Source of the DNA: Acutalibacteraceae bacterium
GTDB lineage: Bacteria; Bacillota; Clostridia; Oscillospirales; Acutalibacteraceae
DNA: 64,000 bases
NCBI GenBank assembly: GCA_045539955.1
Contig: JAZQGI010000011.1
Span: 16,832-80,831 of the forward strand
Direction: 5' to 3'
Positions within the stretch are counted from its first letter, which is position 1, and every line of letters starts with the position of its first letter. The notes beneath the pieces are model-generated. The model made no database searches and had not been told where the DNA came from. It worked only from the letters and a program-made list of their open reading frames with translations. Below are positions 1-64,000 of the stretch, one piece after another. Made by a program: the position numbers and the translations under genes.

Positions 1-165
1 TGCAAGACCCTGAAAATCTACATCTGGAATAATTACAGTTTTTGCACCCACAAATTTTGTTGCAAGCGCATTGTCACTGAAAAATCCTGTGGCAGATTTC
101 TGGGAAAACATTTTATCAAGTTCGGTTGAGTATTTTAAAGCATTTTCAATAGAGTTAATAGACAT
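1..165 (-). CDS. phage major-capsid-like protein, N-terminal 55 codons only (gene runs off the left edge)
   Basis: Not in the ORF track. ATG at 165-163 with AAGGAG 7 nt upstream (minus sense), open to position 1. Translates MSINSIENALKYSTELDKMFSQKSATGFFSDNALATKFVGAKTVIIPDVDFQGLA. Sits directly after a scaffold-like gene in a terS-terL-scaffold block. The capsid call rests on gene order and remembered N-terminal resemblance only. Confidence 0.4.
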   Translation of the reverse strand, partial: MSINSIENALKYSTELDKMFSQKSATGFFSDNALATKFVGAKTVIIPDVDFQGLA

Positions 166-186
166 ATTTTTTCTCCTTAAATTTAA

Positions 187-831
187 TTATTTTTGCCATA
201 GTCCGCGAAGAAACTCTATGGCCTCGGGGTTTTCTGTACCTCTTTTATTAAGTAATGAACCCATAGCAGATTGCTCTGCTCTGTGTTGATTTTTAACACT
301 TTGCCTTGCGGCAAGCTGTTGCTTGTGAAGATATCTTAAGTATTCATCAAGCAGTAGGGTACCCTTTAATTTTGCGGATTCGACAACACTTTCAGGCAAA
401 TCCTCCAAAGACTTAATTTCGGGGAAATCTTCCAAAAGCTCTGCAAAGCCGTTGGTTTCAGTTTCTTTGCCGTTTTCGAGCTGCAAAATATGCTCTGCAA
501 ATTGACGGTCACCGCCGCATTTTTCAAGAATTTCGCTTTCTCTTAAAGCACACCTCTGGCCTTTGAGCGCTTCGATAAATTCTCTGACACTCTTACCCTC
601 AGCCTTTGCTAAGCTTTTAAGCTCATCATAATCCTTTGAAATCACATCAAATTTCATACCCTTTTGTGCCAATTCCTGAGCCTTCTGTAAATCCAAATTT
701 AAAACCTGCTTATTAAACTTAACAGGAACAATTAATTCGGATTGTTCGTTTGTTTCGGTTTCCAAGCCTTCATCAGTCATATTTTCATTTTTGCTTTGGT
801 TGGCATCATTTAAAACAATATTTTCTGACAT
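187..831 (-). CDS. phage scaffolding-like protein (acidic, coiled-coil)
   Basis: 214-aa ORF, highly acidic and helical (E/K/L/Q rich), located between terL and the capsid-like gene. No enzymatic motifs seen. Confidence 0.45.
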   Translation of the reverse strand: MSENIVLNDANQSKNENMTDEGLETETNEQSELIVPVKFNKQVLNLDLQKAQELAQKGMKFDVISKDYDELKSLAKAEGKSVREFIEALKGQRCALRESEILEKCGGDRQFAEHILQLENGKETETNGFAELLEDFPEIKSLEDLPESVVESAKLKGTLLLDEYLRYLHKQQLAARQSVKNQHRAEQSAMGSLLNKRGTENPEAIEFLRGLWQK

Positions 832-851
832 ACTTTTTCTCCATTCTTATT

Positions 852-1034
852 TTACTGTTGTTCGCTTCCGTCATAATTTAGGAAGTTTTGGTATTCTTTA
901 GTTATAGTCTGCAAGTCCTGTTGGAGCTTTGCCGAAGATTTTTTTGCCTTAATCGGCGGCTCTTTTCTGACACCCGCAAAAAAACCGATTAAAAAGACAA
1001 ACAATGCAGTAAATATTACTGTTAAAACTGTCAT
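852..1034 (-). CDS. small single-pass membrane protein (phage block)
   Basis: 60-aa ORF with an N-terminal hydrophobic helix (VLTVIFTALFVFLIGFFAGV). Its start overlaps the terL stop (ATGA-type overlap at 1031-1034), suggesting coupling. Confidence 0.4.
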   Translation of the reverse strand: MTVLTVIFTALFVFLIGFFAGVRKEPPIKAKKSSAKLQQDLQTITKEYQNFLNYDGSEQQ

Positions 1035-2338
1035 AAGTCCCAGCCTCCGTTAAAATCTCTTTTATCAATTCCGCTTACATATCCTTGACTTCGCTTCTGC
1101 TTTTGCGGTTTGAAATATTTTACATCCTCAAAAGCATACCTCAGCGCATCACAAAGGTGGTTTTCACTGTCCTTTGGCATTTTAAGTCCGTTTTCGGTTC
1201 GCTTATCATCATAAACATAAGATGATAGTTCTCTTATCATATTTACACAAGCAGGACTGACTGTAATCTGGTATTCACAAATTGCCGAAATTCCGTTAAG
1301 GATACTGTCCCGCCCTTTAACCGACGGAGTAATTCTTCCAATTCCCAAACGGCGTAAATCGTCATTTGACTTTGGCTCTGCACAGTCTGCGCGAATGCGT
1401 TCTTTACTAAAGCCCATTTCTTTAATTTTTTGGGCAATATCGCAGTTTAGCATACGCGTCTTATAAAATTCACTGTAAATATATATCTGTTTAAGTATGG
1501 GGTTAGCTTTAAAAGCAACAAATGCAGTCGGGTCGTTTGTATAACCGTAGTCAAGCCCGAAAAAGCTTTTCCACATATACTCCTCTTCTCTTGGTATAGA
1601 GATTTTCCCTACCGACCAATTTTCAAACACCAGTCCCTCGGAAATACCCCAATTCCCAAGACCTGCAACTTCATACTTTCTCCTGTTTGTTTTTTTCATT
1701 CTTTCAAAAACAAGCCTATCCGTTTCATCAAGAAATTCATTACAAAGATAATTCGTTGAAAATGTTTCAACATCAGGAGAAGCAGAATCAAAAAAGCGTT
1801 TTTTCAGCCAGTGCGTGTCACTCCACGGGTTAAATGTAAGAGTGGTCTGCTTATATAAAGGGGCTGGTACCAATCCCCTTGGCACAGAAAGATCAAGCTT
1901 ATCAAAATCGGCTTCATTAGCAATTTCAAAGGCTTCCTCAATCCATACATAATTGAGATACCCTCTTGAAACCGTGGTTGAAGCTAATTTCAAAACATCG
2001 TCAAAGCCACGAAAAATTATTTTTTGTCCCGTCGGCTTGTAAACCATTTCTAAGGGTGAGACGGTATTACTCCAATATTTTGAAACGCCAAGTCTTTCCT
2101 GTGCCCATTTAAGCTGTGCAAAAGTGCTGTCACGATGGGTGTTCATTACCTGACGCACAACTAACAGATTACTCTCCTTTTCTTTCATAAGCCTGAAAAT
2201 AAAGTTTAGTGCCGTAGTGGCTGATTTTTTGGAACCCTTACCGCCTTTAAGTACACGGTAACGCTTTTTACAATTCCAAAATTTTTCATAACCTTGTCCG
2301 ACAATTGCCGAAATTTTAATCTCGGATGTCGTCAACAA
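1031..2338 (-). CDS. phage terminase large subunit (PBSX/XtmB-like)
   Basis: 435-aa ORF. Walker-A-like KGGKGSKKS near the N-terminus and an acidic nuclease half. Length and layout are typical of Firmicute phage TerL. Overlaps the upstream terS-like ORF. Confidence 0.8.
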   Translation of the reverse strand: MLTTSEIKISAIVGQGYEKFWNCKKRYRVLKGGKGSKKSATTALNFIFRLMKEKESNLLVVRQVMNTHRDSTFAQLKWAQERLGVSKYWSNTVSPLEMVYKPTGQKIIFRGFDDVLKLASTTVSRGYLNYVWIEEAFEIANEADFDKLDLSVPRGLVPAPLYKQTTLTFNPWSDTHWLKKRFFDSASPDVETFSTNYLCNEFLDETDRLVFERMKKTNRRKYEVAGLGNWGISEGLVFENWSVGKISIPREEEYMWKSFFGLDYGYTNDPTAFVAFKANPILKQIYIYSEFYKTRMLNCDIAQKIKEMGFSKERIRADCAEPKSNDDLRRLGIGRITPSVKGRDSILNGISAICEYQITVSPACVNMIRELSSYVYDDKRTENGLKMPKDSENHLCDALRYAFEDVKYFKPQKQKRSQGYVSGIDKRDFNGGWDL

Positions 2339-2585
2339 TCATCACCGCCTTTAAGCCCTCTGGCTTTTGCTCGGTTTTTTCACTTGCGATTGAACGCAGC
2401 TCCTTTATAGCTGAAAGGTCCCCTGAAACCGCCTTTTTATAAAGAGCAATCATAACAGCTGTTTTTCTTGTGGGGTTTTTAACAGTAAAACCCTCTTCTC
2501 TTAAAGAGAGAGTCTCTTCCATAGACAGCTTTTCATTAAGTATCGTTTTCAAGGTTTTATAAAGTAGCTTGTCGTTCTCACGCAT
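2316..2585 (-). CDS. terminase small-subunit-like protein (short, possibly only the C-terminal part)
   Basis: 89-aa ORF overlapping the terL start. The segment ALYKKAVSGDLSAIKELRSI resembles the conserved C-terminal helix of small terminases. No obvious N-terminal HTH. GGAGG SD upstream. Confidence 0.4.
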   Translation of the reverse strand: MRENDKLLYKTLKTILNEKLSMEETLSLREEGFTVKNPTRKTAVMIALYKKAVSGDLSAIKELRSIASEKTEQKPEGLKAVMIVDDIRD

Positions 2586-2668
2586 TTTTGTATTCCTCCT
2601 ATCAGCAATTCACATTATACTCATTTTAAAACCGACATTCACCGACATCTTTTTAAAAGTAAAAAAAA

Positions 2669-2706
2669 GTGTCAGTAAGCAGACCTTAAAGTCTGCTTAC
2701 TGACAC
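2669..2706 (-). terminator. intrinsic terminator of yfhO
   Basis: Perfect 16-bp stem GTGTCAGTAAGCAGAC/GTCTGCTTACTGACAC with a 6-nt loop, followed in minus sense by a T8 run (A8 at 2661-2668). Confidence 0.8.
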
Positions 2707-2723
2707 TCTCGTTATTTTATTTT

Positions 2724-5324
2724 TTAATCCTCTTCATCGTCGGGCGGTAAAATTTTAAAGCCACCCTCAAAACCGTTTTCAATTTTTGGGATAATAATCT
2801 CATCCATCCTGTCAAGAAGACTCTCACTCTTTTTAAGGTTTTCTTCAATCTGGGACTCCTGCTCTTGCTCAGCTTCGTTCCAGCTTTTAAGCAGAATTTC
2901 TCCTTCGGGATAAACATTTTTAGCGATATGCTTTTTACGGTACAAAAGAAAAGCGAGCATATAAGCCAGAAAAACAGCGCAGCTACTTGCAGTAACCAAC
3001 AGCCCTGTTTTTAAACCGGGTGTCATATAATTAAACCTTATTTCACTGGTACCCGCTGGCACTTTTACCGCCATAAACCCAACATTCACCTTTTCAATTT
3101 CGCAAGGTTGACCGTTTACTGTTGCCGTCCAACCCTCATCGTAAGGAATCGAAAAGAAAACAAGATTTTCCTTATCCCTTTTAACTGTCGCCGAAAAACC
3201 GTTTTTATCAGTTTCAAAATAAACTGCCGATGTTTCTCTCAATTTATCGCAGTCATAAACCATATCTTCGTAACCGAAATAAATACTTCTGCCCTCGTCA
3301 TCAGGAGCAGGATTTCTTAACATACCGTTAAAATCAGTTAAAAGATGACCGTATTTTTTAATTTGTTCATCAGTCAGAAGAATTGCCTTAAGCATAAGAT
3401 TTGCTCGGTTTTTACCTGAATAGCTTTCACAAAAATCCTCACTCATATAATACTGGTAAGAAAAACCGTAAGGTACAAAATTCTCATTTTCATAAACATA
3501 AAAACCGCTTTGGGTATCAAGATAGGTGTATCCTTGCATTTCGGTTTCCTTAGTTTCGGCATCAATAAAACTGTCACCATCAACCCGATTCAAAAGATAT
3601 TTAACCGAAAGAAGTGGGCGAATAGACTCATAATCAGTACCGGGTCGGCTTGCAACACTTCTCTCTACACCGATATACTCATAAAATTGCATTATTGAAT
3701 ACGGCACAACAGAATGAAAGGCATTTATACCGGAATACCCAAGATACATCGCCGTATTATCAACACAGTCATACGTGTCTATACGGAAACTGCTATCATC
3801 CTTAAAATCAACCTCGCCTTCAATAAGGCTGTCGATCATAACATCCTTAATTTCATAAGAATGTGAGCGTCCGCTGATAATAAACACATTGCCGTATATA
3901 ACAGAAATTATGCAAACACATACAACGCTTGTTGTGTAAAAAGATTTTATATTATTTTTTAAAATCTTCAAAAGGAAATAAAGAATAACAAGGCTTACTA
4001 TGGCAATAACACAGGCAACCGCAAATCTTATAACATAAGTTAAATCATCTGCCTGTGTGTAAAGTCCAAAGGTAATGTTTCCATCGTCATCTTTATTCGG
4101 GAAAAAGCCGATAACTGCCGAAATGGCAACGGTAATTCCTAAAACCCACTTAAATCCGTACGACCAATCGACAGTTTTATCTTCTGTAAGTATAACGGTC
4201 ATAAGGCACATAAGGAGTATCGGCATATAATACCAACGCGCATAATAGGCGGTATTAAAGGCATAAAACGCGCTGTTAAGTATGGGTATTAAAGCCATAA
4301 AAATGCAAACACCTATAATTCTTTTAAGCCAATTGCCGCCTTTGGTTTTAAACCAAGTAAAAACGCCCACCATGCTGAAAACAGGCAGCCAGCCCCCAAG
4401 CGAAGACCACTTAACCTCAGCTCCTGGGAAAAACACAGGACGGGCAGGAATATCTGGCGGAAAAAAGAAACACTGCAAAATATTGCCGTAAATCTGTTCC
4501 TTGCCGTACATAATCGCATTCCAGCCCACAAGAAATTCCGAAATGCGTGAATTCCCTGTAATTGCCATAACAGAAGGCAGAAGTATAACCGCAGAAAGCA
4601 AAAGCCCTAAAACCGCCTCGAAAACAATGACCAAAAATCTTGAAAATCTGGGTCTTATAGCACCTGAAAAGAGACGGACAAAGAAATAAATTATAGTAAA
4701 TACTACCATTCCAAAAAAGAAAAAGTAGTTTGAAACCGCACAAAGACAAACCGTCAACGCGAAAACAAATCGGCGGTTTTCAGTTATAAGCATTTCGAGT
4801 GCCAAAAGCAACAGCGGAAATAAAATTATCGCTTCGTGAAAATGGTTAAAAAAGATATTATAAACCGAAAAACCCGAAAATGCGTATAAAAGACCGCCAA
4901 GACGCGCCGCTTCAGGTGTTCTTGTAAAACGGCGAATATAAAAATAAGCCGTAAGTGCCGCACAGGCGAACTTTAAAATCAAAAGCGGACCCATAAGATA
5001 GGGTACTAAACTATTTGGAAAAGGAATTGTTAACCAGAAAAATGGGCTGCCTAAGAGATAAAAGCTATAAGAACCAATAAAATTTGCTCCCAAATCTGTC
5101 CCGAAATCCCAAAAAACATTTCCGTTTCTTATGGCTTCGTGACATTTCTGATAAAACGGAATCTGCTGAACATTAAAGTCACCGTAAAAAGTAAAATACC
5201 CCTCACTCAAAATCATATATGGCACAAAAAGACAGGCGGCCGTCAACAATGCCAATATAAATGTTGAAAGCGCCTTTTCTTTTTTGGGAATTAATGTTCT
5301 GATTTTCATATCGGAAAATCTCAT
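2724..5324 (-). CDS. yfhO: YfhO-family polytopic membrane protein (putative glycosyltransferase)
   Basis: 866-aa ORF with many TM helices in the first ~480 aa, a large extracytoplasmic domain and a C-terminal TM. N-terminal signature YFTFYGDFNVQQIPFY...GANFIGSYSFYLLGSPFFW is typical of YfhO. Confidence 0.75.
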   Translation of the reverse strand: MRFSDMKIRTLIPKKEKALSTFILALLTAACLFVPYMILSEGYFTFYGDFNVQQIPFYQKCHEAIRNGNVFWDFGTDLGANFIGSYSFYLLGSPFFWLTIPFPNSLVPYLMGPLLILKFACAALTAYFYIRRFTRTPEAARLGGLLYAFSGFSVYNIFFNHFHEAIILFPLLLLALEMLITENRRFVFALTVCLCAVSNYFFFFGMVVFTIIYFFVRLFSGAIRPRFSRFLVIVFEAVLGLLLSAVILLPSVMAITGNSRISEFLVGWNAIMYGKEQIYGNILQCFFFPPDIPARPVFFPGAEVKWSSLGGWLPVFSMVGVFTWFKTKGGNWLKRIIGVCIFMALIPILNSAFYAFNTAYYARWYYMPILLMCLMTVILTEDKTVDWSYGFKWVLGITVAISAVIGFFPNKDDDGNITFGLYTQADDLTYVIRFAVACVIAIVSLVILYFLLKILKNNIKSFYTTSVVCVCIISVIYGNVFIISGRSHSYEIKDVMIDSLIEGEVDFKDDSSFRIDTYDCVDNTAMYLGYSGINAFHSVVPYSIMQFYEYIGVERSVASRPGTDYESIRPLLSVKYLLNRVDGDSFIDAETKETEMQGYTYLDTQSGFYVYENENFVPYGFSYQYYMSEDFCESYSGKNRANLMLKAILLTDEQIKKYGHLLTDFNGMLRNPAPDDEGRSIYFGYEDMVYDCDKLRETSAVYFETDKNGFSATVKRDKENLVFFSIPYDEGWTATVNGQPCEIEKVNVGFMAVKVPAGTSEIRFNYMTPGLKTGLLVTASSCAVFLAYMLAFLLYRKKHIAKNVYPEGEILLKSWNEAEQEQESQIEENLKKSESLLDRMDEIIIPKIENGFEGGFKILPPDDEED

Positions 5325-5394
5325 TTTTTATACCTCAAAACAAAATATTCTATTGATATTATATCATTTAATGTTATAATATTCAATAAAGGAC

Positions 5395-5976
5395 GTGAAA
5401 ATTGTGAAAAATCATTTTTATGCTATGATGTCGCGTATGAAAAACATATACCGTTGGGGACTAATGAGAAATACACGCAAGGAAAATTTAAGCGAGCATT
5501 CACTGGAGGTTGCCTTTGTTGCTCACGCGTTAGCAATAATTAATAACACCCGTCTTGGCGGTAGTATTGACCCTAATGCAGTTGCTGTTGCGGCTATGTA
5601 TCACGACACAACCGAAATTATTACAGGCGATATGCCAACCCCCATAAAATATTATAACTGCGATATTAAAAATGTTTATAAGGATATTGAAAAAATCGCA
5701 GAAAACCGCCTTTTAGAAAAACTACCGCAAGATTTCAAGGCTCAGTTTTCAAAGATTTATAACCCTGACCAAGATATCGCAAAGCTTGTAAAAGCGGCGG
5801 ATAAAATCTCTGCGCTCATTAAATGTATTGAAGAAGCAAATATGGGCAACCGTGAGTTTGCAGTGGCTGAAAAAAGCACACGAAAAGCTATTGATGACCT
5901 TAACTGCCCAGAAGCAAATATCTTTATGAAAGAATTTATTGAAAGCTTTTATCTATCCCTTGATGAACTTAACTAA
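5395..5976 (+). CDS. yfbR: HD-domain 5'-deoxynucleotidase (YfbR-like)
   Basis: RWGLMRNTRKENLSEHSLEVAFVAHALA ... YHDTTEIITGDMPTP aligns with the E. coli YfbR HD motif as remembered. The start could be the GTG at 5395 or 5404. Confidence 0.75.
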   Translation: MKIVKNHFYAMMSRMKNIYRWGLMRNTRKENLSEHSLEVAFVAHALAIINNTRLGGSIDPNAVAVAAMYHDTTEIITGDMPTPIKYYNCDIKNVYKDIEKIAENRLLEKLPQDFKAQFSKIYNPDQDIAKLVKAADKISALIKCIEEANMGNREFAVAEKSTRKAIDDLNCPEANIFMKEFIESFYLSLDELN

Positions 5977-5979
5977 ATC

Positions 5980-6008
5980 TTGTAATATCTATAAAAATAT
6001 GATATAAT
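5980..6008 (+). promoter_or_regulatory. sigmaA-type promoter of trpS (TTGTAA-17-TATAAT)
   Basis: -35 TTGTAA at 5980-5985, 17-bp spacer, -10 TATAAT at 6003-6008, about 32 nt before the trpS ATG. The leader is too short for a T-box. Confidence 0.5.
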
Positions 6009-6040
6009 TATACAGATAATCACTTAAAGGCGGAATACTT

Positions 6041-7051
6041 ATGTCTGAAATTTTAGAAACAAACCAAAAGAAAAAGGTTTTAAGCTGTATACAGCCGAGC
6101 GGTATGTTAACACTCGGTAACTATTTAGGCGCTTTAAAAAACTGGGTGGCTATGCAAGACGAATTTGACTGCACCTTTGCAGTAGCCGATTTACACGCTA
6201 TCACGGTAAGACAGGAGCCTGCAAAGCTTCGCGCTCAAATTTATTCTACATACGCTTTGCTTTTGGCTCTCGGTATAGACCCCGAAAAGCACACCCTTTT
6301 CATCCAGTCACACGTGCCCGAACACGCAGGGCTTAGTTGGTTGCTTTCCTGTAACACACAGTTTGGCGAGATGTCACGTATGACTCAGTTTAAGGATAAA
6401 TCAGCAAAGCACGCAAACAATGTAAATGTGGGTCTTTTCTCCTACCCTGTGCTAATGGCGGCTGATATTTTACTCTATAAGCCTGATTTAGTGCCTGTAG
6501 GCGCTGACCAGAAGCAACACCTTGAAATTGCGCGTGATATTGCCATTCGTTTCAACAATTTATACGGCGATGTATTTACCGTGCCAGATGCTTATATACC
6601 CAAAACAGGCGCACGTGTAATGTCACTTCAGGACCCAACTAAAAAAATGTCTAAATCCGATGATAATCTTAACTCCTGGGTTGCAATACTTGATTCTAAG
6701 GACGATATTATCCGTAAATTCAAGCGCGCTGTAACCGACTCAGAGGCTTGTGTACGTTTCAGCGAAGAAAAGCCCGGTATTTCTAACCTTATGACCATCT
6801 ACTCAGCAATTACCGAAAAATCTATTGCTGATATCGAAAAAGAATTTGAGGGCAAGGGCTACGGCGACTTTAAGATGGCTGTCGGTGAATCGGTAGCAGA
6901 CGCTTTAGCTCCTATTAAATCCTCTTATGACGAGATTATTAAAGATAAAAAAGCATTAGAGGTGCTTTATAAGCAAGGTGCAGAAAAAGCAGAATATGTT
7001 GCACGCAAAACCTATTTTAAAGCAATGAAAAAGGTTGGTTTCGTGTTATGA
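6041..7051 (+). CDS. trpS: tryptophan--tRNA ligase
   Basis: 336 aa. Class I motifs: the HIGH-region equivalent (SGMLTLGNYLGAL) and KMSKS. Confidence 0.95.
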   Translation: MSEILETNQKKKVLSCIQPSGMLTLGNYLGALKNWVAMQDEFDCTFAVADLHAITVRQEPAKLRAQIYSTYALLLALGIDPEKHTLFIQSHVPEHAGLSWLLSCNTQFGEMSRMTQFKDKSAKHANNVNVGLFSYPVLMAADILLYKPDLVPVGADQKQHLEIARDIAIRFNNLYGDVFTVPDAYIPKTGARVMSLQDPTKKMSKSDDNLNSWVAILDSKDDIIRKFKRAVTDSEACVRFSEEKPGISNLMTIYSAITEKSIADIEKEFEGKGYGDFKMAVGESVADALAPIKSSYDEIIKDKKALEVLYKQGAEKAEYVARKTYFKAMKKVGFVL

Positions 7052-7980
7052 TTTCCATTGTCGGAAATGATAAGCTATGTCTGGCAGTTGAAAATTTCAT
7101 AAAAGAAAAACGCATCCCCCACGCAATTTTAATTGAGGGAGATTATGGTAGCGGAAAGCATACACTTGCTAAATATTTATCAAATGCGATTGTCTGCGGT
7201 GAAGAAAACTCCCCTTGCGGCGGCTGTCACAACTGCCACTTGGCTAATATCAATTCACACCCCGATATAACGGTTATCCACCCAGAAGATAATAAAAAAA
7301 ACATTGCTATTTCACAAGTCAGAAGCTTGCGCAATGAAGCCTTCATAAAACCCCATCAAGCACAAAAACGCGTATTTATAATCGACTGTGCTGACACTAT
7401 GAATGAACAATCCCAAAATGCACTTTTAAAGGTTTTGGAAGAGCCTCCGCAAACAGTTATGTTCATTCTTATTGCCGAAAGCAAGTCCGCCTTGCTTGAT
7501 ACCATCATTTCACGATGCGTAACATTAAGCCTTAATACCCCTGAATTTTCAGTCGGTTTAGATTATCTTAAATCTAAAACCGATTTTCCCGAGGAATTGA
7601 TAAGGGAAGCATTAACGGTTGAAAAGGGAAATATCGGCAGAGCGCTCAATGCTTTAAACGGTGTATCCTCTTCAAAAACCGAAGCTGCGGCAAACGATTA
7701 TTTACAAGCCGCAATAAACGGTGACCAATTTACAATGCTGAAAACCGTTTTACCATTTTCAAAAAACCGCATTGATGCGGATAATTTCATAAAAGATTTA
7801 AAGTATTTAATAGCTCAAAAAATACGAAAATCCCCAAACAGCAGTCTTTCAAAATCTTTAATGAGTTTGTACAGCACAATACCCGAATTTGAGGACTCAC
7901 TTTTAACTAATATAAATTTAAATCTGTTGTTTTGCAATCTCACCACAAAAGCAACACAACTTATTCGGAGGAACAAATGA
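7048..7980 (+). CDS. holB: DNA polymerase III subunit delta'
   Basis: 310 aa. GSGKHTLA P-loop-like segment, zinc module CGGCHNCHL, and SRC motif (IISRCV). ATGA overlap with trpS. Confidence 0.85.
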   Translation: MISIVGNDKLCLAVENFIKEKRIPHAILIEGDYGSGKHTLAKYLSNAIVCGEENSPCGGCHNCHLANINSHPDITVIHPEDNKKNIAISQVRSLRNEAFIKPHQAQKRVFIIDCADTMNEQSQNALLKVLEEPPQTVMFILIAESKSALLDTIISRCVTLSLNTPEFSVGLDYLKSKTDFPEELIREALTVEKGNIGRALNALNGVSSSKTEAAANDYLQAAINGDQFTMLKTVLPFSKNRIDADNFIKDLKYLIAQKIRKSPNSSLSKSLMSLYSTIPEFEDSLLTNINLNLLFCNLTTKATQLIRRNK

Positions 7981-8819
7981 CAGAAGTTGTATCAGTAAAA
8001 TTTAAAGATACTGGCAAAGCATACTTTTTCTCCCCTGCAGGCAAAACTGTCAGCGTGGGTGATAAGGTAATTGTCGAAACCCAGAACGGTAACGAAATGG
8101 GTGTTATTGCCGAAGCAAATCATCAAGTAGGTGATGAAGAATTAGTTTCGCCACTTAAAAAAATACTCCGCATAGCTACCGAAAAGGATTTAAAAAGAAT
8201 TGAAGATAATAAAAAGAAAGCCGAAGATGCTTTTAAAATCTGCGAAGAGCAAATTGAGCAGCACAAGCTTGATATGAAGCTTGTTGATGTGGAATATTCT
8301 TTCGACGGCAGTAAGATTGTCTTCTTTTTCACATCTGACGGCAGAGTTGACTTCCGCGAACTTGTAAAAGACCTTGCCGCTAAATTCCATACAAGAATTG
8401 AACTTCGCCAGATAGGTGTTCGTGATGAAGCAAAGATGCTTGGCGGTATCGGTATATGCGGTCAACCCTATTGCTGTAAGCGTTTTTTAAACGACTTCGA
8501 ACCTGTTTCAATCAAGATGGCAAAAGAACAAGGACTTTCACTTAATCCTACCAAAATTTCTGGCAGCTGCGGAAGACTTATGTGTTGCCTTAAGTATGAA
8601 GAGGATGCCTACAGCCATTTAGCTTCCATCACACCCCGTGTTGGCGCCACTGTAAAAACTCCTGACGGCTTGGGCACTGTTACAGATGTAAACCTTGTCA
8701 CAGGAAATCTTTATGTTAAGCTTCACGACAGCGAAATAATGCCAATTAAAATACACAGGGATAATGTAGAACGTGTTTCTTCTCCTAAAAAACCGAATAA
8801 ATCACAAAATAACCAATAA
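7977..8819 (+). CDS. ricT: PSP1-domain protein RicT/YaaT (stage 0 sporulation / RNA maturation complex)
   Basis: PSP1 signature including the Cys cluster CGQPYCCKRFL...SGSCGRLMCCLKYE. Start placed at ATG 7977 (GGAGG 6 nt upstream, overlaps the holB stop) rather than the track start 7932. Confidence 0.85.
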   Translation: MTEVVSVKFKDTGKAYFFSPAGKTVSVGDKVIVETQNGNEMGVIAEANHQVGDEELVSPLKKILRIATEKDLKRIEDNKKKAEDAFKICEEQIEQHKLDMKLVDVEYSFDGSKIVFFFTSDGRVDFRELVKDLAAKFHTRIELRQIGVRDEAKMLGGIGICGQPYCCKRFLNDFEPVSIKMAKEQGLSLNPTKISGSCGRLMCCLKYEEDAYSHLASITPRVGATVKTPDGLGTVTDVNLVTGNLYVKLHDSEIMPIKIHRDNVERVSSPKKPNKSQNNQ

Positions 8820-8914
8820 TTTTACAAATTTTTAACTTGTATAAAATTTCCCTTGATTTTTAGGATATTTAGAGTTAAAATGTATTATAGTAAATCTACG
8901 GAGGTGTTACTAAG

Positions 8915-9085
8915 ATGGCTTATGTAATTTCTGACGCTTGCATCAGCTGCGGCGCTTGTGCTTCAGGTTGCCCTGTTGACGCTATTGCTGAAGGCGCAAC
9001 TCAATACGAAATCGATGCTGACAAATGCTGTGACTGCGGTGCTTGTGCTGCTGGTTGTCCGGTTGACGCTATTTCTGAAGGCTAA
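8915..9085 (+). CDS. fdx: 2x[4Fe-4S] ferredoxin (56 aa, below the ORF-track cutoff)
   Basis: ATG 8915 with GGAGGTG SD. Translates MAYVISDACISCGACASGCPVDAIAEGATQYEIDADKCCDCGACAAGCPVDAISEG, giving two CxxCxxCxxxCP motifs. Followed by a terminator. Confidence 0.9.
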   Translation: MAYVISDACISCGACASGCPVDAIAEGATQYEIDADKCCDCGACAAGCPVDAISEG

Positions 9086-9118
9086 TCTCTACATATTAAG
9101 AGAAACCTTGTGAATCAA

Positions 9119-9150
9119 CGCCTTTACAGTTTGCTGTAAAGGTGTTTTTT
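9119..9150 (+). terminator. intrinsic terminator after the ferredoxin gene
   Basis: Stem CGCCTTTACAG/CTGTAAAGGTG, loop TTTG, then T6. Confidence 0.75.
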
Positions 9151-9212
9151 CGACCTTTTTCACTTGACAAAAAATATAATTATTTGTAATCTATTTAAGG
9201 GGGGTGCATTCC

Positions 9213-9671
9213 GTGGAAAACACTAAAACCATAACAACAAACAAAAAAGCCTTTCACGAATATTTTGTTGTGGAAAGCTTTGAATGCGGAATTGCGCTTT
9301 CAGGCACTGAAATCAAATCAATCCGCCAAGGCGGAGTGAATCTTAAGGATGCTTGGTGCAGTGTTGATGATGGTGAAATGATTATAAAACAAATGCATAT
9401 AAGTCCTTATGACCACGGCAACAGGTTTAATAAACCGCCTGCCAGAAACCGTAAGTTGCTACTTCACAAGCGTGAAATTATGCGGCTTTTAGGAGCTGTC
9501 AAGCAAGACGGTATGGCTTTAGTGCCGTTGTCACTTTATTTCAAGGGTTCACTTGTAAAGGTTCAGTTAGGGCTTTGTAAGGGTAAAAAACTTCACGATA
9601 AGCGCGAAACCGCCGCTAAGCGCGATGCTAACCGCGCAATCGATAGAGCACTAAAAGAACAAAACCGTTAA
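9213..9671 (+). CDS. smpB: SsrA-binding protein SmpB
   Basis: NKKAFHEY...GTEIKS...LLLHKREI signature. Start set to GTG 9213 (8 nt after the GGGGGG SD); the track start 9204 lies too close to the SD. Confidence 0.9.
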   Translation: MENTKTITTNKKAFHEYFVVESFECGIALSGTEIKSIRQGGVNLKDAWCSVDDGEMIIKQMHISPYDHGNRFNKPPARNRKLLLHKREIMRLLGAVKQDGMALVPLSLYFKGSLVKVQLGLCKGKKLHDKRETAAKRDANRAIDRALKEQNR

Positions 9672-9755
9672 TATCCGTTTCGCAAAGCGAAACACCTTAA
9701 CTCTTCACTATTCACTTTTAACTTTTCACTAAGATTATGAAATAATTTTATATAT

Positions 9756-10102
9756 GGGAGTGTAAAGGTTTCGACAGGGATTTAGAAGTATGGGAAGCGA
9801 GCAGCGGTGCGGAACCGCTATAAAATCCGCATAAAAAATTAACTAACAACAATAAAGTTGCTTTAGCTGCCTAATTAGGCGGCTCGTCGAACCTTAGAGT
9901 ACCACGGCTAAGGCAAGGCGTCGATTTAGTGGTGAACGTGAACAGCGGGTTGTTCCCCCTGCTGTCAGGAAATTAGGAACTACCAAGCAAAACAGTCGGT
10001 CGCTTGACGGTTTTGTAAGGGAATGTAAATTTGCGACTGCGCTCGGAGAGACCTATATGGAAAAATTTTTGGACAGGAGTTCGATTCTCCTCACTTCCAC
10101 CA
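9756..10102 (+). ncRNA. ssrA: tmRNA (ssrA)
   Basis: 5' GGGAGUG pairs with 3' CACUUCC before ACCA. A T-arm GGAGTTCGATTCTCC is present. The internal tag reading frame ends ...NNNKVALAA-TAA (gtt gct tta gct gcc taa at about 9858-9875). Located immediately downstream of smpB. Confidence 0.9.
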
Positions 10103-10103
10103 G
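10087..10103 (+). repeat. att direct repeat, copy 1 (3' end of ssrA): CTCCTCACTTCCACCAG
   Basis: Identical 17-mer found again at 16358-16374 on the same strand. Confidence 0.8.
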
Positions 10104-10107
10104 AAAA

Positions 10108-10142
10108 AGACCTATGCTTTGTATCAAAGCATAGGTCTTTTT
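10108..10142 (+). terminator. intrinsic terminator of ssrA
   Basis: Stem AGACCTATGCTTT/AAAGCATAGGTCT, loop GTATC, then T5. Confidence 0.8.
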
Positions 10143-10169
10143 CAACGAAATAAATCCCTTGCGAGATTT

Positions 10170-10324
10170 GTGAAATACGCTTCGCGTGTGAAATATTGCT
10201 TTGCAATGTGAAATGCCTGTTGGCATGAGAGGATTTATTTTATTTCACTTGATGCGTCAGCATCAAATTTCACGATTTGCACAGTTAATTATTTCACATT
10301 TTGCTTAACAGCAAAATATTTCAC
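10170..10324. repeat. array of seven GTGAAAT heptamers (3 forward, 4 inverted) interleaved with short palindromes
   Basis: GTGAAAT at 10170, 10188 and 10208. ATTTCAC at 10242, 10267, 10291 and 10318. Most spacers are palindromic (ACGCttcGCGT, ATTGCtttGCAAT, TTGATGCgtcaGCATCAA, ATTTTGCttaacaGCAAAAT). Confidence 0.7.
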
Positions 10325-10371
10325 TTTTCAAATTAGGGGCCAACTAAACGATTTAGAATTAAGTGCCGAAG

Positions 10372-10405
10372 TTCCACCAAAAAAGACTTGCTTTTCAAGT
10401 CTTTT
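10372..10405 (+). repeat. second, degenerate copy of the tmRNA 3' end plus a hairpin terminator
   Basis: TTCCACCA-AAAAAGAC matches ssrA TTCCACCAGAAAAAGAC with a 1-nt gap. Followed by hairpin GACTTG-CTTTT-CAAGTC and T4, the same layout as the genuine ssrA end. Confidence 0.45.
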
Positions 10406-10554
10406 CTTGTATTTGTGCCTAAAGGACACAACATCCTTTTTCGCATATCAAAAACATCAGTTACCTTTTAAGGTAACATCGTTGAGTTATATTACACACC
10501 TCACATCACAAGCAATTTATATTATTGCACACAAATTTTGCACGAACAATATAA

Positions 10555-10582
10555 CAAAAAGCAGGCTTATTTAAACCTGCTT
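10555..10582 (-). terminator. intrinsic terminator at the tmRNA-proximal end of the island operon
   Basis: Minus sense: AAGCAGG-tttaaataag-CCTGCTT followed by TTTTTG. Confidence 0.6.
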
Positions 10583-10789
10583 CACTAGTTGCATTGTTTT
10601 CTTTTTGGCTTCCTGCTGCGTCTTGCTCTCCTCTACCAAAGGTATTGCTCTCTTGGCTACTTCTTCCTTCTTGTTCGACTCTATACTGCCGAAAAGAAGC
10701 ATTATTTCGTCTATTATCGAGTCTGAGATATTCTTCTCCGTACATTTTTTCAATAGTTTCGTACGGTAATGGCTTTCGCTGATACTCAT
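10571..10789 (-). CDS. hypothetical 72-aa helical, charged protein (alternative frame)
   Basis: MSISESHYRTKLLKKCTEKNISDSIIDEIMLLFGS... Stop TAA lies in the loop of the terminator hairpin at 10559-10582, the placement expected for a genuine 3' end. Confidence 0.35.
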   Translation of the reverse strand: MSISESHYRTKLLKKCTEKNISDSIIDEIMLLFGSIESNKKEEVAKRAIPLVEESKTQQEAKKKTMQLVKQV

Positions 10790-10884
10790 TCTTTATTATC
10801 CTTTCTTGTATCATTGATATATCGGAACTATCTCCCTTTACAATTCTCACAATCTTTGTGATTTCAGGGTTTTCAATAGTTCCC

Positions 10885-11625
10885 TTAACATACATAATTA
10901 TAAGCCTCATCACCATTACGCATTGTAATTTGAGTCCTTTTGAATATACAACATTGTTTTTTCTCTGAAAATCGTTCATTAAATTCTGGGATATGTGATT
11001 TATACCATGTATTAAACTCATTAACATTCAATGTACTACCGTTTAAAAAAACATATTGACACAACGATATCCCATTTAGATAATCATATTCATATGTCAA
11101 TAATGTTTTTCTTCCAAAAAAATCAACAAAATATTTTGGAAGCCAATTATTTGGTATAATAATAAAAGGTTTTGAACTTTGTCTGATAGAATCATCACAA
11201 AAAACAAAATCTTCTAAAAGATTTCCTGAACACATACCAATTTTCTCTAGAACGTTATCAAAAATCGCAGTTTCTAAATACCCCTCGGCGGTCCCATCAC
11301 AAAAAACAACTTCTAACGGTGGGTATTGCCCAATTTTAAAACTTTGAACATAGTGATATGGATTATCAAAATGACTATCTTTTATTTTTTCTTCATTGCG
11401 AATAGCAAATACATTTCCCGAAATAATTACACCCAACCGATAATAACTAACAATTATTTTATAACGATTATCTATTTTCAAATGTTTAAAAAATTTTACA
11501 ACTTCCGTTATATCGGCATATATTATGTTGTTATCTTTCACACGGCTAATGAATTTTCCGATAGTTTCATTTCTAAAATTATTTAATTTTTCTTTTAATA
11601 GACTAATATCATATTGCAAATCCAT
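10885..11625 (-). CDS. hypothetical 246-aa protein, AT-rich (candidate partner or immunity protein of the giant ORF)
   Basis: ATG 11625 with AAGGGTGA SD. No recognisable motif, no TM segment and no signal peptide. About 95 nt downstream of the giant ORF on the same strand. Confidence 0.55.
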   Translation of the reverse strand: MDLQYDISLLKEKLNNFRNETIGKFISRVKDNNIIYADITEVVKFFKHLKIDNRYKIIVSYYRLGVIISGNVFAIRNEEKIKDSHFDNPYHYVQSFKIGQYPPLEVVFCDGTAEGYLETAIFDNVLEKIGMCSGNLLEDFVFCDDSIRQSSKPFIIIPNNWLPKYFVDFFGRKTLLTYEYDYLNGISLCQYVFLNGSTLNVNEFNTWYKSHIPEFNERFSEKKQCCIFKRTQITMRNGDEAYNYVC

Positions 11626-11719
11626 AATTGTCACCCTTATTTTAAAAACTTACAGTGCCATTTTAAAAAATAATTATAACATTAATAACATCAATTTGCA
11701 AGTTTTCATACATAATAAC

Positions 11720-14700
11720 TTATGTATAATCATTATTGACAGTAGGCTCATTATTGAGTATAATGTCATTAGAAGATGAACCATCAAGGGCCCGAGAGCC
11801 CACCACGGCTATTATTTTAGCTGAAGATGGAACATCTTCTTTTATTTTACCAACATTATAAACTGTAGCAAATGTTCCATTGTGACCAATCGAGAAGCGA
11901 ATTTTATAATATTGACCATCAAAATCTTCAAAGTAAGCCGTACGGTACTCGAAACCGTCTTTAGCAAAATCGTGATTCTTCTCATCGTTGGTCAACGGCT
12001 TATTTTCTTTTAATGCCGTTTCAGCAATTTCCGTTTTATTAACCTTCTTACCATTTACGGTATCTTCCCAAATATCCTCTGCTGTCCCGTTTCCGACCGC
12101 TTTATCGGCTTTTTCAAGCGCCTTTTCGTCCGATATCACTTCATACGAAAAATCACCAAGCAACACCTTTTCTTCCATACCCTCAAGCATTTCATCGGTC
12201 AAGGTGCCCGTTTCAATTATGGTGCGGGTAAATCTTTTAGTAGGCTTATCTTCGGCAACAGCCCGCGGTGTAGCAATAGGCGCTTTAGCATTTTCACCTT
12301 GCGGTAACATACCGTAGGTTTCGTTTGCTTCACCCCAAAGCCTGTCGGTTTCTTCAAGGTATTCTTCTTTTGTTATCTCGCCGCTCTCATACTTTTTAAG
12401 GTTGTCCCTCATTTGCTGAGCAGGGGAGCCAAGAGAGAACGAACCCTCACCGTTTTCTTCTGAATCGGAATAATCTTGAGTTTCATTGGATATATTATTC
12501 TTGACATCATCCTCTTCATCGAGTATAATGTCATTGGAAGAGATTTCGTTGATACTGCCCTCGTATTGGACTTGGGGAGTGCCTTGCGGAATCTCTTCCG
12601 TTTTGTTTTCAATTATTCTTCCTTCGTTTTTTGCGGTCAAAATATATTTTTCAATATTCTTTTTACCATAAGCAGAAGTAACAATGTGTGCATCAAGCAT
12701 TTTATTACCATTCAACGTAACGGTATTAATAGCAATAATAGAAAGAATAGAATTGCCTTTTTTATCAACAGTTTGTAATGCAAGTTCTATTTTCCCATCT
12801 TTTTTAGATTTCATAATATGCTTTGGATTTTTAAAAGACTCTAATGCCTCTTGAAGTCCCTCTACACCAAGGTTATGATAATTTATTCCTTGGCCACGAT
12901 ATTTTCCCGTTTCTTTACTATGCATAGATAAATAGGCATCTCGGTAATTCATTGCTATAGGATAGTTGTACAGAACTATATTATTTTTTTGAAGTAAATT
13001 TATAAACTCAGTGGAAAATTCACCAACATATACATATCGCTGTTCAAAAGATTCAGAAGTTTCGTAGGCATCTTTTAACTGCTCATTCAAAGTTTCCGCA
13101 TTTGGATTAAAAGCATTAGCACCTGTTTTTCTTAAGCAATACATAACCCCACCGCTATTTTTAGCGGCTTTTTTTGTATCCCTTGAATCAAACACTCTGC
13201 CGAGTCGCTTTTCGATATACTCAAGGTCCTCTACAAGTCTTTTGTTTTGGTTTACACCCTTAAAACTTGCAATAAGGTCCTTTATCCAGTCAATAATCTT
13301 TTCGAACCATTTGCGGTCGGTTTCAGTAAGGCTTTCAAATTCCGAAAGCGTATCTTCGATATCATAAATGGCTTCGAGATTACCGTCCGAAAGATGCTGC
13401 GCCACATTTCTGCGGTTACCCTTAAATAATATTTCGGAAATAAAGTCAGCAACCATTTCGTGCTGTGCTGATTCTAAAGTAAATCCCTTTTTAAATTTTT
13501 CGGTAAAACTGCCGTTCTGCACATCATCAATATAAAGCTGTGCCAAAGCCTGTAACGCTTCTTCACGAGTTCCCTTAAATTCAGTTTTGTATTTTGCTTT
13601 AAGCTGTGCTCTCGCATACCCTTCAAAAGAAGAACTGTTATGGAAAAGATAATTTTTAAGACCTTGATAAGCGCCTCTGCTTTCAAGCCTGTGGATACAT
13701 TCGTGCTTAAATAATTGGAAATATGATTCAACAGCCGAATTGTCTTTTGATAAATACATTGTGTTGCTCTCACGCATATAAACGCCATTTTTACCCGAAA
13801 GCACCTTGGCGTCCTTACTAACAAACACAACCTTCATACCGCTGTCGAGCTTTTTAGCAACATCAAGAATATGCCTTTGCTTAGCGTTTTTCATTTCCCC
13901 GAACATAGCCTCGTTATATTCTTCAGCCGTCGGCTCACGATGTATCTCTTGGTCACTCGGCTCACTAAGCCCATACTCACCGCTCTCGGATGATGTAGTT
14001 TCATTTTCAGGCATAAAATTAGCAGGCACTTCCGTGTCTGCTTCTGTATTTTTTGATTTAGTTGTAGCGGAATTTACGCCTTGAGACCTGCTTCCTTGAA
14101 CTTTTTGCGAAGTTCTTTCATATACTCCTCGCTGTCCTCGTGCATAAAGGTTTCCAACATTTTCTGATGCTTTGATAAATTTGGGGCTTTGGCCTCGTTC
14201 GACGTCATTTGAGTAGTGCGAGTATCCATCTATAAATCCCTCCATATTTATTATTTTATTAAAGTTTTGGGTTGGTGTATTACCGTAGGCTTTTATTACC
14301 TGCGGCGGAATATATCTGCCCGTTTCAACATAACGATTAAGTGCTCTTCCTAAAGCCTTATTATTAGATAATTCGTTTAAATGTAAATAAACCGAATAAC
14401 CATTTTGCTTCAACAATTCAATTTTCGCAACCAAAGAATTTACTTTATTGCCACCTACTATCGGCCATACTATATTATCACCGTTTTTAATAGATTCAAT
14501 CAATACTTGGTCAATAATGTTTTGACTTTCGCGGTGAACTGCATTAGCACCTAAACCATTATCAAATTCTGGCAATTCCTCTTTTGCCATATCGCTGTCA
14601 ATAACTCTTGAAGAATTCATTTCTGAAAGAGGATTTACAAGAACACTCGACTTGCCCGCAGCGGATAATCCTATAACAATGTCCGCACGATGTTCTTGCT

Positions 14701-16345
14701 TGACATCACCATTATACACCTCTTTGCCGTTTTCGTCAACACCTGAATAGCTTCCATTTTTTAAAAGTTTATCAGCAACTTGTCGGCGTAATTTTTGACG
14801 TTCTGGCGTATTAACAGTATATGTTTCAGGTCTGCTTGCTGCTTCTTCTGCAACCTCTTTTATTTGCGGAATATTTTCTATCTCTTCCACCGAAACATTT
14901 TCATCTTGAAATAAACGGTCGATAATATTTTTTAATTCCGGCGAAGCAACAATTTTTGAGGGTGTATTTATTCTAATGTCAGTTTCTGGTTCCTCTGTTT
15001 TATGAGTGTTATCATCATATGCCCTTCCGCTCTCGGATGATGGAGTTTCATTTCCAGGCATAAAATTAGCAGACTCTGTAAAGTCTGCTTTCATATCATT
15101 ATTAAATTTATTTACAGCTTCTACAACTGCTCCCCAGTCGTTAAACATACCGCCAAAGGTCTGTTGTGCAAATTCAGGGTCAGAAAGTACAAATTGATTT
15201 ATATACGCCACAATTTCACGCATAAAAATCGGGTATGTGCTTACATCTTCAATATCATACTTACCATTAAAGTAATTTTTATTTATCTCTTCTGCTACTT
15301 TTTTATATGCATCAGAAGAATAATCAACTTCATCGCAAAGCACTGCCTCATACTCGCTATATGCAGGATTATTTGTTTTATCTGCTACATGCACTTTTTC
15401 ATGGTCGAAAGTTTGTTTTGCTGGCAAAGACGATTCACTAGATACATATACCGTTCCGTCAGGAGCAGTAAAGGCTTCCGTACGAGTAACCGTAACACCG
15501 TTTGCCGTTCTCTCTATCGGTCCTTGGCAATATATCGCCTTAATACCCGCATTTACAAAAGCAGTGTACACTTTATATCCGTCAGTACCGTTTTCATTAC
15601 CTTCGGTAAAAGTAACACTGCTGTTTTTAGTGTGGTTTATTCGAATTCGTCTCGGTGCTTCTCCCGTGCCTCCTGAAAGAATTTCCGCCTTTCCTCCTTG
15701 GACATATCCATCAATGGTTTCGTTACTTTTTCCCATCTGGCTTTCTCTTCCGGTGTTAATTCCCGTTTCATTGCTTCCGTCCATTCTTCCTTGGTTATAT
15801 ATTCGCTCATCTATATCAACTCCTGTTTCTTGATTATTATTCATTATACCAGCATTACCGACATTTTGCAACCGTTCGGCAATACTTTGCTTTTCCGTTC
15901 TCTGTTGTGGTGTCAACTGAGCATCAGGAGTATTAAGCAACTGACTCTCCGCTTCGGTTAAACCAACTTCCCCACCATATTCCTGTGGCTGTAATTTTGA
16001 ATTTTGAGCCGTGTTAAATGTTGTAGCATTCCGTATAATAGCTTCAGTCTTCTCAAGTGAAGACAATTGAGCGTTCATACCTTCAGCCCAAGCTTCGCTA
16101 TTTTTAATTTCAGTTATAATCTGCTGTGCTTTGGTATTCTTACCAATATCTTCAGCATTAGCGGTTTCAATTTTACCGTTTGTAGCAACTTGTGTTAAAT
16201 AATTTGAAAGCTTTTGCGTGGTTTTAAAATCAACACCGAGGTCTTGCGCACGTTCACCGACTGCGGTTTTTATAACCGCTCCTTTTTGTGCCGAAACATC
16301 AGACATCACTTGAACCGCCAAACCGCCGATTTTTGCAGTAGACAT
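11720..16345 (-). CDS. 1541-aa multi-module 'polyvalent'-type protein: two HExxH zincin-like modules, a Zeta-toxin-like P-loop kinase module and further unassigned modules
   Basis: Single uninterrupted ORF. HEKVH is encoded at 15389-15403 and HECIH at 13691-13705, in two paralogous contexts (G.VY..ES...L...S....F.HE..H). Walker A IVIGLSAAGKSS at 14651-14671 is followed by a Zeta-toxin-like segment (RVIDSD...). Start set to ATG 16345 (MSTAKIGG) rather than the track's TTG at 16477. Confidence 0.8.
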   Translation of the reverse strand: MSTAKIGGLAVQVMSDVSAQKGAVIKTAVGERAQDLGVDFKTTQKLSNYLTQVATNGKIETANAEDIGKNTKAQQIITEIKNSEAWAEGMNAQLSSLEKTEAIIRNATTFNTAQNSKLQPQEYGGEVGLTEAESQLLNTPDAQLTPQQRTEKQSIAERLQNVGNAGIMNNNQETGVDIDERIYNQGRMDGSNETGINTGRESQMGKSNETIDGYVQGGKAEILSGGTGEAPRRIRINHTKNSSVTFTEGNENGTDGYKVYTAFVNAGIKAIYCQGPIERTANGVTVTRTEAFTAPDGTVYVSSESSLPAKQTFDHEKVHVADKTNNPAYSEYEAVLCDEVDYSSDAYKKVAEEINKNYFNGKYDIEDVSTYPIFMREIVAYINQFVLSDPEFAQQTFGGMFNDWGAVVEAVNKFNNDMKADFTESANFMPGNETPSSESGRAYDDNTHKTEEPETDIRINTPSKIVASPELKNIIDRLFQDENVSVEEIENIPQIKEVAEEAASRPETYTVNTPERQKLRRQVADKLLKNGSYSGVDENGKEVYNGDVKQEHRADIVIGLSAAGKSSVLVNPLSEMNSSRVIDSDMAKEELPEFDNGLGANAVHRESQNIIDQVLIESIKNGDNIVWPIVGGNKVNSLVAKIELLKQNGYSVYLHLNELSNNKALGRALNRYVETGRYIPPQVIKAYGNTPTQNFNKIINMEGFIDGYSHYSNDVERGQSPKFIKASENVGNLYARGQRGVYERTSQKVQGSRSQGVNSATTKSKNTEADTEVPANFMPENETTSSESGEYGLSEPSDQEIHREPTAEEYNEAMFGEMKNAKQRHILDVAKKLDSGMKVVFVSKDAKVLSGKNGVYMRESNTMYLSKDNSAVESYFQLFKHECIHRLESRGAYQGLKNYLFHNSSSFEGYARAQLKAKYKTEFKGTREEALQALAQLYIDDVQNGSFTEKFKKGFTLESAQHEMVADFISEILFKGNRRNVAQHLSDGNLEAIYDIEDTLSEFESLTETDRKWFEKIIDWIKDLIASFKGVNQNKRLVEDLEYIEKRLGRVFDSRDTKKAAKNSGGVMYCLRKTGANAFNPNAETLNEQLKDAYETSESFEQRYVYVGEFSTEFINLLQKNNIVLYNYPIAMNYRDAYLSMHSKETGKYRGQGINYHNLGVEGLQEALESFKNPKHIMKSKKDGKIELALQTVDKKGNSILSIIAINTVTLNGNKMLDAHIVTSAYGKKNIEKYILTAKNEGRIIENKTEEIPQGTPQVQYEGSINEISSNDIILDEEDDVKNNISNETQDYSDSEENGEGSFSLGSPAQQMRDNLKKYESGEITKEEYLEETDRLWGEANETYGMLPQGENAKAPIATPRAVAEDKPTKRFTRTIIETGTLTDEMLEGMEEKVLLGDFSYEVISDEKALEKADKAVGNGTAEDIWEDTVNGKKVNKTEIAETALKENKPLTNDEKNHDFAKDGFEYRTAYFEDFDGQYYKIRFSIGHNGTFATVYNVGKIKEDVPSSAKIIAVVGSRALDGSSSNDIILNNEPTVNNDYT

Positions 16346-16357
16346 TTTACCGCTTTG

Positions 16358-16374
16358 CTCCTCACTTCCACCAG
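16358..16374 (+). repeat. att direct repeat, copy 2: CTCCTCACTTCCACCAG
   Basis: Exact 17/17 match to the ssrA 3' end at 10087-10103. Confidence 0.8.
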
Positions 16375-16477
16375 TGGCAAGCTGCCACACCCAATCCGTA
16401 ACAAAGTCGTGTGCTAATCTTAAATTAGCGACTCGACCAAAAGATTCGGATTTGAGTGGTAAGGCTCCACCAAACAA

Positions 16478-16510
16478 AATAAAAACCGCTTAAATAAGCG
16501 GTTTTTATTT
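16478..16510. terminator. bidirectional hairpin terminator
   Basis: AACCGCTTA-aat-TAAGCGGTT flanked by A-rich and T-rich runs. Lies downstream of the lipoprotein gene (minus). Confidence 0.7.
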
Positions 16511-16544
16511 TTTATGCACGAATTGTGCACGAATTATTAAGTTA

Positions 16545-17042
16545 TTACTTTATCTTCACATTTTTAAACACAATCTCAATCACATTTGGTTGGGTCCAAA
16601 TTTTAATCGGCAAGCCGCTTGCACCCAGCTCAAAACGGTAGCTAAAGTCAGCAGTTACACCCTCGATATAAAAAACATCATTTTCTTTTGAAACCTCACC
16701 GTCTGATTTAGACAAAACCTCATAAATTAAATGAGCGGCGGTTTTTTCAAAAGTCTTATTATCGTTTATATATTGCACTCCATTAAATTCTGCGCAAACA
16801 CCGTTCTTTGAAAATAAATACTTTAGTCCCTCAATTTCTGAAGGATACTTAAATTCAATAATTGCTTCTCCGTTTTTTTGAACTTCACAATCACATTCGT
16901 AAGTTTCGTTATAGTATACGATTTCGCACGAAAATGAAATTCCCTTTGTAACAGGCTCAATCTGTGTACTTTTCGCCCCGCAACCTGATAACAAAATCAC
17001 AGCCAACAAAACAGAAAATATTCTTTTCAAGCTATCACCCAT
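16545..17042 (-). CDS. lipoprotein of unknown function
   Basis: Signal peptide with lipobox LLSGC (MGDSLKRIFSVLLAVILLSGCGA). 165 aa. Confidence 0.7.
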   Translation of the reverse strand: MGDSLKRIFSVLLAVILLSGCGAKSTQIEPVTKGISFSCEIVYYNETYECDCEVQKNGEAIIEFKYPSEIEGLKYLFSKNGVCAEFNGVQYINDNKTFEKTAAHLIYEVLSKSDGEVSKENDVFYIEGVTADFSYRFELGASGLPIKIWTQPNVIEIVFKNVKIK

Positions 17043-18487
17043 TAAAGTGCTTCGATTATATCACTTGGCAATAATGCGCTTTCTCCCTTAATTTTCGCAA
17101 CCTTATCAGCCGTAGCGCTATGAACATAAACGGCCGACTTTACCGCTTCTAAAACATCAAGCCCTTGCGCCAAATAAGATACAATAATACCTGCCAATAC
17201 GTCCCCGCTGCCTCCCGTTGCCATTCCGCTGTTGCCACAGGTATTAAAAAATACCTGACCGTCGGGCGAAGATATAAGCGTATTTGTGCCTTTGAGTGCA
17301 ACAAAACAGTTATATTCTCTTGCAAAATCAATAGCAACTTTTATACGGTTTTCTTCAATTTCCTTAATTGAACACCCTAAAAGACGTGACATTTCCGCAG
17401 GGTGCGGAGTTAAAATAATCGGAGCATCAGTTTTCTTTAATACATTTATATTCGAAACTAATGCGTTTATGCCATCGGCATCAACTACTGTGGGTACTTT
17501 GGTTTTTAAAAGAAGTTTTTTCACAAGACGCCGAGTGCTTTTTCTGTTCCCTATTCCGCAACCAATAAGCACCGCTGTTGCCTTTTGTAAAGGCTTCTCT
17601 AAATCAATATTGCCTTTAAAAGTTCCCTTTAAAGTCTGCCTTGCAATAACACAAACCGCCTCAGGCACAGCACAGGTGAGAATTTTGTAAATACCTTTAG
17701 GTATAACACATTTTGCAATACCTACACCACTTCTAAGACACGCTCTTGCTGACAAAATAGCCGCACCAGCCATACCGTAGCTTCCGCAAAACATTACCGC
17801 GGTGCCAAAGGTGCCTTTATGTGAATTCTTTGGGCGTTTTATCGGTTTTGGTTCTTCGATTGTTTGGTATTTATAACAGCTTGGTTTAACACCAATATCT
17901 GCAACTATAACTTCGCCCGTAAAATCAGAAGCAATCGGAAGCATAAAACAAGGCTTTAGTGCAATAAAGGTGACCGTTAAATCAGCATTAATACACCCAC
18001 CCATCACTCGACCGCTGTCACACTCAATCCCAGACGGGATATCTACAGCCACTCTCGTTGCTTTTTGAGAATTTATTTGGTTTATAATTTCAATAACCTC
18101 TGGCGACAATTCCCTGTCAAGACCGATGCCGAAAAGCGCATCTATAATAACATCATATTCACTGTCTATAGTTTCTTTTTTCTCTACACCCGAAAGAGCT
18201 GAATAATAATGTCTTGCAGAATTAGTCGACGGCTCACCCAAAGGGGTTATAACTGTAACATCGGCGCCGCCTTGCGCAAAATTTTGCGCTATAACAAAAC
18301 CGTCGCCGCCATTATTTCCCTTGCCGCAGACAACAGCTATTTTCTTATTATTAATATCTACATTTTCACATATAATTTTATAAGCGGTATCTCCCGCTTT
18401 TTTCATAAGACTCAGAAAAGAAAATGCGCCGCTTTGGACAGCATTTTCTTCGGAAAGCTTTATTAAATCCTTAGTCAATACATCCAT
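17042..18487 (-). CDS. nnr: bifunctional NAD(P)H-hydrate repair enzyme (epimerase / ADP-dependent dehydratase)
   Basis: N-terminal YjeF_N (GKGNNGGDGFV) plus a C-terminal carbohydrate-kinase domain (GGSGDVLAG). Start at ATG 18487 with AGGGTG SD. Confidence 0.85.
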   Translation of the reverse strand: MDVLTKDLIKLSEENAVQSGAFSFLSLMKKAGDTAYKIICENVDINNKKIAVVCGKGNNGGDGFVIAQNFAQGGADVTVITPLGEPSTNSARHYYSALSGVEKKETIDSEYDVIIDALFGIGLDRELSPEVIEIINQINSQKATRVAVDIPSGIECDSGRVMGGCINADLTVTFIALKPCFMLPIASDFTGEVIVADIGVKPSCYKYQTIEEPKPIKRPKNSHKGTFGTAVMFCGSYGMAGAAILSARACLRSGVGIAKCVIPKGIYKILTCAVPEAVCVIARQTLKGTFKGNIDLEKPLQKATAVLIGCGIGNRKSTRRLVKKLLLKTKVPTVVDADGINALVSNINVLKKTDAPIILTPHPAEMSRLLGCSIKEIEENRIKVAIDFAREYNCFVALKGTNTLISSPDGQVFFNTCGNSGMATGGSGDVLAGIIVSYLAQGLDVLEAVKSAVYVHSATADKVAKIKGESALLPSDIIEAL

Positions 18488-18499
18488 ACGGCACACACC

Positions 18500-19012
18500 C
18501 TACTTAAAAGCACTATTCGCAATAAATTTGGGTAAAAACTTTATTATCGCGCTCTGCATTTTCTCGTTTGGAGAAAACACGATATATTCCGCGCTTTTAC
18601 CCTCTTTTTCATAAACCAAAAGATACGCCCCGTCATCCTTTTCATTACAGGCGATCACAAGATTTTTTTTATCAATATTATTAAGCAAAGCTATATTGAA
18701 CTTTTCAAGCCTTGAAACACTGGCAAGTTCAAAGCTTGATAAACGCTTGCGGCTCGATTTATTAACAATTTTATCGATATCCATCGTACCGTTAGTTACT
18801 ATATATTCATACTCTATATTAAGCATACCGGAAAGCTTATACGCACCGTATATAATGCCCGCCATTAAAAGCACAAATATTGAACCTATATATCCCGAAT
18901 ACATAAAAACCAAAAAACAAAGCAATAAAGCCAAAAGCCATATTCCTATAAGTGCTACAATCAACTTTGCGTTTTTCTTAACTGCTACAATTTGTTCGAA
19001 GAAGGTATCCAT
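18500..19012 (-). CDS. membrane protein of unknown function (two TM helices)
   Basis: 170 aa with two adjacent hydrophobic helices (aa ~17-60) followed by a soluble domain. Confidence 0.6.
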   Translation of the reverse strand: MDTFFEQIVAVKKNAKLIVALIGIWLLALLLCFLVFMYSGYIGSIFVLLMAGIIYGAYKLSGMLNIEYEYIVTNGTMDIDKIVNKSSRKRLSSFELASVSRLEKFNIALLNNIDKKNLVIACNEKDDGAYLLVYEKEGKSAEYIVFSPNEKMQSAIIKFLPKFIANSAFK

Positions 19013-19068
19013 ATATTTACTCCAATGCTAAAATTTATATATTTATTATACACCAAAACCCCTTTCAC

Positions 19069-19097
19069 TTGCAATAGTTAAAATTTTAGTATATAAT
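19069..19097 (+). promoter_or_regulatory. sigmaA-type promoter (TTGCAA-17-TATAAT) of the PqqD-like/ABC pair
   Basis: -35 at 19069-19074, -10 at 19092-19097, about 20 nt before the SD and ATG at 19118. Confidence 0.5.
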
Positions 19098-19117
19098 GTT
19101 AAAAAAGAGGTGTTAAA

Positions 19118-19363
19118 ATGAAGCTAAAAAACGGATACAGTCTTGTCAAACACGATGATTCATATATAATCGAGCCACTCAAAAAAACAGTGGTCTTAAG
19201 TGATATTGGCGTATTTTTGTGGAATAAGACTATCAACAAAGATTTAAGCAACAGCGAATTACTTGATTTATTACTTAACAATTTCGAGATATCTACCGTT
19301 TTAGCTTTAGGTGAAATTGACACCTTTATTAAAAAATGTAAAGAAAACGGAATTTTAGAATAA
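19118..19363 (+). CDS. PqqD-family (RiPP-recognition-element-like) small protein
   Basis: 81 aa. The pattern L....D.SYII.P......LSDIGVFLWN......S..EL...L...FE.......EID.FI..C.ENGILE matches the usual PqqD-family layout from memory. Confidence 0.55.
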   Translation: MKLKNGYSLVKHDDSYIIEPLKKTVVLSDIGVFLWNKTINKDLSNSELLDLLLNNFEISTVLALGEIDTFIKKCKENGILE

Positions 19364-20982
19364 TGAAAAAAGGAAATAACAAAGCCACGCTTAAATGGGT
19401 TTACAAAATTTTTAAAAAATTCATCCCCTCAACTGCGCTTATGTGTTTTTTCTCGGTGTTGGTTTCGCTCTCTTTTGTATGGTTAGCCTTTCTTTCAAAA
19501 AATGTTTTAGAACTTGCAACTGGTGAACAGACAGGCAGTTTTGGGAAATACACTCTGCTACTTTTAGCAATAATAATAGCGCAAGTCTTGATTTCAGGAT
19601 TAAATTCAATTTTAAAAACTTCGATAAGCGGTAAATTTACAATATCCTTACGGGAACATTTATTTTCAGTACTCAACTGTAAAAAATATTCCGAAACGCA
19701 AAGGTACCATTCTGGTGATATTCTCAATCGCTTCACATCAGATACAGATATAATTGTCAGTAACACTGTTTCCATCCTGCCTGATATTTTTTCAATGTTA
19801 GCCAAGATAATAGGCGGTACAGTCGCATTAATTTCACTTGAACCGACCATTGCTTTGGTTGTCTTATTTTTTGGTATTTGTATACCCGCTGTGGGCAGAA
19901 TTTTTAATAAAAGATACAAGCATCTTCATAAAGAATGTCAAAAAACCGAAGGTATAACACGTTCTTTTTTGCAGGAATGCTTTGAAAATAGAATTGTTAT
20001 TAAAACTTTTAATAGCGAAGTTCCGTTTATACAAAGATTAAAGCAATATATGTCAGAAAACTACCGTTTTAAAATCAAACGCGCATACATAACTGTTTTT
20101 TCACATTTAAGTCTCTATTCTTTTTTCACTCTCGGTTATTACGCAATTTTAATCTGGGGCGCAATGCAAATTTCTAACGGCGCCATTACTTTCGGTATGC
20201 TGATGGCTTTCTTGCAATTAGTTTCACAATTAAGGTTACCGTTACAAAATATATCAAGCATTTTCCCTAAATATTATTCAATAATAGCATCTGCAGAAAG
20301 ACTTGTAGAATTAGAAGAATTACAAAACGAAGAAATTCCAAGTATAAAACACGATATCGCTTTTGACTTTATTTGTGGTGAAAATATCACCTTTTCTTAC
20401 GATGATAAACCAATTTTAAAGGACTTTAATTTCAAAATTAAAAGCAACAGTATTACTGCAGTAACAGGCGCTTCGGGTAACGGAAAAAGTACACTTTTTA
20501 AACTGATTTTAGGGCTATACGAATTACAAAACGGCAGTATTAAAATCAATGGTAACCTAATAGCAGATTCTACTACTCGCCACCTCTTCGCTTATGTTCC
20601 GCAAGGTAATATGATATTATCGGGCAGTATTAGGGATAACATTACAATGTGCAACCCCAACATCTTAGAAAGTGATATTATTTCCGCCTGCAAAACTGCT
20701 GAAATTCATGATTTTATTACAACACTCAAAAACGGTTATGACACTATTTTATCAGAACGCGGAGAAGGTCTTTCGCAGGGACAGATTCAGCGTCTCTCAA
20801 TAGCGCGGGCTTTACTTGTAAACTCACCTGTGCTTCTCTTGGACGAGGCCACCTCAGCGCTCGATAAAGATACTGAACTACGCGTACTAAAAAACATAAA
20901 AGCGCTTAAAAATAAGACAGTCATACTCGTTACCCATCGAAAAACAAGTGTTGATTTTTGTGACAATATCATAAATATTTAA
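19363..20982 (+). CDS. ABC exporter, fused permease and ATPase (half-transporter)
   Basis: 539 aa. Six-TM N-terminal domain, Walker A GASGNGKST, signature LSQGQIQR and Walker B LLLLDEATS. ATGA-type overlap with the PqqD-like gene. Confidence 0.85.
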   Translation: MKKGNNKATLKWVYKIFKKFIPSTALMCFFSVLVSLSFVWLAFLSKNVLELATGEQTGSFGKYTLLLLAIIIAQVLISGLNSILKTSISGKFTISLREHLFSVLNCKKYSETQRYHSGDILNRFTSDTDIIVSNTVSILPDIFSMLAKIIGGTVALISLEPTIALVVLFFGICIPAVGRIFNKRYKHLHKECQKTEGITRSFLQECFENRIVIKTFNSEVPFIQRLKQYMSENYRFKIKRAYITVFSHLSLYSFFTLGYYAILIWGAMQISNGAITFGMLMAFLQLVSQLRLPLQNISSIFPKYYSIIASAERLVELEELQNEEIPSIKHDIAFDFICGENITFSYDDKPILKDFNFKIKSNSITAVTGASGNGKSTLFKLILGLYELQNGSIKINGNLIADSTTRHLFAYVPQGNMILSGSIRDNITMCNPNILESDIISACKTAEIHDFITTLKNGYDTILSERGEGLSQGQIQRLSIARALLVNSPVLLLDEATSALDKDTELRVLKNIKALKNKTVILVTHRKTSVDFCDNIINI

Positions 20983-20983
20983 A

Positions 20984-21014
20984 GGGAAGTATCTTTTAGA
21001 TACCTCCCTTTTTT
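20984..21014. terminator. hairpin terminator between convergent genes
   Basis: GGGAAGTATCT-ttt-AGATACCTCCC followed by T6. Confidence 0.6.
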
Positions 21015-21513
21015 ATTTACCCTCGAGCTTATTTGAAATATAATTTTGCACCTTATCAAACGGTATTTCCAAAACAGCTGAAAGCTCGCCAAAAAACAGA
21101 TTTTCACCAATTTTCATATACTTTTCATCAATTGCATTTAGGCGTTTTTTCATTTTAGCCACATTTAACTTCTTAGAATAAATAATTGCCGTAAGCTCGA
21201 CAAGCTCTTCCAAAGAATGATTATTGATTTTTTCAATGTAGTCATCTTTAGTAAAATCATCATTTCCCGAAAGCTGCTCAATAATTAAAGGAATGCTTTC
21301 GATTAACGCTTCTGCTTCTTCTCTTTTTATTAAATGACGCATAAACACCTTGTTGTCGCTTACAGGTGCATAAATCACATTATTATCAAGATTTAACGGC
21401 TTTAAAACATAATATTCGCGTTTTTGATTTTTTATAAACGATTTTTCGCATATATTTTCAATCTCGCAGACACCAGTCTGCCCATATATTATTTTATCGC
21501 CTATTTTAAACAT
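21013..21513 (-). CDS. CarD/CdnL-family transcription regulator
   Basis: N-terminal MFKIGDKIIYGQTGVCEI...REYYVLKP is the CarD_CdnL_TRCF RNAP-interaction motif. 166 aa. Confidence 0.75.
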   Translation of the reverse strand: MFKIGDKIIYGQTGVCEIENICEKSFIKNQKREYYVLKPLNLDNNVIYAPVSDNKVFMRHLIKREEAEALIESIPLIIEQLSGNDDFTKDDYIEKINNHSLEELVELTAIIYSKKLNVAKMKKRLNAIDEKYMKIGENLFFGELSAVLEIPFDKVQNYISNKLEGK

Positions 21514-21629
21514 TAAAACACCGCCTTTTTACACTTTAATTATATCAAAAAAATTTACTTGATGTAAGTAAAATTTTTAGTTAAATTAAAAATCTCTCCT
21601 TGTTTTCACAAAGAGAGATTTAATTTAGT

Positions 21630-23195
21630 TTAGTTTACAATAATTTGTTTTCCATCGAGCAATCTTTCAAGATTTTTCAATATTTTTTTGTAATCCGAAG
21701 AACCGACTTTTCCCATAGGCACTCCGTCAATAACATACTGATATCTCACGGCGCTTTCTTTAACAAAATCAATTTTTGTCGGTGCGATGCCTTCATCGTT
21801 ATATTCGTATGTTATCGTAAGTTCAGGGTTTGAATTTATAGCTTCTGTTTTGAAATCAATACACTGCAAAAGGCATAAATACTGATAATATTCTTGGAAA
21901 TATGTTGAATTATAGGTTTTTCCGTCACATTCAACTATATATTTATCAATCTCGTCGCCCTTTGGGTTTTCACGAATATCAAAGCTATATGTTTTATCCT
22001 CGGTTTTAATAGTTAGATTTGAAATCTCGTCAATAGATGTTACAAACACGCTTTTACTGTAAAAATCAGTAGTGGTATAACTTAAAAATCCGCAATCTGA
22101 CAAAGATACTCGCTTAATGTTCTTACTATCGTTGCCTATGACTGCATAATCGCCGTCTTCTTGCTGTTTAAACTTATAAGAATAGGTATAATCGTCAAAA
22201 ACAGCGCTTAAAACATAATCAGGTTTATCAAGACCTAAGGCTTTAACAGTTTCACTTTTAACATCGTAAGAATATGCACCGCTGACATTAAAACCGCCCG
22301 AAAATACCATAAATAATGTTTCAACATTTTCCGCAGTTCTTTTCATCGGTTTTACTACTTCATAAGGAGTAAAAAGCGCAATTTTTTCTTCTGCAGTAGG
22401 TGCAAAAACCATTTTTTCAGGAAAATTCACACCCTCAACAGTAACATAATCCGACTTAATAACCGCAACACCGTTGCAATATTCGGAATATTTTTCATCA
22501 AGCATCACAGCGCCTTGTGCTTTGGTGCTTGCCAATTCCAAATCTGTAAAACTAAGGCTTTCGTCGAGTGCTTCGCCAACAAGATAAATATTTTCCTTAT
22601 TAGCAAGCTTTACATAAACCCCTGCATTATCAGGAGATTTAGCACCTATAAGCACTGTTTCGCTCTGGTTTTCCAAAGTGGTGAATTCTGCTTTTGCCAA
22701 AGGCTCATCTAAACCGCACTCGGTAGAGTTTTTTTCGGTTATTTCGCGAATAGCCTCAACGCTTACCACATCTTCAACCACATTACAAATAAGGTCACTG
22801 TCTGTCATTTCCTTATCGTAACCATTAATATACCAATAGGTGTTGGTGACAGCTTCACCTGTATCTTCTGCCTGAGTTTCTTCCTTTTCAGAATAAAATT
22901 CAAATTTGCCGTTTTGGTTTTCAACTGTAACTTCCTTAATTTCATCAGCTTCATAATCCAAAACTGTAATTTCATTAGTCTTGGAGCCTTCACCTGTTTC
23001 TTTTTCAGGAATCAATTTAATAACAGCAATTGTACTGCCAAATAAAACCGCAACCGCCAGACACAAGGAAACCGCGATTTTTATACGCTTAGTGCCACCA
23101 TTTTTTTTGATATCTTTATGCTCTGTAGGATCAGAAAAAACTGTCGATAATTCTTCAATTTGAGTATTATTTTTATTTTCTGGTAAATTGTTCAT
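21630..23195 (-). CDS. N-terminally anchored extracytoplasmic protein (DUF4340-like), last gene of the ABC-2 operon
   Basis: 521 aa with a single N-terminal TM. Its position after a GldG-like gene is the usual DUF4340 context. Family name from memory. Confidence 0.5.
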   Translation of the reverse strand: MNNLPENKNNTQIEELSTVFSDPTEHKDIKKNGGTKRIKIAVSLCLAVAVLFGSTIAVIKLIPEKETGEGSKTNEITVLDYEADEIKEVTVENQNGKFEFYSEKEETQAEDTGEAVTNTYWYINGYDKEMTDSDLICNVVEDVVSVEAIREITEKNSTECGLDEPLAKAEFTTLENQSETVLIGAKSPDNAGVYVKLANKENIYLVGEALDESLSFTDLELASTKAQGAVMLDEKYSEYCNGVAVIKSDYVTVEGVNFPEKMVFAPTAEEKIALFTPYEVVKPMKRTAENVETLFMVFSGGFNVSGAYSYDVKSETVKALGLDKPDYVLSAVFDDYTYSYKFKQQEDGDYAVIGNDSKNIKRVSLSDCGFLSYTTTDFYSKSVFVTSIDEISNLTIKTEDKTYSFDIRENPKGDEIDKYIVECDGKTYNSTYFQEYYQYLCLLQCIDFKTEAINSNPELTITYEYNDEGIAPTKIDFVKESAVRYQYVIDGVPMGKVGSSDYKKILKNLERLLDGKQIIVN

Positions 23196-24775
23196 TATGA
23201 ATTCTTTCTCCTAATATAAACATAAATACCTGCAACAATACAAAGTATTGGTAACGCAATAATAAATACAATGTTAATAATATTAGCAGAGGTTTGTGTT
23301 ACCGAGCTTGCAAAGCTTTCATCGGTAATAACCTTTTTAACAAAAGAAATTCCTGTTTCTTCTGCACCGGAAACGCGTTCAGCCGCAGCAAAAGCAATAT
23401 CCTTATTACCAATAGTTGTAGTTTCTGCGTATTCGGAATGTATGAAATCTATACTACTAAAAGCAATAACGGTATTTTTAAGCAAATTGTTACTACTGTC
23501 ATAAGCAGTTCTTTCGCTCTTTATCACTGTTGAATATGCAGATTTCGAATGGTCACTTGCGCCGCTCCACGTATCCGAAGTACCCACAGGTGCATTTACA
23601 ACTGTACCTGGCGTGCAAACAAGAGTCTCTACTGAGGTATCGCCCTCTGTAGTAAAGGCGGGATTTATAACGATGTTATTACCCGAAATGCAGAGTGAAA
23701 CACCGTTTGTAATGCTGTCATCGCTCGCTGGATACGAGCCCATAACAGTAGGTTTATCAGGCATATAATTGCTTGAGTTTGTTTCGAACAGCAAGCCTTC
23801 GCCTACCTCAATTCCCCATTCCTCAAGGAAACCGTAGAAATTAGGTAAATACGGCGCCGAAGCATCACCAACGAATACAAGACCTTTGCCGTACTTTTCC
23901 CCATTATCAAGGAAATCTGCAATAGCGCTGAGTTCCGATTCAATAAAATCAACCGTGGGCGCCACTATGAATAATGCGTCATATTCGCTGGATATCTTAC
24001 TTACCAAACTTTCCGAAAGTAAATCAATTTCATAGTTATTTGTTTTCAAAAGTTCACGGTAGCTTTCTGAATAATCATCTTTGCTGTGTCCTGTTATAAA
24101 TGCAACCTTTTTAGTTTCACTGCTTGTAACATAAGAAATAGCGCTTGTGAGTGCAGTTTCGATATTATTGCCCTCGATAGTTGTAAATGTATAGCCATAG
24201 GCAGAATAGCTATCGTCGGTTTTAAGCGCATATATATCCTCAAAACCAATAATCTTGTAACGCTCATTCTCGTCCTGAACACAGCTTACTATGATATCGC
24301 CGTACTCAAGGCTTTCCTTTGAATACTTTGCTGTAATCTCAGTAAAAGCAGAATCCTGTGTATCAACAAAGTTAATCTTAATTTTGTTGTTATAGTTATT
24401 ATACTTTTCCATAAGACTTACAGTCTGCTTATAATAATCGCTGTAATCGTCGCTGATACCGTGAAGCTTCTGCGCATAGTAACTCATAACCTCACCGTAG
24501 TAATCCTGCGCTCTTGCGCACATAGTAACGGTTACATCCTTTTCAACTTCTTTAATAAATTTGGCATTTTCAGCAGTTACGGTATTAACCTTGTCGCTTG
24601 TCATATCATATTCAAGCATAAAGCGGTTAGAAAGCGCAGATAAAAGGATATTGAAAACGATTATTCCCACAAGAACAATAGCGGTTATAACGACCGAATA
24701 TGTTCCTCGCTTGAATAAAGCCTGATTTTTTATCTTTTCACTTTTAGTGAATTTAGGGAGTTTAAAGTTCTTCAT
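23195..24775 (-). CDS. GldG-like ABC-transport auxiliary protein
   Basis: 526 aa with N- and C-terminal TM helices flanking a large external domain. Overlaps the neighbouring genes of the ABC-2 operon. Confidence 0.6.
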   Translation of the reverse strand: MKNFKLPKFTKSEKIKNQALFKRGTYSVVITAIVLVGIIVFNILLSALSNRFMLEYDMTSDKVNTVTAENAKFIKEVEKDVTVTMCARAQDYYGEVMSYYAQKLHGISDDYSDYYKQTVSLMEKYNNYNNKIKINFVDTQDSAFTEITAKYSKESLEYGDIIVSCVQDENERYKIIGFEDIYALKTDDSYSAYGYTFTTIEGNNIETALTSAISYVTSSETKKVAFITGHSKDDYSESYRELLKTNNYEIDLLSESLVSKISSEYDALFIVAPTVDFIESELSAIADFLDNGEKYGKGLVFVGDASAPYLPNFYGFLEEWGIEVGEGLLFETNSSNYMPDKPTVMGSYPASDDSITNGVSLCISGNNIVINPAFTTEGDTSVETLVCTPGTVVNAPVGTSDTWSGASDHSKSAYSTVIKSERTAYDSSNNLLKNTVIAFSSIDFIHSEYAETTTIGNKDIAFAAAERVSGAEETGISFVKKVITDESFASSVTQTSANIINIVFIIALPILCIVAGIYVYIRRKNS

Positions 24776-24787
24776 TCCACTTACCTC

Positions 24788-25489
24788 CTATGCCCATCTT
24801 CTCTTCTCAAGCGCACGCACACAAAGGAACAAGAATGCGGCGGTAATGCTTAAGAAATAACAAATATCTGGAACGGAGAAAAGATTTCCCCCAAAGCTTG
24901 CAAACATATTAATAAATGCCATCTTTTCAATTATTTTTGAAATCCACTGGACATTTATCATCTGCGCAAAGTTTGACATATAAAGCACTAAAATATTTAT
25001 TACCAACGTAAGTATTGCTGAAACCACCGAGCTTTCGGTAAGTGTAGAAATAAACATACCTATAGCAATTAAAGTGCTTCCCAAAAGCAAAATACCTAAA
25101 AGTGCATAAAAGAAGGTAAGAACATTTACGTTTACATAAGACAGAACAATTACTTCAAAAATAACTGTCGGCACAAAACCAAGAGCAAATACAGATAAAG
25201 CAGCTAAAAACTTACCTAAAACGATTGAAGTAAGCTTTACTGGGGCTGTAAACAACGCTTGGTCAACCTTCTGCCGCCTGTCCTCACTCATAAGACGCAT
25301 TGTGATAATGGGCATTATGAAAATTGTAACTGTCAGCATTTCGGAAATAACCCATTCTACCTGTGGAATACCGCTTGCATAAAGCGCCGAAAAATAAAGA
25401 CCTGCAAAGAAATAAAAAGCGGCTAAAACAATGTAACCGATAGGAGTTGAAAAATATGCCTTAAATTCTCTTTTAAAAATTGCTAACAT
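24788..25489 (-). CDS. ABC-2 family permease (GldF-like)
   Basis: 233 aa with six predicted TM helices. Follows the ATPase with a 7-nt overlap. Confidence 0.7.
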   Translation of the reverse strand: MLAIFKREFKAYFSTPIGYIVLAAFYFFAGLYFSALYASGIPQVEWVISEMLTVTIFIMPIITMRLMSEDRRQKVDQALFTAPVKLTSIVLGKFLAALSVFALGFVPTVIFEVIVLSYVNVNVLTFFYALLGILLLGSTLIAIGMFISTLTESSVVSAILTLVINILVLYMSNFAQMINVQWISKIIEKMAFINMFASFGGNLFSVPDICYFLSITAAFLFLCVRALEKRRWA

Positions 25490-26484
25490 AATTCTTCCTC
25501 CTTTATTTCATCTTCACTATCGAAGCCTAAAAGCTTGCGAGATTCCTCATAGCTTCCCGCCTCGGTAAGTCTTAAAAATACCTGCTCAAGTGACACCTTG
25601 TTACTTGTGAGCGATAAAATTGTTTTACCTCGTGAAACAACGCGTTCAAATACTTCTTTACGAATATCCGTATTAATTTCTGGCTCTATAAGAAAATCAA
25701 AACTTCCCTGCTCCTTACAACCGAGTGATATTACAGATTTAACACCCTTTACGGTTGAAAGTGCTTCAAGCATATTTTTTTCGCCGCCTTCAATTCTTAC
25801 CACTACCGAGCGGTCATTTGAAAGCCTGTCCGAAAGATTTTCAGCCTTGTCATCAGCAATAATTCTACCCTGATTTATGATGATAACACGCTCACAAACT
25901 GCCTGAATTTCAGACAAAATGTGTGACGACAAAATAATAGTGTGGTTTTTACCAAGTCGCGAAATTAAATTTCTGATTTCAATTATCTGCTTAGGGTCAA
26001 GACCAACCGTTGGCTCGTCAAGAATAAGCACATCAGGGTTGCCAACAAGCGCTTGCGCTAAGCCTACTCTTTGGCGGTAACCTTTTGAAAGATTTTTGAT
26101 AAGACGATTTTGCACATTGTCGATTTTAATTAGCTTCATAATCTCGTCTATGTGTGCTTTTTTAGGGAACTTTACTTTTTTAAGGTCGTAAATAAAGTAA
26201 AGATATTCCTTAACCTTCATATCAATATAAAGAGGCGGAATTTCAGGAAGATAGCCAATACGCTTTTTGGCTTCCTCGGGGTTTTCCATAATATCAAAGC
26301 CGTCAATAGAAACCTGTCCCTGTGTTAAAGACAAATAACCCGTCAATATATTCATAATAGTCGATTTGCCCGCGCCGTTAGGACCAAGAAAACCGATAAC
26401 TTCACCTTTTTTGATGCTAAAATTAACATCACTTACTGCAAGGTGTGTGCCGTATCTTTTTGATAGGCCTTTTACCTCAATCAT
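25483..26484 (-). CDS. ABC transporter ATP-binding protein (GldA-like)
   Basis: Start at ATG 26484 (MIEVKGLSKRYG) with GGAGG SD. Walker A GPNGAGKST, signature LSKGYRQR and Walker B LILDEPT. The 87-codon extension in the track reads through noncoding repeats. Confidence 0.9.
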   Translation of the reverse strand: MIEVKGLSKRYGTHLAVSDVNFSIKKGEVIGFLGPNGAGKSTIMNILTGYLSLTQGQVSIDGFDIMENPEEAKKRIGYLPEIPPLYIDMKVKEYLYFIYDLKKVKFPKKAHIDEIMKLIKIDNVQNRLIKNLSKGYRQRVGLAQALVGNPDVLILDEPTVGLDPKQIIEIRNLISRLGKNHTIILSSHILSEIQAVCERVIIINQGRIIADDKAENLSDRLSNDRSVVVRIEGGEKNMLEALSTVKGVKSVISLGCKEQGSFDFLIEPEINTDIRKEVFERVVSRGKTILSLTSNKVSLEQVFLRLTEAGSYEESRKLLGFDSEDEIKEEELC

Positions 26485-26527
26485 ATTTAAACCTCCGTTG
26501 TTTAGTCTAAAACAGTATAACATATAT

Positions 26528-26556
26528 ATAATATCATTTTTTAAATAAATTGTAAA
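26528..26556 (-). promoter_or_regulatory. sigmaA-type promoter of the ABC-2 operon (TTTACA-17-TATTAT)
   Basis: Minus sense: -35 at 26556-26551, -10 at 26533-26528. Confidence 0.45.
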
Positions 26557-26578
26557 TAAAAAAATACCGCCAGATATT

Positions 26579-26652
26579 AAAAAACAGCACCCACTTTCGT
26601 GAGTGCTGTGAACTTTGAGAAAAATAAGATTATCTCTTTGAGAACTGGGGTG
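26579..26652. repeat. 74-bp direct repeat, copy A (pseudo 3' end of rpsI plus terminator)
   Basis: 72/74 identical to 26734-26807. Contains ...PQFSKR-TAA-equivalent codons and the hairpin CAGCACCCAC/GTGAGTGCTG with a T6 run (minus sense). Confidence 0.85.
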
Positions 26653-26733
26653 ACTCCCTACACTGTAGGGAGATGTCACGAAGTGACAGAGGGTACGGGC
26701 GCCGTCAGCGCCACGACGGGCGGCACGTCGTGC
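26653..26733. other. GC-rich, palindrome-dense insert between the two repeat copies
   Basis: Four palindromes: CTCCCTACAcTGTAGGGAG (26654-26672), TGTCACgaaGTGACA (26674-26688), GGCGCcgtcaGCGCC (26698-26712) and CACGACGggcggcaCGTCGTG (26712-26732). Base composition is far above the surrounding AT-rich DNA. Confidence 0.7.
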
Positions 26734-26807
26734 AAAAAACAGCACCCACTTTCGTGAGTGCTGTGAACTTTGAGAAATATAAGATTATCTCTTTGAGAAC
26801 TGAGGTG
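26734..26807. repeat. 74-bp direct repeat, copy B (genuine rpsI 3' end plus terminator)
   Basis: See copy A. Includes the rpsI stop codon at 26785-26787 and the terminator hairpin at 26740-26763. Confidence 0.85.
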
Positions 26808-27183
26808 CACGACGTGCGCCTTTGAGACCGTATTTCTTTCTTTCCTTCATTCTTGGGTCACGAGTCAAGAGACCTGCTTTTTTGAGGCTTGAACGAAGTT
26901 CGCCGTCGAACTGAAGAAGAGCACGTGAAATACCGTGACGGATAGCACCAGCCTGACCAGTAACACCGCCGCCAGCAACACGGCAAACGATATCGAACTT
27001 GTCAGCAGTACCTGTAAGGTTAAGAGGCTGACGAACGATAAGCTTTAAAGTTTCAAGACCGAAGTAATCGTCAATGTCTCTGTCATTGATAGTGATTTTA
27101 CCGGTACCGTTGTAAACACGAACACGAGCTACAGAAGATTTTCTTCTACCTGTGCCGTAAAAATAACTTTGTCCTTCAAACAT
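26785..27183 (-). CDS. rpsI: 30S ribosomal protein S9
   Basis: 132 aa with the C-terminal [14 protein letters not shown] signature. Confidence 0.95.
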
Positions 27184-27200
27184 TGTCTATTACTCCTTTC

Positions 27201-27629
27201 TTAAAATTCATAAACTTCAGGCTTCTGAGCTACTTGCTTGTAATCAGCGCCTGCATAAACGTGAAGTCTTGTAAGAGCCTTGCGGCCGATTGTTGTGTCG
27301 GGTACCATACCCTTAACTGCAAGTTCCATAGCGAGTTCAGGACGGGTAGCCATTAAAGTAGCGTACTTAACTTCTTTAAGACCGCCGATGTAACCTGTAT
27401 GACGACGATAGAACTTATTCTGTAATTTGTTACCTGTTAAAACTGCCTTTTCAGCATTGATAACTACAACGTGGTCACCGCAATCTACATGAGGGGTGAA
27501 CTCGGGCTTAACCTTACCGCGAAGTAAATCAGCAACCTTTGTTGCTGTGCGGCCAAGAGGTCTGCCAGCTGCGTCGATAATATACCATTTACGCTGAATT
27601 TCAGCAGGTTTTGCCATGAATGTTGACAT
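27201..27629 (-). CDS. rplM: 50S ribosomal protein L13
   Basis: Start at ATG 27629 ([20 protein letters not shown]) with GGAGGG SD. 142 aa. Confidence 0.95.
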
Positions 27630-27659
27630 TTTAAAACCCTCCAAAAATTTATGTTTACT

Positions 27660-27676
27660 GCAACAATTCCTGTTGC
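27660..27676 (-). promoter_or_regulatory. hairpin in the rplM 5' leader (possible L13 autoregulatory leader)
   Basis: GCAACA-ggaat-TGTTGC between the promoter and the SD. An L13 leader is known in low-GC Gram-positives, but identity cannot be verified here. Confidence 0.25.
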
Positions 27677-27688
27677 GTCAGCTTGAAT

Positions 27689-27717
27689 ATAATACCACAA
27701 CCAAAATTCCTTGTCAA
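27689..27717 (-). promoter_or_regulatory. strong sigmaA promoter of rplM-rpsI (TTGACA-17-TGgTATTAT)
   Basis: Minus sense: consensus -35 TTGACA at 27717-27712, 17-bp spacer, TG-extended -10 TATTAT at 27694-27689. Confidence 0.7.
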
Positions 27718-27759
27718 CACATTTTTCGAAAATTTTTAATTTACATTTAACTTCCTTCG

Positions 27760-27797
27760 TTTTTCTTTGATTTTCTCTTGTTTTCTCTTGTTTTCTC
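27760..27797. repeat. 10-bp-phased T/A tracts (TTGTTTTCTC x3 plus one related unit) upstream of the rplM promoter
   Basis: T-tracts start at 27760/61, 27771, 27781 and 27791, an exact 10-bp period. Confidence 0.7.
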
Positions 27798-27884
27798 AAT
27801 TGCTATTTTATGTTTTTATATGTTAAAAATATGAAAAGGGAGCTGAAACAACTCCCTTAAGAAATACATAAACTAACCATTTAT

Positions 27885-28775
27885 CTATTCCCAATAACCG
27901 AATTTTTGTCCGCGTTCATACAACTTTTTTGCAAAAAATGAGTAACCGTATTCGTTAAGATGAATATCATTTGGATTATTTTTAAGCCTGAAAGAAGGCG
28001 GTATTATACCATCTTTCATTTTTTCAAGGTCTTGTGTTGTTGGATAAAGCCCTTCCTTTGAAAAACCGTTCTCAAGTAATTCTTTTCGAAAATCAACCGC
28101 TTTATCTCCAAACGCTTTTATAAATGCTTCAGAATAATAACCATCCCAATAAGGAATTATAACAAGATAACAATCATTACCGTGGCGTTCTATCATTTTT
28201 TTGTTTTGCTCCACAAGAAAATCTATATCTTCTTGTGTAGGAACACCCAATATCCGCCCATTTGTACCTATGTAAAAAATTTCACAGAAACTACCCTTTG
28301 ACTGTTCTGTTGCTGATTCAAAAACAACCTCAGCCCCCTTTGGTATAACTGCCTTTTCGCCTAAACCGTTAAGACGTCTTATACGGAAAGATTTCCCATC
28401 CTTTGGCAAATTGTATTCTTGTCCATTTATAAAAATCAAATTAGAATCAAACTCATACGGGCTAAAGGGATTGGGATGCAAGCTTAAATTAAGCATCGTC
28501 CCATCTTCCAAACAAAAAGTATGGCTGTTATCCGAACCCATATCAATATAAAGATCTTCTTCATTAAAAACGAGTTCTTTTGCCGTATAAACTTTATATG
28601 CGCCCTGCCTTGCCGCTATAGTTTTAGCGGTTTCTCCTCCGCCACCCGCATTTATAACAGTATAACCGTCACCTAATAAAGCGCCTAAAACTGCGGGATA
28701 TGTTTCAGTTGGTTTCATACTCATACCAACTGTTATGCTATCTCCCCAACAAATAATTCTTTTTTTATCCATCAT
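27885..28775 (-). CDS. SGNH/GDSL-family hydrolase
   Basis: Block I motif ICWGDSITVG close to the N-terminus. Start placed at the ATGATG at 28775/28772. Confidence 0.7.
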   Translation of the reverse strand: MMDKKRIICWGDSITVGMSMKPTETYPAVLGALLGDGYTVINAGGGGETAKTIAARQGAYKVYTAKELVFNEEDLYIDMGSDNSHTFCLEDGTMLNLSLHPNPFSPYEFDSNLIFINGQEYNLPKDGKSFRIRRLNGLGEKAVIPKGAEVVFESATEQSKGSFCEIFYIGTNGRILGVPTQEDIDFLVEQNKKMIERHGNDCYLVIIPYWDGYYSEAFIKAFGDKAVDFRKELLENGFSKEGLYPTTQDLEKMKDGIIPPSFRLKNNPNDIHLNEYGYSFFAKKLYERGQKFGYWE

Positions 28776-28896
28776 TCTCACACTTCTTCCTGCAAACATT
28801 ATATCCGTATTAGAAAAGTATGTCAATGTTCACTAATGATATTGACAAATAAAAAAACCACATCATATTCGATGCGGTTTATGCGGTTTTCTACTG

Positions 28897-29265
28897 TTAT
28901 GTAGCAAAACCTGTGGGGTTTATATCAAGTCCGAAGCTGACAGAAAGTGCCTTGTCCACCTTGCCCATAGCCGAAATATCAAGCGCTCCCATCTTTTCTT
29001 TCAAGCGCCTTTTATCAATAGTTCTCACCTGTTCGAGCAATACAATAGAATCCTTTGCAAGACCGCAGTTATCGGCATCAACTGAAATATGTGTAGGTAA
29101 TTTAGTTTTATCGCGCTGACTTGTAATTGCTGCCGCTATAACAGTTGGGCTGTATTTATTACCCACATCATTTTGAATTATCAAAACAGGCCTTACTCCG
29201 CCCTGCTCCGAACCGATTACGGGACTTAAATCTGCATAATAAATTTCTCCGCGTTTTATATTCAT
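28897..29265 (-). CDS. mazF: MazF/EndoA (PemK-family) mRNA interferase toxin
   Basis: 122 aa. [47 protein letters not shown] is near-identical in pattern to B. subtilis NdoA/EndoA. Confidence 0.9.
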
Positions 29266-29370
29266 ATACTTTTCACACTCCGATTATATTCTTGACTGAA
29301 ACTTGCAAAAATAATCATCTGATTATTTTACATTACATAATATGTGAAAAATATTTTTCGGTTAACCGTA

Positions 29371-29399
29371 TTGACTTTGAAGTTTTGCAAGGGTATAAT
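29371..29399 (+). promoter_or_regulatory. sigmaA promoter of copA (TTGACT-17-TATAAT)
   Basis: -35 at 29371-29376, -10 at 29394-29399, 22 nt before the ATG region. Confidence 0.6.
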
Positions 29400-29421
29400 T
29401 TTAGTTAGAGGTGACTAACTG

Positions 29422-31905
29422 ATGGAATCCTATAATATTACAGGTATGAGCTGTGCCGCCTGCAGTGCAAGAGTTGAGGCCTGCGTATCCTCGCTTGATG
29501 GTGTCAGTGAATGCTCTGTTAATTTACTTACAAATTCGATGACCGTATCGGGTAACGCGTCCTCAGAAGATATCATAAACGCCGTCAAAAAAGCAGGCTA
29601 CGGTGCCACATTAAAGGGTGAAAAAATAGCATCTGACAGCAATTCGCTTGAAGACACCCAAACACCGCTTTTAAAGAAACGTCTTGTGTTCTCTCTCGGA
29701 TTTTTAGCTATTCTTATGTATGTTTCAATGGGACATACTATGTGGGGCTTTCCCCTACCCGCTTCTATAGAAAAAAATTATTTATTACTTGCCATAATTC
29801 AAGCCGTTTTAACCGTTATAATAATGGTTTTAAACAAGCAATTCTTTATAAACGGATTTAAAGGACTTATTCACCGAGCGCCTAATATGGACACTCTGGT
29901 AGCATTAGGTTCTGGTGCGGGTTTTGTTTATAGTACAGCAGCGCTTTTTAATATAATGGCAGCACAATTAAACGGAAATCTCTCAAGCGCCGCACATTCA
30001 CTACACAATCTCTATTTTGAGTCAAGCGCAATGATTTTAGCGCTTATTACTTTGGGCAAAATGCTTGAAGCAAGAGCCAAAGGAAAAACGACTAATGCGA
30101 TAAAAAGTCTTATGGACCTATCCCCAAAAACCGCCACTTTACTTATTGACGGTAAAGAAACCACTGTCGCAGTGGAAAAAGTCAATATCGGTGATATTTT
30201 TATTGTAAAACCTGGTGAAAGCATTGCGGTTGACGGAATAGTGCTTGAAGGCTTCAGTGCAGTTGATGAATCAATGCTAAGCGGTGAAAGTATTCCTGTT
30301 GAAAAACAAGAAAATTCTTCCGTTTGTGCAGGAACTATAAACCAATCAGGCTTTTTAAAATGCAAAGCTACACAGGTCGGTCAAGACACCGCTATTTCAC
30401 AAATTATAAAAATGGTAAGCGATGCTGCTGCCACAAAGGCGCCAATAGCTAAAATTGCTGACAAGGTTTCGGGCATATTTGTTCCGATAGTTATTGTAAT
30501 TGCTTTAATAACAACTATCGTATGGCTGTTACTCGGTCAGACTGTAGGTTTCGCCTTGGCACGCGGTATTTCAGTTTTAGTAATAAGCTGTCCTTGCGCT
30601 CTGGGTCTTGCAACCCCTGTTGCAATAATGGTTGGAAACGGAAAAGGCGCAAAAAACGGCATTCTGTTTAAAAATGCCGTTTCGCTTGAACAGGTTGGCA
30701 AAGCACAAATTATAGCGTTAGATAAAACAGGCACCATAACTCAAGGAAAGCCAAGCGTTACTGACATTATCCCATACAGCATCTCCGAAACCGAGCTTTT
30801 AACCCTTGCCTATTCACTTGAAAAACAGAGTGAACACCCTCTTTCGAAAGCGATTATTAAAAAAGCACAAGAACTGAATATCACACCAAATGCTGTAACC
30901 GAATTTGAGGCAGTTGCAGGCAATGGCCTTAAAGCTCTATGCGGTAAAGATATATTAAAAGGCGGAAATCTTTCATTTGTGGGCGACTGTGTACCTTGCG
31001 AATTCTTATCCCTTGCCGAAACTCTTGCAAATGATGGGAAAACTCCCTTATTCTTCACCAGAAATAATGAATTTTGCGGCATAATCGCAGTTGCGGATAC
31101 CATTAAACCCGAAAGCGCGCAAGCCATTAAGGAATTGCAGAATATGGGACTTCGGGTTATAATGATTACAGGCGACAATAAGCGCACAGCAAACGCTTTA
31201 GCAAAACAGGTCGGCGTTGATGAATTTTTTGCCGAAGTCAAACCAGATGAAAAGGAAAAAATAGTATCCTCTCTTAAATCAAACGGTAAGGTAATAATGG
31301 TTGGTGACGGCATTAATGATGCTCCTGCTCTTACCAGCGCAGATATTGGCGTCGCCATCGGTACAGGTACTGATGTCGCTATAGATGCCGCAGATATTGT
31401 GCTTATGAAAAACAGTCTTTTAGATGTAAGCGCAGGTATACGTCTTTCACGCGCCGTAATTAAAATAATTCGCGAAAATCTATTCTGGGCATTTGTTTAT
31501 AACTGCCTTGGAATACCATTAGCATCAGGTATATTTATTTCCGTTTTCGGTTGGCAACTAAACCCCATGTTTGGTGCCGCCGCTATGAGTCTTTCCTCGT
31601 TTTGCGTTGTATCAAACGCATTAAGACTGAATTTTGTAAATATTTATAACAGTAAAAGAGATAAAAAAATCAAACAAAAGGAGAATAAAAAAATGAGTTA
31701 TAAGACGACCTTGAAAATCGAAGGTATGATGTGTCCTCACTGCGAAGCACGTGTAAAATCCGCATTAGAAAATTTAGATAATACCATCTCAGTCACAGTC
31801 AGCCACAAGGAAGGTACTGCCGTAGTTGTAAGTAAACAGGAAATGGCACAAGCTCTCAAACAAACTGTTGAAGCACAAGGATATAAAGTATTAGAAATTA
31901 TATAA
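29422..31905 (+). CDS. copA: Cu(I)-translocating P1B-type ATPase with N-terminal and C-terminal HMA domains
   Basis: N-terminal GMSCAACSARVE, CPC motif (SCPCALGLATP), DKTGT, GDGINDAP and a C-terminal second HMA (GMMCPHCEARV). 827 aa. Confidence 0.9.
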   Translation: MESYNITGMSCAACSARVEACVSSLDGVSECSVNLLTNSMTVSGNASSEDIINAVKKAGYGATLKGEKIASDSNSLEDTQTPLLKKRLVFSLGFLAILMYVSMGHTMWGFPLPASIEKNYLLLAIIQAVLTVIIMVLNKQFFINGFKGLIHRAPNMDTLVALGSGAGFVYSTAALFNIMAAQLNGNLSSAAHSLHNLYFESSAMILALITLGKMLEARAKGKTTNAIKSLMDLSPKTATLLIDGKETTVAVEKVNIGDIFIVKPGESIAVDGIVLEGFSAVDESMLSGESIPVEKQENSSVCAGTINQSGFLKCKATQVGQDTAISQIIKMVSDAAATKAPIAKIADKVSGIFVPIVIVIALITTIVWLLLGQTVGFALARGISVLVISCPCALGLATPVAIMVGNGKGAKNGILFKNAVSLEQVGKAQIIALDKTGTITQGKPSVTDIIPYSISETELLTLAYSLEKQSEHPLSKAIIKKAQELNITPNAVTEFEAVAGNGLKALCGKDILKGGNLSFVGDCVPCEFLSLAETLANDGKTPLFFTRNNEFCGIIAVADTIKPESAQAIKELQNMGLRVIMITGDNKRTANALAKQVGVDEFFAEVKPDEKEKIVSSLKSNGKVIMVGDGINDAPALTSADIGVAIGTGTDVAIDAADIVLMKNSLLDVSAGIRLSRAVIKIIRENLFWAFVYNCLGIPLASGIFISVFGWQLNPMFGAAAMSLSSFCVVSNALRLNFVNIYNSKRDKKIKQKENKKMSYKTTLKIEGMMCPHCEARVKSALENLDNTISVTVSHKEGTAVVVSKQEMAQALKQTVEAQGYKVLEII

Positions 31906-31908
31906 GAC

Positions 31909-31940
31909 AAAATCCCGTTGCAATGCAACGGGATTTTTTT
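31909..31940. terminator. bidirectional terminator between copA and the aro operon
   Basis: ATCCCGTTGC-aat-GCAACGGGAT flanked by an A3 run and a T7 run. Confidence 0.8.
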
Positions 31941-32976
31941 ACAGCTTATCTGCAATATCTAAAATAAGTTTTTCTGTCTTTTCCCAACCAAGACACGGGT
32001 CGGTAATAGATTTGCCGAAGATATGCTCTTCTGCCTTGCAAGCGCCATCCTCAATATAGCTTTCAATCATAAGCCCTTTTACAAGACTCTTGATATCGTT
32101 ATTGTGGTTACGGCTGTGAATAACCTCTTTAGCAATGCGGACCTGTTCTAAATACTGTTTTCCTGAATTTGCGTGGTTGGTATCAACAATAACAGACGGA
32201 TTAGCCAAAGTTGTCTTTGAATAAAGCTCATTTAAAGCCACAAGGTCTTCATAATGATAGTTAGAAACATTTTTACCTGCAAAATCAACATATCCACGTA
32301 ATATAGCGTGAGTTAAAGGGTTGCCTGAGCTTTGCACTTCCCAACCGCGATAAAGGAACGTATGACTTGCTTGACCTGCTTTAATTGAGTTCATCATTAC
32401 GCTCAGGTCACCGCTTGTTGGGTTTTTCATACCTACAGGCTCATCTATACCACTGGCAGTAAGCCTGTGCTGTTGATTTTCGGCAGAACGTGCGCCTACT
32501 GCAACATACGCAAGTAAATCTGACAAATAACGGTGATTTTCAGGGTAAAGCATTTCATCCGCACAGGTAAAACCGTAGTCGCGAAGTGCAGACAAATGCA
32601 AATCACGGATAGAAACAATGCCCTTTAACATATCGGGAGCAGTTTCAGGGTCGGGTTGGTGGAGCATTCCCTTGTAGCCCTCACCTGTAGTACGCGGTTT
32701 ATTAGTATAAATACGCGGAACAATTATAATCTTATCCTTTACCTTATCTTCAACAAGACGTAAGCGAGAAATATATTCAAGCACAGGGTCTTTATGGTCA
32801 GCAGAGCACGGACCGATTACAAGAATGAACTTTTCCGATTCACCTGTAAATACTGCTTTGATTTCTTCCGCTCTTTTTTGCTTTACCTTTTCCATTTCGG
32901 CAGTCAATGGATATTGCTCCTTAATCTCCTTTGGAATAGGTAATTTTCTCTTAAAATTCATACTCATTTTCTTCAC
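31939..32976 (-). CDS. 3-deoxy-7-phosphoheptulonate (DAHP) synthase, class I AroF/G/H type
   Basis: 345 aa. ILVIGPCSADHKDPVLEY resembles the E. coli-type VIGPCSIHD motif. Last gene of the aro operon. Confidence 0.8.
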   Translation of the reverse strand: MKKMSMNFKRKLPIPKEIKEQYPLTAEMEKVKQKRAEEIKAVFTGESEKFILVIGPCSADHKDPVLEYISRLRLVEDKVKDKIIIVPRIYTNKPRTTGEGYKGMLHQPDPETAPDMLKGIVSIRDLHLSALRDYGFTCADEMLYPENHRYLSDLLAYVAVGARSAENQQHRLTASGIDEPVGMKNPTSGDLSVMMNSIKAGQASHTFLYRGWEVQSSGNPLTHAILRGYVDFAGKNVSNYHYEDLVALNELYSKTTLANPSVIVDTNHANSGKQYLEQVRIAKEVIHSRNHNNDIKSLVKGLMIESYIEDGACKAEEHIFGKSITDPCLGWEKTEKLILDIADKL

Positions 32977-33833
32977 ACTTTCTTATTGAATTCGCGGCGA
33001 CGCTTGGTGGAAAGCTTCATCATTTCACGCATACCCTGACGGTCGTCGTTGTTAATAAAATCATATAATTTATCGAATGTTTCGCGGTAAATATCCATTT
33101 GCTCCAATAAAACCTCTTTATTAGATAAAAACAGCTCACTCCACATCTCATCATTTATGTTAGCAATTCGGGTTAAATCTCTGAAAGAGTCGCCCGTGTA
33201 TTCCACTAAATCGGGGTCATCATTCGCGCACATAAGCGAAATTGCAATACAGTGTGTCAGCTGTGACAAAAACGCTATCATTCTATCGTGCTTTTCAACC
33301 GACAATACTGCCACTTTAGCAAAACCCAAAAGCTCACCCAAATTAGCACAAAGTTCTATTGCTTCTTTAGTATTTTTCTCGGTAGGCACAACCAAATAGT
33401 TTGCACCCTTGAAGATAGCATCGTCACTGTTTTCCACGCCCGAAACTTCTTTACCTGCCATTGGGTGTGCCGCGATGTATTCCACATCGCTGCGCAAAAT
33501 ACCTTGTATTTCGTCAACGATACAGCCCTTAACACCCGTAACATCAGTAATTACAGCACCGCTTTTAAAAAACTGCTGATTTTCTTTAACCCAACTCTTA
33601 AAAATATGCGGATAAAGCGCAAAAATAACCAAGTCCGCTTTGCCGATAATTTGCGGTTCAATCGCAGTTGTACCGTAATCAATTATGCCGTTATCTACAG
33701 CATAGTCTATTGAAGACTGGTCCTTTGTAATAGCGTTAACTTCAAAGCCTAATTTCTTAAGTCCTTTAGCATAACTACCGCCCAAAAGACCTAAGCCAAC
33801 AATCAATATATTTACCTTTTTAATAAGCTTCAT
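32973..33833 (-). CDS. tyrA: prephenate dehydrogenase
   Basis: 286 aa. N-terminal Rossmann VNILIVGLGLLGGS and HPMAG motif. Confidence 0.8.
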   Translation of the reverse strand: MKLIKKVNILIVGLGLLGGSYAKGLKKLGFEVNAITKDQSSIDYAVDNGIIDYGTTAIEPQIIGKADLVIFALYPHIFKSWVKENQQFFKSGAVITDVTGVKGCIVDEIQGILRSDVEYIAAHPMAGKEVSGVENSDDAIFKGANYLVVPTEKNTKEAIELCANLGELLGFAKVAVLSVEKHDRMIAFLSQLTHCIAISLMCANDDPDLVEYTGDSFRDLTRIANINDEMWSELFLSNKEVLLEQMDIYRETFDKLYDFINNDDRQGMREMMKLSTKRRREFNKKV

Positions 33834-35025
33834 TTATATCAAGACCTATACTTTTTAGTTTTTCATAAAAATCGGGATAGCTTTTTGATACCGCCTCAGC
33901 ACCCTCTATAACCCCACCCGTAAGGGTTAACAGTAAGGATAAAGCCATGGCTATTCTATGGTCGTTATGAGAACTCAAAACAGAGTTTGGTTTGTTTAAT
34001 TCTCCGCTTTTTATAATTACCGAATCATCAAAAACCTCTACAGCTATTCCGAATTTTTTAAGCTCTTGTTTCATAGCTTCAGCACGGTCACTTTCCTTAA
34101 TTTTAAGACGCTTTGTGCCTGTAAATTCTGCATCTCCTAAAACGGCAGATACAGCAAACAACACAGGTGCTAAGTCAGGACAATCGGACAAGTTAAACCG
34201 TCTTTGTCCATTTCTAAGAGCTTCGAAAATTTCTTTATAAACACGGTCGCCTTGCAGTGTTTGTGGATTTAAGCCTGTCACTTCTACTTTGCCGCCAAGA
34301 TAGTTTAATGCCTCTAAAAAAGCGGCGTTTGAGCAGTCACCCTCAACTGTGTAAACATTATTTCCGTAATATTGACCGCCGTTTATATAAAACACATCAG
34401 CCTTACGATCGATTTTAATGCCAAAGCTTTGCAAAGCCAAAAGAGTTAAATCAATGTAAGATGCACTCTCAAATTTTCCTGTAACAGTAAGCACACTATT
34501 ACAGGAAAGCAACGGCAATAGAAATAACAAACCGCTTATAAACTGACTTGAGATATCTCCTGCGACCTTGTATTCGCAACCTTTAAGATTACCGCAAACC
34601 TTTACGAAATCATCACCCTTTTGGAACAATATTCCCTGTTCTTTAGCGATATCCTCATAAATACCAAGCGGACGCTCAAAAAGTCGTTTTGCGCCTTTCA
34701 GTGTTACAGTTTTGCCGCAAGCCATACACAAGGGCAACAAAAACCTGAGAGTACTACCGCTCTCATTACAGTCAATTACCGTGTTATCAGGAACAGAAGA
34801 TAGTGTAAGTCCGCCCAAGGTTACTGTATCATCAACAATTTCCACACTTGCGCCAAGACATTTAAGGCAACCGATTGTTGCCTCAATATCCTTGGAATAA
34901 CCTATATTTTTAATAATACTTTTTTCGGATAAAGCGCCACAAATAAGCGCCCTGTGAGCCATACTTTTAGACGGCGGTGCCTTAACTTTACCCACCGCAG
35001 TTGACGGTTTAATTGTTACTGTCAT
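33820..35025 (-). CDS. aroA: 3-phosphoshikimate 1-carboxyvinyltransferase (EPSP synthase)
   Basis: PPSKSMAHRALI, NESGSTLRFL and DHRIAMA motifs. Start at ATG 35025 (MTVTIKPS). Confidence 0.9.
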   Translation of the reverse strand: MTVTIKPSTAVGKVKAPPSKSMAHRALICGALSEKSIIKNIGYSKDIEATIGCLKCLGASVEIVDDTVTLGGLTLSSVPDNTVIDCNESGSTLRFLLPLCMACGKTVTLKGAKRLFERPLGIYEDIAKEQGILFQKGDDFVKVCGNLKGCEYKVAGDISSQFISGLLFLLPLLSCNSVLTVTGKFESASYIDLTLLALQSFGIKIDRKADVFYINGGQYYGNNVYTVEGDCSNAAFLEALNYLGGKVEVTGLNPQTLQGDRVYKEIFEALRNGQRRFNLSDCPDLAPVLFAVSAVLGDAEFTGTKRLKIKESDRAEAMKQELKKFGIAVEVFDDSVIIKSGELNKPNSVLSSHNDHRIAMALSLLLTLTGGVIEGAEAVSKSYPDFYEKLKSIGLDINEAY

Positions 35026-35452
35026 TTTCGTTCTCCAAAAGCAAATCAATAGCCTTTATGTAGCCCTTAAACCCAAGTCCTGTAACAGTTTCAAAGCAAT
35101 ATTCTCTAACAAAACTTATCTGTCTGTAATCTTCTCTCTTTGAAACATCAGAAATATGAACTTCCACAGCAGGTATTCCAACCGCTTTTAAAGCATCAAG
35201 CAAAGCTACGCTTGTGTGAGTGTACGCTGCAGGATTTATAACAATACCGTTATATTCACCGTAGGCGTCCTGTATCTCATCAACCAAATCACCCTCGTGA
35301 TTGGACTGAAAAATTTCAACCTCTATACCTTTTTCTTTAGCATAATCCTCTATTAAATCACACAAATCCTTGTAGGTTGCGTTACCGTAAATTTCGGGCT
35401 CGCGAATACCCAGCATATTAAGATTAGGTCCGTTCAAAACCAAAATTTTCAT
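35009..35452 (-). CDS. aroQ: type II 3-dehydroquinate dehydratase
   Basis: MKILVLNGPNLNMLGIREPEIYG ... INPAAYTHTSVAL signature. 147 aa. Confidence 0.9.
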   Translation of the reverse strand: MKILVLNGPNLNMLGIREPEIYGNATYKDLCDLIEDYAKEKGIEVEIFQSNHEGDLVDEIQDAYGEYNGIVINPAAYTHTSVALLDALKAVGIPAVEVHISDVSKREDYRQISFVREYCFETVTGLGFKGYIKAIDLLLENENDSNN

Positions 35453-36681
35453 TTTAGGTAATCCTCCATAATGCTTTTTACGGCATCTTTTGGTGCCTTA
35501 TCGGAAATTATCCGTTTTTCACAACAATTACAGTAAATATTATAGCGTTCATTATATCTCTGTTTTAACATATCTCTATTTTGTGAAAGCGGTCGGTCTG
35601 CTGTCGCCTCCAACAATTCAAGCGGACGGTCAAGAAAATATATTTTGCCGTTAAGCTTTAATAAATCAATGTTTTCTTGACGAAGCACAGCTCCACCGCC
35701 TGTTGCTATAACCTTTCCTTGAAGCGAAGCCACACTTTTTATAACCTCGCTTTCAATATCTCGAAAACCGCTCTCGCCTTTTTCTTTAAATATGGCGGTT
35801 ATATCGCCGTATTGTTTAACAATTTCGTCGTCCGTATCTATAAATTCCAGCCCTAAATTTTGTGCCAAAAGCTTGCCAACAGTAGTTTTACCACTCGCCG
35901 GCATACCAACAAGCACAATGTTTTGCTTGTTTCTTAGAATTTCGTTATAAATACTGTCTATTTTTTCTGTGGGAATTTGTGAACCTGTAAACTTTTCAGC
36001 AGCAAAAACCGCCTGTCCCACAAGCATATAAAGCCCACCGCAAGCTATAATTCCTCGTTTTTTAGCTTGAAGCACAAGGTTTGAAGAAAGCGGGTTATAA
36101 ACCACATCAAATACACCCTCTAAATCGGGATAAACTGAAATATCAATAAGCTTTCCGTCAATATTAGGGAACATTCCCACAGGAGTTGTATTTATAATAA
36201 CCTGAGTATCGGACATTTCCAATGCCCGCTCGTAAGACACTGTCCCGTCAGATTGTTTTCTCGAAACTCGACTGACTTTTTCACAACCAAGTTCTTCTGC
36301 AACTGCGAGCGCAGTTTTAGATGTCGCACCGTCACCTAAAATCAAAACTTTCTTCCCTTTAATACTCACACCTGATTTTTCAATCATACATTTAAGACCT
36401 GAAAAATCAGTGTTATAGCCATAAAGCTTACCTCCGTTATTGACAATAACATTAACTCCACCGATTTTTTGTGCTACCTCACTTACAAAATCAAGATTCG
36501 GCATAACGGTCTGCTTATAAGGAATGGTAACATTTACCGCCTTAAAATTTCTATTTTGCAAAAAGCCGCAGACTTCGTCGGGTTTTAACTCTTTTAAATC
36601 GTATTTAAGACCGAAATATTTTGTATGTATTTCTTTTGAAAAGCTATGTCCTAACTTCTCGCCAATAAGACCAAATTCCAT
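35449..36681 (-). CDS. aroE/aroK: fused shikimate dehydrogenase / shikimate kinase
   Basis: N-terminal AroE (GLIGEKLGHSFSKEIH, NVTIPYK, GDGATS) joined to C-terminal AroK (GMPASGKTTVGKLLA...FIDTDD). 410 aa with no stop between the two parts. Confidence 0.85.
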   Translation of the reverse strand: MEFGLIGEKLGHSFSKEIHTKYFGLKYDLKELKPDEVCGFLQNRNFKAVNVTIPYKQTVMPNLDFVSEVAQKIGGVNVIVNNGGKLYGYNTDFSGLKCMIEKSGVSIKGKKVLILGDGATSKTALAVAEELGCEKVSRVSRKQSDGTVSYERALEMSDTQVIINTTPVGMFPNIDGKLIDISVYPDLEGVFDVVYNPLSSNLVLQAKKRGIIACGGLYMLVGQAVFAAEKFTGSQIPTEKIDSIYNEILRNKQNIVLVGMPASGKTTVGKLLAQNLGLEFIDTDDEIVKQYGDITAIFKEKGESGFRDIESEVIKSVASLQGKVIATGGGAVLRQENIDLLKLNGKIYFLDRPLELLEATADRPLSQNRDMLKQRYNERYNIYCNCCEKRIISDKAPKDAVKSIMEDYLK

Positions 36682-37772
36682 TATTCACTCAACCAATCTG
36701 TACCGTATCGTGTTATAAGCATATCCGCCAAAACAAGCGCTGTCACACTGTCAACCACCACTTTTGCACGGTGAACAATGCACGGGTCGTGCCTGCCTCT
36801 TGCTTCCAAAACAGCATCTTCTTTTGTCTTTATATTAACTGTATTCTGCGGTTTGGAAATTGTAGGGGTGGGACGGAAAGCTGTGCGGAAAATGATGGGC
36901 ATACCGTTAGTTATACCACCGTTTATTCCGCCCGAATTATTAGTATTTGTTACAATTTCACCGTTTTCTGTTTTAAAGCTGTCATTAGCAGAAGACCCAT
37001 TCATTTTAGCGATCTGAAAGCCTGCTCCAAATTCTACACCCTTTACTGCAGGAACCGCAAAAAGAGCGTGTGAAAGCATACTTTCGGCAGTATCAAACCA
37101 AGGTTCTCCAACACCCGCAGGCATTCCGATTACCGCAGTTTCTACAACACCGCCTACACTGTCACCCTCTGCCTTAGCGTTTTTTATAGCTTCAATCATT
37201 TTTTCGCCTATCCGGTCGTCCAAAACGGCGAATTCCTTATCTCTTAATATCTTAATTTCCGATAAAATATCCTGGAAGTCCTTATCAGCAATACCACCGC
37301 ATTCGCATATATGACTGCCAATATAAATCCCCTTTTTCTCAAGAGCGGGAATGATAATACCTGCAAGCGCCACAAGCGGTGCAGTAATTCTTCCGCTAAA
37401 ATGACCTCCGCCCCGATAATCCTGAAAACCCTGATATTTACATTCAGCTGTAAAGTCAGCATGAGAAGGTCTTGCTAAATCCTTTGTGGAAGAATAATCT
37501 TTTGAGCGTGTGTCCCCGTTTTTTATCACAATACAAAGAGGTGTACCTGTAGTTTTACCCTCAAAAACACCGCTTAAAATTTCAAAGCAATCCTCTTCTC
37601 TTCTCGGGGTTGAAATCGCATTTAAGCCTTTTCGAAGTCTTAACATATTATTTATTATCTCAGTATCAACCGTAAGACCGGGGGTAATACCGTCAAGCAC
37701 AGCTCCGATAGCTGGTCCGTGGCTTTCGCCAAAAAGAGTAACTGTTAAGTTATTACCAAAGGTGTTTTTCAT
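36681..37772 (-). CDS. aroC: chorismate synthase
   Basis: FGESHGPAIG, RPSHAD and GRHDPC motifs. 363 aa. Confidence 0.9.
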   Translation of the reverse strand: MKNTFGNNLTVTLFGESHGPAIGAVLDGITPGLTVDTEIINNMLRLRKGLNAISTPRREEDCFEILSGVFEGKTTGTPLCIVIKNGDTRSKDYSSTKDLARPSHADFTAECKYQGFQDYRGGGHFSGRITAPLVALAGIIIPALEKKGIYIGSHICECGGIADKDFQDILSEIKILRDKEFAVLDDRIGEKMIEAIKNAKAEGDSVGGVVETAVIGMPAGVGEPWFDTAESMLSHALFAVPAVKGVEFGAGFQIAKMNGSSANDSFKTENGEIVTNTNNSGGINGGITNGMPIIFRTAFRPTPTISKPQNTVNIKTKEDAVLEARGRHDPCIVHRAKVVVDSVTALVLADMLITRYGTDWLSE

Positions 37773-38824
37773 TTTAAAGCCACACTCCTTATAAGGTCTG
37801 AAAATTCCGCAAAAGACAAATTTTTCATTTCAAAGGTTCCGATTTCGCCAACAGTCACAACGGTAATTTTATCTCCAAAAGCCTTTTTATCGTGCTTGCA
37901 AGCTTCGATAAGCTCTTGTGCGCTTTCTTCTAAAGCTGTCGGTAAATTGAGCTTTTTAAGCACTGGCAAAAGCTTTTCTTTTACATTTTTGCTACACATC
38001 GGTATCATACCGATTGCTACACATTCACCGTGATAATATTTTTCCATATCGTTTATACTTTCAACCGCGTGAGCTAAAGTATGCCCGAAGTTTAAAACCT
38101 TTCTAAGTCCGCTTTCACGCTCGTCTTCTTCTACAATATATTTCTTTATAAGCAAAGAGCGGTAGATTATATCATCTAAGACTGCGTTGTCATTCAAATC
38201 TCCGTTTTCGAAAATGGAAAACAGTTCTCTGTCACAGGTAAGCGACATTTTAAGCGCCTCACAAAGACCGTTAGAAATCTGCCTTTGCGGTAGAGTTTTT
38301 AAGGTTTCAGGGTCAATAATAACCTTTTTAGGCGGATAAAACGCACCTACAATATTTTTATAGCCCATAAAATCAACCGCCGTTTTACCGCCAATAGAAG
38401 AATCCACCTGAGAAAGCACGGTTGTCGGAATATTATAAAAATTAATGCCGCGCATAAATGTCGCCGCCGCAAATCCCGAAAGATCTCCAACAACTCCGCC
38501 GCCAACGGCTACAACGCAGTCGGTACGGGTGAAATTATTCTCTAACATAGTTTTTAGTAAGAGTGACCAAGTATCAATTTGCTTTGAATGTTCTCCCTGA
38601 GGTATTGTTAAAATAACAGGCTCTTTGCAAGCGTTTGCTACTGCCTGCGCATAAGAGCTTGGAACACCGTCATCAGTAACAATAAGCACTTTGCGTTCAA
38701 GATTTAAAAGCTTTCCTGCATTTTTTATTGCACCGCGCTCTAATACGATTTTATATTCACCGATTGATGTTTTTACGTTTATTTCCAAACCAATTCTCCT
38801 ATTTAATAAGAATTTCTTTTTCAA
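37769..38824 (-). CDS. aroB: 3-dehydroquinate synthase
   Basis: GGGVVGDLSGFAAATFMRG, NFGHTLAHA and HGECVAIG motifs. 351 aa. Confidence 0.9.
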   Translation of the reverse strand: MKKKFLLNRRIGLEINVKTSIGEYKIVLERGAIKNAGKLLNLERKVLIVTDDGVPSSYAQAVANACKEPVILTIPQGEHSKQIDTWSLLLKTMLENNFTRTDCVVAVGGGVVGDLSGFAAATFMRGINFYNIPTTVLSQVDSSIGGKTAVDFMGYKNIVGAFYPPKKVIIDPETLKTLPQRQISNGLCEALKMSLTCDRELFSIFENGDLNDNAVLDDIIYRSLLIKKYIVEEDERESGLRKVLNFGHTLAHAVESINDMEKYYHGECVAIGMIPMCSKNVKEKLLPVLKKLNLPTALEESAQELIEACKHDKKAFGDKITVVTVGEIGTFEMKNLSFAEFSDLIRSVALK

Positions 38825-39890
38825 AATATCCTAATATCTTAAGGTTATTACAGCATTTGCGCAGGTCTTTAAGCATTAATTTTGCTTCCTTGCTATTGAT
38901 ATCACCCTCACCCTCGGCAAAGAAGTAATAATCCCACACAAGTTCCTTTGTCGGACGGCTTTTAAGAGCCTTAAGATTAAATCCGTGCTGACCTATTACT
39001 GTAATTGCTTCACCTAATGAACCAGCCGCGTTTTTAACTGTAAACAGCATCACAAAATGCTTATCATTAGGGCTTGCCGGCTTTTGAGCGCGGGTGAAAA
39101 CCGCAAAGCGAGTAGTATTTGTGCCGCTTTCGTTAATATGTCCTTCTATCTTCTCAAGACCGAATTTTTTAGCCGCTTCCACACTTCCGATTGCCGCAAT
39201 ATCGGTTCTGCCGCTTTCGGCAACCATTTTTGCCGCAACCGCTGTATTTACAACATCGGTTGTTTTATAACCATTTTCACTGATAAACTCAGCGCATTGA
39301 CCAAGTGCTTGCGGATGGCTTATTACCTCCTTAATACTTGTGAGTGTAGCGCCTTTATTACCCAAAAGATTTTGAATTACTTCAATTTCATATACACCGC
39401 TTATAAATAACTGGCCGAAAAATGCCAAATCAAGCACTTGTCCGACATCACCGTTATGGCTATTTTCAATAGGTAATACCGCACAATCACATTCGCCTGT
39501 TAATACTGAGTTATATGCCGCCTTAAAATCTTTATATCCCACGGCCTTTGCATCAGGAAAAATCTTCTCGCTCGCAATATTTGCAAATGCACCCTCAACA
39601 CCGCTGTATGCAACACGCATCCCGTCAAGTAATTTATGCTGTAATTTTTTAGAAAGGTCAATATTGCCCTGTAAAAAATTTATGTAATAAGAACGGTATT
39701 CTTCATTTTCTATATAATTTGTATTACGGGCTATAATCTCTGCTTCACGGACAAAATCATCAATAGGCAAACCGTTTTGTTTTTTGAAATCAGCAACTAT
39801 CTTTGCTGCATCCATTCTCTTTTCAAAAAGACGCGCCATTTCCTTATCAGTTTCATTGATAATTTGTCTTGCTTTTTCAAGTTCTGTCAA
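38799..39890 (-). CDS. pheA: bifunctional chorismate mutase / prephenate dehydratase (P-protein)
   Basis: N-terminal CM helix (LEKARQIINETDKEMARLFEKR), PDT domain (ENSHNGDV, TRF) and an ACT-like C-terminus. Start set at TTG 39890 (AGGAG 7 nt upstream). The longer track ORF reads through the leader. Confidence 0.8.
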   Translation of the reverse strand: MTELEKARQIINETDKEMARLFEKRMDAAKIVADFKKQNGLPIDDFVREAEIIARNTNYIENEEYRSYYINFLQGNIDLSKKLQHKLLDGMRVAYSGVEGAFANIASEKIFPDAKAVGYKDFKAAYNSVLTGECDCAVLPIENSHNGDVGQVLDLAFFGQLFISGVYEIEVIQNLLGNKGATLTSIKEVISHPQALGQCAEFISENGYKTTDVVNTAVAAKMVAESGRTDIAAIGSVEAAKKFGLEKIEGHINESGTNTTRFAVFTRAQKPASPNDKHFVMLFTVKNAAGSLGEAITVIGQHGFNLKALKSRPTKELVWDYYFFAEGEGDINSKEAKLMLKDLRKCCNNLKILGYFEKEILIK

Positions 39891-39920
39891 AACCTTCACT
39901 CCTAAAATATAAGTCAAATA

Positions 39921-39966
39921 AAAAAACCGCACCCTACTATGCCAATTTCGGCACAAGCAGTTGCGG
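39921..39966 (-). terminator. leader (attenuator) terminator upstream of pheA
   Basis: Minus sense: CCGCA-a-CTGCT-tg-TGCC gaaatt GGCA-t-AGTAG-gg-TGCGG followed by T7. Lies about 30 nt before the pheA SD. Confidence 0.65.
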
Positions 39967-39993
39967 ACTGTCCGTTTTACCTTATGCCGAAAA

Positions 39994-40062
39994 CTATCGG
40001 CAAACTGTGGTGAACGGGCAGTCCTCTTTAAAGTAATAAAAGTAAAAATTCTTCTTGAACAT
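39994..40062 (-). CDS. 22-codon Phe/Tyr-rich leader peptide MFKKNFYFYYFKEDCPFTTVCR
   Basis: Not in the ORF track. ATG 40062 with GAGGTG SD 7 nt upstream, TAG at 39996-39994. 8 of 22 residues are aromatic, including the run FYFYYF. Confidence 0.6.
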   Translation of the reverse strand: MFKKNFYFYYFKEDCPFTTVCR

Positions 40063-40096
40063 TCCGTTTCACCTCTCAAAACTCATTATATTAGAT

Positions 40097-40125
40097 ATTT
40101 TATCGCAACTTTTAATGCTTGTCAA
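40097..40125 (-). promoter_or_regulatory. sigmaA promoter of the aromatic super-operon (TTGACA-17-TAAAAT)
   Basis: Minus sense: -35 at 40125-40120, -10 at 40102-40097. Confidence 0.6.
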
Positions 40126-40183
40126 GTATTTTTTGCTTTAAAGCGCTAAAATATTTTATCCCCTTCTTTTGAAGGGGATAAAT

Positions 40184-42268
40184 TTAGATTTTAAATAATA
40201 AATCGCCGTATGTAGGATATGGCCAATAATTGCTTGGAACCACACTTTCTGCGCTATCAGCATATTTGCGGATATCCGCCATAAGCGTCAGAATATTGTT
40301 GCGGTATTCACATGCTTTTTCAAAAGCGTCCACAGAACGCTCTGCAGAGGCTACCGCATTTTTCAGTTGTGCTGTAAGTGAGAAAATTTCCTTATTTGCA
40401 GCTGTGAGCCTTGTTATAAGCTCATATTCCACACTGCTGTCAGCACGCAAAAGATTCTTATTATTAACCGCTTCGCAAAGCGTATTTGTGTAAGCGGTAA
40501 TAGCAGGAATAACATCCCTGTTCATCATTGTAATAAGCGTCAATGCCTCAATATGTATAATTTTAGCATAGTTTTCAAGAATAATATCCACACGTGATTC
40601 AATTTCGGCGCGGTTAAATACACCGTGACGCTCAAAAAGTGCAATATTTTCTTCTGTTTTGAGCAGCGGTAAAGCATCAACTGTACTCGGAAGGTTTAAA
40701 AGACCACGCTTTTGTGCTTCTTCTTCCCATTCCTTAGAATAACCGTCACCGTTGAAAATAATTCTCTTGTGATTTTTAATGCAATCTTTAACAATACTGT
40801 CAACTTCTGCTTCGGCATTTTCTGCCTTTTCAAGCCTTTCAGCATAACTGGCGAAAACATCTGCAACCATAGTGTTAAGCATAACATTCGTATCAGAGAT
40901 TGAAGAAGCCGAGCCTAACATACGGAACTCGAATTTATTGCCTGTAAAAGCAAAAGGAGAAGTGCGGTTTCTATCGGCATTATCCTTTTTAAATTCAGGT
41001 ATAACATCAGCGCCCATTTTCATTTTTTCGCGCTTTACATCATCATGATGAATGCCTTTAACTATAGCTTCAAGCATATCGGTTAAATCTTCGCCCAAAA
41101 AAATCGAAATAATTGCAGGCGGCGCTTCGTTACCGCCAAGTCTATGGTCATTACCTGCCGTTGCAACTGCAATTCTTAATAAATCCTGATGCTTATCAAC
41201 TGCTTCAATAACAGCAGCAAGTGTTATTAAAAACAACTTGTTTTCAGACGGATTTTTGCCAGCCTTTAAAAAGTTTACGCCCGTATCGGTTGAAATTGAC
41301 CAGTTGTTATGCTTACCGCTTCCGTTAACACCATCATAGGGCTTTTCGTGTAAAAGACATACTAAGCCCTTTGAAAGCGCGGTTTTCTTCATAAACTCCA
41401 TTGTAAGTTGGTTATGGTCAGCAGCGATATTTGTAGTTGTAAATATCGGTGCTAACTCGTGTTGAGCGGGAGCCGCCTCGTTATGCTCAGTTTTAGCAAG
41501 CACGCCCAACTTCCAAAGCTCATTATCCAATTCGCGCATGAACTCAGCTACGCGCGGTTTCAACACACCGAAATAATGGTCATCCATTTCCTGTCCCTTA
41601 GGCGGCATAGCGCCTATAAGGGTTCTTCCGCAGAAAATAAGGTCAGGACGCTTGTCGTAAAGCTCCTTGTCAACAAGAAAATATTCCTGTTCAGGACCGA
41701 CTGTTGTACTTGTGCGCTTAACATCATTAAAGCCAAGTGCTTTTACCACACGTAAAGCCTGTTTATTTATAGCCTCCATACTGCGAAGCAAGGGGGTTTT
41801 CTGGTCAAGAGCCTCCCCACTGAATGAGCAAAAAGCAGTAGGGATACAAAGTGTTTTGTCCTTTATAAAAGCATAAGAGCTTGGATCCCAAGCGGTATAT
41901 CCGCGCGCTTCGAAAGTAGCGCGAAGTCCGCCTGAGGGGAAGGACGAAGCATCAGGCTCACCTTTAATAAGCTCTTTGCCTGAAAACTCCATTAAGATAT
42001 GACCGTCGTCTGTTGGGGTTATAAAGCTGTCATGCTTTTCGGCAGTAATGCCTGTTAAGGGTTGGAACCAATGGGTATAATGAGTGGCGCCCTTTTCTAT
42101 AGCCCACTCTTTCATAGCCTCAGCCACAGTATCAGCGATACTGCTGTCAAGACTTTTTCCCTCTTTGATTGTACTTTTTAAGATTTCATAGGTTTCCTTC
42201 GGCAAACGCTCTTTCATAACCGAGTCGCCAAAAACATTTATGCCGAAAAATTCATTAACCTTAGCCAC
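40184..42268 (-). CDS. glnN: type III glutamine synthetase
   Basis: About 694 aa, the GSIII size class. N-terminal FG.NVF...M...LPK..Y pattern and a conserved catalytic core ([10 protein letters not shown]). Start placed at the second GTG (42268). Confidence 0.85.
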
Positions 42269-42338
42269 AAGCACTAACCCTCAACTTTCAATAAATTTAA
42301 CATAGTATGTACTAAAAAACAAAATTTGGAGTGTTTTT

Positions 42339-42656
42339 ATGAATGATAACTTCCCAATACCCATAACAACCGAAAACGATTTAAGTTTTTACGAAGATTA
42401 CCTTCTTGCAGAATTCGATGTTTCACCAAAACCGACACCAAATTTGACCGATTATCTGGGCGCCTACATAGGAAAACCAATAAAGATAGATTGTACTGTA
42501 GGCAACCGTCTCGAAAGTAAAATTGGCACACTCACAAATGTGGGTGAAGATTTTATTGCAATAAATCTTCAAAACGGGAAAAATATGGTTATAGCACTAA
42601 ATACCGTAAAATTCCTTACAATATTACAAAATAACATAAAAAATCCCCATTTTTAA
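42339..42656 (+). CDS. hypothetical 105-aa protein, GerQ-like spore-coat resemblance (weak)
   Basis: C-terminal half (IGKPIKIDCTVGN...GTLTNVGEDFIAINLQNGKNMVIALNTVKFLTI) resembles the GerQ/YwdL-type fold pattern from memory only. Confidence 0.35.
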   Translation: MNDNFPIPITTENDLSFYEDYLLAEFDVSPKPTPNLTDYLGAYIGKPIKIDCTVGNRLESKIGTLTNVGEDFIAINLQNGKNMVIALNTVKFLTILQNNIKNPHF

Positions 42657-42685
42657 TATTTTAACATTTATAAAAAGTATTGTCA

Positions 42686-42714
42686 ACAAAAAACCGCCTA
42701 AAAAGGCGGTTTTT
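42686..42714. terminator. bidirectional terminator
   Basis: AACCGCC-taaaaa-GGCGGTT flanked by A5 and T3 runs. Confidence 0.75.
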
Positions 42715-42717
42715 GAT

Positions 42718-43497
42718 TTAAAGCATTTTTATTATTTCCCCTGCGTCCTTTAAAACAACATCGGGCTTTATATCCGAATTTCGCAAAATTTCATCAGTAG
42801 TTTCTCCGCTCATAACAAGCACACTTACCGCTCCCGCATTTATACCGCTTTTGACATCAGTGTAAATTCGGTCCCCGATTACTGCAGTTTCTTTCGGTTC
42901 ATAGCCCTCTTTTTCCATTGCAAGCCTTGGCATCAAAGCCTTAGGCTTTCCAATAAATACAGGTCTTTTTCCCGTGGAATTATAAATCATATCGCAAACG
43001 CTTCCACAGTCGGGTACGCTTCCCCACTCTGTCGGGCAAACATAGTCGGGGTTAGTTGCAATATAAGGGATATCACGGGTTGTGAGCATAAAGGACACAT
43101 CCCAAAGCTTCTTATAATTAAGCTCGGTATCATAGCCCATAACAATACAATCGGCATCGTTGGTATTTTCGGTAATAACAAAGCCCTCGCTTGCAAGTTC
43201 GTCCTTTAGCGACTGCGTTCCGCACACATAAAGACGCGCGTCTTTATAATGCTTTTTAAGGTAATAGGCTGTGGCTTGCGAAGAGGTTATAAAATCCTCT
43301 TTTGATGACTCAATACCGAGTTTTGCAAGCTTTTCAATATAAGCCGAAACACTTTTAGAAGAGTTATTTGTCATAAACATATAATGTTTACCCTTTGCCT
43401 TTATTTCAGCCAAGAGTTCCTTTGTGAAATTGAAAAGGCGGTCACCTAAATACAGTGTTCCGTCCATATCGAATAAAAAAAGTTTTACATTTTTCAT
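42718..43497 (-). CDS. HAD-IIA family phosphatase (NagD-like)
   Basis: FLFDMDGTLY motif I, MTNNSS motif II and GD....D near the C-terminus. 259 aa. Confidence 0.8.
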   Translation of the reverse strand: MKNVKLFLFDMDGTLYLGDRLFNFTKELLAEIKAKGKHYMFMTNNSSKSVSAYIEKLAKLGIESSKEDFITSSQATAYYLKKHYKDARLYVCGTQSLKDELASEGFVITENTNDADCIVMGYDTELNYKKLWDVSFMLTTRDIPYIATNPDYVCPTEWGSVPDCGSVCDMIYNSTGKRPVFIGKPKALMPRLAMEKEGYEPKETAVIGDRIYTDVKSGINAGAVSVLVMSGETTDEILRNSDIKPDVVLKDAGEIIKML

Positions 43498-43513
43498 ATA
43501 ATTATATCCAAAC

Positions 43514-44626
43514 TTAAATTTCCCAAGGGAATTTATATTGTGTAAGTCCTAACTCATCACGAATTTGTATAATTTCTTTCTGTACTGATTCATTTATCGG
43601 CACACCGCTTTCACGCGCTATACCAATTTCATATTCCTTTTCGCCCGCAGTGTAAATGCGCTCAGCACCGGGAGCCTTTTTACTGTCACGCATACTGCGG
43701 CAAATATCGCCTGCTTTTTTGCGGGCAATTTCTTCGCCCATAAAATGCTCTGTATCAATAGCGATAAACCAGTGGCCCAACTGATAAGGACGGATATTGC
43801 CATTTTCGTCTTTACCGTCAAGGTCCTTACCGTAAGCGCCGTCCTGCAAAATTGAAGAAAAAAATTCAACTGCCAAAGCAAAGCCGTAGCCCTTGTATCC
43901 GCCTAAGGCTTCACCAATACCGCCTAAAGTTGTGAGAGCCGCTGTGCCGCCGCGGATTTTCTTTAAAGCAACCCCTGCGTCGCCCTCAACAGCATTACCG
44001 TCGGTATCAATAATAGTGCCTGGGTGTACATCCTCACCAATTCTTTCGTAATACTCAACCTTACCGTTCTGGGTAATAGAGGTTGCACAGTCAAAGTTAA
44101 AATCAAAAGCTTCATCAGTAGGAACGCCTATTGTAAACGGGTTTGTGCCGAACATACCCTCAACACCGTGAGTAGGCGCAACAGACGGGCGGGCGTTTGT
44201 ACCTGTCATACCAATACAACCCGCCTTTGTAGCCATTGTTGTGTAATAACCCGCGATACCGTAGTGACAAGAATTGCGAACAACAACCATACCCATACCG
44301 TATTTTTTCGCCTTTTCGATAGCCATACTCATAGCCCTGTGTCCGATCACCTGTCCCATACCGTGATGACCGTCAATAACAGCGGTAGTTTCGGTTTCTT
44401 TTATAATTTCAAGCTCGGTCACAGCGTTCTGAATACCCGCTTTAATGCGGTCAAGATATACAGGCTTAAAGCGGTTTACACCGTGAGATTCAATACCGCG
44501 CTTGTCTGATTCCAAAAGTACATCAGCACAGATTTCGGCATCCTTTCTCGGTATTCCATAGCCAACGAAAGCGTCAACCACGAAGCTTGTTATCGTTTTC
44601 CAGTCAACAATATTTGTTTTATTCAT
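43514..44626 (-). CDS. Ldh_2-family (malate/L-lactate dehydrogenase type 2) oxidoreductase
   Basis: ESDKRGIESHGVNRF and HHGMGQV motifs. Start at ATG 44626 with GGGG SD. Confidence 0.75.
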   Translation of the reverse strand: MNKTNIVDWKTITSFVVDAFVGYGIPRKDAEICADVLLESDKRGIESHGVNRFKPVYLDRIKAGIQNAVTELEIIKETETTAVIDGHHGMGQVIGHRAMSMAIEKAKKYGMGMVVVRNSCHYGIAGYYTTMATKAGCIGMTGTNARPSVAPTHGVEGMFGTNPFTIGVPTDEAFDFNFDCATSITQNGKVEYYERIGEDVHPGTIIDTDGNAVEGDAGVALKKIRGGTAALTTLGGIGEALGGYKGYGFALAVEFFSSILQDGAYGKDLDGKDENGNIRPYQLGHWFIAIDTEHFMGEEIARKKAGDICRSMRDSKKAPGAERIYTAGEKEYEIGIARESGVPINESVQKEIIQIRDELGLTQYKFPWEI

Positions 44627-44661
44627 ATCATTTTCCCCTTTATATATTGCCAACAAAAAAT

Positions 44662-46092
44662 TCAGCACTGTTTCATCAGTCGGATATAAAATTCAACCGC
44701 TTTGTGAATAGTTTCTACAGGAATACGCTCATTATTTCCGTGAATTGTGGCTCGCTCTTCGCTTGAAAGCGCCATTGCAGAAAATCTATATACCTTATCC
44801 GAAATTCTGCCGTAATGACGCGAATCAGAGCACTGCACCATTAAATAAGGTGAAACAATAGCTCCCTGCCAGGTAGAAGCAACCGCCGTTGATACCTTTT
44901 CGAATGCCTCACAATCAGTTTGTGAAATACGGCTTGGGTTCATTCCGCCAAGTGCCGTAAGTTCTATGTTTTCATCATCAATAGTTTTTCGTAAATATTC
45001 GAGCGCATTGTCAATTGTATCACAAGGATTAAGGCGAATATTTGAAACGAGCGTAGCCTCAGGAGGAATAACATTAAACGCATCGCTTCCACTTGCCTTT
45101 GTAAAGGCTACCGTACTGCGTAAAAGAGCGTTCATCTCACCGCCCTGTTTTTTAGCAAGTAGATTAAGCACAGGCGCAAACAGCCATAAATTAGCAAAAA
45201 TCATTTTATAAAAGAAAGAGGAATGTCTGCCCAATGTATCAAACATCTCTTTTACAGGCTTTGTGATGTGCATTCTAAACGGATTTTCCTCTATCCTGCA
45301 GCAAGCCTCTGCCAAAGCGGGTATGGGTGAATTAGGCTTTGGCGCAGATGCGTGACCGCCTTGTGAAACAGCCTTATATTCAACATTAAGCATACCTTTT
45401 TCGGCAATACCTATAAGCCCGCAAGGCTCTTTAACACCAGGAAAAACATTTTCTACAACAGCTCCGCCCTCATCAACAACAAGGGCTAAATCGATATTGT
45501 TTTCTTCAAAATAATCAACAATCTTAACCGCGCCAAGACCGTTGATTTCTTCATTACCCGAAAAAGCGAAATAAATATCATTCTCTGGCACAAAGCCTTG
45601 GGAAATCAATGCTTCTGCTGCCGATAAAATGCCGTTCATTGTAGCCTTTGTATCAAGCGTTCCTCTGCCCCAAACAATACTGTCTATAAGCTCGGCATCA
45701 AAGGGCGGCTTTTCCCAACCATCTTCATCAACAGGCACAACATCATAATGCGCCATCATAACCGACGGTTTATCGTGACTTTTTCCCTCCCACAAGAAAA
45801 GAAGCCCGCGTTCACTTGAAAGCTTTAATTTACAAGTCTTAAAAACTGTTGGATAAAGCTTAGGCAACGCCTTGGTAAACCTTGTAAATTCTTTTTTATC
45901 TTCCTTTAAGGAATCGGTATAGGAAACAGTTTTAAAACGGACAAGCTCCCTTAAAGTTTCAACCGCTCTGTCCTTATCAAATTCAACCGCCTGTTCGATA
46001 ATCTGCGCATTTTTCTTAGGTGTAAAAGTAATTGTTCGCAAAAGCAAAAACGCAATAAATAATATTAAAACCGAAGCTAATATATAAACCAT
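44662..46092 (-). CDS. membrane-anchored M20-family metallopeptidase
   Basis: N-terminal TM helix, then MAHYDVVPV and GRGTLDTK motifs of M20/M25/M40 peptidases. 476 aa. Confidence 0.8.
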   Translation of the reverse strand: MVYILASVLILFIAFLLLRTITFTPKKNAQIIEQAVEFDKDRAVETLRELVRFKTVSYTDSLKEDKKEFTRFTKALPKLYPTVFKTCKLKLSSERGLLFLWEGKSHDKPSVMMAHYDVVPVDEDGWEKPPFDAELIDSIVWGRGTLDTKATMNGILSAAEALISQGFVPENDIYFAFSGNEEINGLGAVKIVDYFEENNIDLALVVDEGGAVVENVFPGVKEPCGLIGIAEKGMLNVEYKAVSQGGHASAPKPNSPIPALAEACCRIEENPFRMHITKPVKEMFDTLGRHSSFFYKMIFANLWLFAPVLNLLAKKQGGEMNALLRSTVAFTKASGSDAFNVIPPEATLVSNIRLNPCDTIDNALEYLRKTIDDENIELTALGGMNPSRISQTDCEAFEKVSTAVASTWQGAIVSPYLMVQCSDSRHYGRISDKVYRFSAMALSSEERATIHGNNERIPVETIHKAVEFYIRLMKQC

Positions 46093-46760
46093 TAAATTAC
46101 ACCCTTTTTATAAAGAATTCTCGCAACTCCCAGAGTAAATAAAACGCCTACAGGCGCCATAATCCCCACTTCACCGCTTGTAAGCGGGGTAAATATGAAT
46201 AATGCCAACATTAAAATTAAAGGCGCTATTGCAAGTTTGAAATTTTTAGAAATAAATACCACAGCCAAACCGCCGAAAAGTGCGGGCAAAAGCTGGTCGA
46301 AAGCAGGCTTTAAAACGGGAGATTCAAGCAAAGCCCCAAGATTTGATACCTGTATTAAAACAACGCCGATAATTATAATAAACGTGGTAACAATACTCGA
46401 AACCGCTATAGCAATAGTCGAAATAATTTCACCCTCTTCTGAGTTGGCCTTTACATTTGCTTTTTCCATAGCATCAAGCGCACAAGGAAGCTTAAGATTC
46501 GAAATATTACCCGTCACAAACGACAGATATGAACCGCCTGCGCCAAGCATTGGTATATAAGTGAAAATTTCAATAATACCAACTGCCCAATACATAGGTA
46601 ATACCGAAAGCATTGCCCTAAGCATTGCAGACCACTGCGGAGCTACGCCGAAAATCAAACAAAGAATTAGTGGGAAAGCTAAAATAAGTACAAATAAAGT
46701 GTATCCCCAAATGCGACCGTCTCGGTGAACACTTTCAAGATATGTCATTTCCTTTTTCAT
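46092..46760 (-). CDS. polytopic membrane protein, unknown function
   Basis: 222 aa with about six TM helices. Start and stop overlap the neighbouring genes. Confidence 0.6.
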   Translation of the reverse strand: MKKEMTYLESVHRDGRIWGYTLFVLILAFPLILCLIFGVAPQWSAMLRAMLSVLPMYWAVGIIEIFTYIPMLGAGGSYLSFVTGNISNLKLPCALDAMEKANVKANSEEGEIISTIAIAVSSIVTTFIIIIGVVLIQVSNLGALLESPVLKPAFDQLLPALFGGLAVVFISKNFKLAIAPLILMLALFIFTPLTSGEVGIMAPVGVLFTLGVARILYKKGVI

Positions 46761-46772
46761 AAAAACTTCCCC

Positions 46773-47507
46773 CTATCCTAACCAATTTGTAATCGGTATA
46801 GCTGATGCCATACCGCAAACAAGACTTATAGGCAACGCATAATCGGTTATCCATCTTAACTTGAAAATCTTTGCACACAGACCGCAAATAAGCATAATAA
46901 CCGCTGAAATTACCATTACAAGCACAGGGATAAGCGCAGAAGTTTTGCCCGAAAATACGCTCGAAAAATCCCAAAAAACATATCCCAAAAATGCTGAAAT
47001 CATACCAAGAAACATTGCGTTTGTGAAAATTTCACTCCACTTTTTATCCATATTTTCGATTTTCTTCATACCCTTTTGTATTCTCTTAGCCAATAATGGA
47101 GTAAGAAAAAGACCGATTATTATCCCCAATGTCATAACCCAAGCAACCGTAACAAAAGCAGAAGCAGAGTCAATTTGCTTGCCCATTTCAGTGCCGAGTT
47201 CGTTTAATGTATTGCCTGCGGCTATAGTTTCATAAGAAAGCGAACCAATAATCGAAAGCCTGAGCCACGGAAGCGGCAACCCTAAAGATTTCGACAGCGC
47301 CACAACACCTACAAGAATTGATATTGCTGGTGCGATTGTGAAAAGCGCTGCAGAAATAACTGTCTTTTTCAGACTGCTTTTTTGCATACCTATCTGAAGC
47401 GCTCTACGATAAGCTCGAACTAAAAAATAAACCGACTGCGCGAGAACTATCAGAATAAGTAACGTAACCATTGCAAAAAGAATGGGATGATTTACATTGA
47501 ATTTCAT
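46773..47507 (-). CDS. polytopic membrane protein, unknown function
   Basis: 244 aa with about six TM helices. First gene of a 5-gene minus-strand cluster. Confidence 0.6.
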   Translation of the reverse strand: MKFNVNHPILFAMVTLLILIVLAQSVYFLVRAYRRALQIGMQKSSLKKTVISAALFTIAPAISILVGVVALSKSLGLPLPWLRLSIIGSLSYETIAAGNTLNELGTEMGKQIDSASAFVTVAWVMTLGIIIGLFLTPLLAKRIQKGMKKIENMDKKWSEIFTNAMFLGMISAFLGYVFWDFSSVFSGKTSALIPVLVMVISAVIMLICGLCAKIFKLRWITDYALPISLVCGMASAIPITNWLG

Positions 47508-47772
47508 TGCGAACTTCCTTTCTTTTAACTATTTAAATTTTAACACAGTGTGTAATTTTAGGCAAGTTTTAATCTAATAAATTATATAAAATCCCAAATA
47601 TTAACTAAAAAATAGTAAAAAATATTGCCTTTTTACCGAAAATACGAAAAATGTAAAAAAATGCTTTATTTTTTCTTAAATTTTTGCTATAATTATTTAG
47701 ATACTTTCAGGGTGTCAATAATTTTGTTAAAGATGGACACTGTTCCATAAAAATTTAGGAGGTTGATTCATA

Positions 47773-50403
47773 ATGAGTCACAAGTATGTTTACCTTTTTT
47801 CTGAAGGCGACGCTTCAATGCGTGAGCTCCTCGGCGGTAAGGGTGCCAACCTTGCAGAAATGACCAAAATCGGTCTTCCTGTTCCTCAGGGTTTCACTGT
47901 TTCTACCGAAGCTTGCACACAGTATTATGAAGATGGCAGAAAAATTAATGACGATATCCAGGCACAGATTATGGAATACATCGTTAAAATGGAAGAAGTT
48001 GTCGGCAAAAAGTTTGGTGACAAGGAAAATCCGTTACTCGTTTCTGTTCGTTCAGGCGCACGCGCTTCTATGCCCGGTATGATGGACACCATTTTAAACC
48101 TCGGCCTTAACGAAGAGGTTGTTGAAACTATGGCTGCAAAGTCAGGCAACGCCCGTTGGGCTTATGACTGCTACCGTCGTTTCATCCAGATGTATTCTGA
48201 CGTAGTTATGGAAGTTGGTAAGAAATATTTTGAAGAGCTTATCGACAAAATGAAAGAAGAAAAGGGCGTTACTCAGGACGTAGAACTCACCGCTGACGAC
48301 CTTAAAGAACTTGCAAATCAGTTCAAAGCTGAATATAAAGCAAAAATCGGTTGCGACTTCCCATCTGATCCTAAGGAACAGTTAATGGGCGCTATCGAAG
48401 CTGTTTTCCGTTCATGGGACAACCCCCGTGCTAACGTTTACCGTCGTGACAACGATATTCCTTATTCTTGGGGTACCGCTGTTAACGTACAGATGATGGC
48501 TTTCGGTAATATGGGTGATAACTGCGGTACAGGTGTTGCCTTTACCCGTGACCCTGCTACAGGTGAACCCGGACTTATGGGCGAATTCCTCACCAACGCT
48601 CAAGGTGAAGACGTTGTTGCAGGTGTTCGTACTCCTATGCCGATTGCTGAAATGGCTGAAAAATTCCCCGCAGCATTCGAAGAATTTAACAAGGTTTGCG
48701 CTATCCTTGAAGACCACTACCGCGATATGCAGGATATGGAATTCACTGTTGAAGACGGCAAACTCTATATGCTCCAGACTCGTAACGGTAAGCGTACCGC
48801 TAAGGCTGCTCTTAAAATCGCGTGTGACCTCGTTGACGAAGGTATGATCGATAAGAAGCAGGCTGTTGCTATGATCGATCCCCGTAACCTTGACACCCTC
48901 CTCCATCCTCAGTTCGATGTAAAGGCTTTAAAGACTGCTACTCCTGCTGGTAAGGGCTTGGGCGCTTCTCCAGGTGCTGCTTGCGGTAAGGTTGTATTCA
49001 CTGCAGAAGATGCTGAAGAATGGAACAACCGTGGCGAAAAGGTTATCCTCGTTCGTTTGGAAACTTCACCTGAAGATATCACAGGTATGAAGGCTTCTCA
49101 GGGTATCCTCACCGTTCGCGGCGGTATGACTTCACACGCTGCCGTTGTTGCTCGTGGTATGGGTACATGCTGCGTATCTGGTTGCGGCGACATCATTATG
49201 GATGAAGAAAATAAGAAGTTTACACTTGCAGGTAAAACCTATAACGAAGGCGACTACATTTCAATCGACGGTTCAACAGGTAATATCTATGACGGTATTA
49301 TCCCAACTGTTGATGCTGAAATCGCAGGCGAATTTGGTAGAATTATGGCTTGGGCAGACGAATTCAGAACCTTAAAGGTTCGCACCAATGCTGATACACC
49401 TGCTGACGCTAAGAAGGCTCGTGAGCTCGGCGCTGAGGGTATTGGTCTTTGCCGTACTGAGCATATGTTCTTCGAAGCTGACAGAATCGCTGCTTTCCGT
49501 GAAATGATTTGTTCTGACACAGCAGCTGAGCGTGAAGCTGCTCTCGAAAAGATTCTCCCCTATCAGCAGGGCGACTTCGAAAAGCTTTATGAAGCACTCG
49601 AAGGTTATCCTGTTTGCATCCGCTTCCTTGATCCGCCTCTCCACGAATTCGTTCCTACTGAAGAAGCAGACATCAAGGCTTTGGCTGATGCTCAGGGCAA
49701 AACTGTCGAAGATATTAAGAACATCATTTCTTCTCTCCACGAATTCAACCCAATGATGGGTCACCGTGGCTGCCGTCTTGCTGTTACCTATCCCGAAATT
49801 GCTAAGATGCAGACTGCTGCTGTTATCCGTGCAGCTATTAATGTTAAGAAAGCTCATCCTGACTGGAACATAGTTCCCGAAATTATGATTCCTCTTACAG
49901 GCGAAGTCAAAGAGCTTAAATACGTTAAGGATGTTGTTGTTGCTACTGCTGACGCAGAAATCGCAGCTGCTGGCGCAGACCTCAAGTACGAAGTTGGTAC
50001 TATGATGGAAATCCCAAGAGCTTGTCTCACAGCTGACGACATCGCAAAAGAAGCTGAATTCTTCTGCTTCGGTACTAACGACTTGACCCAGATGACCTTC
50101 GGCTTCAGCCGTGACGGTGCTGGTAAGTTCTTGAACGCTTACTATGATACAAAGATTTATGAAAACGATCCATTTGCTAAGCTTGACCAAACAGGCGTTG
50201 GTAAACTTATGGATATGGCTGTTACAATGGGTAAAAAGACCCGTCCTGAAATTCACTGCGGCATCTGCGGTGAACACGGCGGCGACCCTGTATCTGTTGA
50301 ATTCTGCCATAATATTGGTCTTGACTATGTATCTTGCTCACCTTTCCGTGTTCCGATAGCACGCCTCGCTGCAGCACAGGCTGCTATCAAAGAATCTAAG
50401 TAA
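47773..50403 (+). CDS. ppdK: pyruvate, phosphate dikinase
   Basis: 876 aa. LGGKGANLAEM ATP-grasp start, phospho-His segment GGMTSHAAVVARG and a C-terminal PEP-utilizer TIM domain (CGEHGGDP). Confidence 0.95.
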   Translation: MSHKYVYLFSEGDASMRELLGGKGANLAEMTKIGLPVPQGFTVSTEACTQYYEDGRKINDDIQAQIMEYIVKMEEVVGKKFGDKENPLLVSVRSGARASMPGMMDTILNLGLNEEVVETMAAKSGNARWAYDCYRRFIQMYSDVVMEVGKKYFEELIDKMKEEKGVTQDVELTADDLKELANQFKAEYKAKIGCDFPSDPKEQLMGAIEAVFRSWDNPRANVYRRDNDIPYSWGTAVNVQMMAFGNMGDNCGTGVAFTRDPATGEPGLMGEFLTNAQGEDVVAGVRTPMPIAEMAEKFPAAFEEFNKVCAILEDHYRDMQDMEFTVEDGKLYMLQTRNGKRTAKAALKIACDLVDEGMIDKKQAVAMIDPRNLDTLLHPQFDVKALKTATPAGKGLGASPGAACGKVVFTAEDAEEWNNRGEKVILVRLETSPEDITGMKASQGILTVRGGMTSHAAVVARGMGTCCVSGCGDIIMDEENKKFTLAGKTYNEGDYISIDGSTGNIYDGIIPTVDAEIAGEFGRIMAWADEFRTLKVRTNADTPADAKKARELGAEGIGLCRTEHMFFEADRIAAFREMICSDTAAEREAALEKILPYQQGDFEKLYEALEGYPVCIRFLDPPLHEFVPTEEADIKALADAQGKTVEDIKNIISSLHEFNPMMGHRGCRLAVTYPEIAKMQTAAVIRAAINVKKAHPDWNIVPEIMIPLTGEVKELKYVKDVVVATADAEIAAAGADLKYEVGTMMEIPRACLTADDIAKEAEFFCFGTNDLTQMTFGFSRDGAGKFLNAYYDTKIYENDPFAKLDQTGVGKLMDMAVTMGKKTRPEIHCGICGEHGGDPVSVEFCHNIGLDYVSCSPFRVPIARLAAAQAAIKESK

Positions 50404-50424
50404 TTAGATTTATAATGTAAAATT

Positions 50425-50454
50425 ATCCCCGCCGATTTCTCGGCGGGGATTTTT
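50425..50454 (+). terminator. ppdK terminator hairpin
   Basis: ATCCCCGCCG-atttct-CGGCGGGGAT followed by T4. Confidence 0.8.
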
Positions 50455-50462
50455 GTCGTAAC

Positions 50463-51185
50463 TTATTTGTTCTTCTTGATAATTTTTATGCATTCATCGT
50501 AAGTTAGTATAAATCCTTCTTTTGTATCATAAAAACTAACACAAGTTGGTATTGGTAAATTCATTTGTTCAAATTCAGTGAATTTTTTTAATTCAGGTAT
50601 GTCTATAACAATAATTGTTCCTATTACATCTAAAAGATTATGTTCAGTATAAGTGTATCCTATGGCATCTAAATTTGCTATATAATACTCTTTTTCATGA
50701 AGATTTTCTTTTTTATAATCTTCTGGAGTCAACATCATATCAGGCTCGTCGTAAGACGTGATGGACAACCATTCCGCATTGCTAACTGTGACACCATCAA
50801 ATTTAAAAGCAACTTCATTTTTGTTGTATAATATTATGTAATCTTTATTTGCATCAAAACAATCACCCTGTACGTTATAATATTCTTTTTCTATATCTCC
50901 AAAAGCATTTTTCTTAACATTTTTTTCGAATTCGGCTGGATAATCTTTAAAATAAGTATTCCAGTTTTCTTTAGTTAACTTAACTATCTTTGCTGCTTCA
51001 AGAAATTTTTCCTTAGAGATAGTTAATGTAGAACCATCCCAAGATATTTTTTCATTACCTGATGCGGTACTGTTAGTTACAATTGAATTAATATTTGTCT
51101 TCGAATCAGTCAGATTATTGCTCTTGCAGGCGGACAAACTCAATAATATACAAAAAGATAATATTAGCGATATAATCAATTTCAT
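50463..51185 (-). CDS. lipoprotein of unknown function (AT-rich)
   Basis: Signal peptide with lipobox LSLSAC. 240 aa. AT-richer than the neighbouring genes. Confidence 0.65.
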   Translation of the reverse strand: MKLIISLILSFCILLSLSACKSNNLTDSKTNINSIVTNSTASGNEKISWDGSTLTISKEKFLEAAKIVKLTKENWNTYFKDYPAEFEKNVKKNAFGDIEKEYYNVQGDCFDANKDYIILYNKNEVAFKFDGVTVSNAEWLSITSYDEPDMMLTPEDYKKENLHEKEYYIANLDAIGYTYTEHNLLDVIGTIIVIDIPELKKFTEFEQMNLPIPTCVSFYDTKEGFILTYDECIKIIKKNK

Positions 51186-51329
51186 AAATACTCACCTTTA
51201 ACATTTTTTCTGTATTATAATATATAATCAATAAAAAAACAAGACTATTAATGCAATTCCCCCTTTTGCAGATAGCAGCACAGGCTGCAATCCAGGATAT
51301 GAAATAATTCATAACCTCATAAATAAGCT

Positions 51330-51355
51330 ATCCCCACCGAGAAATCGGTGGGGAT
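51330..51355. repeat. inverted second copy of the ppdK terminator hairpin with compensatory base changes
   Basis: ATCCCCACCG-agaaat-CGGTGGGGAT. The loop is the reverse complement of the first copy, and G>A / C>T changes at paired positions keep the stem intact. Confidence 0.7.
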
Positions 51356-51365
51356 TTTATGTATG

Positions 51366-51394
51366 TTGCAAATGTTTTTATATAATGATATAAT
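51366..51394 (+). promoter_or_regulatory. sigmaA promoter of the AKR-MFS-pfkB block (TTGCAA-17-TATAAT)
   Basis: -35 at 51366-51371, -10 at 51389-51394. Confidence 0.5.
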
Positions 51395-51416
51395 ATCCAA
51401 AAAGGGTGTGATTTTT

Positions 51417-52331
51417 TTGTTTAGTATTAAACTTGGAAAAAGCGGATTATTAGCACCTACTATTGCAGTGGGTTGTATGAGAATTGCAAATATGACAGAA
51501 AACGAGGTCTCTGCTTTTGTGGAAACCGCTATCTCGCACGGCGCTAACTTCTTTGACCACGCCGATATTTACGGTGGTGGAAAAAGTGAAGAAGTTTTCG
51601 GAAAAGCAATAAAATCATACAACCGCGAAGATATTATAATCCAAACTAAATGCGGTATCGTACGCGGAGAAATGTTCGATTTTTCTTATGAACATATCAT
51701 GAATTCGGTTGAGAGCAGTCTTAAAAGACTCGGTACCGACTACATAGATGTACTTCTTCTCCACCGCCCTGACACCCTTGTCGAGCCAGAAGAAGTAGCG
51801 AGAGCTTTTGACCTTTTGAAATCTTCAGGCAAGGTTAGAAACTTTGGCGTATCTAACCAAAATCCATATCAAATTCAACTGCTACAAAAATATCTTACAA
51901 TGCCAATTTGCGCCAATCAGTTACAATTAAGTATTATGCACACACCGATGATTCAAGCGGGATTTAATGTGAATATGTATAATGATTCAGCTGTAAACCG
52001 AGACGGCGGTGTGCTTGATTTTTGCCGTCTTAATGATATTACTATTCAACCATGGTCGCCAATGCAATACGGATTTTTCGAGGGTTGCTTTGTAGATAAC
52101 GATAAATTCCCCGAATTAAACAAAGTAATGGAAGAAATCGGTAATAAATACGGTGTCTCAAAAACCACAATTGCTATTGCTTGGCTTTTGCGCCACCCGG
52201 CAAAAATGCAACCTGTTACGGGCACCACAAACTGTCAGAGATTAAAAGACAGCATAAAAGCCACCGAAATATCACTCACCCGTGAAGAATGGTACAAAAT
52301 CTATAAAGCGGCAGGTAATCTTTTACCTTAA
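51417..52331 (+). CDS. aldo/keto reductase
   Basis: GCMRI..., FFDHADIYGGGKSEE, LLLHRPD and GVSN motifs. Start tentatively at TTG 51417 (downstream of the promoter); the track start 51348 lies upstream of the promoter. Confidence 0.8.
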   Translation: MFSIKLGKSGLLAPTIAVGCMRIANMTENEVSAFVETAISHGANFFDHADIYGGGKSEEVFGKAIKSYNREDIIIQTKCGIVRGEMFDFSYEHIMNSVESSLKRLGTDYIDVLLLHRPDTLVEPEEVARAFDLLKSSGKVRNFGVSNQNPYQIQLLQKYLTMPICANQLQLSIMHTPMIQAGFNVNMYNDSAVNRDGGVLDFCRLNDITIQPWSPMQYGFFEGCFVDNDKFPELNKVMEEIGNKYGVSKTTIAIAWLLRHPAKMQPVTGTTNCQRLKDSIKATEISLTREEWYKIYKAAGNLLP

Positions 52332-52344
52332 AGGAGAAATATTT

Positions 52345-53625
52345 ATGAAAACAAAATTAGGCTCTAAATTTTGGATAGCACTTACAATCTTTAGCCTTAT
52401 GGGGCAGATCGCCTGGGTTGTTGAAAATATGTATTTCAATGTTTTCATTTATAAGATATTTTCTGCAACGGCTAACGATATTGCAAATATGGTCTCTGCT
52501 TCGGCAATTACCGCAACCCTTACAACCGTTTTTATGGGTGCACTATCCGACAAGATCGGAAAACGGAAACTCTTTATATCCTTAGGTTATATCCTTTGGG
52601 GTATTTCAATTTTCAGCTTTATCTTCTTGCGAGAGGATATTATAAGCAAAACCTTAGGGCTTACAGTTTCGGCTGCAAGTATGGGTGTTACTCTTACAAT
52701 AATTCTCGACTGTGTTATGACATTTTTCGGCTCCACCGCTAATGATGCCGCCTTTAACGCTTGGCTTACCGATTCAACCGATTCTTCAAACCGTGGCTCT
52801 GCCGAGGGTATAAATGCTATGATGCCGCTTGTGAGTATACTTGTGGTTTTTGGTGGATTTATGTTCTTTGATTTAGAAAAAGCAGAAAGCTGGAGCCTTA
52901 TTTTTACAATAATTGGTGTTTTGACAACAGCTATTGGTATTCTCGGTTTCTTTATAATAAAAGAACCGCACACAGAACCTGCAAAAGACTCTTACATAGG
53001 CGGAATTATATACGGTTTCAGACCAAAAACCGTAGGCCAAAACCCGAAACTGTATCTCGGCCTTTTAGCATTTATTATTTTTAATATTTCAATCCAAATC
53101 TTTATGCCCTATCTCATTATTTACTACGAAGTCACCCTTAAAATGACCGACTATGTGCTTATAATGGCTCCCGCTATTATAATTGCATCGGTTGTAACTG
53201 CGCTTTGGGGTAAGGTTTACGATAAAAAGGGCTTCTCTTTTTCGGGACTTATTGCAGTTTTAAGTTTAATACTCGGATATATTATACTATACTTCACAAA
53301 AACCACTCTCCCTGTATTTTTAGGCTCACTGCTTATGATGAGCGGTTACCTTGCAGGAATGGCAGTATTCGGCGCAGTTATTCGTGACAATACACCCAAA
53401 GGCTTTTCAGGCAGACTTCAGGGAGTGAGAATTTTTTCACAAGTGTTAGTGCCTGGTGTTGTTGGCCCTGCTATTGCAAAAAAAGTGCTCGAAAATGCAC
53501 AGGTTATCACGAATAGCGACGGTACAACTTCTTTTATTCCAAATGCTAACATCTTCTTGGCTGCACTGATTACCGTAATACTCGTTCTGCCGTTTTTTAT
53601 AAAACGAAAGGATCCCGCGAAATGA
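52345..53625 (+). CDS. MFS transporter
   Basis: Start ATG 52345 with AAGGAG SD. About 12 TM helices. MFS loop motif LSDKIGKRK. Confidence 0.8.
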   Translation: MKTKLGSKFWIALTIFSLMGQIAWVVENMYFNVFIYKIFSATANDIANMVSASAITATLTTVFMGALSDKIGKRKLFISLGYILWGISIFSFIFLREDIISKTLGLTVSAASMGVTLTIILDCVMTFFGSTANDAAFNAWLTDSTDSSNRGSAEGINAMMPLVSILVVFGGFMFFDLEKAESWSLIFTIIGVLTTAIGILGFFIIKEPHTEPAKDSYIGGIIYGFRPKTVGQNPKLYLGLLAFIIFNISIQIFMPYLIIYYEVTLKMTDYVLIMAPAIIIASVVTALWGKVYDKKGFSFSGLIAVLSLILGYIILYFTKTTLPVFLGSLLMMSGYLAGMAVFGAVIRDNTPKGFSGRLQGVRIFSQVLVPGVVGPAIAKKVLENAQVITNSDGTTSFIPNANIFLAALITVILVLPFFIKRKDPAK

Positions 53626-54518
53626 TATACACTGTAACTCTTAATCCTTCGCTTGACTATATTGCTTTTTATGATACCTTTAATATCGGCAAAACAAACC
53701 GCACAAATAACGAATATATCGTTCCTGGCGGTAAAGGTCTTAATGTTTCGATTTTGCTTTCGCGCCTCGGTAATGATACAACCGCCCTTGGCTTTACAGG
53801 AGGATTTACAGGAGCAGAGCTTGAGCGTCTTTTAAAGCTTCAAAATATCAACTGTGATTTTACGAAAGTTTCGGAAAACACCCGAATAAATGTAAAATTA
53901 AGCAACCAAGAAATTACCGAATTTAACGCAAGCGGAATTTCACTCGATAATGAAAAAATTAAAGCCTTAAAAGAAAAGATAAAACAATTAAAATCGGGCG
54001 ACTGGCTTTGTCTTTCGGGCAGCATTCCAAAAGGTGCTAAAAGTGATATCTATTTACAATTAGCCCTGTGTGCTAAAGATGGCGTGAAGATTGTAGTTGA
54101 TACAGTGGGCGAGCCTTTAAAACAATCTTTAAATGCAAAGCCATTTCTTATAAAGCCAAATATTGACGAGCTTTGCGACCTTTTCGGTGTGAAAATTGAA
54201 ACCTTAGAGCAAGTGGAAATTTATGCCAATAAGTTGCAAAAATTAGGTGCTCAAAATGTTTTAATATCTATGGGAAGTGATGGTGCGCTTTTAGTAGACG
54301 ATAACGGTAACACCCACTTCCAAAAAGCACCTAAAGGCAAAGTGATAAACACTGTAGCCGCAGGTGACTCGATGATAGCAGGTTTTATTCACCGCTATTT
54401 AGAAACCCAAAATTTTTCTGACAGCCTTAAGTTTGCAGTATGTTCAGGCAGTGCTACCGCCTTTTCAAAATGGTTAGCCGAACCCCAACTGATAAATCAA
54501 TTATATAAATCGTTATAA
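53622..54518 (+). CDS. pfkB: 1-phosphofructokinase-family (PfkB) sugar-phosphate kinase
   Basis: MIYTVTLNPSLDY...PGGKGLNVS N-terminus and a C-terminal GAGDSMIAGF motif. 298 aa. Confidence 0.8.
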   Translation: MIYTVTLNPSLDYIAFYDTFNIGKTNRTNNEYIVPGGKGLNVSILLSRLGNDTTALGFTGGFTGAELERLLKLQNINCDFTKVSENTRINVKLSNQEITEFNASGISLDNEKIKALKEKIKQLKSGDWLCLSGSIPKGAKSDIYLQLALCAKDGVKIVVDTVGEPLKQSLNAKPFLIKPNIDELCDLFGVKIETLEQVEIYANKLQKLGAQNVLISMGSDGALLVDDNGNTHFQKAPKGKVINTVAAGDSMIAGFIHRYLETQNFSDSLKFAVCSGSATAFSKWLAEPQLINQLYKSL

Positions 54519-54521
54519 AAT

Positions 54522-54547
54522 AAAACCCCGCTTTTGCGGGGTTTTTG
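54522..54547. terminator. bidirectional terminator
   Basis: AACCCCGC-tttt-GCGGGGTT flanked by A and T runs. Confidence 0.8.
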
Positions 54548-55942
54548 TTATCCTATAAATTCAAATCGGTTTATTATTTTATTGTCTCTGTAAAGAAAAC
54601 CGCAAAAATCAGTTTTTGGTCTTAGCCAGATTTTACCCTCACCGTAGAGTGCTTTATAAACAACAGTTTCTTCCAAGGTTTCACAATTATAAGCAATATC
54701 CAAAACTTCATATTCATTACCTTTAAAATGGCGGTATCTTCCCTTTTTAAGTTCCCCTGTCGGATTTTTTGGATTATAGGTTAATGAATAAACTTCCTTT
54801 TCAGGCGGTACAGCACCGTGAATTGCGCCCTGCTTAAAATCTATTGATTTAAGTCCATTGATGCTATTATACAACGCCATAACAGTCGACGGTGGGCATA
54901 CATAATCCCCAAGACCTGCTGTAATTTTAACAGGGCATTTTACAAGCATACCTTGAGTAACTGTGTCAAAATATCGTAGTCCCTCAGCAAAATTCGGCCT
55001 CCAGCCACGCATATAACCTTGCTCTATACCGCCTAAATCACAAAACCAAGGAATTCCAATTTCTAAATATGTAACACCCTTGATATGCGCCGCAACAGTT
55101 GTGGCTTGCAATGCGCCTTGACTTCCGCCTGTAATAACAAGATTTTCTTTATCCCATTTTTCAAGCGTCTTAAGAAATTTTACACCCATAAGATTTCTTA
55201 TTGCCATACCGCGCCAATAAGTAGTCAAATTTGATTTATTTTGCTCATCATCAAATCCGTAATCTTCACCTATTTCAGATTTATATTTTTCTATAAGCTC
55301 AATCTGCGGAATATTATTTTCAAATCCATGTGCGTTAACATACGCTGTAATACAATTTTCATTATAAATAGGACAGGCACTTTTTAAACCATATCCTATA
55401 AACCCAACCCGTAACGGTAATTTGCCCTCTCTTTCGGGTATGGTTAATACAAAAGATGAAGGTCTCCCCTCAGGACTCTTAATACGCACATCGTAAGCCT
55501 TGAAGCCTTTTCGTGCAAGAAGTTCTTCATATTTCAATACTTCTATAGGCGTATTTTCAATCAAATTCTCAACATCTTTCCAATATTCGTAAAAATCTTG
55601 GGGTAATGTGTCATGATACTCTATTTTCTCTACCTCGGCACCCGCGCTCGCATCGAGAACAGCAAAACTAACGTCGGCAACATTATCCTGATTAACAGCC
55701 TTGCAAACCAAATGAACAAAGCCAGGACGGTCAAGCGTTGTTTCTATAACAAGCGGTTTGTCTGTATCACAGCTTGCAAGACCTTTTTGCCGTTTGCCAT
55801 CGTCCCCCGTAATTTCCCAAAGGACATATCTGCAAGGAATATTATTACAGTTTTCCCTCGCAAAAACCTCAAATCTTATTTTTTCGCCACAGCAATAAGA
55901 AAGTGCCGGTTTATTAAGCTTACATTTAAAATATTTTGCCAT
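54548..55942 (-). CDS. CE7/AXE1-type acetyl esterase fused to a C-terminal DUF1653-like domain
   Basis: Nucleophile elbow ITGGSQGA. C-terminal GRYRHFKGNEYEVLDIA...ETVVYKALYGEGKIWLRP is the DUF1653 pattern (from memory). Start at ATG 55942 (MAKYFK). Confidence 0.6.
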   Translation of the reverse strand: MAKYFKCKLNKPALSYCCGEKIRFEVFARENCNNIPCRYVLWEITGDDGKRQKGLASCDTDKPLVIETTLDRPGFVHLVCKAVNQDNVADVSFAVLDASAGAEVEKIEYHDTLPQDFYEYWKDVENLIENTPIEVLKYEELLARKGFKAYDVRIKSPEGRPSSFVLTIPEREGKLPLRVGFIGYGLKSACPIYNENCITAYVNAHGFENNIPQIELIEKYKSEIGEDYGFDDEQNKSNLTTYWRGMAIRNLMGVKFLKTLEKWDKENLVITGGSQGALQATTVAAHIKGVTYLEIGIPWFCDLGGIEQGYMRGWRPNFAEGLRYFDTVTQGMLVKCPVKITAGLGDYVCPPSTVMALYNSINGLKSIDFKQGAIHGAVPPEKEVYSLTYNPKNPTGELKKGRYRHFKGNEYEVLDIAYNCETLEETVVYKALYGEGKIWLRPKTDFCGFLYRDNKIINRFEFIG

Positions 55943-55984
55943 TTTAAAGCCCCCAAAACGAAAGGTATGCCATACTTTAAGCAA

Positions 55985-56013
55985 AGTATAGCACACCCAT
56001 TTTTATTCGTCAA
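55985..56013 (-). promoter_or_regulatory. sigmaA promoter of the esterase gene (TTGACG-17-TGcTATACT)
   Basis: Minus sense: -35 at 56013-56008 (overlaps the clpC stop), TG-extended -10 at 55990-55985. Confidence 0.5.
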
Positions 56014-58442
56014 GAAATTTTAAACTTAAATTCGCCGTCAATAAAATCACATAAAACCGTATCGCCGTTTTTAATATCTCCCGCCAATATTTTTTCACTA
56101 AAAGCATCTTCGATTTTATTTTGTATTTCTCGTCTGAGCGGTCTTGCACCGTAAACTGCATCAAAGCCTTTTTCGGCTAAAGCTGATTTCACTGACTGTG
56201 CAAATTCAAGCTTTATACCAAGATTTTCAACCCTTTTTGCAAGATTATGGAGCATTTTTTCTGCAATTTCTTCTATCTCAGTTTTATTCAGCTTACTGAA
56301 AACAATAATATCATCAACACGATTCAAAAATTCGGGGCGGAAGGTATTTTTTAATTCGCCCAAAACAAGCTCTTTCACATCACGGTTTGAATCATCACTT
56401 TCAGTAAAACCAAAGCTTACCTTTTTATCAGTAATAAGGCGTGCTCCGACATTAGATGTCATAATAATTACAGTATTTTTAAAGTCAACCTTTCTGCCCT
56501 GACTGTCAGTTAAAATACCGTCTTCCAAAATTTGTAAAAGCATATTGAAAACATCAGGGTGGGCTTTTTCAATTTCATCAAAAAGTACAACAGAATAAGG
56601 ATTGCGCCTTACCTTTTCGGTAAGCTGTCCTCCCTCTTCAAAGCCTACATACCCAGGCGGAGATCCAACAAGACGCGACACCGTATGCTTTTCCATATAT
56701 TCCGACATATCGAGTCTTATCATCATATTTTCGTCGCCAAACATCGACACTGCAAGCGCTTTGCAAAGCTCAGTTTTACCCACACCCGTAGGACCTAAAA
56801 ATATAAACGAGCCTATCGGTCTTTTGGGGTCTTTAAGCCCCACTCTACCACGTCTGATAGCCTTTGCCACAGCGGTTACTGCTTCATTCTGACCGACAAT
56901 GCGGTTATGCAGTTCCTCTTCAAGATTTAAAAGCCTTTCGCTTTCTTCCTTTGTTAGTTGAACTACAGGCACACCCGTCCAGCTTGAAACAATTTCAGCG
57001 ATACTTTCTTCTGTCACCTTACCATTAGCGTGAATATTTTCATTGTGCCATTTTTCCTTTTCGGCTTCATATTTCTGCTTTAAATTATTTTCCTTATCAC
57101 GTAAAGCGGCGGCCTTTTCAAATTCCTGTGAATTTATTGCCTCGTCCTTTTCACTTTGGGTATTTTCAATCTGACTTTCTAAATCCTTTAAAGCTTCGGG
57201 CATTTCACTATTAGTAAGCCTTACCCTTGAGCCAGCCTCATCTATAAGGTCAATAGCCTTATCGGGGAGAAATCTGTCGGTAATATATCTTGCCGAAAGC
57301 TTAACAGCGCTTTCAATAGCAGAATCTGTTATTTCAACCTTGTGGTGTGCTTCATATTTGTTGCGAAGTCCTTTTAAAATAAGTATTGCATCTTCTTGAC
57401 TCGGTTCGGCAACGCTTACAGGCTGAAAACGCCGTTCCAGTGCCGAATCTTTTTCAATATTTTTGCGGTATTCTGTAATTGTAGTAGCACCAATAAGCTG
57501 AAATTCACCGCGCGCCAATGAGGGCTTTAAAATATTAGCGGCATCTGTCGAGCCTTCAGCAGAGCCCGCGCCGATTATAGTGTGAATTTCATCTATAAAA
57601 AGTATTACATCCTTCGCTTTAATCACTTCGTCTATAACGGCCTTTATTCTTTCTTCAAAATCGCCACGGTATTTTGTACCCGCAACCATACCTGTTAAAT
57701 CGAGTGTGAATAGTCGCTTATTTTCAAGAATTTCAGGCACATTTTTATCCACAATCCTTTGTGCCAAGCCCTCGATAATTGCAGTTTTACCCACACCGGG
57801 TTCACCTATAAGGCAAGGGTTATTTTTAGTACGTCGGCAAAGAATTTGTATTATTCTTTCAACCTCTTGTTCTCTGCCTATTACTGGGTCAATTTTACCT
57901 GATTTAGCGTCAGCTATCAAATCTCTGCCGTATTTTTCAAGAGTGGGTGTTTTGCTATCCTTGGATTTTGAATTCTGTACACCTATATTTGTATTTGAAT
58001 CCATACCCGAAGCCTTTAAAACACCTGTCGTCAAGCTTGCAACATCTACCCCAAGCTCGCCTAAAAAACGAATGGCATAATTATCCCCGTCTGAGAGAAT
58101 TCCAAGCAATAAATGCTCTGTACCGACAAACTTTTTGCCTGTACTGCTGCAGCTACTCATAGCCGATTCAATCACTCTTTTTGCACGGGGTGTAAAATAA
58201 TCAGGCGATAGCTTTGTAGGTGTGCCGCAGCCGATTTGGGAGCGTATCATCTGCTCAATCTTCTGGGCAGTAACGCCGTTTTTTTCAAGAACTACCGCAG
58301 CAACACCGCCGCCAATTCTTAAAAGACCTAAAAGCAAATGCTCACTTCCTACATAGGTATGTCCCAAAAGCTCTGCCGAATTTATTGCCCCGTTTAGCGC
58401 TTCATTGGCTTTTGCGGTAAATCCGTTAAAATTATATTTCAT
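56010..58442 (-). CDS. clpC: ATP-dependent Clp protease ATP-binding subunit ClpC
   Basis: 810 aa. Double Clp_N repeat, two AAA+ modules (GEPGVGKT and GPTGVGKT) and a UVR-like linker. Fourth gene after ctsR-mcsA-mcsB. Confidence 0.9.
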   Translation of the reverse strand: MKYNFNGFTAKANEALNGAINSAELLGHTYVGSEHLLLGLLRIGGGVAAVVLEKNGVTAQKIEQMIRSQIGCGTPTKLSPDYFTPRAKRVIESAMSSCSSTGKKFVGTEHLLLGILSDGDNYAIRFLGELGVDVASLTTGVLKASGMDSNTNIGVQNSKSKDSKTPTLEKYGRDLIADAKSGKIDPVIGREQEVERIIQILCRRTKNNPCLIGEPGVGKTAIIEGLAQRIVDKNVPEILENKRLFTLDLTGMVAGTKYRGDFEERIKAVIDEVIKAKDVILFIDEIHTIIGAGSAEGSTDAANILKPSLARGEFQLIGATTITEYRKNIEKDSALERRFQPVSVAEPSQEDAILILKGLRNKYEAHHKVEITDSAIESAVKLSARYITDRFLPDKAIDLIDEAGSRVRLTNSEMPEALKDLESQIENTQSEKDEAINSQEFEKAAALRDKENNLKQKYEAEKEKWHNENIHANGKVTEESIAEIVSSWTGVPVVQLTKEESERLLNLEEELHNRIVGQNEAVTAVAKAIRRGRVGLKDPKRPIGSFIFLGPTGVGKTELCKALAVSMFGDENMMIRLDMSEYMEKHTVSRLVGSPPGYVGFEEGGQLTEKVRRNPYSVVLFDEIEKAHPDVFNMLLQILEDGILTDSQGRKVDFKNTVIIMTSNVGARLITDKKVSFGFTESDDSNRDVKELVLGELKNTFRPEFLNRVDDIIVFSKLNKTEIEEIAEKMLHNLAKRVENLGIKLEFAQSVKSALAEKGFDAVYGARPLRREIQNKIEDAFSEKILAGDIKNGDTVLCDFIDGEFKFKIS

Positions 58443-58454
58443 ATTTTTCCCTTT

Positions 58455-59468
58455 CTATACCAAATATTCTCTAACCATATTTGCCCTGTAAATATCACGG
58501 TCTTTAGGTTCCAAAATACCGTATTTCTGCATAAGCATAAACGGTTGCGCCTCTACTAAAATCTTTAAAGGCGAAGCTTCAATATCAAGTATGCCCATAC
58601 TTACCCCGAGTTTTACACTTGAAAGCAAACTCATCATTTCATTACTTTGAAGTATCCTTGCATTTTGTAAAGTTCCAAGCGCCCTGAAGCAAACATCCTC
58701 AAGATTAAGGCGGTTTAAATTATTTCTGCTTTCTACCTCTTTATCAATTAACTGAGTAGTAATAATTTTCAAGTTATCAAGTGCGTTATTCTCGCTAAGT
58801 CCTAATGTAATCTGATTTGAAACCTGATAAAGCGATGCTATAGATTTTGAGCCTTCGCCATACATTCCCCTGACAGTAAATCCTATTTTACCGATAGATG
58901 AACCAAGACCTTCAATTTCACCGTTCCATTCAAGTGCTGGAAGATGAAGCATAACCGAAGCGCGAAGACCGGTACCAAGATTAGTCGGACATTCCGTAAG
59001 AAAGCCCAACTTACTATCAAAAGCAAAGTGTAGCGAATCATAAAGCAAAGTATCAATTCTTTCAGCAATATCATACGCCTCATTTAACTGAAGTCCCGCA
59101 AGAATAACCTGTATTCTTATGTGATCTTCTTCACCTATCATAATACTTATGCTTTCGTCACCCGACAGTATGATAGCTGTGGGCTCTGTTTTATTTGCAA
59201 ATTCGGGACTTATTATATGCCGTTCTACCATTGCATATTTTTGTGTTTCGGGAACATCACGCATATCAATATACTTTAACGTTTTAGCAAATGGAGTATT
59301 ACTTCCCAAAATTGCTTCCTTTACACGATTATTAAGTTCTATTCGTTGTTCGGCGGTCATTCTTGAAGGAAAAGGCAGTCCCTTTAAATTACGAGCAAGC
59401 CTTATTCGGCTGCTGACTGCAATACTGTCACAGGGTCCTGAATTCTTATACCAACTACTCATTTTCAT
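58455..59468 (-). CDS. mcsB: protein arginine kinase McsB
   Basis: 337 aa. Phosphagen-kinase-like core (ECPTNLGTGLRASVMLHLP). Confidence 0.85.
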   Translation of the reverse strand: MKMSSWYKNSGPCDSIAVSSRIRLARNLKGLPFPSRMTAEQRIELNNRVKEAILGSNTPFAKTLKYIDMRDVPETQKYAMVERHIISPEFANKTEPTAIILSGDESISIMIGEEDHIRIQVILAGLQLNEAYDIAERIDTLLYDSLHFAFDSKLGFLTECPTNLGTGLRASVMLHLPALEWNGEIEGLGSSIGKIGFTVRGMYGEGSKSIASLYQVSNQITLGLSENNALDNLKIITTQLIDKEVESRNNLNRLNLEDVCFRALGTLQNARILQSNEMMSLLSSVKLGVSMGILDIEASPLKILVEAQPFMLMQKYGILEPKDRDIYRANMVREYLV

Positions 59469-59943
59469 CCGCCTCCATTTCCTTGATTTTATCCCTTATA
59501 ATTGCGGCTTGTTCATAATTTTCTTCCCTTACCAAACGGTTAAGCTCATTTCGTAATTCTTCAACAGTTTCATTTTTTTGCACTACAACCAGCGGTGCGC
59601 TGTTAGGCACTTTACCAACGTGCTTAGTACTGCCGTGAACACGCTTTAAATAAGGCAAAAGTTCTTCGTAAAAGGTACTGTAACATTCGCTACAACCAAC
59701 CTTTCCGCTTTTTGCGATATCCGAAAATGTAGCACCGCAAACCGAACATTTACGTGTTTCTACAAAGCTTCCGTGATTTGAAATATCCCCAAACATTGAA
59801 GCGAGCATACCTGTAAGGCTGTTAGTAGCATAACCGGAAGATGCCGCACAGTAATCGCATAAATTATATTCTCTTACAATTCCGTTAACAACCGTTTTTA
59901 TATGGGTTGTAGCATGGTTTTTTCCACATTTTTCACAAAGCAT
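59455..59943 (-). CDS. mcsA: McsA (zinc-finger / UVR-domain activator of McsB)
   Basis: CxxC pairs (CEKCGKN, CDYC, CSVCG, CSECY) and a C-terminal UVR motif (EENYEQAAIIRDKIKE). Confidence 0.85.
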   Translation of the reverse strand: MLCEKCGKNHATTHIKTVVNGIVREYNLCDYCAASSGYATNSLTGMLASMFGDISNHGSFVETRKCSVCGATFSDIAKSGKVGCSECYSTFYEELLPYLKRVHGSTKHVGKVPNSAPLVVVQKNETVEELRNELNRLVREENYEQAAIIRDKIKEMEADENE

Positions 59944-59954
59944 AACAACTCTCC

Positions 59955-60407
59955 TTATATTTGTGATAACAGCATTTGTTTAAGCAATGCTGCACGTAAC
60001 GAATCTCTTAAAACAGGAGGTACGCTTTGCATAACTGTATTAGATACTGCAGCGCACATCAAGTCCGCCTGTTTTTGATCTATCAATGAAGCTTCAAGGC
60101 AATTTTCAATAACAATTCGGGTAGTAAGCGCGTCAATATGCTCACCTATTGAATTTATGATATGCATAAGAGCTGAAGTATTCTGAAGCATTACTCTCTT
60201 AATGCGTATATAACCCCCGCCACCGCGTCGGCTCTCGATAATATAGCCGTGCTCAGGCGTGAATCGTGAAGAAAGTACATAATTTATCTGGCTGGGCGCA
60301 CATCCCATAAGAGATGCAAACTCGTTACGCTGAATTTCCGCTGTATTCATTTCAGATTCATTAAGCATTTTTATTATTTCTTTTGTTATTAAATCGCTAA
60401 GTCGCAT
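59955..60407 (-). CDS. ctsR: class III stress-gene repressor CtsR
   Basis: 150 aa. RNEFASLMGCAPSQINYVLSSRFTPEHGYIIESRRGGGGYIRI is the CtsR winged-HTH and glycine-loop signature. Confidence 0.9.
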   Translation of the reverse strand: MRLSDLITKEIIKMLNESEMNTAEIQRNEFASLMGCAPSQINYVLSSRFTPEHGYIIESRRGGGGYIRIKRVMLQNTSALMHIINSIGEHIDALTTRIVIENCLEASLIDQKQADLMCAAVSNTVMQSVPPVLRDSLRAALLKQMLLSQI

Positions 60408-60420
60408 TAGTTTTCTCCTT

Positions 60421-60437
60421 TTTGACTTTCTCTGACT
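60421..60437 (-). promoter_or_regulatory. CtsR operator 1 (AGTCAGAgaaAGTCAAA)
   Basis: Direct heptad repeat matching RGTCADN-NAN-RGTCADN, between the -10 and the ctsR SD. Confidence 0.7.
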
Positions 60438-60440
60438 TTA

Positions 60441-60468
60441 ATTATACACGAAAGTCAGGAAAAGTCAA
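60441..60468 (-). promoter_or_regulatory. ctsR operon promoter (TTGACT-16-TATAAT) overlapping CtsR operator 2
   Basis: Minus sense: -35 at 60468-60463, -10 at 60446-60441. On the plus strand, 60452-60468 reads AGTCAGGaaaAGTCAAT, a second CtsR-type heptad repeat in the opposite orientation. Confidence 0.6.
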
Positions 60469-60539
60469 TACCTAAATTTTGTAACACCTGATTTTCTTTA
60501 GCATAGTATGTGATGAAGACAAAAAAGGAGGTCTTTTTA

Positions 60540-60662
60540 ATGTGTAATAATAATGGTTGTACTTGGATTATCATCTTAATCCTCATCCTCTTCTGCTGCG
60601 GCGGTTGGGGCGGCAATAACTGCGGTAACAACTGCGGTTGCGACAATGGTTGCGGTTGCTAA
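60540..60662 (+). CDS. 40-aa Cys/Gly/Asn-rich small membrane protein MCNNNGCTWIIILILILFCCGGWGGNNCGNNCGCDNGCGC
   Basis: Not in the ORF track. ATG 60540 with AAGGAGG SD 8 nt upstream. A central 12-residue hydrophobic stretch is flanked by C/G/N repeats. Followed by a strong terminator. A possible TTGTAA-17-CATAGT promoter lies at 60478-60507. Confidence 0.6.
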   Translation: MCNNNGCTWIIILILILFCCGGWGGNNCGNNCGCDNGCGC

Positions 60663-60676
60663 TTCATAACAAAAGT

Positions 60677-60702
60677 AAAAACCCCGTGTAAACGGGGTTT
60701 TT
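60677..60702. terminator. bidirectional terminator (small ORF / clpE)
   Basis: AAAAACCCCGT-gtaa-ACGGGGTTTTT. Confidence 0.85.
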
Positions 60703-60705
60703 ACT

Positions 60706-62997
60706 TTATGCAAATACTGTTTCAATTTTAATTTCATTCTCAGCAGTTGCTTTTATGGCAGAAATACTGCCCTCACTATTATCAACAATAATATCTACAA
60801 TTTTATTTTCAATCTCTCGACGGATAAGATTGCGAAGTTCTCTTGCGCCTCGCTTACCGCCGTCACACTTATGTGCTAAATATTTGCAAAGCTTATTATC
60901 ATAAGAAAAATCGATCAGTTTTTCTTTTAAAGCATCTTTCAATTCGTCAAGCATAAGTGCTGATATTTTAGTAAGGGTTTCGTGTGATAAGGGCGAGAAA
61001 ACAACAATTTCATCAACACGGGCAATAAATTCGGGGCGCAAAAAACTTTCAAGTGCTTTAAGTGCCTTTTCCTTTGTTGCCTGTGCTTCGGTTCTGCCGA
61101 AGCCCAAAAGATTTTCACTTTTCTCACTGCCGGCATTAGAGGTCATAACAATTACCGTATTTTCAAAATTAACAGTTCTTCCCTGCGCGTCAGTCACTCT
61201 GCCATCGTCAAGAATTTGCAAAAGAATATTAAGCACATCAGGGTGAGCCTTTTCAATCTCGTCGAAAAGCACTACTGAATACGGCTTTCTTCTTACCTTT
61301 TCAGTAAGCTGTCCCGCTTCGTCATAGCCGACATATCCTGGAGGCGCACCGATTATACGAGATACTGAATGCTTTTCCATAAATTCCGACATATCAAGGC
61401 GGATTAATGTTTCAGGAGTGTTAAAAAGCTGTTCCGATAGCACCTTTACAAGCTCGGTTTTACCTACACCTGTAGGACCGACAAATATAAACGATGCCGG
61501 ACGGTGAAGATTGCTTGTCTTCACGCGAGAGCGTTTTACTGCACTTGCAACAAGTTTTGTGGCTTCTTCTTGTCCGATAATACGCTTGTTGAGTGCATCT
61601 TCAAGTAATGCAAGCTTTTTAAGGTCGCTCTCTTGAATTTTAGTAGCAGGAATACCTGTCCAAAGCTCAATTACCTTTGCAATATCCATATCGGTAACAG
61701 TATTATTAAGGGTAGCACCACAAAGCTCGTCGGCCTGCTTTTTATATTTTTCAAGATCTGCCTTTATCATTGCCTGTTTTTCATAATCAGGATTTTCAAC
61801 TTCCTGTTCTAATTCTTCAAGCTTTATTGAATATTCCGCAACCTTTTTATTTGCTATATAAAGCTCATCAATGGCCTTATTAGCAAGACTCGCGCATGCA
61901 CACGCTTCATCTAAAAGGTCAATTGCTTTATCGGGTAAATAACGGTCAGTTACATAACGTTCGGATAACAAAACCGCTTTTTTAACAATATCATTAGGAA
62001 TAACGACATTATGGAAGCCCTCATAATAACCTTTAACACCCATAAGAATTTCTTCGGATTCGCTTAAAGAGGGTTCTTCTATTGTTACCGGCTGAAAACG
62101 GCGTTCAAGAGCCGCGTCCTTTTCGATATACTTTCTGTATTCCTTAAAGGTGGTAGCACCAATAACCTGAATTTCACCGCGTGACAAAGCCGGCTTTAAA
62201 ATATTAGCCGCATTCATAGAGCCTTCTGCCGAGTCACCGGCACCAACAAGATTATGAATCTCGTCAATGAAGAGGATTATATTACCCGCTTCCTTAATTT
62301 CTGCCACAAGACCTTTCACACGGCTTTCGAACTGACCGCGGAACTGTGTTCCGGCAACAAGACCTGTAAGATCTAAAAGATATATTTCCTTATCAAGAAG
62401 TCTTGCAGGTGCCTTTGCGTTAGCAATCAGCAAAGCTAAGCCCTCGGCAATAGCGGTTTTGCCGACACCCGGTTCGCCTATAAGACAGGGGTTGTTTTTT
62501 GAACGGCGCGACAAAATTTGTATCGTGCGGTAAAGCTCCTTATCTCTGCCGATTATAACATCAATCTTACCCATTTTTGCCTTTTCGGTAAGATTAGTGC
62601 AATATTGCTCAATAAATCTGCGGCGCTTTTTCTTTCCCTTTTCAGCTTCTTTTTCCTTAGTATTATTTGTTTCCTTTTCTTTGGTTTCGCCACCCAAATT
62701 GCCAAAAATCTTATTAAGAAACGGCATTGCAGGGGCAGTACCCAAATCAAAGGTTTCATCGTTTAATTCAGCATCTCCAGCTTCTTCGTTGAGAGCCATA
62801 ATGTCCATAAACTGATCGCTCATCTGCTCGATATCTTCATCAGATATATTCATTTTTTTGAGCATATCCTCAACAGGTTTCAGCCCCATTTCCTTAGCAC
62901 AAACAAGGCAAAGACCGTTTGGTTCGGCGCTTGGATTTGTCATATCCGAAAGGAAAACCACCGCCGGACGTTTTTTACATTTGGAACAAAGTTTCAT
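60706..62997 (-). CDS. clpE: Clp/Hsp100 ATPase with an N-terminal zinc ribbon (ClpE type)
   Basis: 763 aa. N-terminal CSKC...(22)...CLVC replaces the Clp_N repeats. Two AAA+ modules (GEPGVGKT and GPTGVGKT). Confidence 0.75.
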   Translation of the reverse strand: MKLCSKCKKRPAVVFLSDMTNPSAEPNGLCLVCAKEMGLKPVEDMLKKMNISDEDIEQMSDQFMDIMALNEEAGDAELNDETFDLGTAPAMPFLNKIFGNLGGETKEKETNNTKEKEAEKGKKKRRRFIEQYCTNLTEKAKMGKIDVIIGRDKELYRTIQILSRRSKNNPCLIGEPGVGKTAIAEGLALLIANAKAPARLLDKEIYLLDLTGLVAGTQFRGQFESRVKGLVAEIKEAGNIILFIDEIHNLVGAGDSAEGSMNAANILKPALSRGEIQVIGATTFKEYRKYIEKDAALERRFQPVTIEEPSLSESEEILMGVKGYYEGFHNVVIPNDIVKKAVLLSERYVTDRYLPDKAIDLLDEACACASLANKAIDELYIANKKVAEYSIKLEELEQEVENPDYEKQAMIKADLEKYKKQADELCGATLNNTVTDMDIAKVIELWTGIPATKIQESDLKKLALLEDALNKRIIGQEEATKLVASAVKRSRVKTSNLHRPASFIFVGPTGVGKTELVKVLSEQLFNTPETLIRLDMSEFMEKHSVSRIIGAPPGYVGYDEAGQLTEKVRRKPYSVVLFDEIEKAHPDVLNILLQILDDGRVTDAQGRTVNFENTVIVMTSNAGSEKSENLLGFGRTEAQATKEKALKALESFLRPEFIARVDEIVVFSPLSHETLTKISALMLDELKDALKEKLIDFSYDNKLCKYLAHKCDGGKRGARELRNLIRREIENKIVDIIVDNSEGSISAIKATAENEIKIETVFA

Positions 62998-63010
62998 TTT
63001 TTAAAGACTC

Positions 63011-63691
63011 CTAAAATACATTGGTTAAAAATTTAAAAAGAATAGTTTTATCTATATTTTCATTATTAAATATCCAAATACCGTTTTCGGTAAAAGAAAT
63101 AATCAAAAGAATTACTTCACATAAAATCAATGTGATTGCAACGCCCTTAACAAAGCCTAAAATACCACCCAAAGTGCTGTTAAGCTTTCCTACGATGCTA
63201 AACGAAAAAACTTTATTTAAAAGCTTTGCAAGAATTTTCACAATAAAAGACAAAAGAATTATAAGAATTACAGAATAAACCGTTTCTAAAATACCAACAA
63301 CAAGCGGCTTTATAACCTTTTGTGAAGTATTAACTAAAATAGTTTGTGCATTATTTTGCGCTTCCTGCGAGATAGATTCTTCCAAGGCTTGTTTTGAAAT
63401 ATTAAAATTGTGCGCATTTTCGGTTATGAAAGACGGCAGGCTTTCCCAAATAGCATCAACCGTTTGTGATGTGCTATCCGCTGCATTTTCACTGACTGAA
63501 TTTACTATGGCAGGTTCAATGCCCTTAGTATATGTAACATCGGCTAAAGGCTTGCTTACTGAAAATGCTATCAAGACAGCAGCAATAAAGCCTGCAACCT
63601 CTACCACAGCACGCACAAAGCCCTGTTTTGCGGATATAAGAGCTATTATAGCTATAATTCCAATTAAAATCAAGTCAATAATTAAATACAT
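63011..63691 (-). CDS. cvpA: CvpA-family membrane protein
   Basis: 226 aa. The N-terminal IIDLILIGIIAIIALISAKQGFVR pattern and four TM helices are typical of CvpA. Confidence 0.65.
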   Translation of the reverse strand: MYLIIDLILIGIIAIIALISAKQGFVRAVVEVAGFIAAVLIAFSVSKPLADVTYTKGIEPAIVNSVSENAADSTSQTVDAIWESLPSFITENAHNFNISKQALEESISQEAQNNAQTILVNTSQKVIKPLVVGILETVYSVILIILLSFIVKILAKLLNKVFSFSIVGKLNSTLGGILGFVKGVAITLILCEVILLIISFTENGIWIFNNENIDKTILFKFLTNVF

Positions 63692-63695
63692 AAAA

Positions 63696-64000
63696 TTACT
63701 CCTCTGTTAATTTTATTTTATTTATTTGGGTATCTGTTATTACAGCCATAATATTTTGCCCTAAAGGCGAAATTCGAATAGCGCCAAAACCGCATTCACC
63801 GCTTCGCATAACCGTTCCGTCACGGTTTAACACATAAGCTTTAGTATCGCTGACGCAATATATATGCCCGTTTCGTAAAGCAAAATCTGTAATAATTCCT
63901 TTAAATTCAAATTCGCGCTTTAACTTTCCGCCACTTGAAAAAATTGCTATCCTATTATCCGTCTTATCGTTTTCACGGTTATATACCACCGCAACACCGT
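63696..64000 (-). CDS. C-terminal part of an unknown protein (continues past the right edge)
   Basis: The frame is open to position 64000. Beta-rich sequence with no motif recognised. Confidence 0.5.
   Translation of the reverse strand, partial: GVAVVYNRENDKTDNRIAIFSSGGKLKREFEFKGIITDFALRNGHIYCVSDTKAYVLNRDGTVMRSGECGFGAIRISPLGQNIMAVITDTQINKIKLTEE

Follow-up and report, generated by a model that had tools for sequence, protein, structure and literature searches.

The segment 10103–16472 most probably represents strain-variable DNA at the very 3' terminus of ssrA, the gene of the tmRNA, namely a stack of decayed insertions that contains a prophage-derived remnant within a tandem array and is immobile by itself. 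We estimate the probability of this interpretation at roughly 70%. The segment was analyzed in a window, meaning the whole stretch of 64,000 nucleotides of a metagenome-assembled genome (MAG) of a gut Oscillospirales bacterium (Acutalibacteraceae), and all positions are those of this window. A remnant at ssrA is a known kind of feature, and the gene is a known integration hot spot. The locus contains the following features.

9204–9671, + strand: smpB, left chromosomal flank (Pfam SmpB, E = 2.5e-60)
9756–10102, + strand: ssrA, the tmRNA gene, intact (Rfam RF00023, 151.8 bits, model positions 1–374)
10087–10103, + strand: left copy of the 17-bp repeat (3' T-stem, 3' acceptor strand, ACCA, then G)
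10103–10143, + strand: terminator T1, the replacement terminator of ssrA (perfect 19-bp inverted repeat, then a T-run)
10143–10326: convergent pair of Gut-1 motifs (RF01706), 10143–10219 on the + strand and 10237–10326 on the − strand
10343–10379, + strand: short hairpin and tail ending in GTTCCACCA (42-nt direct repeat, 71% identical to 16436–16477)
10381–10405, + strand: terminator T2, after the second tmRNA-end copy (terminator scan)
10554–10901, − strand: fragment B of a polyvalent-protein gene, truncated at both ends (P0017 residues 1420–1536, tblastn 41% identity, E = 1.3e-21)
10885–11634, − strand: low-GC gene of unassigned function (246/249 aa, 246 aa from the ATG at 11625; GC 27–29%)
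11720–16345, − strand: fragment A of a polyvalent-protein gene, a 1541-aa ORF 5'-truncated at the right repeat
16358–16374, + strand: right 17-bp repeat copy (displaced 3' fragment of the tmRNA gene)
16375–16472, + strand: conserved structured unit of ~100 nt ending in CTCCACCA (RNAalifold: three helices with compensatory changes)
16471–16516: terminator T4 (inverted repeat and the junctions of contigs L093 and L221)
16545–17042, − strand: lipoprotein gene, right chromosomal flank (ORF)

The tmRNA gene was found by Rfam and missed by ARAGORN when the latter was run on the window. The 17-mer CTCCTCACTTCCACCAG occurs exactly twice in the 64 kb, at 10087–10103 and 16358–16374, both times on the + strand, as the preliminary description had reported. 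No further site with up to two mismatches exists in the window, and 100 shuffles of the window gave no match, the chance expectation being 0. The left copy comprises the final 16 nt of ssrA and one further base, and its first base lies directly 3' of the T-loop (TTCGATT, 10080–10086). Two shorter copies of the tmRNA 3' end are also present, GTTCCACCA at 10371–10379 and CTCCACCA at 16465–16472, each followed by an A and then by an intrinsic terminator. The locus contains four tmRNA-end copies, ending at 10102, 10379, 16373 and 16472, and each of them continues either as a G plus the unit or as an A plus a terminator. This pattern suggests stacked insertions. The second copy has only 9 nt, and both this copy and the possible partial unit at this place are weak matches. 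The 17-mer pair was initially taken for the bounds of one element; this delimitation is superseded by the four copies and by a same-species empty allele that places the outer boundary at 16472, not at 16374.

The relatives of this locus were collected using smpB as an anchor. Exact look-ups of the products of smpB and of the lipoprotein gene gave no match, probably due to other start codons in the recorded gene calls. Two metagenome contigs from different samples, L093 and L221, carry same-species empty alleles, in which ssrA is joined directly to T4 (at ~16473) with the junction ...CTTCCACCA|AATGCAATAAAAACCGC. The identity of L093 to the window is 98.4% in the left flank and 96.6% in the right flank. 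Relative to this allele the insertion spans 10103–16472 (6.4 kb). Empty sites were also found in related species (L002 and L094–L096); in L002, ssrA is followed by a homologue of the sequence right of 16374, the empty-site arrangement that the preliminary description had predicted. The lipoprotein gene is syntenic with nnr in L002, L091 and L093–L098. Judged from these alignments, the DNA between the repeat copies is a true strain-variable insertion at the ssrA 3' end, as first proposed, and the empty-site contigs contradict the possibility that all relatives carry the segment. The empty alleles of L093 and L221 can equally be ancestral or result from precise losses. A different element is located directly 3' of ssrA in L001, indicating that the site is in active use in this clade.

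The same data bear on the possibility that the 17-mer pair is a coincidence or an assembly artefact and that the enclosed DNA is native chromosome. Its sole basis is that the source is a metagenome-assembled genome. Against it are the shuffles, from which no match is expected, the continuation of the right copy into a homologue of the sequence downstream of ssrA in other species, the empty sites on six independent contigs, and the presence of the proteins of the segment on one NCBI contig of 90.8 kb. We regard the probability of this explanation as negligible.

The empty alleles also reveal the exchange of terminators. T1 is missing in the same-species empty alleles, where T4 lies directly 3' of ssrA. 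The earlier claim that the insertion gave ssrA a new terminator holds, the new terminator being 10103–10143.

The ~100-nt unit between the right repeat and T4 is missing from L093 and L221; across the relatives there are no copies of it, one copy, or at least two. A model of the unit (R1) has matches only directly after ssrA, in L002, L003, L004, L007, L008, L050 and the window. A permissive Rfam search with the unit yielded terminator-driven noise and no partial tmRNA match, and a scan of IMG/VR for the unit motif returned two chance matches in GC-rich genes. At 10343–10379 the R1 match is weak (8.6 bits), and this hairpin with its tail is possibly the end of a partial unit.

The + strand Gut-1 motif scores 72.9 bits, above the gathering score of 50, and the − strand motif scores 42.7 bits, below it. 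The same pair is present in L005 at 691–868. The repeated heptamer has the forms GTGAAAT, GTGATAT, TATGTAAT and TGATGAT; a loose GTGAAAT-array pattern gave mostly noise in IMG/VR and required filtering. Gut-1 pairs were found directly after tRNA and tmRNA terminators. Gut-1 arrays might be integrase arm sites found specifically in elements that integrate into tDNAs, but this idea is weakened by the original seed alignment, in which some copies follow the terminators of protein-coding genes.

The ORF content of the segment agrees with the preliminary description. The 1541-aa ORF starts with the ATG at 16345 and stops at 11720–11722. Its Pfam domains are Zeta_toxin (residues 554–697) and MuF_C (residues 1154–1244), and its homologues of 900–2640 aa contain PBECR3, ART-PolyVal and LPD domains. 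The closest homologues are encoded in prophage tail and lysis modules: the L090 locus (P0002), which terminates at a tRNA-Leu gene, encodes a collagen-like fibre together with an amidase and an r1t holin, and the phage contig L092 (P0017) has both a holin and a 3' fragment of a tRNA. In the alignments, the first residue of the ORF corresponds to residue 553 of P0002, 211 of P0017, 544 of P0024 and 546 of P0025; fragment A lacks ~210–550 N-terminal codons relative to its homologues and is cut exactly at the right repeat, at the edge of which its DNA homology to L090 also ends. The conserved C-terminal module of P0002, P0003, P0004, P0010 and P0012 is missing as well. Fragment B matches the phage contig L092 by blastn. 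From these alignments, the 1541-aa ORF is a truncated fragment of a phage polyvalent gene. It had been described as the retained cargo of the island, a role that does not fit a 5'-truncated phage fragment that is cut at the right repeat and accompanied by a second fragment at 10554–10901. The Zeta_toxin and MuF_C domains and the homologues correspond to polyvalent proteins, yet the gene itself is incomplete and is not part of any element. The segment has the properties of a defective prophage remnant, with relatives in phage modules, truncated phage genes and missing essential modules.

The 4.6-kb fragment A is still a single open reading frame, which is unexpected in old junk DNA; for this reason, either the gene was truncated recently or selection acts on the fragment. 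The truncated ORF may or may not be expressed. A deletion whose endpoint coincides with an att fragment needs a special explanation, such as a recombinase acting at a secondary site or microhomology. An attP inside an intact polyvalent gene was ruled out, since the other half of the gene is absent from the ssrA-proximal end; in addition, four homologues run unbroken through the breakpoint.

The low-GC gene forms a cassette (~10898–11654) between polyvalent fragments A and B, with a promoter-like site at 11701–11673. Its orthologue in L091 has 83% nucleotide identity and a dN/dS ratio of 0.25, in agreement with purifying selection. In this other species the cassette occupies the same locus in a different arrangement, without the large fragment. 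The partial sharing of the remnant with L091 could mean that it was inherited vertically from long ago or that related phages were captured independently. Searches of Pfam, PHROG, PADLOC, NCBIfam and PDB profiles retrieved nothing for the 246-aa protein, and its AF2 model (pLDDT 85) had no fold match by Foldseek in PDB and BFVD. If any part of the segment is still useful to the cell, it is most likely this gene with its own promoter-like site, as suggested by the dN/dS ratio.

An alternative is that the segment has been retained as a domesticated conflict module, in which the truncated polyvalent protein with its Zeta-toxin-like kinase, MuF_C and metallopeptidase-like regions would be a toxin or anti-phage effector and the 246-aa protein its immunity factor or partner. 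The 1541-codon ORF is unbroken and has a Zeta_toxin domain, and the reverse complement of the right repeat copy places GAGGAG 12 nt upstream of its ATG. The downstream gene is under purifying selection and conserved at the same locus in L091, another orphan polyvalent gene occurs in a chromosomal context in L089, and conflict proteins include both the polyvalent proteins and the MuF toxins (PMC5512222, PMC5576092). However, L091 has the 246-aa gene without the large fragment; the pair is not obligate, which also counts against a MuF toxin–immunity pairing. Pfam detected MuF_C only, in the middle of the protein (1154–1244), and no N-terminal MuF domain, unlike a MuF toxin with an immunity gene. 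Furthermore, a promoter-like site is absent upstream of fragment A, PADLOC found no match, the 246-aa protein has no recognisable fold relative, and the whole segment is missing in two same-species strains. We consider a conflict module quite improbable.

The claim that the island has no integrase, excisionase or replication gene was confirmed by profile searches: no recombinase, excisionase or replication gene was found among the island ORFs (Pfam, PHROGs, PADLOC, NCBIfam). Neither was a recombinase found elsewhere in the window, where 42 ORFs of at least 180 aa were considered, 40 of them outside the island. None of the island ORFs has a PHROG match, so they include no recognisable structural, lysis or lysogeny gene. 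The comparison with phage databases that had been proposed was negative: the island had no megablast match among 50,697 phage records, a scan of IMG/VR for relatives of the big protein confirmed none, and the phage-record and IMG/VR searches revealed no parent phage, attP or integrase. The eight exact 17-mer matches in IMG/VR are all chance occurrences in coding DNA without tmRNA context, and no phage attP is among them. The predicted circular junction TTTACCGCTTTG-CTCCTCACTTCCACCAG-AAAAAGACC, another suggested check, had no match in JGI metagenome contigs, and a further metagenome scan, for the right or empty junction, likewise gave none.

These results have to be weighed against the possibility of a still-functional cis-mobilizable island or array, which would be excised and transferred in trans, its att-like repeats being recognised by an integrase that another part of the genome or a newly arriving phage or ICE encodes. 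The segment is indeed bounded by tmRNA-end copies in direct orientation, same-species alleles lack the whole array exactly between TCCACCA copies, and the different element after ssrA in L001 points to a site in use. Moreover, integrase-less tandem ssrA islands have been proposed as CIMEs (PMC3146451). On the other hand, the circular junction is absent from the JGI contigs, the IMG/VR 17-mer matches provide no attP, and a helper integrase is absent from the 64-kb window. Next to the right repeat lies the interior of a truncated coding sequence, not an att arm, the outer repeats of the array have only 7–8 bp in common, and the empty alleles are equally explicable as ancestral. An island mobilizable in this way appears unlikely. 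Of the two options offered by the preliminary description, a decayed element or one mobilised in trans, decay is favoured by the evidence, and trans mobilisation has no direct support.

In the preferred reading of stacked decayed insertions, the array is arranged as follows, from ssrA outwards. The first component is the replacement terminator with the Gut-1 pair, closing on a short tmRNA-end copy. The second is the remnant of a temperate phage, consisting of a terminator, a C-terminal polyvalent scrap, the low-GC gene under selection and the 4.6-kb polyvalent fragment. The first 210–550 codons of fragment A and everything upstream, presumably including structural, replication and lysogeny genes and the integrase, have been lost in a deletion with its endpoint at the displaced 17-bp tmRNA fragment. 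The third component is the older ~100-nt structured unit with its own CTCCACCA copy, followed by the ancestral terminator. As the sequence shows, each insertion restored the tmRNA 3' end and brought a terminator, which keeps ssrA functional. Integration was presumably performed by site-specific recombinases encoded by the phages or elements and since lost.

We also speculate that the tmRNA 3' end in this clade was colonised by miniature non-autonomous modules, each regenerating ...CCACCA: the ~100-nt unit and a ~230-bp module of terminator and Gut-1 pair, which a trans-acting recombinase would have mobilised along with the phage remnant. This proposal is highly tentative and in our opinion rather improbable. 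If true, the orphan family known as Gut-1 RNA would not be a free-standing sRNA; it would mark the end or the scar of a mobile element with tDNAs or terminators as its targets.

For annotation, these results mean that the 1541-aa "polyvalent protein" annotated in the MAG, being a truncated remnant, is not to be taken for a functional phage or ICE effector, and that the island does not belong in counts of mobile elements. The locus adds an example of traffic and decay at the tmRNA gene from an uncultured gut Oscillospirales (Acutalibacteraceae), and its presence and absence alleles within a species are usable as a marker of strain variation. The side observations, i.e. the structured unit after ssrA, the Gut-1 pairs and the selected gene without a recognised fold, may outweigh the island itself.

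The E. coli cryptic prophage CP4-57 is a defective phage-derived segment at the ssrA 3' end with accessory genes; it keeps its integrase and can excise. The segment described here is likewise phage-derived, defective, located at the ssrA 3' end and equipped with an accessory gene. In contrast to CP4-57, it is a remnant without a recombinase that contains just fragments of one phage gene and one accessory gene.

Polyvalent proteins (PMC5512222) and MuF toxins (PMC5576092) share with the large ORF the MuF_C domain, the Zeta-toxin-like kinase, the style of linkers and the occurrence of homologues in prophages. The big ORF differs in lacking the 210–550 N-terminal residues and the C-terminal module of its homologues, and in standing alone in the chromosome with no surrounding phage.

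The CIMEs of streptococcal ICE families are believed to originate from deletions and to build up through accretion at a single site (PMC5704250; ICEberg, PMC6323972). The island resembles them in having att-like flanks and no recombination or transfer genes. In contrast to the CIMEs, whose definition requires that a cognate ICE integrase has been shown or inferred to mobilise them, it has no known helper or excision product, and its origin is a prophage, not an ICE.

In Dehalococcoides, tandem ssrA islands are associated with a 20-bp repeat, and some of them have no integration module (PMC3146451). In both cases the segments are strain-variable and multiple direct repeats of the ssrA 3' end are located downstream of the gene, 20 bp long in Dehalococcoides and 17 plus 7–9 bp here; the islands without an integration module were proposed to be cis-mobilizable or fixed. 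The cargo of the Dehalococcoides islands is rdhA operons, and most of them have serine-recombinase modules, whereas the array described here carries the wreckage of phage genes in a gut Oscillospirales (Acutalibacteraceae) MAG and no recombinase.

The islands identified by Islander are delimited by a regenerated tDNA and a displaced fragment of it; they are known to form tandem arrays, and no target is more enriched than ssrA (PMC4383910). The segment has no internal integrase and would be rejected by the Islander filter; its displaced fragment adjoins a truncated coding sequence, not an att arm. It agrees with these islands in having an intact, regenerated tmRNA gene at one end and, at the other, an equally oriented displaced 3' fragment, in being missing from relatives, in its location at the favoured target ssrA, and in the stacking of several fragments at one tDNA.

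Alleles of the same species show that the DNA at the 3′ end of the tmRNA gene ssrA, between smpB and a lipoprotein gene, is an insertion. Relatives were located by a genome scan with SmpB, which assigns the window to a lineage of Oscillospirales (Acutalibacteraceae) MAGs. Two same-species metagenome contigs from different samples, L093 and L221, both lack the island; the identity of L093 to the window is 98.4% in the left flank and 96.6% in the right flank. In both contigs the junction, ...CTCCTCACTTCCACCA followed by AATGCAATAAAAACCGC, joins ssrA directly to the terminator found at 16483-16510 of the window. Compared with this allele, the inserted DNA covers 10103-16472 (6,370 bp), and the outer bound at 16472 means that it includes about 100 nt to the right of the 17-bp repeat that the preliminary description had placed at both ends. 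At the L002 locus (SmpB 95% identical), the regions corresponding to 8471-10103 and 16546-20983 are collinear with about 140 bp in between, and ssrA is followed by a homologue of the sequence right of 16374, which is the empty site that had been predicted. The site is also empty in a third species (contigs L094-L096). With these alleles at hand, the island interpretation proves broadly right. The L093 and L221 alleles are either ancestral or precise losses between TCCACCA copies.

The closest GTDB relative, represented by contig L001 (SmpB 97% identical), has ssrA followed by another conserved trailer, about 70 nt long, which it shares with contig L009 (L001 10905-13627; L009 10814-10880). Beyond the trailer are three ORFs named by eye from the sequence: TnpV-like, IS200-like HUH transposase and ATPase-like (399 aa). 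The same site is therefore occupied by another element in L001.

The 17-mer CTCCTCACTTCCACCAG has exactly two copies in the window (10087-10103 and 16358-16374, both on the plus strand), no other site in the window with up to two mismatches, and zero occurrences in 100 shuffles. A full-length tmRNA gene (9756-10102; Rfam RF00023, 151.8 bits) ends within the left copy, in agreement with the direct repeat reported earlier. The repeat starts at the first base 3′ of the T-loop and spans the 3′ strands of the T-stem and acceptor and ACCA plus one base; ssrA remains intact, with a new terminator. An origin of the pair by chance or misassembly is extremely improbable in view of the empty sites in relatives and the conservation of the sequence right of the repeat. 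ARAGORN missed the tmRNA genes of the window and L001 despite Rfam scores of 147-152 bits, and called those of contigs L005 and L009. At the left edge of the window, a phage terminase large subunit gene (Terminase_3 and Terminase_3C; 1031-2338, minus strand) adjoins yfhO, with the same arrangement in L094, from another species. This phage-like region is conserved, lies about 8 kb from ssrA and extends past the edge of the window.

Four copies of the tmRNA 3′ end, in direct orientation, are found among the following features.

Features of the ssrA locus in the window
9204-9671: smpB, directly upstream of ssrA
ending at 10102: copy 1, the gene itself, ...CTTCCACCA, then G, terminator T1 and a convergent Gut-1 pair
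ending at 10379: copy 2, GTTCCACCA, then A and terminator T2
10901-10554, minus strand: second polyvalent piece, similar to residues 1420-1536 of the homologous protein P0017 (tblastn, 41% identity, E 1e-21)
16345-11720, minus strand: 1541-aa ORF with Zeta_toxin and MuF_C domains
ending at 16373: copy 3, within the 17-mer, CTCCTCACTTCCACCA, then G and the structured unit
16375-16472: structured unit of about 100 nt, directly 3′ of the tmRNA CCA, with CTCCACCA as its end
ending at 16472: copy 4, CTCCACCA, then A and terminator T4

The unit occurs only directly after ssrA, also in L002 (1644-1744), L003 (3364-3461), L004 (two tandem copies, 5242-5438), L007 (partial), L008 (10883-10978) and L050 (10193-10290). 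It forms three helices with pairing kept through compensatory changes and belongs to no Rfam family. Among close relatives the number of copies ranges from zero to at least two, and the same-species L093 and L221 have none. The unit may represent either a miniature insertion or an RNA made by co-transcription. The 42 nt preceding copy 2 resemble the end of the unit (71% identity), with a weak match to the unit model.

No integrase, excisionase, replication or transfer family matched the island ORFs in Pfam, PHROGs, PADLOC or NCBIfam, as had been noted for the first three, and the 64-kb window has 40 further ORFs of 180 aa or more, none of which is a recombinase. The 1541-aa ORF had been taken for a large cargo gene of an integrase-less element; it is in fact a fragment of a phage-type gene, truncated at the displaced tmRNA fragment and missing both N- and C-terminal parts. 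Homologues of the ORF are polyvalent proteins, 900-2640 aa long, that carry PBECR3, ART-PolyVal, LPD38 and MuF_C domains; the closest homologues are located in prophage late regions. P0002 lies between tail-fibre-like, amidase and r1t-holin genes of a prophage that ends at a tRNA-Leu gene (L090), and P0017 adjoins a holin gene and a tRNA 3′ fragment (L092). The first residue of the ORF aligns with residue 553 of P0002, 211 of P0017, 544 of P0024 and 546 of P0025. DNA homology to L090 continues past the ATG for 12 nt, as far as the edge of the 17-mer, and ends there. At the other end, the conserved C-terminal module of about 700 aa is absent, and the ORF finishes with a domain found at an internal position in P0010.

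Read on the minus strand (16346-16374), the displaced tmRNA fragment gives ...GGAAGTGAGGAG and places a Shine-Dalgarno-like GAGGAG 12 nt upstream of the ATG of the ORF. Farther upstream the frame stays open across the whole unit, as far as a TTG at 16477. The scan revealed no promoter-like site upstream, which makes expression uncertain. A second orphan polyvalent gene (P0005, 2310 aa) is located between spoVAD and cell-wall hydrolase/spoIIE at L089 10001-16933, a locus with no tRNA gene; compared with P0004, P0005 is cut short at the C-terminus, and its N-terminus begins within an internally repeated segment. Lone fragments of polyvalent genes may be a recurrent kind of prophage residue.

Mobilisation in trans, as a CIME-like element, agrees with the precise absence of the whole array from two same-species contigs, but it is unlikely: the right-hand "arm" is coding sequence of the broken gene, the search for the predicted circular junction proposed in the preliminary description gave zero matches in JGI metagenome contigs, the right-hand/empty-site junction gave none there either, and exact 17-mer matches in IMG/VR have no tmRNA context, so that no phage attP was found.

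Between the two polyvalent pieces lies a low-GC cassette (27-29% GC) with a good promoter-like site, encoding a protein of 246 aa, or 249 aa from a GTG at 11634. This protein has one close relative (78% identity), 23 matches with E ≤ 1e-3 among 1.84 billion representatives and no assigned family; its confident AF2 model (pLDDT 85) has no match in PDB or BFVD. In another species with flanks about 79% identical (L091), the orthologue occupies the same locus, directly beside the lipoprotein gene. The dN/dS of 0.25 between the two cassette genes shows that selection maintains the gene. Neither the large fragment nor the 17-mer nor the unit is present in L091, which retains 22 nt from the 3′ end of the polyvalent gene and a homologue of the second piece. 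A domesticated toxin/immunity module is likewise unlikely, as L091 has the small gene without the large one.

Gut-1 (RF01706) is, to our knowledge, an orphan motif reported from the human gut only. Immediately behind an intrinsic terminator, it forms a convergent pair in the window (10143-10326), L005 (620-870), L203 (37-520), L206 (12967-13260), L211 (418-708), L123 and L148. In five contexts this terminator follows a tRNA or tmRNA gene or a displaced tRNA 3′ fragment. The order is tRNA 3′ fragment, G, terminator, Gut-1 in L005, and tRNA-Asn, a 13-nt repeat of its 3′ end, G, terminator, Gut-1 in L203; in L206 and L211, Gut-1 lies 35 nt downstream of tRNA-Ser. The original seed alignment also holds copies after terminators of protein-coding genes; hence the link may be to terminators generally (REP/BIME-like) and not to tDNA. 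The same architecture, in which a constant heptamer to nonamer separates short, variable hairpins, is seen with other motifs: TATGTAAT after the ssrA terminator in L094 (about 8430-8520; also L095 and L096) and, in L092 (6540-6720), downstream of a phage holin gene, a convergent ATCATCA/TGATGAT pair preceded by a tRNA 3′ fragment and a terminator. The sequences suggest that the motif is specific to the genome and may co-evolve with a protein that binds it.

With a probability of roughly 0.7, we consider the locus to be composite: a decayed remnant derived from a prophage, lying within a tandem array at a classical hot spot, and not an intact integrase-less element with a large cargo gene. Of the earlier proposal of a decayed or trans-mobilised island, decay and the absence of a recombinase stand, and the retained large cargo gene does not. 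A temperate relative of the phages in L090 and L092 would have integrated at ssrA with its late-gene end towards ssrA, as at tRNA-Leu in L090. A later deletion would have removed most of the phage including the recombinase, with its right end at the att fragment, possibly by recombinase action on a secondary site or by microhomology with the GAGGAG of the fragment. The island itself belongs to a known kind of feature. More intriguing are three by-products: the 246-aa protein with its signature of selection, the structured unit that follows ssrA, and the position of Gut-1 pairs immediately behind the terminators of tRNA and tmRNA genes.

The four-copy pattern agrees with a series of insertions at the 3′ end of the tmRNA gene, each of which would regenerate the end of ssrA and displace earlier downstream DNA outwards. 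Such regenerating insertions produce tandem arrays at tDNA, the principle behind Islander (PMC4383910). The same stacking was described at ssrA of Dehalococcoides (PMC3146451), where some members have no integration module.

Follow-up and report, generated by a model that had tools for sequence, protein, structure and literature searches.

The 1541-codon open reading frame (ORF) described here is very probably the middle part of a real multi-enzyme phage polyvalent gene, which persists as a relic in a decayed prophage at the 3' end of ssrA. In the window, by which we mean the whole 64,000-nucleotide stretch of DNA that was analysed, the ORF lies on the minus strand and runs from an ATG at 16345 to a stop codon at 11720-11722, with a TTG-extended form reaching 16477 (Table 1). 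A preliminary description of this DNA had reported the ORF together with its motifs and repeats, all of which were present as stated, and had taken it for a polyvalent protein retained as sole large cargo. We rejected its reading as an intact cargo protein, as the ORF is a both-ends-truncated fragment located in a prophage remnant without delivery machinery. Otherwise an ordinary relic, it is instructive in one respect, namely the DNA-conserved linkers at its module boundaries.

Table 1. Features of the ORF and of the surrounding insertion, in window coordinates.
Feature	Position	Strand	Remarks
Insertion, 6271 bp	10104..16374		Absent from related genome L005, which has an empty site; decayed prophage remnant
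attL core	10087..10103	+	3' end of the live tmRNA gene (9756-10102)
attR remainder, 17 nt, CTCCTCACTTCCACCAG	16358..16374	+	Identical to the 3' end of the tmRNA
1541-codon ORF	11720..16345	-	What remains of a phage-type gene for a polyvalent virion protein, truncated at both ends
Helical/Q-rich region, aa 1-215	15701..16345	-	Matches residues ~545-735 of full-length P0002, P0024 and P0025
Module A, aa ~210-419	15089..15718	-	Invariant HExVH; putative zincin-like metallopeptidase
Linker 1, ADFTESANFMPGNETPSSESG	15026..15088	-	ANFMP linker, aa 426
Zeta-toxin-like P-loop kinase module	14042..15010	-	Pfam Zeta_toxin and profile match to 1gvn
Linker 2, ADTEVPANFMPENETTSSESG	13979..14041	-	ANFMP linker, aa 775; Repeats linker 1 at the DNA level
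Module B, aa 790-~1065	13151..13978	-	Putative zincin-like metallopeptidase, IrrE/COG2856-like
MuF_C/PBECR-type predicted RNase domain, aa 1154-1244	12614..12886	-	Pfam MuF_C
SSNDIIL linker copy 1, aa 1269	12494..12541	-	DNA repeat of copy 2
Modules D (aa ~1286-1441) and E (aa ~1442-1520)	11786..12490	-	Without family match
SSNDIIL linker copy 2, aa 1524	11729..11776	-	Homology to full-length genes stops inside
249-aa gene	10885..11634	-	In a low-GC cassette (10898-11654) between two polyvalent fragments
Second orphan polyvalent-module fragment	10554..10901	-	41% identical to P0017 aa 1420-1536

Profiles and structure evidence gave the module order of the 1541-aa protein as helical region, HExxH module A, Zeta-toxin-like kinase, HExxH module B, MuF_C/PBECR domain and, lastly, modules D and E. 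The HEKVH of module A (aa 315, DNA 15389-15403) is followed downstream by an invariant Glu within REIxAY, while module B carries HECIH (aa 881, DNA 13691-13705) in an invariant FKHExxHxxE and E..VA.F arrangement. Both the HExxH and the downstream Glu were invariant across 16 sequences for module A (alignment A1) and 8 sequences for module B (alignment A2). The AF2 model of module A, with a core pLDDT of ~90, matched phage polyvalent proteins in BFVD (probability 0.97-1.0); its matches in the PDB were not significant, the best relevant one being anthrax lethal factor. Relatives of this module were encoded on three IMG/VR contigs. For module B, the AF2 topology (pLDDT 60) comprised a helix, three strands and then the HExxH helix, and the best PDB matches were 6cz6, IrrE/PprI and lethal factor, all of them low-scoring. 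In a difference from the polyvalent proteins described previously (PMC5512222), Pfam MPTase-PolyVal (PF18818) had no match at E <= 10 in any A1 or A2 member, nor in the whole protein. The zincin-like MPTase hub domain of polyvalent proteins has an HExxH helix with a downstream Glu and a three-stranded sheet, to which the predicted topology of both modules conforms. Together with the invariant motifs and the fold matches of low score, this topology weakly suggests that modules A and B are zincin-like. Accordingly, the earlier proposal of two paralogous zincin-like HExxH modules stands with respect to the motifs, which are invariant in homologues, while the zincin identity is weak and the paralogy only hinted at (hhalign probability of 42% for module A versus module B).

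The kinase module was matched by Pfam Zeta_toxin (PF06414) at a score above the gathering cut-off (33.6 bits versus 22.3, E = 3.5e-8). Its Walker A motif is GLSAAGKS (aa 559-566) and its putative catalytic Asp is D585, within RVIDSD; the Walker A Lys and the Asp equivalent to zeta D67 were invariant in all 15 sequences compared. A single-sequence search of the PDB with this module gave no match, and a profile search returned zeta toxin 1gvn as the best one (1gvn_B, E = 0.01), with K46 and D67 aligned. The suggested resemblance to Zeta/PezT was therefore borne out by the Pfam score and by the invariant, aligned residues. Like the Zeta/PezT toxins (PF06414; PDB 1gvn/3q8x), the module carries the P-loop kinase signature, with a Walker A GxxxxGKS and an (I/V)DxD Asp. 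In contrast to them, it is very divergent and sits inside a giant chain without an epsilon/PezA antitoxin gene, as no antitoxin family was found in the neighbouring ORFs. Its relatives fall into at least 3000 representative clusters, many of them being internal modules of 1000-4500-aa proteins. The earlier description had left at least two further globular modules unassigned. Downstream of module B, the protein contains a MuF_C/PBECR domain. Even though the Pfam MuF_C (PF18819) match is marginal (28.1 bits versus a cut-off of 27.6), this region aligns with a segment of P0005 that bears a MuF_C match at E 4.9e-9. Modules D and E remain without family, and their order varies among homologues (E precedes D in P0010).

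The relatives of the ORF are proteins of 900-2640 aa with the polyvalent domains of Iyer and colleagues (2017), including PBECR1/3, ART-PolyVal, MuF_C, LPD23 and LPD38, and their genes are located among virion genes of ~36-kb temperate phages. For this reason, the ORF belongs with the polyvalent proteins and is of phage origin. The polyvalent architecture noted at the outset is hence confirmed, both by these homologues and by the Zeta_toxin and MuF_C matches in the ORF itself; of the proposed setting in phages and conjugative elements, only the phage part was upheld by the homologue contexts. Indeed, in L002 and L004 the giant gene follows genes for terminase, major head protein (PHROG 422), portal and a virion structural protein, and precedes those for collagen/LRR fibres, amidase, holin and integrase, while in L001 and L024 lysis genes adjoin the polyvalent gene. 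As in the published family (PMC5512222), a single long chain combines HExxH modules, here putatively zincin-like, with a kinase of Zeta type and a MuF_C/PBECR RNase, and the homologues are encoded among virion genes; unlike it, the present copy has neither the N-terminal ~550 aa, nor the C-terminal modules, nor a surrounding phage, and its kinase is a cassette inside a protein of a Firmicute phage. Judging from live relatives in phages of Oscillospirales-type Firmicutes, the intact gene would encode a 2100-2600-aa protein and would be placed after the portal and structural protein genes and before those for tail fibres and lysis. Such a protein would consist of a conserved N-terminal part of ~550 aa and a variable string of effector cassettes, comprising zincin-like peptidases, a Zeta-type P-loop kinase, a PBECR/MuF_C RNase and further modules. 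Based on the gene position and the model of Iyer et al. (2017), the full-length protein would be packaged and ejected together with the DNA, and the putative zincin-like peptidases may process their own chain.

When compared with full-length homologous sequences, the ORF is a fragment cut at both ends, from which ~550 N-terminal residues and the C-terminal modules are missing. Its first residue aligns with residue 553 of P0002, residue 544 of P0024 and residue 211 of P0017. On the 5' side, protein and DNA homology ends at 16354-16357, adjoining the 17-nt tmRNA repeat, and on the 3' side the homology with the full-length gene of L001 breaks off at ~11725, within the second SSNDIIL linker and 5 nt short of the stop codon. 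This comparison substantiates the earlier suggestion that a C-terminal module was lost after this linker, past which the protein continues for only 12 residues. The 17-mer of the tmRNA end occurs exactly twice in the window (0.03 copies expected), and the empty site in L005 has the order nnr, lipoprotein gene, 163 nt, tmRNA and smpB. Between 10104 and 16374, neither an ORF nor a family match for an integrase was found, nor any virion or other phage gene beyond the polyvalent fragments; the 249-aa gene is unrelated to the latter. One deletion would have removed everything upstream of codon ~548 (early genes, integrase and head genes) into attR, sparing 17 nt of the tmRNA-end duplicate, at a junction where 2 nt may represent microhomology. 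Another break, within the last SSNDIIL linker, would have taken away the C-terminal modules, tail fibres and lysis genes, in place of which the cassette with the 249-aa gene and another module fragment would now be found. ssrA is a known site of cryptic prophage remnants, among them CP4-57 in E. coli. The present element shares with these an insertion at the tmRNA 3' end, flanking direct repeats and an empty site in a relative, but it measures 6.3 kb, has no integrase left and has a right edge formed by a deletion into attR.

With respect to expression, a consensus scan of the minus strand between 16345 and 16545 found no promoter-like site, which is weak evidence of silence, and a hairpin terminator (16471-16516) lies upstream of the ORF, whose apparent start would be an internal Met codon. 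The fragment is therefore most likely silent or weakly expressed, and most likely formed recently, since neither its reading frame nor its catalytic motifs have been lost. Selection for function could also account for an uninterrupted 4.6-kb frame that retains every catalytic motif. It is rather improbable, though, that this is a domesticated, still functional gene, translated from the internal Met, whose kinase, RNase and peptidase modules act within the cell, be it in abortive infection, in superinfection exclusion or as an addiction toxin. The whole 1541-codon frame with both HExxH motifs, the Walker A motif and the catalytic Asp, an SD-like GAGGAG located 12 nt before the ATG, and the example of L003, where a lone full-length polyvalent gene lies among chromosomal genes, would fit such a role. 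However, the protein is unique to one genome and lacks conserved truncated orthologues, with no near-identical protein among 5.8 billion clusters; moreover, no promoter is evident, a terminator lies upstream, the antitoxin partner is absent, and the ends are arbitrary breakpoints rather than selected domain boundaries.

We return to the relic's linkers, which had been described as near-identical and repeated at the DNA level. For the ANFMP pair (13980-14043 versus 15027-15090), identity was 86% over 64 nt and the earlier count of 44/46 was confirmed for the first 46 nt, while the SSNDIIL copies (11729-11776 versus 12494-12541) were 79% identical over 48 nt. Between phages, linker DNA was 90-97% identical as compared to 70-78% for the flanking modules, and synonymous codons were kept at 14/15 to 19/20 of the identical linker residues, as opposed to fractions of 0.53-0.67 in modules. 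An HExxH motif follows ~93-110 aa past the ANFMP linker in nine proteins, counting linker 2 of the ORF; linker 1 of the ORF instead precedes the Zeta module, after which come linker 2 and module B, so that linkers 1 and 2 bracket the Zeta cassette. Conserved at synonymous sites and placed on either side of this cassette, the linker DNA supports the linkers being recombination joints, in agreement with the earlier proposal. The repeated linkers are probably portable, DNA-conserved joints at which cassettes are swapped between related phage genes, and the Zeta cassette was probably inserted into a common A-linker-B arrangement, between two copies of one joint. Cassette shuffling in polymorphic toxin loci, as cited by Iyer et al., likewise involves exchange at conserved joints with orphan fragments nearby, whereas the joints of the ORF are short inter-module linkers within one phage structural gene. 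We consider it unlikely that the ANFMP and SSNDIIL linkers are dedicated cassette-exchange joints, perhaps also cut by the HExxH modules that regularly come after them, with chromosomal orphan fragments as a reservoir for related phages. As a separate observation, SSNDIIL copy 1 contains an antisense TTGACA-N17-TATAAT.

It is also very doubtful that the ORF and the fragment at 10554-10901 constitute a silent store feeding modules into the polyvalent genes of incoming or resident related phages via the linkers, in the manner of silent cassettes at polymorphic toxin loci. Linker conservation at synonymous sites, both between phages and between copies, and the differing module order of homologues are compatible with this, as are the same-family prophage 8 kb away (window 1-2585) and the cassette recombination raised for other polyvalent loci by Iyer et al. 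(PMC5512222). Yet there is no evidence of exchange with the remnant itself, a single such locus was seen, and decay alone yields remnants without any need for a function. The remnant and the related prophage located at the left edge of the window may conceivably have some joint function.

Returning to the relic's boundaries, an assembly chimera at the tmRNA-repeat junction appears extremely unlikely. The DNA probably stems from a draft or metagenome-assembled genome and the exact protein, which forms its own cluster (n=1), occurs on a single 90.8-kb contig; however, the shared sequence of 17 nt is below usual assembly k-mers, the DNA to the right of the attR remainder corresponds exactly to the ancestral ssrA downstream flank present in L005 (whose tmRNA flank aligns with window 16358-16545), and the live tmRNA at the left junction is complete with its own terminator. 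Lastly, we give virtually no credence to cargo of a conjugative or mobilisable element, even though polyvalent proteins are found in conjugative elements too (Iyer, Burroughs, Anand, de Souza and Aravind 2017, PMC5512222), or to an ordinary surface or cell-wall protein, which the preliminary description had allowed for as a possible refutation, given that every informative homologue context is phage and that relaxase, T4SS, ArdC-N domain and surface-anchor and signal-peptide families are all absent. The same description had overlooked the MuF_C/PBECR domain, the ~550 absent N-terminal residues and the 17-nt duplicate of the tmRNA end that abuts the ORF start.

The preliminary description had read the 1541-codon open reading frame (ORF) as retained cargo; comparison with its homologues instead identifies a phage-derived relic that is cut at both ends. 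Its first residue aligns to residue 553 of the homologous protein P0002, and to residues 544, 546 and 211 of P0024, P0025 and P0017, respectively. The N-terminal ~550 residues that P0002, P0024 and P0025 conserve among themselves were not found in the window, and the apparent start of the ORF is an internal methionine conserved among homologues. An in-frame TTG at 16477, upstream of the ATG, would extend the ORF to 1585 aa. On the 5' side, protein and DNA homology to the relatives ends at 16354-16357, where a 2-nt microhomology is possible, and the 17 nt that follow (16358-16374) match the tmRNA 3' end (10087-10103) exactly. This 17-mer occurs twice in the window, at these positions, against 0.03 occurrences expected. 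On the 3' side, homology to L001, the prophage locus encoding P0002, spans the second SSNDIIL linker and stops at about 11725, 5 nt before the stop codon, so that the earlier suggestion of a C-terminal module lost after this linker proved correct.

As judged from the sequence comparison, positions 10104-16374 (6271 bp) form an insertion in the tmRNA gene ssrA flanked by the 17-nt repeat. This reading follows from L005, a related Oscillospiraceae locus (Nnr 70% identical) with the order nnr, lipoprotein gene, 163 nt, tmRNA and smpB, which lacks the interval and whose flank downstream of the tmRNA aligns to window positions 16358-16545. The island contains neither an integrase nor virion genes; its content is listed in the table.

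Content of the island inserted in ssrA
Feature	Position	Strand	Remarks
Terminator restoring the tmRNA end			
Gut-1 RNA	10143-10219	plus	RF01706 match, 72.9 bits; just past the tmRNA terminator
Orphan polyvalent-module fragment, 348 nt	10554-10901	minus	41% identity to P0017 aa 1420-1536, E about 1e-20
249-aa gene	10885-11634	minus	Low GC; no family match
1541-aa ORF	ATG 16345 to stop 11720-11722	minus	Truncated polyvalent-protein gene

The orphan fragment lies inside a 173-aa ORF (10506-11027) and is likewise cut at both ends. None of the related phage loci L001-L004, L023 and L024 has the Gut-1 RNA. The 249-aa gene had no family match, and the sole homologue found (78% identical) is in L023 (10001-10741), where it directly adjoins the same lipoprotein-nnr genes without a polyvalent gene between them. 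On the other side of this homologue, a piece of ~70 nt matches window positions 11685-11766, with one exact stretch of 22 nt. Beyond the tmRNA, the ancestral flank is about 88% identical between window positions 16375-16516 and L005 11945-12108, compared with only 70% for Nnr. Its end is formed by GCTCCACCA and a terminator, the L005 version includes a T-loop remnant resembling AGTTCG, and a diverged copy of the flank lies within the island at 10285-10410. The flank resembles a tmRNA 3' end, displaced and degenerate, that an integration of much greater age left behind.

The simplest history would be a normal prophage integration at ssrA followed by deletions, one taking out the stretch between codon ~548 and a point within the tmRNA duplicate of attR, perhaps with the 2-nt microhomology, and another break falling at the terminal SSNDIIL linker. 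Integrase-mediated recombination with a pseudo-site was dropped as an explanation of the 5' breakpoint, as a random deletion ending inside an original attR duplication, which may have been longer than 17 nt, suffices. Continued function of the ORF is the rival view, the main argument for it being that the frame and motifs are intact. The gene is preceded by a strong hairpin terminator at 16471-16516 and no promoter-like site was found between the two; the exact protein has one member, on one contig, and no near-identical relative was found. We infer that the ORF is a recent, probably silent relic.

The family to which this relic belongs is the phage type of polyvalent protein, since full-length relatives are carried by temperate phages, lysis genes adjoin the polyvalent gene in the loci L001 and L024, and module A, the first of two HExxH modules, is encoded on three IMG/VR contigs. 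These phages are ~36 kb long, with the gene order terminase, scaffold-like gene, major head protein, portal (P22/SU10-like), small gene, virion structural protein, 344-aa gene, giant gene, collagen/LRR fibres, amidase, holin, small genes and integrase. The 25 homologues measure 900-2640 aa and carry precomputed PBECR1, PBECR3, ART-PolyVal, MuF_C, LPD23 or LPD38 domains; in a re-check of four of them, PBECR3, ART-PolyVal, MuF_C and LPD38 were reproduced across P0002, P0005 and P0024, and P0010 gave no family. Each homologue has only part of the modules of our protein, in variable order. Scanning IMG/VR with the whole protein gave no close relative, and among cultured phage genomes tblastn reached no relative beyond the zeta domain, its matches being confined to that domain in haloarchaeal viruses. 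The 17-mer is not present in L001-L004, and the phages among these loci (L001, L002 and L004) therefore use integration sites other than the ssrA 17-mer. This fits the tRNA-Leu and RNase P RNA genes (16484-16567, 17878-18050) that follow the P0002 prophage in L001.

All motifs named in the preliminary description were found in the protein: HEKVH (aa 315) in module A, the P-loop GLSAAGKS (aa 559) followed by RVIDSD, HECIH (aa 881) in module B, and the linkers ANFMP (aa 426 and 775) and SSNDIIL (aa 1269 and 1524), the last of these lying 12 residues from the protein end. Two Pfam matches to the whole protein reached the curated cut-offs, namely Zeta_toxin (33.6 bits against 22.3, aa 554-697 in the 1541-aa numbering) and MuF_C (28.1 against 27.6, aa 1154-1244), the latter classed as a PBECR-type RNase domain (Iyer et al. 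2017, PMC5512222); PHROGs and NCBIfam gave no match for the ORF. Modules D and E, near the C-terminus, have no family assignment. Together with phage homologues that bear polyvalent domains, these two domains bear out the proposed polyvalent architecture. The Zeta-toxin-like module was also supported by the PDB, where a 15-sequence profile had zeta toxin 1gvn as its best match (E 0.01), with the invariant K565 and D585 aligned to the Walker A Lys and catalytic Asp67; single-sequence searches gave no match, zeta toxin being reached by the profile only. This module belongs among at least 3000 representative clusters, many of them internal modules of 1000-4500-aa proteins.

For the proposed zincin modules, HExxH is invariant in homologues and the predicted topology fits; neither the whole protein nor any member of the module A and B alignments matched Pfam MPTase-PolyVal, and fold matches in the PDB were not significant. 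In module A (aa ~210-419), HExVH and a downstream Glu in REIxAY are invariant across 16 sequences, and the core of the AlphaFold model is confident. Foldseek found nothing significant for it in the PDB (best relevant match anthrax lethal factor, probability 0.35); in BFVD it matched large phage proteins (probability 0.97-1.0, E 3e-5 to 1e-3) named polyvalent-domain, PolyVal-ART or IrrE-N-like. Module B (aa 790-~1065) has invariant FKHExxHxxE and E..VA.F, and its predicted model (pLDDT 60) shows a helix, three strands and the HExxH helix, the zincin order; its top PDB matches, the mycobacterial regulator 6cz6, IrrE/PprI and lethal factor, had low, non-significant scores. Profile searches of both modules against PDB sequences and Pfam gave chance-level matches only. 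As the hhalign match between A and B (42% probability, E 2.7e-4) is confined to the strand and the HExxH helix, a zincin-like nature of both is plausible and their claimed paralogy only hinted at. The zincin reading fits the description of MPTases as numerous divergent clades that lethal factor links together (Iyer et al. 2017, PMC5512222).

The linkers had been proposed as recombination joints, and their DNA-level repetition was reproduced: 13980-14043 and 15027-15090 are 86% identical over 64 nt (44/46 in the first 46 nt, as described for the ANFMP pair), and 11729-11776 and 12494-12541 are 79% identical over 48 nt. When phages are compared, DNA identity is 90-97% in the ANFMP and SSNDIIL linkers versus 70-78% in flanking modules. 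Where a linker residue is the same, its codon is the same too in 14/15, 19/20, 12/13 and 11/11 cases, compared with fractions of 0.53-0.67 in modules. The sequence AD(F/T)xxxANFMP terminates different modules in different proteins. In nine ANFMP-linker proteins, counting linker 2 of our protein, an HExxH follows ~93-110 aa downstream (A-linker-B or X-linker-B), and linker 1 of our protein is instead followed by the Zeta module, linker 2 and module B. Recombination at the linker would be expected to leave such a pattern, and the proposal is thus supported by both DNA and codon conservation and the A-linker-Zeta-linker-B arrangement. More speculatively, the linkers might double as peptidase cleavage sites, consistent with the processing role proposed for MPTases (Iyer et al. 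2017, PMC5512222). Both SSNDIIL linkers also hold TTGACA and TATAAT spaced by 17 nt, which matches the sigma-70 consensus perfectly, on the plus strand, antisense to the gene (11736-11764 and 12501-12529), as does that of L001 (~5438-5485); this may represent a genuine antisense promoter or simply reflect the conserved codons.

Compared with known systems, the gene belongs with, and works like, the phage-type polyvalent proteins (Iyer et al. 2017), and its domains pass the Zeta_toxin and MuF_C thresholds but not that of MPTase-PolyVal. It is not a Zeta toxin-antitoxin system, because an antitoxin is missing and the kinase is an internal part of a larger protein. The module combination, suggested to be undescribed, was indeed not seen elsewhere as an exact string, which is expected in a shuffled family and here is also an accident of truncation. 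No new kind of system is revealed; the main value lies in the corrected reading, a relic of phage origin with both ends cut, and in the linker evidence. The case also cautions annotators that an ORF may be long, look intact and carry toxin-like domains and still be a dead fragment; what decides is where the alignment starts in full-length relatives and whether a related genome has an empty site. The polyvalent family gains a Firmicute (Oscillospirales) temperate-phage group with a Zeta-type kinase as an internal cassette, and this cassette, inserted between duplicated, DNA-conserved linkers, is a clean example that bears on the diversification of effector arrays.

Two further loci were observed. 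L003 (10001-16933) has a lone full-length gene for a polyvalent protein of 2310 aa (ART-PolyVal, MuF_C, PBECR3); its neighbours are sporulation and housekeeping genes, phage genes are lacking in the vicinity, and it may be another orphan. Within the window, a second prophage or prophage piece, from the same family as the phages of the full-length homologues, occupies positions 1-2585 on the minus strand, running off the left edge. Placed after an 866-aa gene syntenic with L005, it encodes small-terminase-like (89 aa), Terminase_3-like (435 aa, 78% aa identity to the temperate phage L002) and scaffold-like proteins and the start of a major head protein.

What the first reader, a model, noticed from the sequence alone, without database searches (positions are those of the whole stretch)
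39921..40125. Phe/Tyr-rich leader peptide and alternative hairpins upstream of an 8-gene aromatic super-operon: candidate ribosome-mediated attenuator in a Firmicute
- A ~200-nt leader lies between a good promoter (TTGACA-17-TAAAAT) and pheA.
- It encodes MFKKNFYFYYFKEDCPFTTVCR, with a GAGGTG SD 7 nt before the ATG at 40062.
- 8 of 22 residues are Phe or Tyr, including the run FYFYYF.
- Just after the run, GGACTGCCCGTT (still coding) pairs 11/12 with AACGGACAGTCC downstream.
- The stop codon lies in the 5' arm of a TGCCGA/TCGGCA hairpin.
- The 3' arm of that hairpin (TTTCGGCA) is also complementary to TGCCGAAA at the tip of the final U7-tailed hairpin (39921-39966).
- Mutually exclusive structures therefore exist.
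- The operon makes the whole common pathway plus both Phe (pheA) and Tyr (tyrA), which matches the codon content.
- Leader-peptide attenuation is textbook for enterobacterial pheA/trp/his. Firmicute aromatic operons are normally described as T-box or TRAP controlled, so this would be an unusual mechanism for the lineage.
- I could not derive the exact switching logic by eye.
Basis: partly seen in the sequence, partly recalled or inferred. Interest (0 to 1): 0.65.

Follow-up and report, generated by a model that had tools for sequence, protein, structure and literature searches.

The report
Phe/Tyr leader-peptide attenuator of aromatic operon
A 22-codon mini-gene packed with Phe and Tyr codons, followed by competing RNA hairpins and a terminator, sits in front of an 8-gene aromatic amino-acid operon of an uncultured rumen Clostridia bacterium; it is conserved in about 30 related species and most likely switches the operon on when Phe or Tyr runs short, a known kind of switch in a lineage where it is rarely described.

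Summary
On the minus strand, a sigma-70-type promoter, an SD-preceded 22-codon ORF (MFKKNFYFYYFKEDCPFTTVCR), nested hairpins and a U7 terminator precede pheA-aroB-aroC-aroE/K-aroQ-aroA-tyrA-aroF.

- **Known RNAs excluded.** No T-box, TRAP array or any Rfam family matches.
- **Conservation.** The same leader occurs in 32 leaders from Oscillospirales genomes and metagenomes. It follows the operon start, whichever gene is first (pheA, an aminotransferase or DAHP synthase).
- **Coding signature.** ORF length varies only in multiples of three. The Phe/Tyr run is kept while other residues drift.
- **Structures.** Two helices covary:
  - region 1 : region 2. It encloses the stop codon and overlaps the first 2-4 bases of the terminator.
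- the mini-ORF's own SD region: region 1.
It is 12 bp here but is not conserved beyond close relatives.

I read this as a ribosome-mediated Phe/Tyr transcription attenuator (about 0.8). Its likely logic differs from the textbook one: the region 1:2 helix acts as antiterminator by taking the terminator's basal pairs, and SD:region 1 is the default competitor (about 0.5).

Precedents exist (C. glutamicum aroR, Acholeplasma uORFC-13-1, Firmicute His and Leu leaders). This is therefore a new member of a known kind. No expression data were available.

The parts
40155..40182 (-). Intrinsic terminator of the upstream gene (40184-42274, probably a type III glutamine synthetase). It shows that the leader starts its own transcription unit.
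   Evidence: 12-bp stem followed by a T run; weak GlnA-domain hit for the 696-aa protein
40097..40125 (-). Sigma-70-type promoter: TTGACA, 17-nt spacer, TAAAAT. The transcription start is inferred near 40090.
   Evidence: 11/12 matches; both hexamers are conserved in the close relatives L002-L013
40064..40075 (-). SD (GAGGUG, 40075-40070) and 'region 0' (GGUGAAACGG, 40073-40064). Region 0 is complementary to CCGUUCACC in region 1, so the pairing sequesters the mini-ORF's SD.
   Evidence: helix present in 13 of 15 lineage representatives; covariation 0.327 against 0.189 in shuffles
39994..40062 (-). Leader mini-ORF, 22 codons plus TAG: MFKKNFYFYYFKEDCPFTTVCR.
   Evidence: conserved with SD and frame in 32 leaders
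40030..40047 (-). Regulatory run of Phe/Tyr codons: UUU UAC UUU UAU UAC UUU (codons 6-11). There is also a conserved Phe at codon 2 (40059-40057).
   Evidence: F at codon 2 in 26 of 32 leaders; no Trp codons in any
40009..40024 (-). Region 1 (GGACUGCCCGUUCACC), starting 5 nt after the run. Its 5' part pairs with region 2 and its 3' part pairs with region 0. This RNA constraint explains the conserved peptide motif D/G-C-P-F-T.
39985..40002 (-). Small hairpin h (UGCCGA / UCGGCA) inside the loop of the region 1:2 helix. The stop codon TAG (39996-39994) forms its first loop bases.
   Evidence: the stop codon lies inside the 1:2 loop in all 32 leaders
39965..39976 (-). Region 2 (AACGGACAGUCC), the 3' strand of the region 1:2 helix. 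Its last two C (39966-39965) are also the first two bases of the terminator stem.
   Evidence: covariation; RNAalifold consensus; overlap with the terminator
39920..39966 (-). Leader terminator: interrupted hairpin CCGCA-A-CUGCU-U-GUGCCG/AAAU/UGGCAU-AGUAG-GG-UGCGG (39966-39927) followed by U7 (39926-39920).
   Evidence: -20.7 kcal/mol; an equivalent hairpin plus U tract exists in all 32 leaders
39946..39992 (-). It is 12 bp and specific to this lineage.
31939..39903 (-). Regulated operon. SD AGGAG is at 39903-39899. Gene order: pheA (chorismate mutase/prephenate dehydratase, TTG start at 39890) - aroB - aroC - aroE/aroK fusion - aroQ - aroA - tyrA - DAHP synthase. All junctions overlap or abut.

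Best explanation
The element is a ribosome-mediated (leader-peptide) transcription attenuator. It couples transcription of the whole Phe/Tyr branch of aromatic biosynthesis to the supply of charged tRNA-Phe and tRNA-Tyr.

**Shown**
- The anatomy: promoter, translatable mini-ORF, terminator.
- Conservation of that anatomy across related species.
- Two covarying, mutually exclusive helices around region 1.

**Inferred switching logic (the version I favour, about 0.5)**
- Region 1 lies 5 nt after the F/Y run. It can pair upstream with the mini-ORF's own SD region (0:1) or downstream with region 2 (1:2).
- Region 2 shares its last 2-4 bases with the base of the terminator stem.
- *Phe/Tyr short.* The lead ribosome stalls on the run (codons 6-9/10) or on the conserved Phe codon 2.
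  - It sits between or on region 0, so 0:1 cannot form, while region 1 stays outside the ribosome.
  - 1:2 forms and holds the CC that the terminator needs for its last base pairs next to the U tract.
  - The hairpin is left incomplete and polymerase reads on into pheA.
- *Phe/Tyr plentiful.* The ribosome runs through region 1 to the stop codon, which always lies inside the 1:2 loop.
  - 1:2 cannot form, the terminator closes fully and transcription stops.
- *No translation.* 0:1 forms first, frees region 2 and hides the SD, which gives default termination.

The confidence of 0.8 applies to ribosome-mediated Phe/Tyr attenuation in general.
For: **Anatomy and context**
- Promoter, SD, ORF, hairpins and U7 terminator are all present.
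- The operon makes the common pathway plus pheA and tyrA but no trp genes, and no leader has a Trp codon.

**Known alternatives excluded**
- No Rfam family matches, including T-box and Phe or Leu leaders.
- No TRAP triplet array and no T-box core motif.

**Conservation as a translated element**
- 32 orthologous leaders keep SD, start codon and F/Y run.
- Their length differs only by whole codons: start-to-region-1 distance is 38/41/44/47 nt, or 42/45 nt in L022-L027.
- The leader moves with the operon start. It lies upstream of an aminotransferase in L019-27 and L029, and upstream of DAHP synthase in L050 and probably L095.

**Helices**
- 1:2 helix: 95% of cells paired, 4 pairs and 16 cells with changes on both sides, 0 of 500 shuffles as high, slid controls at most half. 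RNAalifold recovers it independently.
- 0:1 helix: cognate -17.0 against non-cognate -12.7 kcal/mol. Empirical p <= 0.018 in 13 of 15 lineage representatives. 3 pairs and 11 cells with changes on both sides, 1 of 500 shuffles as high.
- The same kind of pairing occurs in the divergent F/Y leaders L036 and L040.

**Geometry**
- The stop codon lies inside the 1:2 loop in 32 of 32 leaders.
- The gap between the run and region 1 is mostly 5 nt.
- The 1:2 helix overlaps the terminator by 2-4 nt in most leaders; the range is 1-8 nt.

**Thermodynamic model**
- With a ribosome stalled in the run, the two basal terminator pairs have P = 0.01-0.16.
- With a ribosome at the stop codon, they have P mostly >= 0.9. 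This holds in 15 of 19 lineage representatives.
Against: - There is no expression, Term-seq or genetic evidence. No RNA run holds the window, and wastewater RNA contigs for a relative were too sparse to read.
- The proposed antiterminator removes only 2-4 bases of the terminator. The rest of the hairpin stays folded (P about 0.99). Whether this abolishes termination rests on general knowledge of intrinsic terminators and was not tested here.
- In L022, L025 and L028 the model predicts little or no loss of the basal pairs.
- For the window's lineage, the untranslated RNA at equilibrium prefers 1:2 over 0:1. The 'default off' state therefore depends on folding order.
- A ribosome stalled on the last run codon (F11) would cover the first bases of region 1. 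In the model this restores the terminator.
- The sequences are related, so shuffle-based covariation statistics are optimistic.
- L050b, the second leader of a tandem pair, lacks a convincing 0:1 helix.
Confidence: 0.8

Rival explanations
1. Same class of element, but with the textbook logic the first reader had in mind.
- The region 1:2 helix, with hairpin h inside it, is an anti-antiterminator.
- A ribosome stalled at the end of the F/Y run masks region 1 and releases the 3' arm of h (UUUCGGCAUAAG).
- That arm pairs with the terminator 5' arm (CUUGUGCCGAAA) and blocks the terminator.
- A ribosome at the stop codon covers the arm, so the terminator forms.
For: - The 12-bp complementarity is real: -18.4 kcal/mol, with 0.7% of shuffles as good.
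- It becomes the minimum-energy fold when the ribosome footprint covers region 1 (A site at codons 12-13 and 18-20).
- It is present in the close relatives L001, L002 and L005, and more weakly in L162, L007 and L010.
- In L011, the base changes in hairpin h and in the terminator arm are mutually compatible.
Against: - No pair changes on both sides within the close group, and 260 of 500 shuffles score as high.
- The pairing shrinks to 4-6 bp in L009 and L011-L013. It is at background level in L015, L018, L019, L029, L021, L022-28, L050 and L095, although these keep the ORF, the 1:2 helix and the terminator.
- Only ribosomes on the last one or two of the six run codons would reach region 1. This follows from the conserved 5-nt spacer and from the coordinates.
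- The model gives no role to the conserved 0:1 helix, to the 1:2/terminator overlap or to the conserved Phe at codon 2.
Confidence: 0.25
2. The leader is a conditional terminator controlled by something other than the translating ribosome. Candidates are uncharged tRNA (a diverged T-box), a Phe/Tyr-binding RNA or an RNA-binding protein. The F/Y-rich ORF would then be incidental to a U/A-rich sequence.
For: - T-box and TRAP control is the commonly described mode for Firmicute aromatic genes.
- Diverged T-boxes can escape Rfam models (PMC5314783).
- The leader is strongly structured, with z = -4.0.
Against: - No Rfam hit even at E<=10, and none in 15 relatives.
- No T-box core motif and no (G/U)AG array.
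- The leader is about 170 nt and has no specifier-loop-like domain.
- SD, start codon, reading frame (indels only in whole codons) and F/Y identity are conserved, while the alternative Leu-rich frame is not.
- The stop codon position relative to the helices is invariant.
Confidence: 0.06
3. The hairpins act mainly on translation or mRNA fate rather than on transcription. For example, the SD:region 1 helix only limits mini-ORF translation. The 'terminator' would then be a constitutive, leaky terminator or a stabilising 5' structure, with aromatic control exerted elsewhere (enzyme feedback or a protein repressor).
For: - The 0:1 helix directly occludes the mini-ORF's SD.
- Relatives without the leader (L037, L038) carry a palindrome after the promoter, which suggests protein repression is used in this group.
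- The overlap between the antiterminator and the terminator is small.
Against: - A GC-rich hairpin followed by a U tract lies about 30 nt upstream of the first gene in all 32 leaders.
- It is coupled to a codon run for exactly the operon's end products.
- The leader is duplicated in tandem in L050. This is hard to explain without conditional termination.
Confidence: 0.06

Closest known systems
Escherichia coli pheA attenuator (pheL leader peptide; Rfam Phe_leader)
   Same: - A short SD-preceded ORF rich in Phe codons lies upstream of the chorismate mutase/prephenate dehydratase gene.
- It is followed by an intrinsic terminator and alternative hairpins.
- It senses charged tRNA through ribosome stalling (established knowledge; summarised in PMC11802643).
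   Different: - There is no sequence or structure homology: no Rfam match at E<=10.
- The run mixes Phe and Tyr codons.
- The run lies before region 1, separated by a conserved 5-nt spacer, rather than inside it.
- The leader controls eight genes, including the whole common pathway and tyrA.
- It has a conserved helix that sequesters the leader SD.
- The candidate antiterminator overlaps the terminator by only 2-4 bases.
Corynebacterium glutamicum aroR leader upstream of the aroF operon (Neshat et al. 2014, as described in PMC11802643)
   Same: - The leader peptide has a Phe-Tyr-Phe motif and controls aromatic biosynthesis genes by ribosome stalling.
- It is the closest functional precedent for mixed Phe/Tyr regulatory codons.
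   Different: - It is in Actinobacteria and the sequence is unrelated.
- It has only three regulatory codons, against six in the run here plus a conserved Phe at codon 2.
- It is reported to respond to Phe but not Tyr.
- The operon content differs.
uORFC-13-1 motif upstream of aroF in Acholeplasma (PMC8632094)
   Same: - It is a predicted uORF with Phe codons, promoter, RBS and an adjacent terminator, in front of an aromatic pathway gene.
- Its host lineage is related to Firmicutes.
- An extra conserved base-paired element of unknown role is noted there too.
   Different: - It has a different sequence family and host range.
- It precedes only aroF.
- It carries a U run coding for at least one Phe rather than an F/Y run.
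- Homology could not be tested here, because no model or sequence of that motif was available.
Leader-peptide attenuators predicted in Firmicutes: His leaders in the B. cereus group, Peptostreptococcaceae and Erysipelotrichales (PMC2965389, PMC9413887), and the Leu leader of Streptococcus leuA (PMC5314783)
   Same: - The regulatory principle is the same, in the same phylum.
- They likewise replace the more usual T-box.
- They were found by comparative genomics and mostly lack experimental proof.
   Different: - They sense different amino acids and regulate different operons.
- The RNAs are unrelated.
- None was reported for aromatic operons or for Oscillospirales in the papers I could search.
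T-box riboswitch
   Same: It has the same physiological input (tRNA charging) and the same output (terminator against antiterminator) in Firmicute amino-acid operons.
   Different: Nothing in the leader matches the T-box model or its core motif. The sensor here is a translated ORF.
RBS sequestration in the E. coli trp leader transcript (my own recollection of work from the Yanofsky laboratory; not checked in a paper here)
   Same: The leader peptide's ribosome-binding site pairs with a distal leader segment, which limits leader translation.
   Different: Here the partner of the SD is the same segment that forms the candidate antiterminator. The SD helix is therefore built into the switch itself.

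Membership tests
Ribosome-mediated (leader-peptide) transcription attenuator | A short ORF with its own SD and start codon lies between the promoter and the first structural gene | tested here: met
   GAGGUG, 7 nt, then ATG; 22 codons. SD and start codon are conserved in 32 leaders: 25 AUG, 4 UUG, 3 GUG.
Ribosome-mediated (leader-peptide) transcription attenuator | A cluster of codons for the amino acid(s) made by the regulated operon | tested here: met
   FYFYYF run; 6-10 F/Y residues per peptide in all 32 leaders; no Trp codons. The operon encodes pheA and tyrA but no trp genes.
Ribosome-mediated (leader-peptide) transcription attenuator | An intrinsic terminator lies between the ORF and the first gene | tested here: met
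   Hairpin of -20.7 kcal/mol plus U7 at 39966-39920. An equivalent structure (-13 to -24 kcal/mol plus a U tract) occurs in all 32 leaders.
Ribosome-mediated (leader-peptide) transcription attenuator | Mutually exclusive alternative pairings, one of which prevents the terminator | tested here: inconclusive
   0:1 against 1:2 is clearly exclusive and both covary. 1:2 against the terminator share only 2-4 bases; the model predicts loss of the two basal pairs only. The larger antiterminator is specific to this lineage.
Ribosome-mediated (leader-peptide) transcription attenuator | The ribosome's position (stalled at the regulatory codons or at the stop codon) selects between the structures | tested here: met
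   Geometry only. The run ends 5 nt before region 1 and the stop codon lies inside the 1:2 loop in 32 of 32 leaders. Masked-fold models give different terminator states.
Ribosome-mediated (leader-peptide) transcription attenuator | Read-through rises on starvation for the cognate amino acid and depends on leader translation | not testable with these tools
   No RNA run holds the window. RNA-derived contigs for relative L020 were uninformative.
T-box riboswitch (RF00230) | Match to the T-box covariance model; a specifier loop and the conserved T-box sequence in the antiterminator bulge | tested here: not met
   No hit at the gathering threshold or at E<=10; none in 15 relatives; no UGGNACC core.
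TRAP-regulated leader (Bacillus trp type) | An array of 9-11 (G/U)AG triplets spaced by 2-3 nt | tested here: not met
   There is not even a chain of two such triplets at that spacing in the leader.
Rfam amino-acid leader families (Phe_leader, leu/phe leader, His/Trp/Thr/Leu leaders) | Significant covariance-model match | tested here: not met
   None is among the 10 weak matches listed at E<=10. All of those lie upstream of the mini-ORF (about 40100-40243, over the promoter and the upstream gene's terminator) and are far below their gathering scores.

The most novel reading that the evidence does not exclude
The family is a distinct attenuator architecture in which the leader ORF's own ribosome-binding site is one arm of the switch.
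- The SD region and region 2 compete for the same segment placed just outside a ribosome stalled on the F/Y run.
- The antiterminator works by withholding only the 2-4 nucleotides that complete the terminator stem next to the U tract.
- This would leave a pause-like hairpin, so polymerase waits at the U tract until the ribosome either arrives (termination) or fails to arrive (read-through).
- The same SD : post-run pairing in the divergent F/Y leaders L036 and L040 would make this a general design rule for Clostridia leader peptides.
Probability: 0.3. Interest if true: 0.6.

Novelty: new member of a known kind. Interest (0 to 1): 0.42.

Why it matters
- **A further class of control in this phylum.** Aromatic operons of Clostridia-class gut bacteria can be controlled by translated Phe/Tyr leader peptides rather than T-boxes or TRAP. 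This adds a well-conserved RNA family, absent from Rfam, to the short list of leader-peptide attenuators in Firmicutes.
- **Annotation.** The 18-26-codon ORFs should be called leader peptides, not hypothetical proteins. The operon start in rumen and gut Oscillospirales MAGs can be placed at the leader.
- **A testable mechanism.** If the proposed logic holds (an SD-containing competitor helix and an antiterminator that steals only the terminator's basal pairs), the family gives a compact natural system for two questions:
  - how few base pairs decide intrinsic termination;
  - how leader translation is synchronised with transcription.
- **Possible use.** It could serve as a Phe/Tyr-responsive part for engineering anaerobes.

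Tried and rejected
- **Metagenome scan.** Only L050 (two copies), L095 and L162 were real.
- **RNA evidence.** No RNA run holds the window. DNA runs come from ruminant-gut and manure metagenomes. RNA-type wastewater runs for relative L020 gave a few 151-nt contigs with no interpretable ends.
- **Fixed-column pair counting of the 0:1 helix on alignment A1.** This failed because the register differs between lineages: a bulged A in the window's group, and shifts of up to 4 nt elsewhere. I replaced it with energy-based tests and with a sub-alignment of one register.
- **Search for a region 2: terminator 5'-arm antiterminator of the classical 2:3 type.** Only a 4-bp CAGU:ACUG match was seen by eye in the sequences, and it is not conserved. 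Rejected.
- **Scan of the 64-kb window for further leader-peptide-like mini-ORFs** (runs of F/Y, W, H, L, I/V, T and others). Nothing convincing turned up. The core motif occurs once in the window.
- **Leu-rich alternative frame.** The frame over the same U-rich stretch (EVKRNVQEEFLLLLL, 40075-40031) has no SD and is not conserved in relatives. Rejected.
- **Literature.** The paper on the role of the terminator hairpin (PMC41053) is not held. The claim that basal stem pairs are decisive therefore rests on my own knowledge.
Full report
**1. What is there**

All features lie on the minus strand.
- The upstream gene (40184-42274) ends with its own terminator at 40182-40155.
- A promoter follows: TTGACA (40125-40120), 17 nt, TAAAAT (40102-40097), 11 of 12 consensus positions.
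- GAGGUG (40075-40070) lies 7 nt before an ATG at 40062. The ORF 40062..39994 reads MFKKNFYFYYFKEDCPFTTVCR.
- The minimum-energy fold of the roughly 185-nt leader has three elements:
  - a long helix, GGACUGCCCGUU (40024-40013) with AACGGACAGUCC (39976-39965);
  - a small hairpin inside it, UGCCGA/UCGGCA, whose loop begins with the stop codon;
  - an interrupted terminator hairpin (39966-39927) followed by U7 (39926-39920).
- The fold energy is -54.1 kcal/mol, z = -4.0, and none of 200 shuffles folds as well.
- pheA starts with TTG at 39890, behind AGGAG.

**2. The regulated genes**

NCBIfam assigns the eight overlapping or abutting genes (39890 down to 31939) as follows:
1. chorismate mutase/prephenate dehydratase
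2. 3-dehydroquinate synthase
3. chorismate synthase
4. a shikimate dehydrogenase/shikimate kinase fusion
5. type II dehydroquinase
6. EPSP synthase
7. prephenate dehydrogenase
8. a DAHP synthase

The operon therefore makes Phe and Tyr from central metabolites. It contains no Trp-branch gene, which matches a leader with Phe and Tyr codons and no Trp codon.

**3. Known RNA regulators are excluded**

- Rfam 15 finds only a tmRNA and a Gut-1 RNA elsewhere in the window.
- An E<=10 search of 39800-40250 gives only weak matches to unrelated families. These lie over the promoter and the upstream gene's terminator.
- Fifteen related loci contain no Rfam family at all.
- The leader has no (G/U)AG triplet array and no T-box core.

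**4. Comparative evidence that the mini-ORF is a translated regulatory element**

- A protein-guided scan of one genome per species gave 42 loci, mostly Acutalibacteraceae/Oscillospirales MAGs. Their PheA identity to the window runs from 90% down to 31%. The window itself is held only by ruminant-gut and manure metagenomes.
- An SD-preceded ORF of 18-26 codons with a dense F/Y run is present in 28 of the sequences examined, counting the window. Four more leaders come from metagenome contigs.
- Residues outside the run drift (MFKKN.., MFFNN.., MFGFVFSYR.., MKKFKCN..). The run stays, with Phe/Tyr swaps and synonymous changes.
- The distance from the start codon to region 1 takes only the values 38, 41, 44 and 47 nt. 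In the L022-27 subgroup, which has a 1-nt insertion, it is 42 or 45 nt. Length changes therefore come in whole codons.
- The Leu-rich alternative frame seen in the window is not conserved.
- The leader follows the operon start rather than pheA:
  - Where an aminotransferase gene precedes pheA (L019-27, L029), the leader lies upstream of the aminotransferase.
  - In L050 it precedes a DAHP synthase-pheA pair and is present twice in tandem. L095 has a similar ORF layout, which was not annotated.
- Relatives L030-35, L036 and L040/41 have other F/Y-rich leader ORFs. L037-39 and L042 have none.

**5. Conserved RNA structure**

*(a) Region 1:2 helix.* On the 28-sequence alignment A1:
- 95% of cells are paired.
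- 4 pairs and 16 cells change on both sides (for example C-G to U-A in 8 sequences, and A-U / G-U / G-C at one pair).
- The covariation score is 0.214 against 0.147 in shuffles, with 0 of 500 shuffles as high. Slid controls reach at most 0.105.
- RNAalifold recovers the helix on its own.

- This explains why the peptide motif C-P-F-T is conserved.
- Every lineage has such a duplex, from -11.7 to -23.5 kcal/mol, although sequence and register differ.
- Cognate pairs average -17.0 kcal/mol against -12.7 for non-cognate pairs.
- Against natural 24-nt windows from the same locus, the duplex is in the top 0.2-1.8% in 13 of 15 lineage representatives.
- On a sub-alignment with one register, 90% of cells are paired. 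3 pairs and 11 cells change on both sides, and 1 of 500 shuffles is as high.
- A clean example: GGCGAACAGA:UCUGUUUGCC in L022/25 against GGUGAACAGA:UCUGUUUACC in L024/27.
- The divergent leaders L036 and L040 also pair their initiation region with the segment after the run (-23.5 and -18.9 kcal/mol; p = 0.003 and 0.023).

*(c) Geometry*:
- The stop codon lies inside the 1:2 loop in all 32 leaders, usually in or beside a small and otherwise variable hairpin.
- Region 1 starts mostly 5 nt after the last run codon.
- The 3' end of the 1:2 helix overlaps the first bases of the terminator stem, mostly by 2-4 nt (range 1-8 nt). These are CC here and CCC in L022-27.

*(d) Terminator.* Hairpins of -13 to -24 kcal/mol followed by a U tract are present in all leaders, although their upper parts differ.

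**6.

- UUUCGGCAUAAG (39992-39981) against CUUGUGCCGAAA (39957-39946) is a real 12-bp duplex: -18.4 kcal/mol, with 0.7% of shuffles as good.
- It becomes the best fold when a ribosome footprint covers region 1.
- Within the 15 close relatives, no pair changes on both sides, and 260 of 500 shuffles score as high.
- It shrinks to 4-6 bp in L009 and L011-13. It is at background level in L015, L018, L019, L029, L021-28, L050 and L095.
- I conclude that it is at most a lineage-specific addition and not the switch of the family.

**7. How it most likely works**

*Shown:* the parts, their conservation, and the mutual exclusivity of 0:1 against 1:2.

*Inferred:* the logic below.
- Region 1 starts 11 nt downstream of the first P-site base when the A site is on F11. 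It starts 14 nt downstream for Y10 and 17-26 nt downstream for Y9 back to F6 (from the coordinates).
- A ribosome stalled on most run codons therefore leaves region 1 free. It sits in the loop that 0:1 would have to close.
- A ribosome stalled on the conserved Phe codon 2 (present in 26 of 32 leaders) covers region 0 itself.
- In folds of the RNA 3' of such a stalled ribosome, the 1:2 helix forms in every lineage, at -17 to -35 kcal/mol.
- In that state the two terminator base pairs next to the U tract drop to P = 0.01-0.16, while the rest of the hairpin persists.
- With the ribosome at the stop codon, the two basal pairs have P mostly >= 0.9. This holds in 15 of 19 lineage representatives; the exceptions are L020, L022, L025 and L028.
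- From established knowledge of intrinsic termination, closure of the last stem pairs adjacent to the U tract is the step that releases the transcript. A hairpin ending 2-3 nt further upstream resembles a pause hairpin.
- I therefore propose that 1:2 is the antiterminator, that 0:1 is the default competitor which also shuts off the SD, and that a terminating ribosome inside the 1:2 loop allows termination.
- The idea that polymerase pauses at the U tract until the ribosome resolves 1:2 is speculation.

*Weak points:*
- The overlap is small.
- In the window's lineage the untranslated RNA prefers 1:2 at equilibrium.
- A stall on the last codon would restore the terminator in the model. There the lineage-specific 12-bp pairing could take over.
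- Nothing has been measured.

**8. Comparison with what is known**

- The element works like the enterobacterial pheA, trp and his attenuators. It is not a member of any Rfam leader family.
- Functional precedents:
  - C. glutamicum aroR, a Phe-Tyr-Phe leader upstream of aroF that responds to Phe (PMC11802643, citing Neshat 2014).
  - The predicted uORFC-13-1 motif upstream of aroF in Acholeplasma (PMC8632094).
  - Firmicute His and Leu leaders (PMC2965389, PMC9413887, PMC5314783).
- Naville and Gautheret still regarded leader peptides in Firmicutes as a notable finding in 2010 (PMC2965389).
- In five full-text searches I found no description of a Phe/Tyr leader in Oscillospirales or other Clostridia. 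The library does not cover subscription journals.

**9. Verdict**

- The finding is real and is very probably a ribosome-mediated Phe/Tyr attenuator. It is conserved as a family across Oscillospirales gut bacteria.
- It is a new member of a known kind. A variant architecture is possible but unproven.
- Interest is moderate. A specialist would not be surprised by the principle, but would value three things:
  - the clean comparative support;
  - the SD-containing competitor helix;
  - the minimal-overlap antiterminator as a testable hypothesis.

Noticed in passing
L050:1520-1900 (+): Two complete copies of the same leader type lie in tandem in front of a DAHP synthase-pheA pair. Each has an SD, an F/Y-rich ORF (MFVNKFSYYFYYFAKGCPTFVKSEI and MTFNKFFYYFYYFDKGCPQIEFKR), a 1:2 helix and a terminator. 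The second copy lacks a convincing SD:region 1 helix.
   Followed up: partly
L030-L035, about 330 nt upstream of pheA (locus coordinates about 2670-3000): A different leader type. A long open frame (50-80 codons between stops) has a very dense F/Y stretch, for example FRFFYYYYF or FCFYYFYYF. A terminator-like hairpin plus U7 lies inside the frame, and a separate terminator precedes pheA. The true start codon is unclear.
   Followed up: partly
L040/L041, about 180 nt upstream of pheA: A third leader type, MIGYVRFYYYYRAVRHSARA. Its SD region pairs with the segment right after the Tyr run. It is followed by what look like two successive terminator hairpins.
   Followed up: partly
L037 and L038, last 100 nt before pheA (locus coordinates about 2900-3000): These relatives have no leader ORF. 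They carry a strong promoter followed by a palindrome, GTTAACAGTGTTAAC or GTTAACACTGTTAAC. It looks like an operator for a protein repressor, so control of this operon differs between neighbouring lineages.
   Followed up: no
window 9756-10102 (+) and 10143-10219 (+): A tmRNA gene (151.8 bits) is immediately followed by a Gut-1 RNA (72.9 bits).
   Followed up: no
window 60540-60662 (+): A small SD-preceded ORF encodes a Cys/Gly/Asn-rich peptide with a hydrophobic core (MCNNNGCTWIIILILILFCCGGWGGNNCGNNCGCDNGCGC). A T run lies 35 nt downstream.
   Followed up: no
window 40184-42274 (-): The 696-aa protein upstream of the leader gives only a weak partial hit to the GlnA family, far below the cut-off. 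Its size suggests a type III glutamine synthetase.
   Followed up: no
window 40031-40075 (-): The U-rich F/Y run read in another frame gives EVKRNVQEEFLLLLL followed by a stop. This Leu run has no SD and is not conserved in relatives, so it is a by-product of the UUU/UAU codons.
   Followed up: yes
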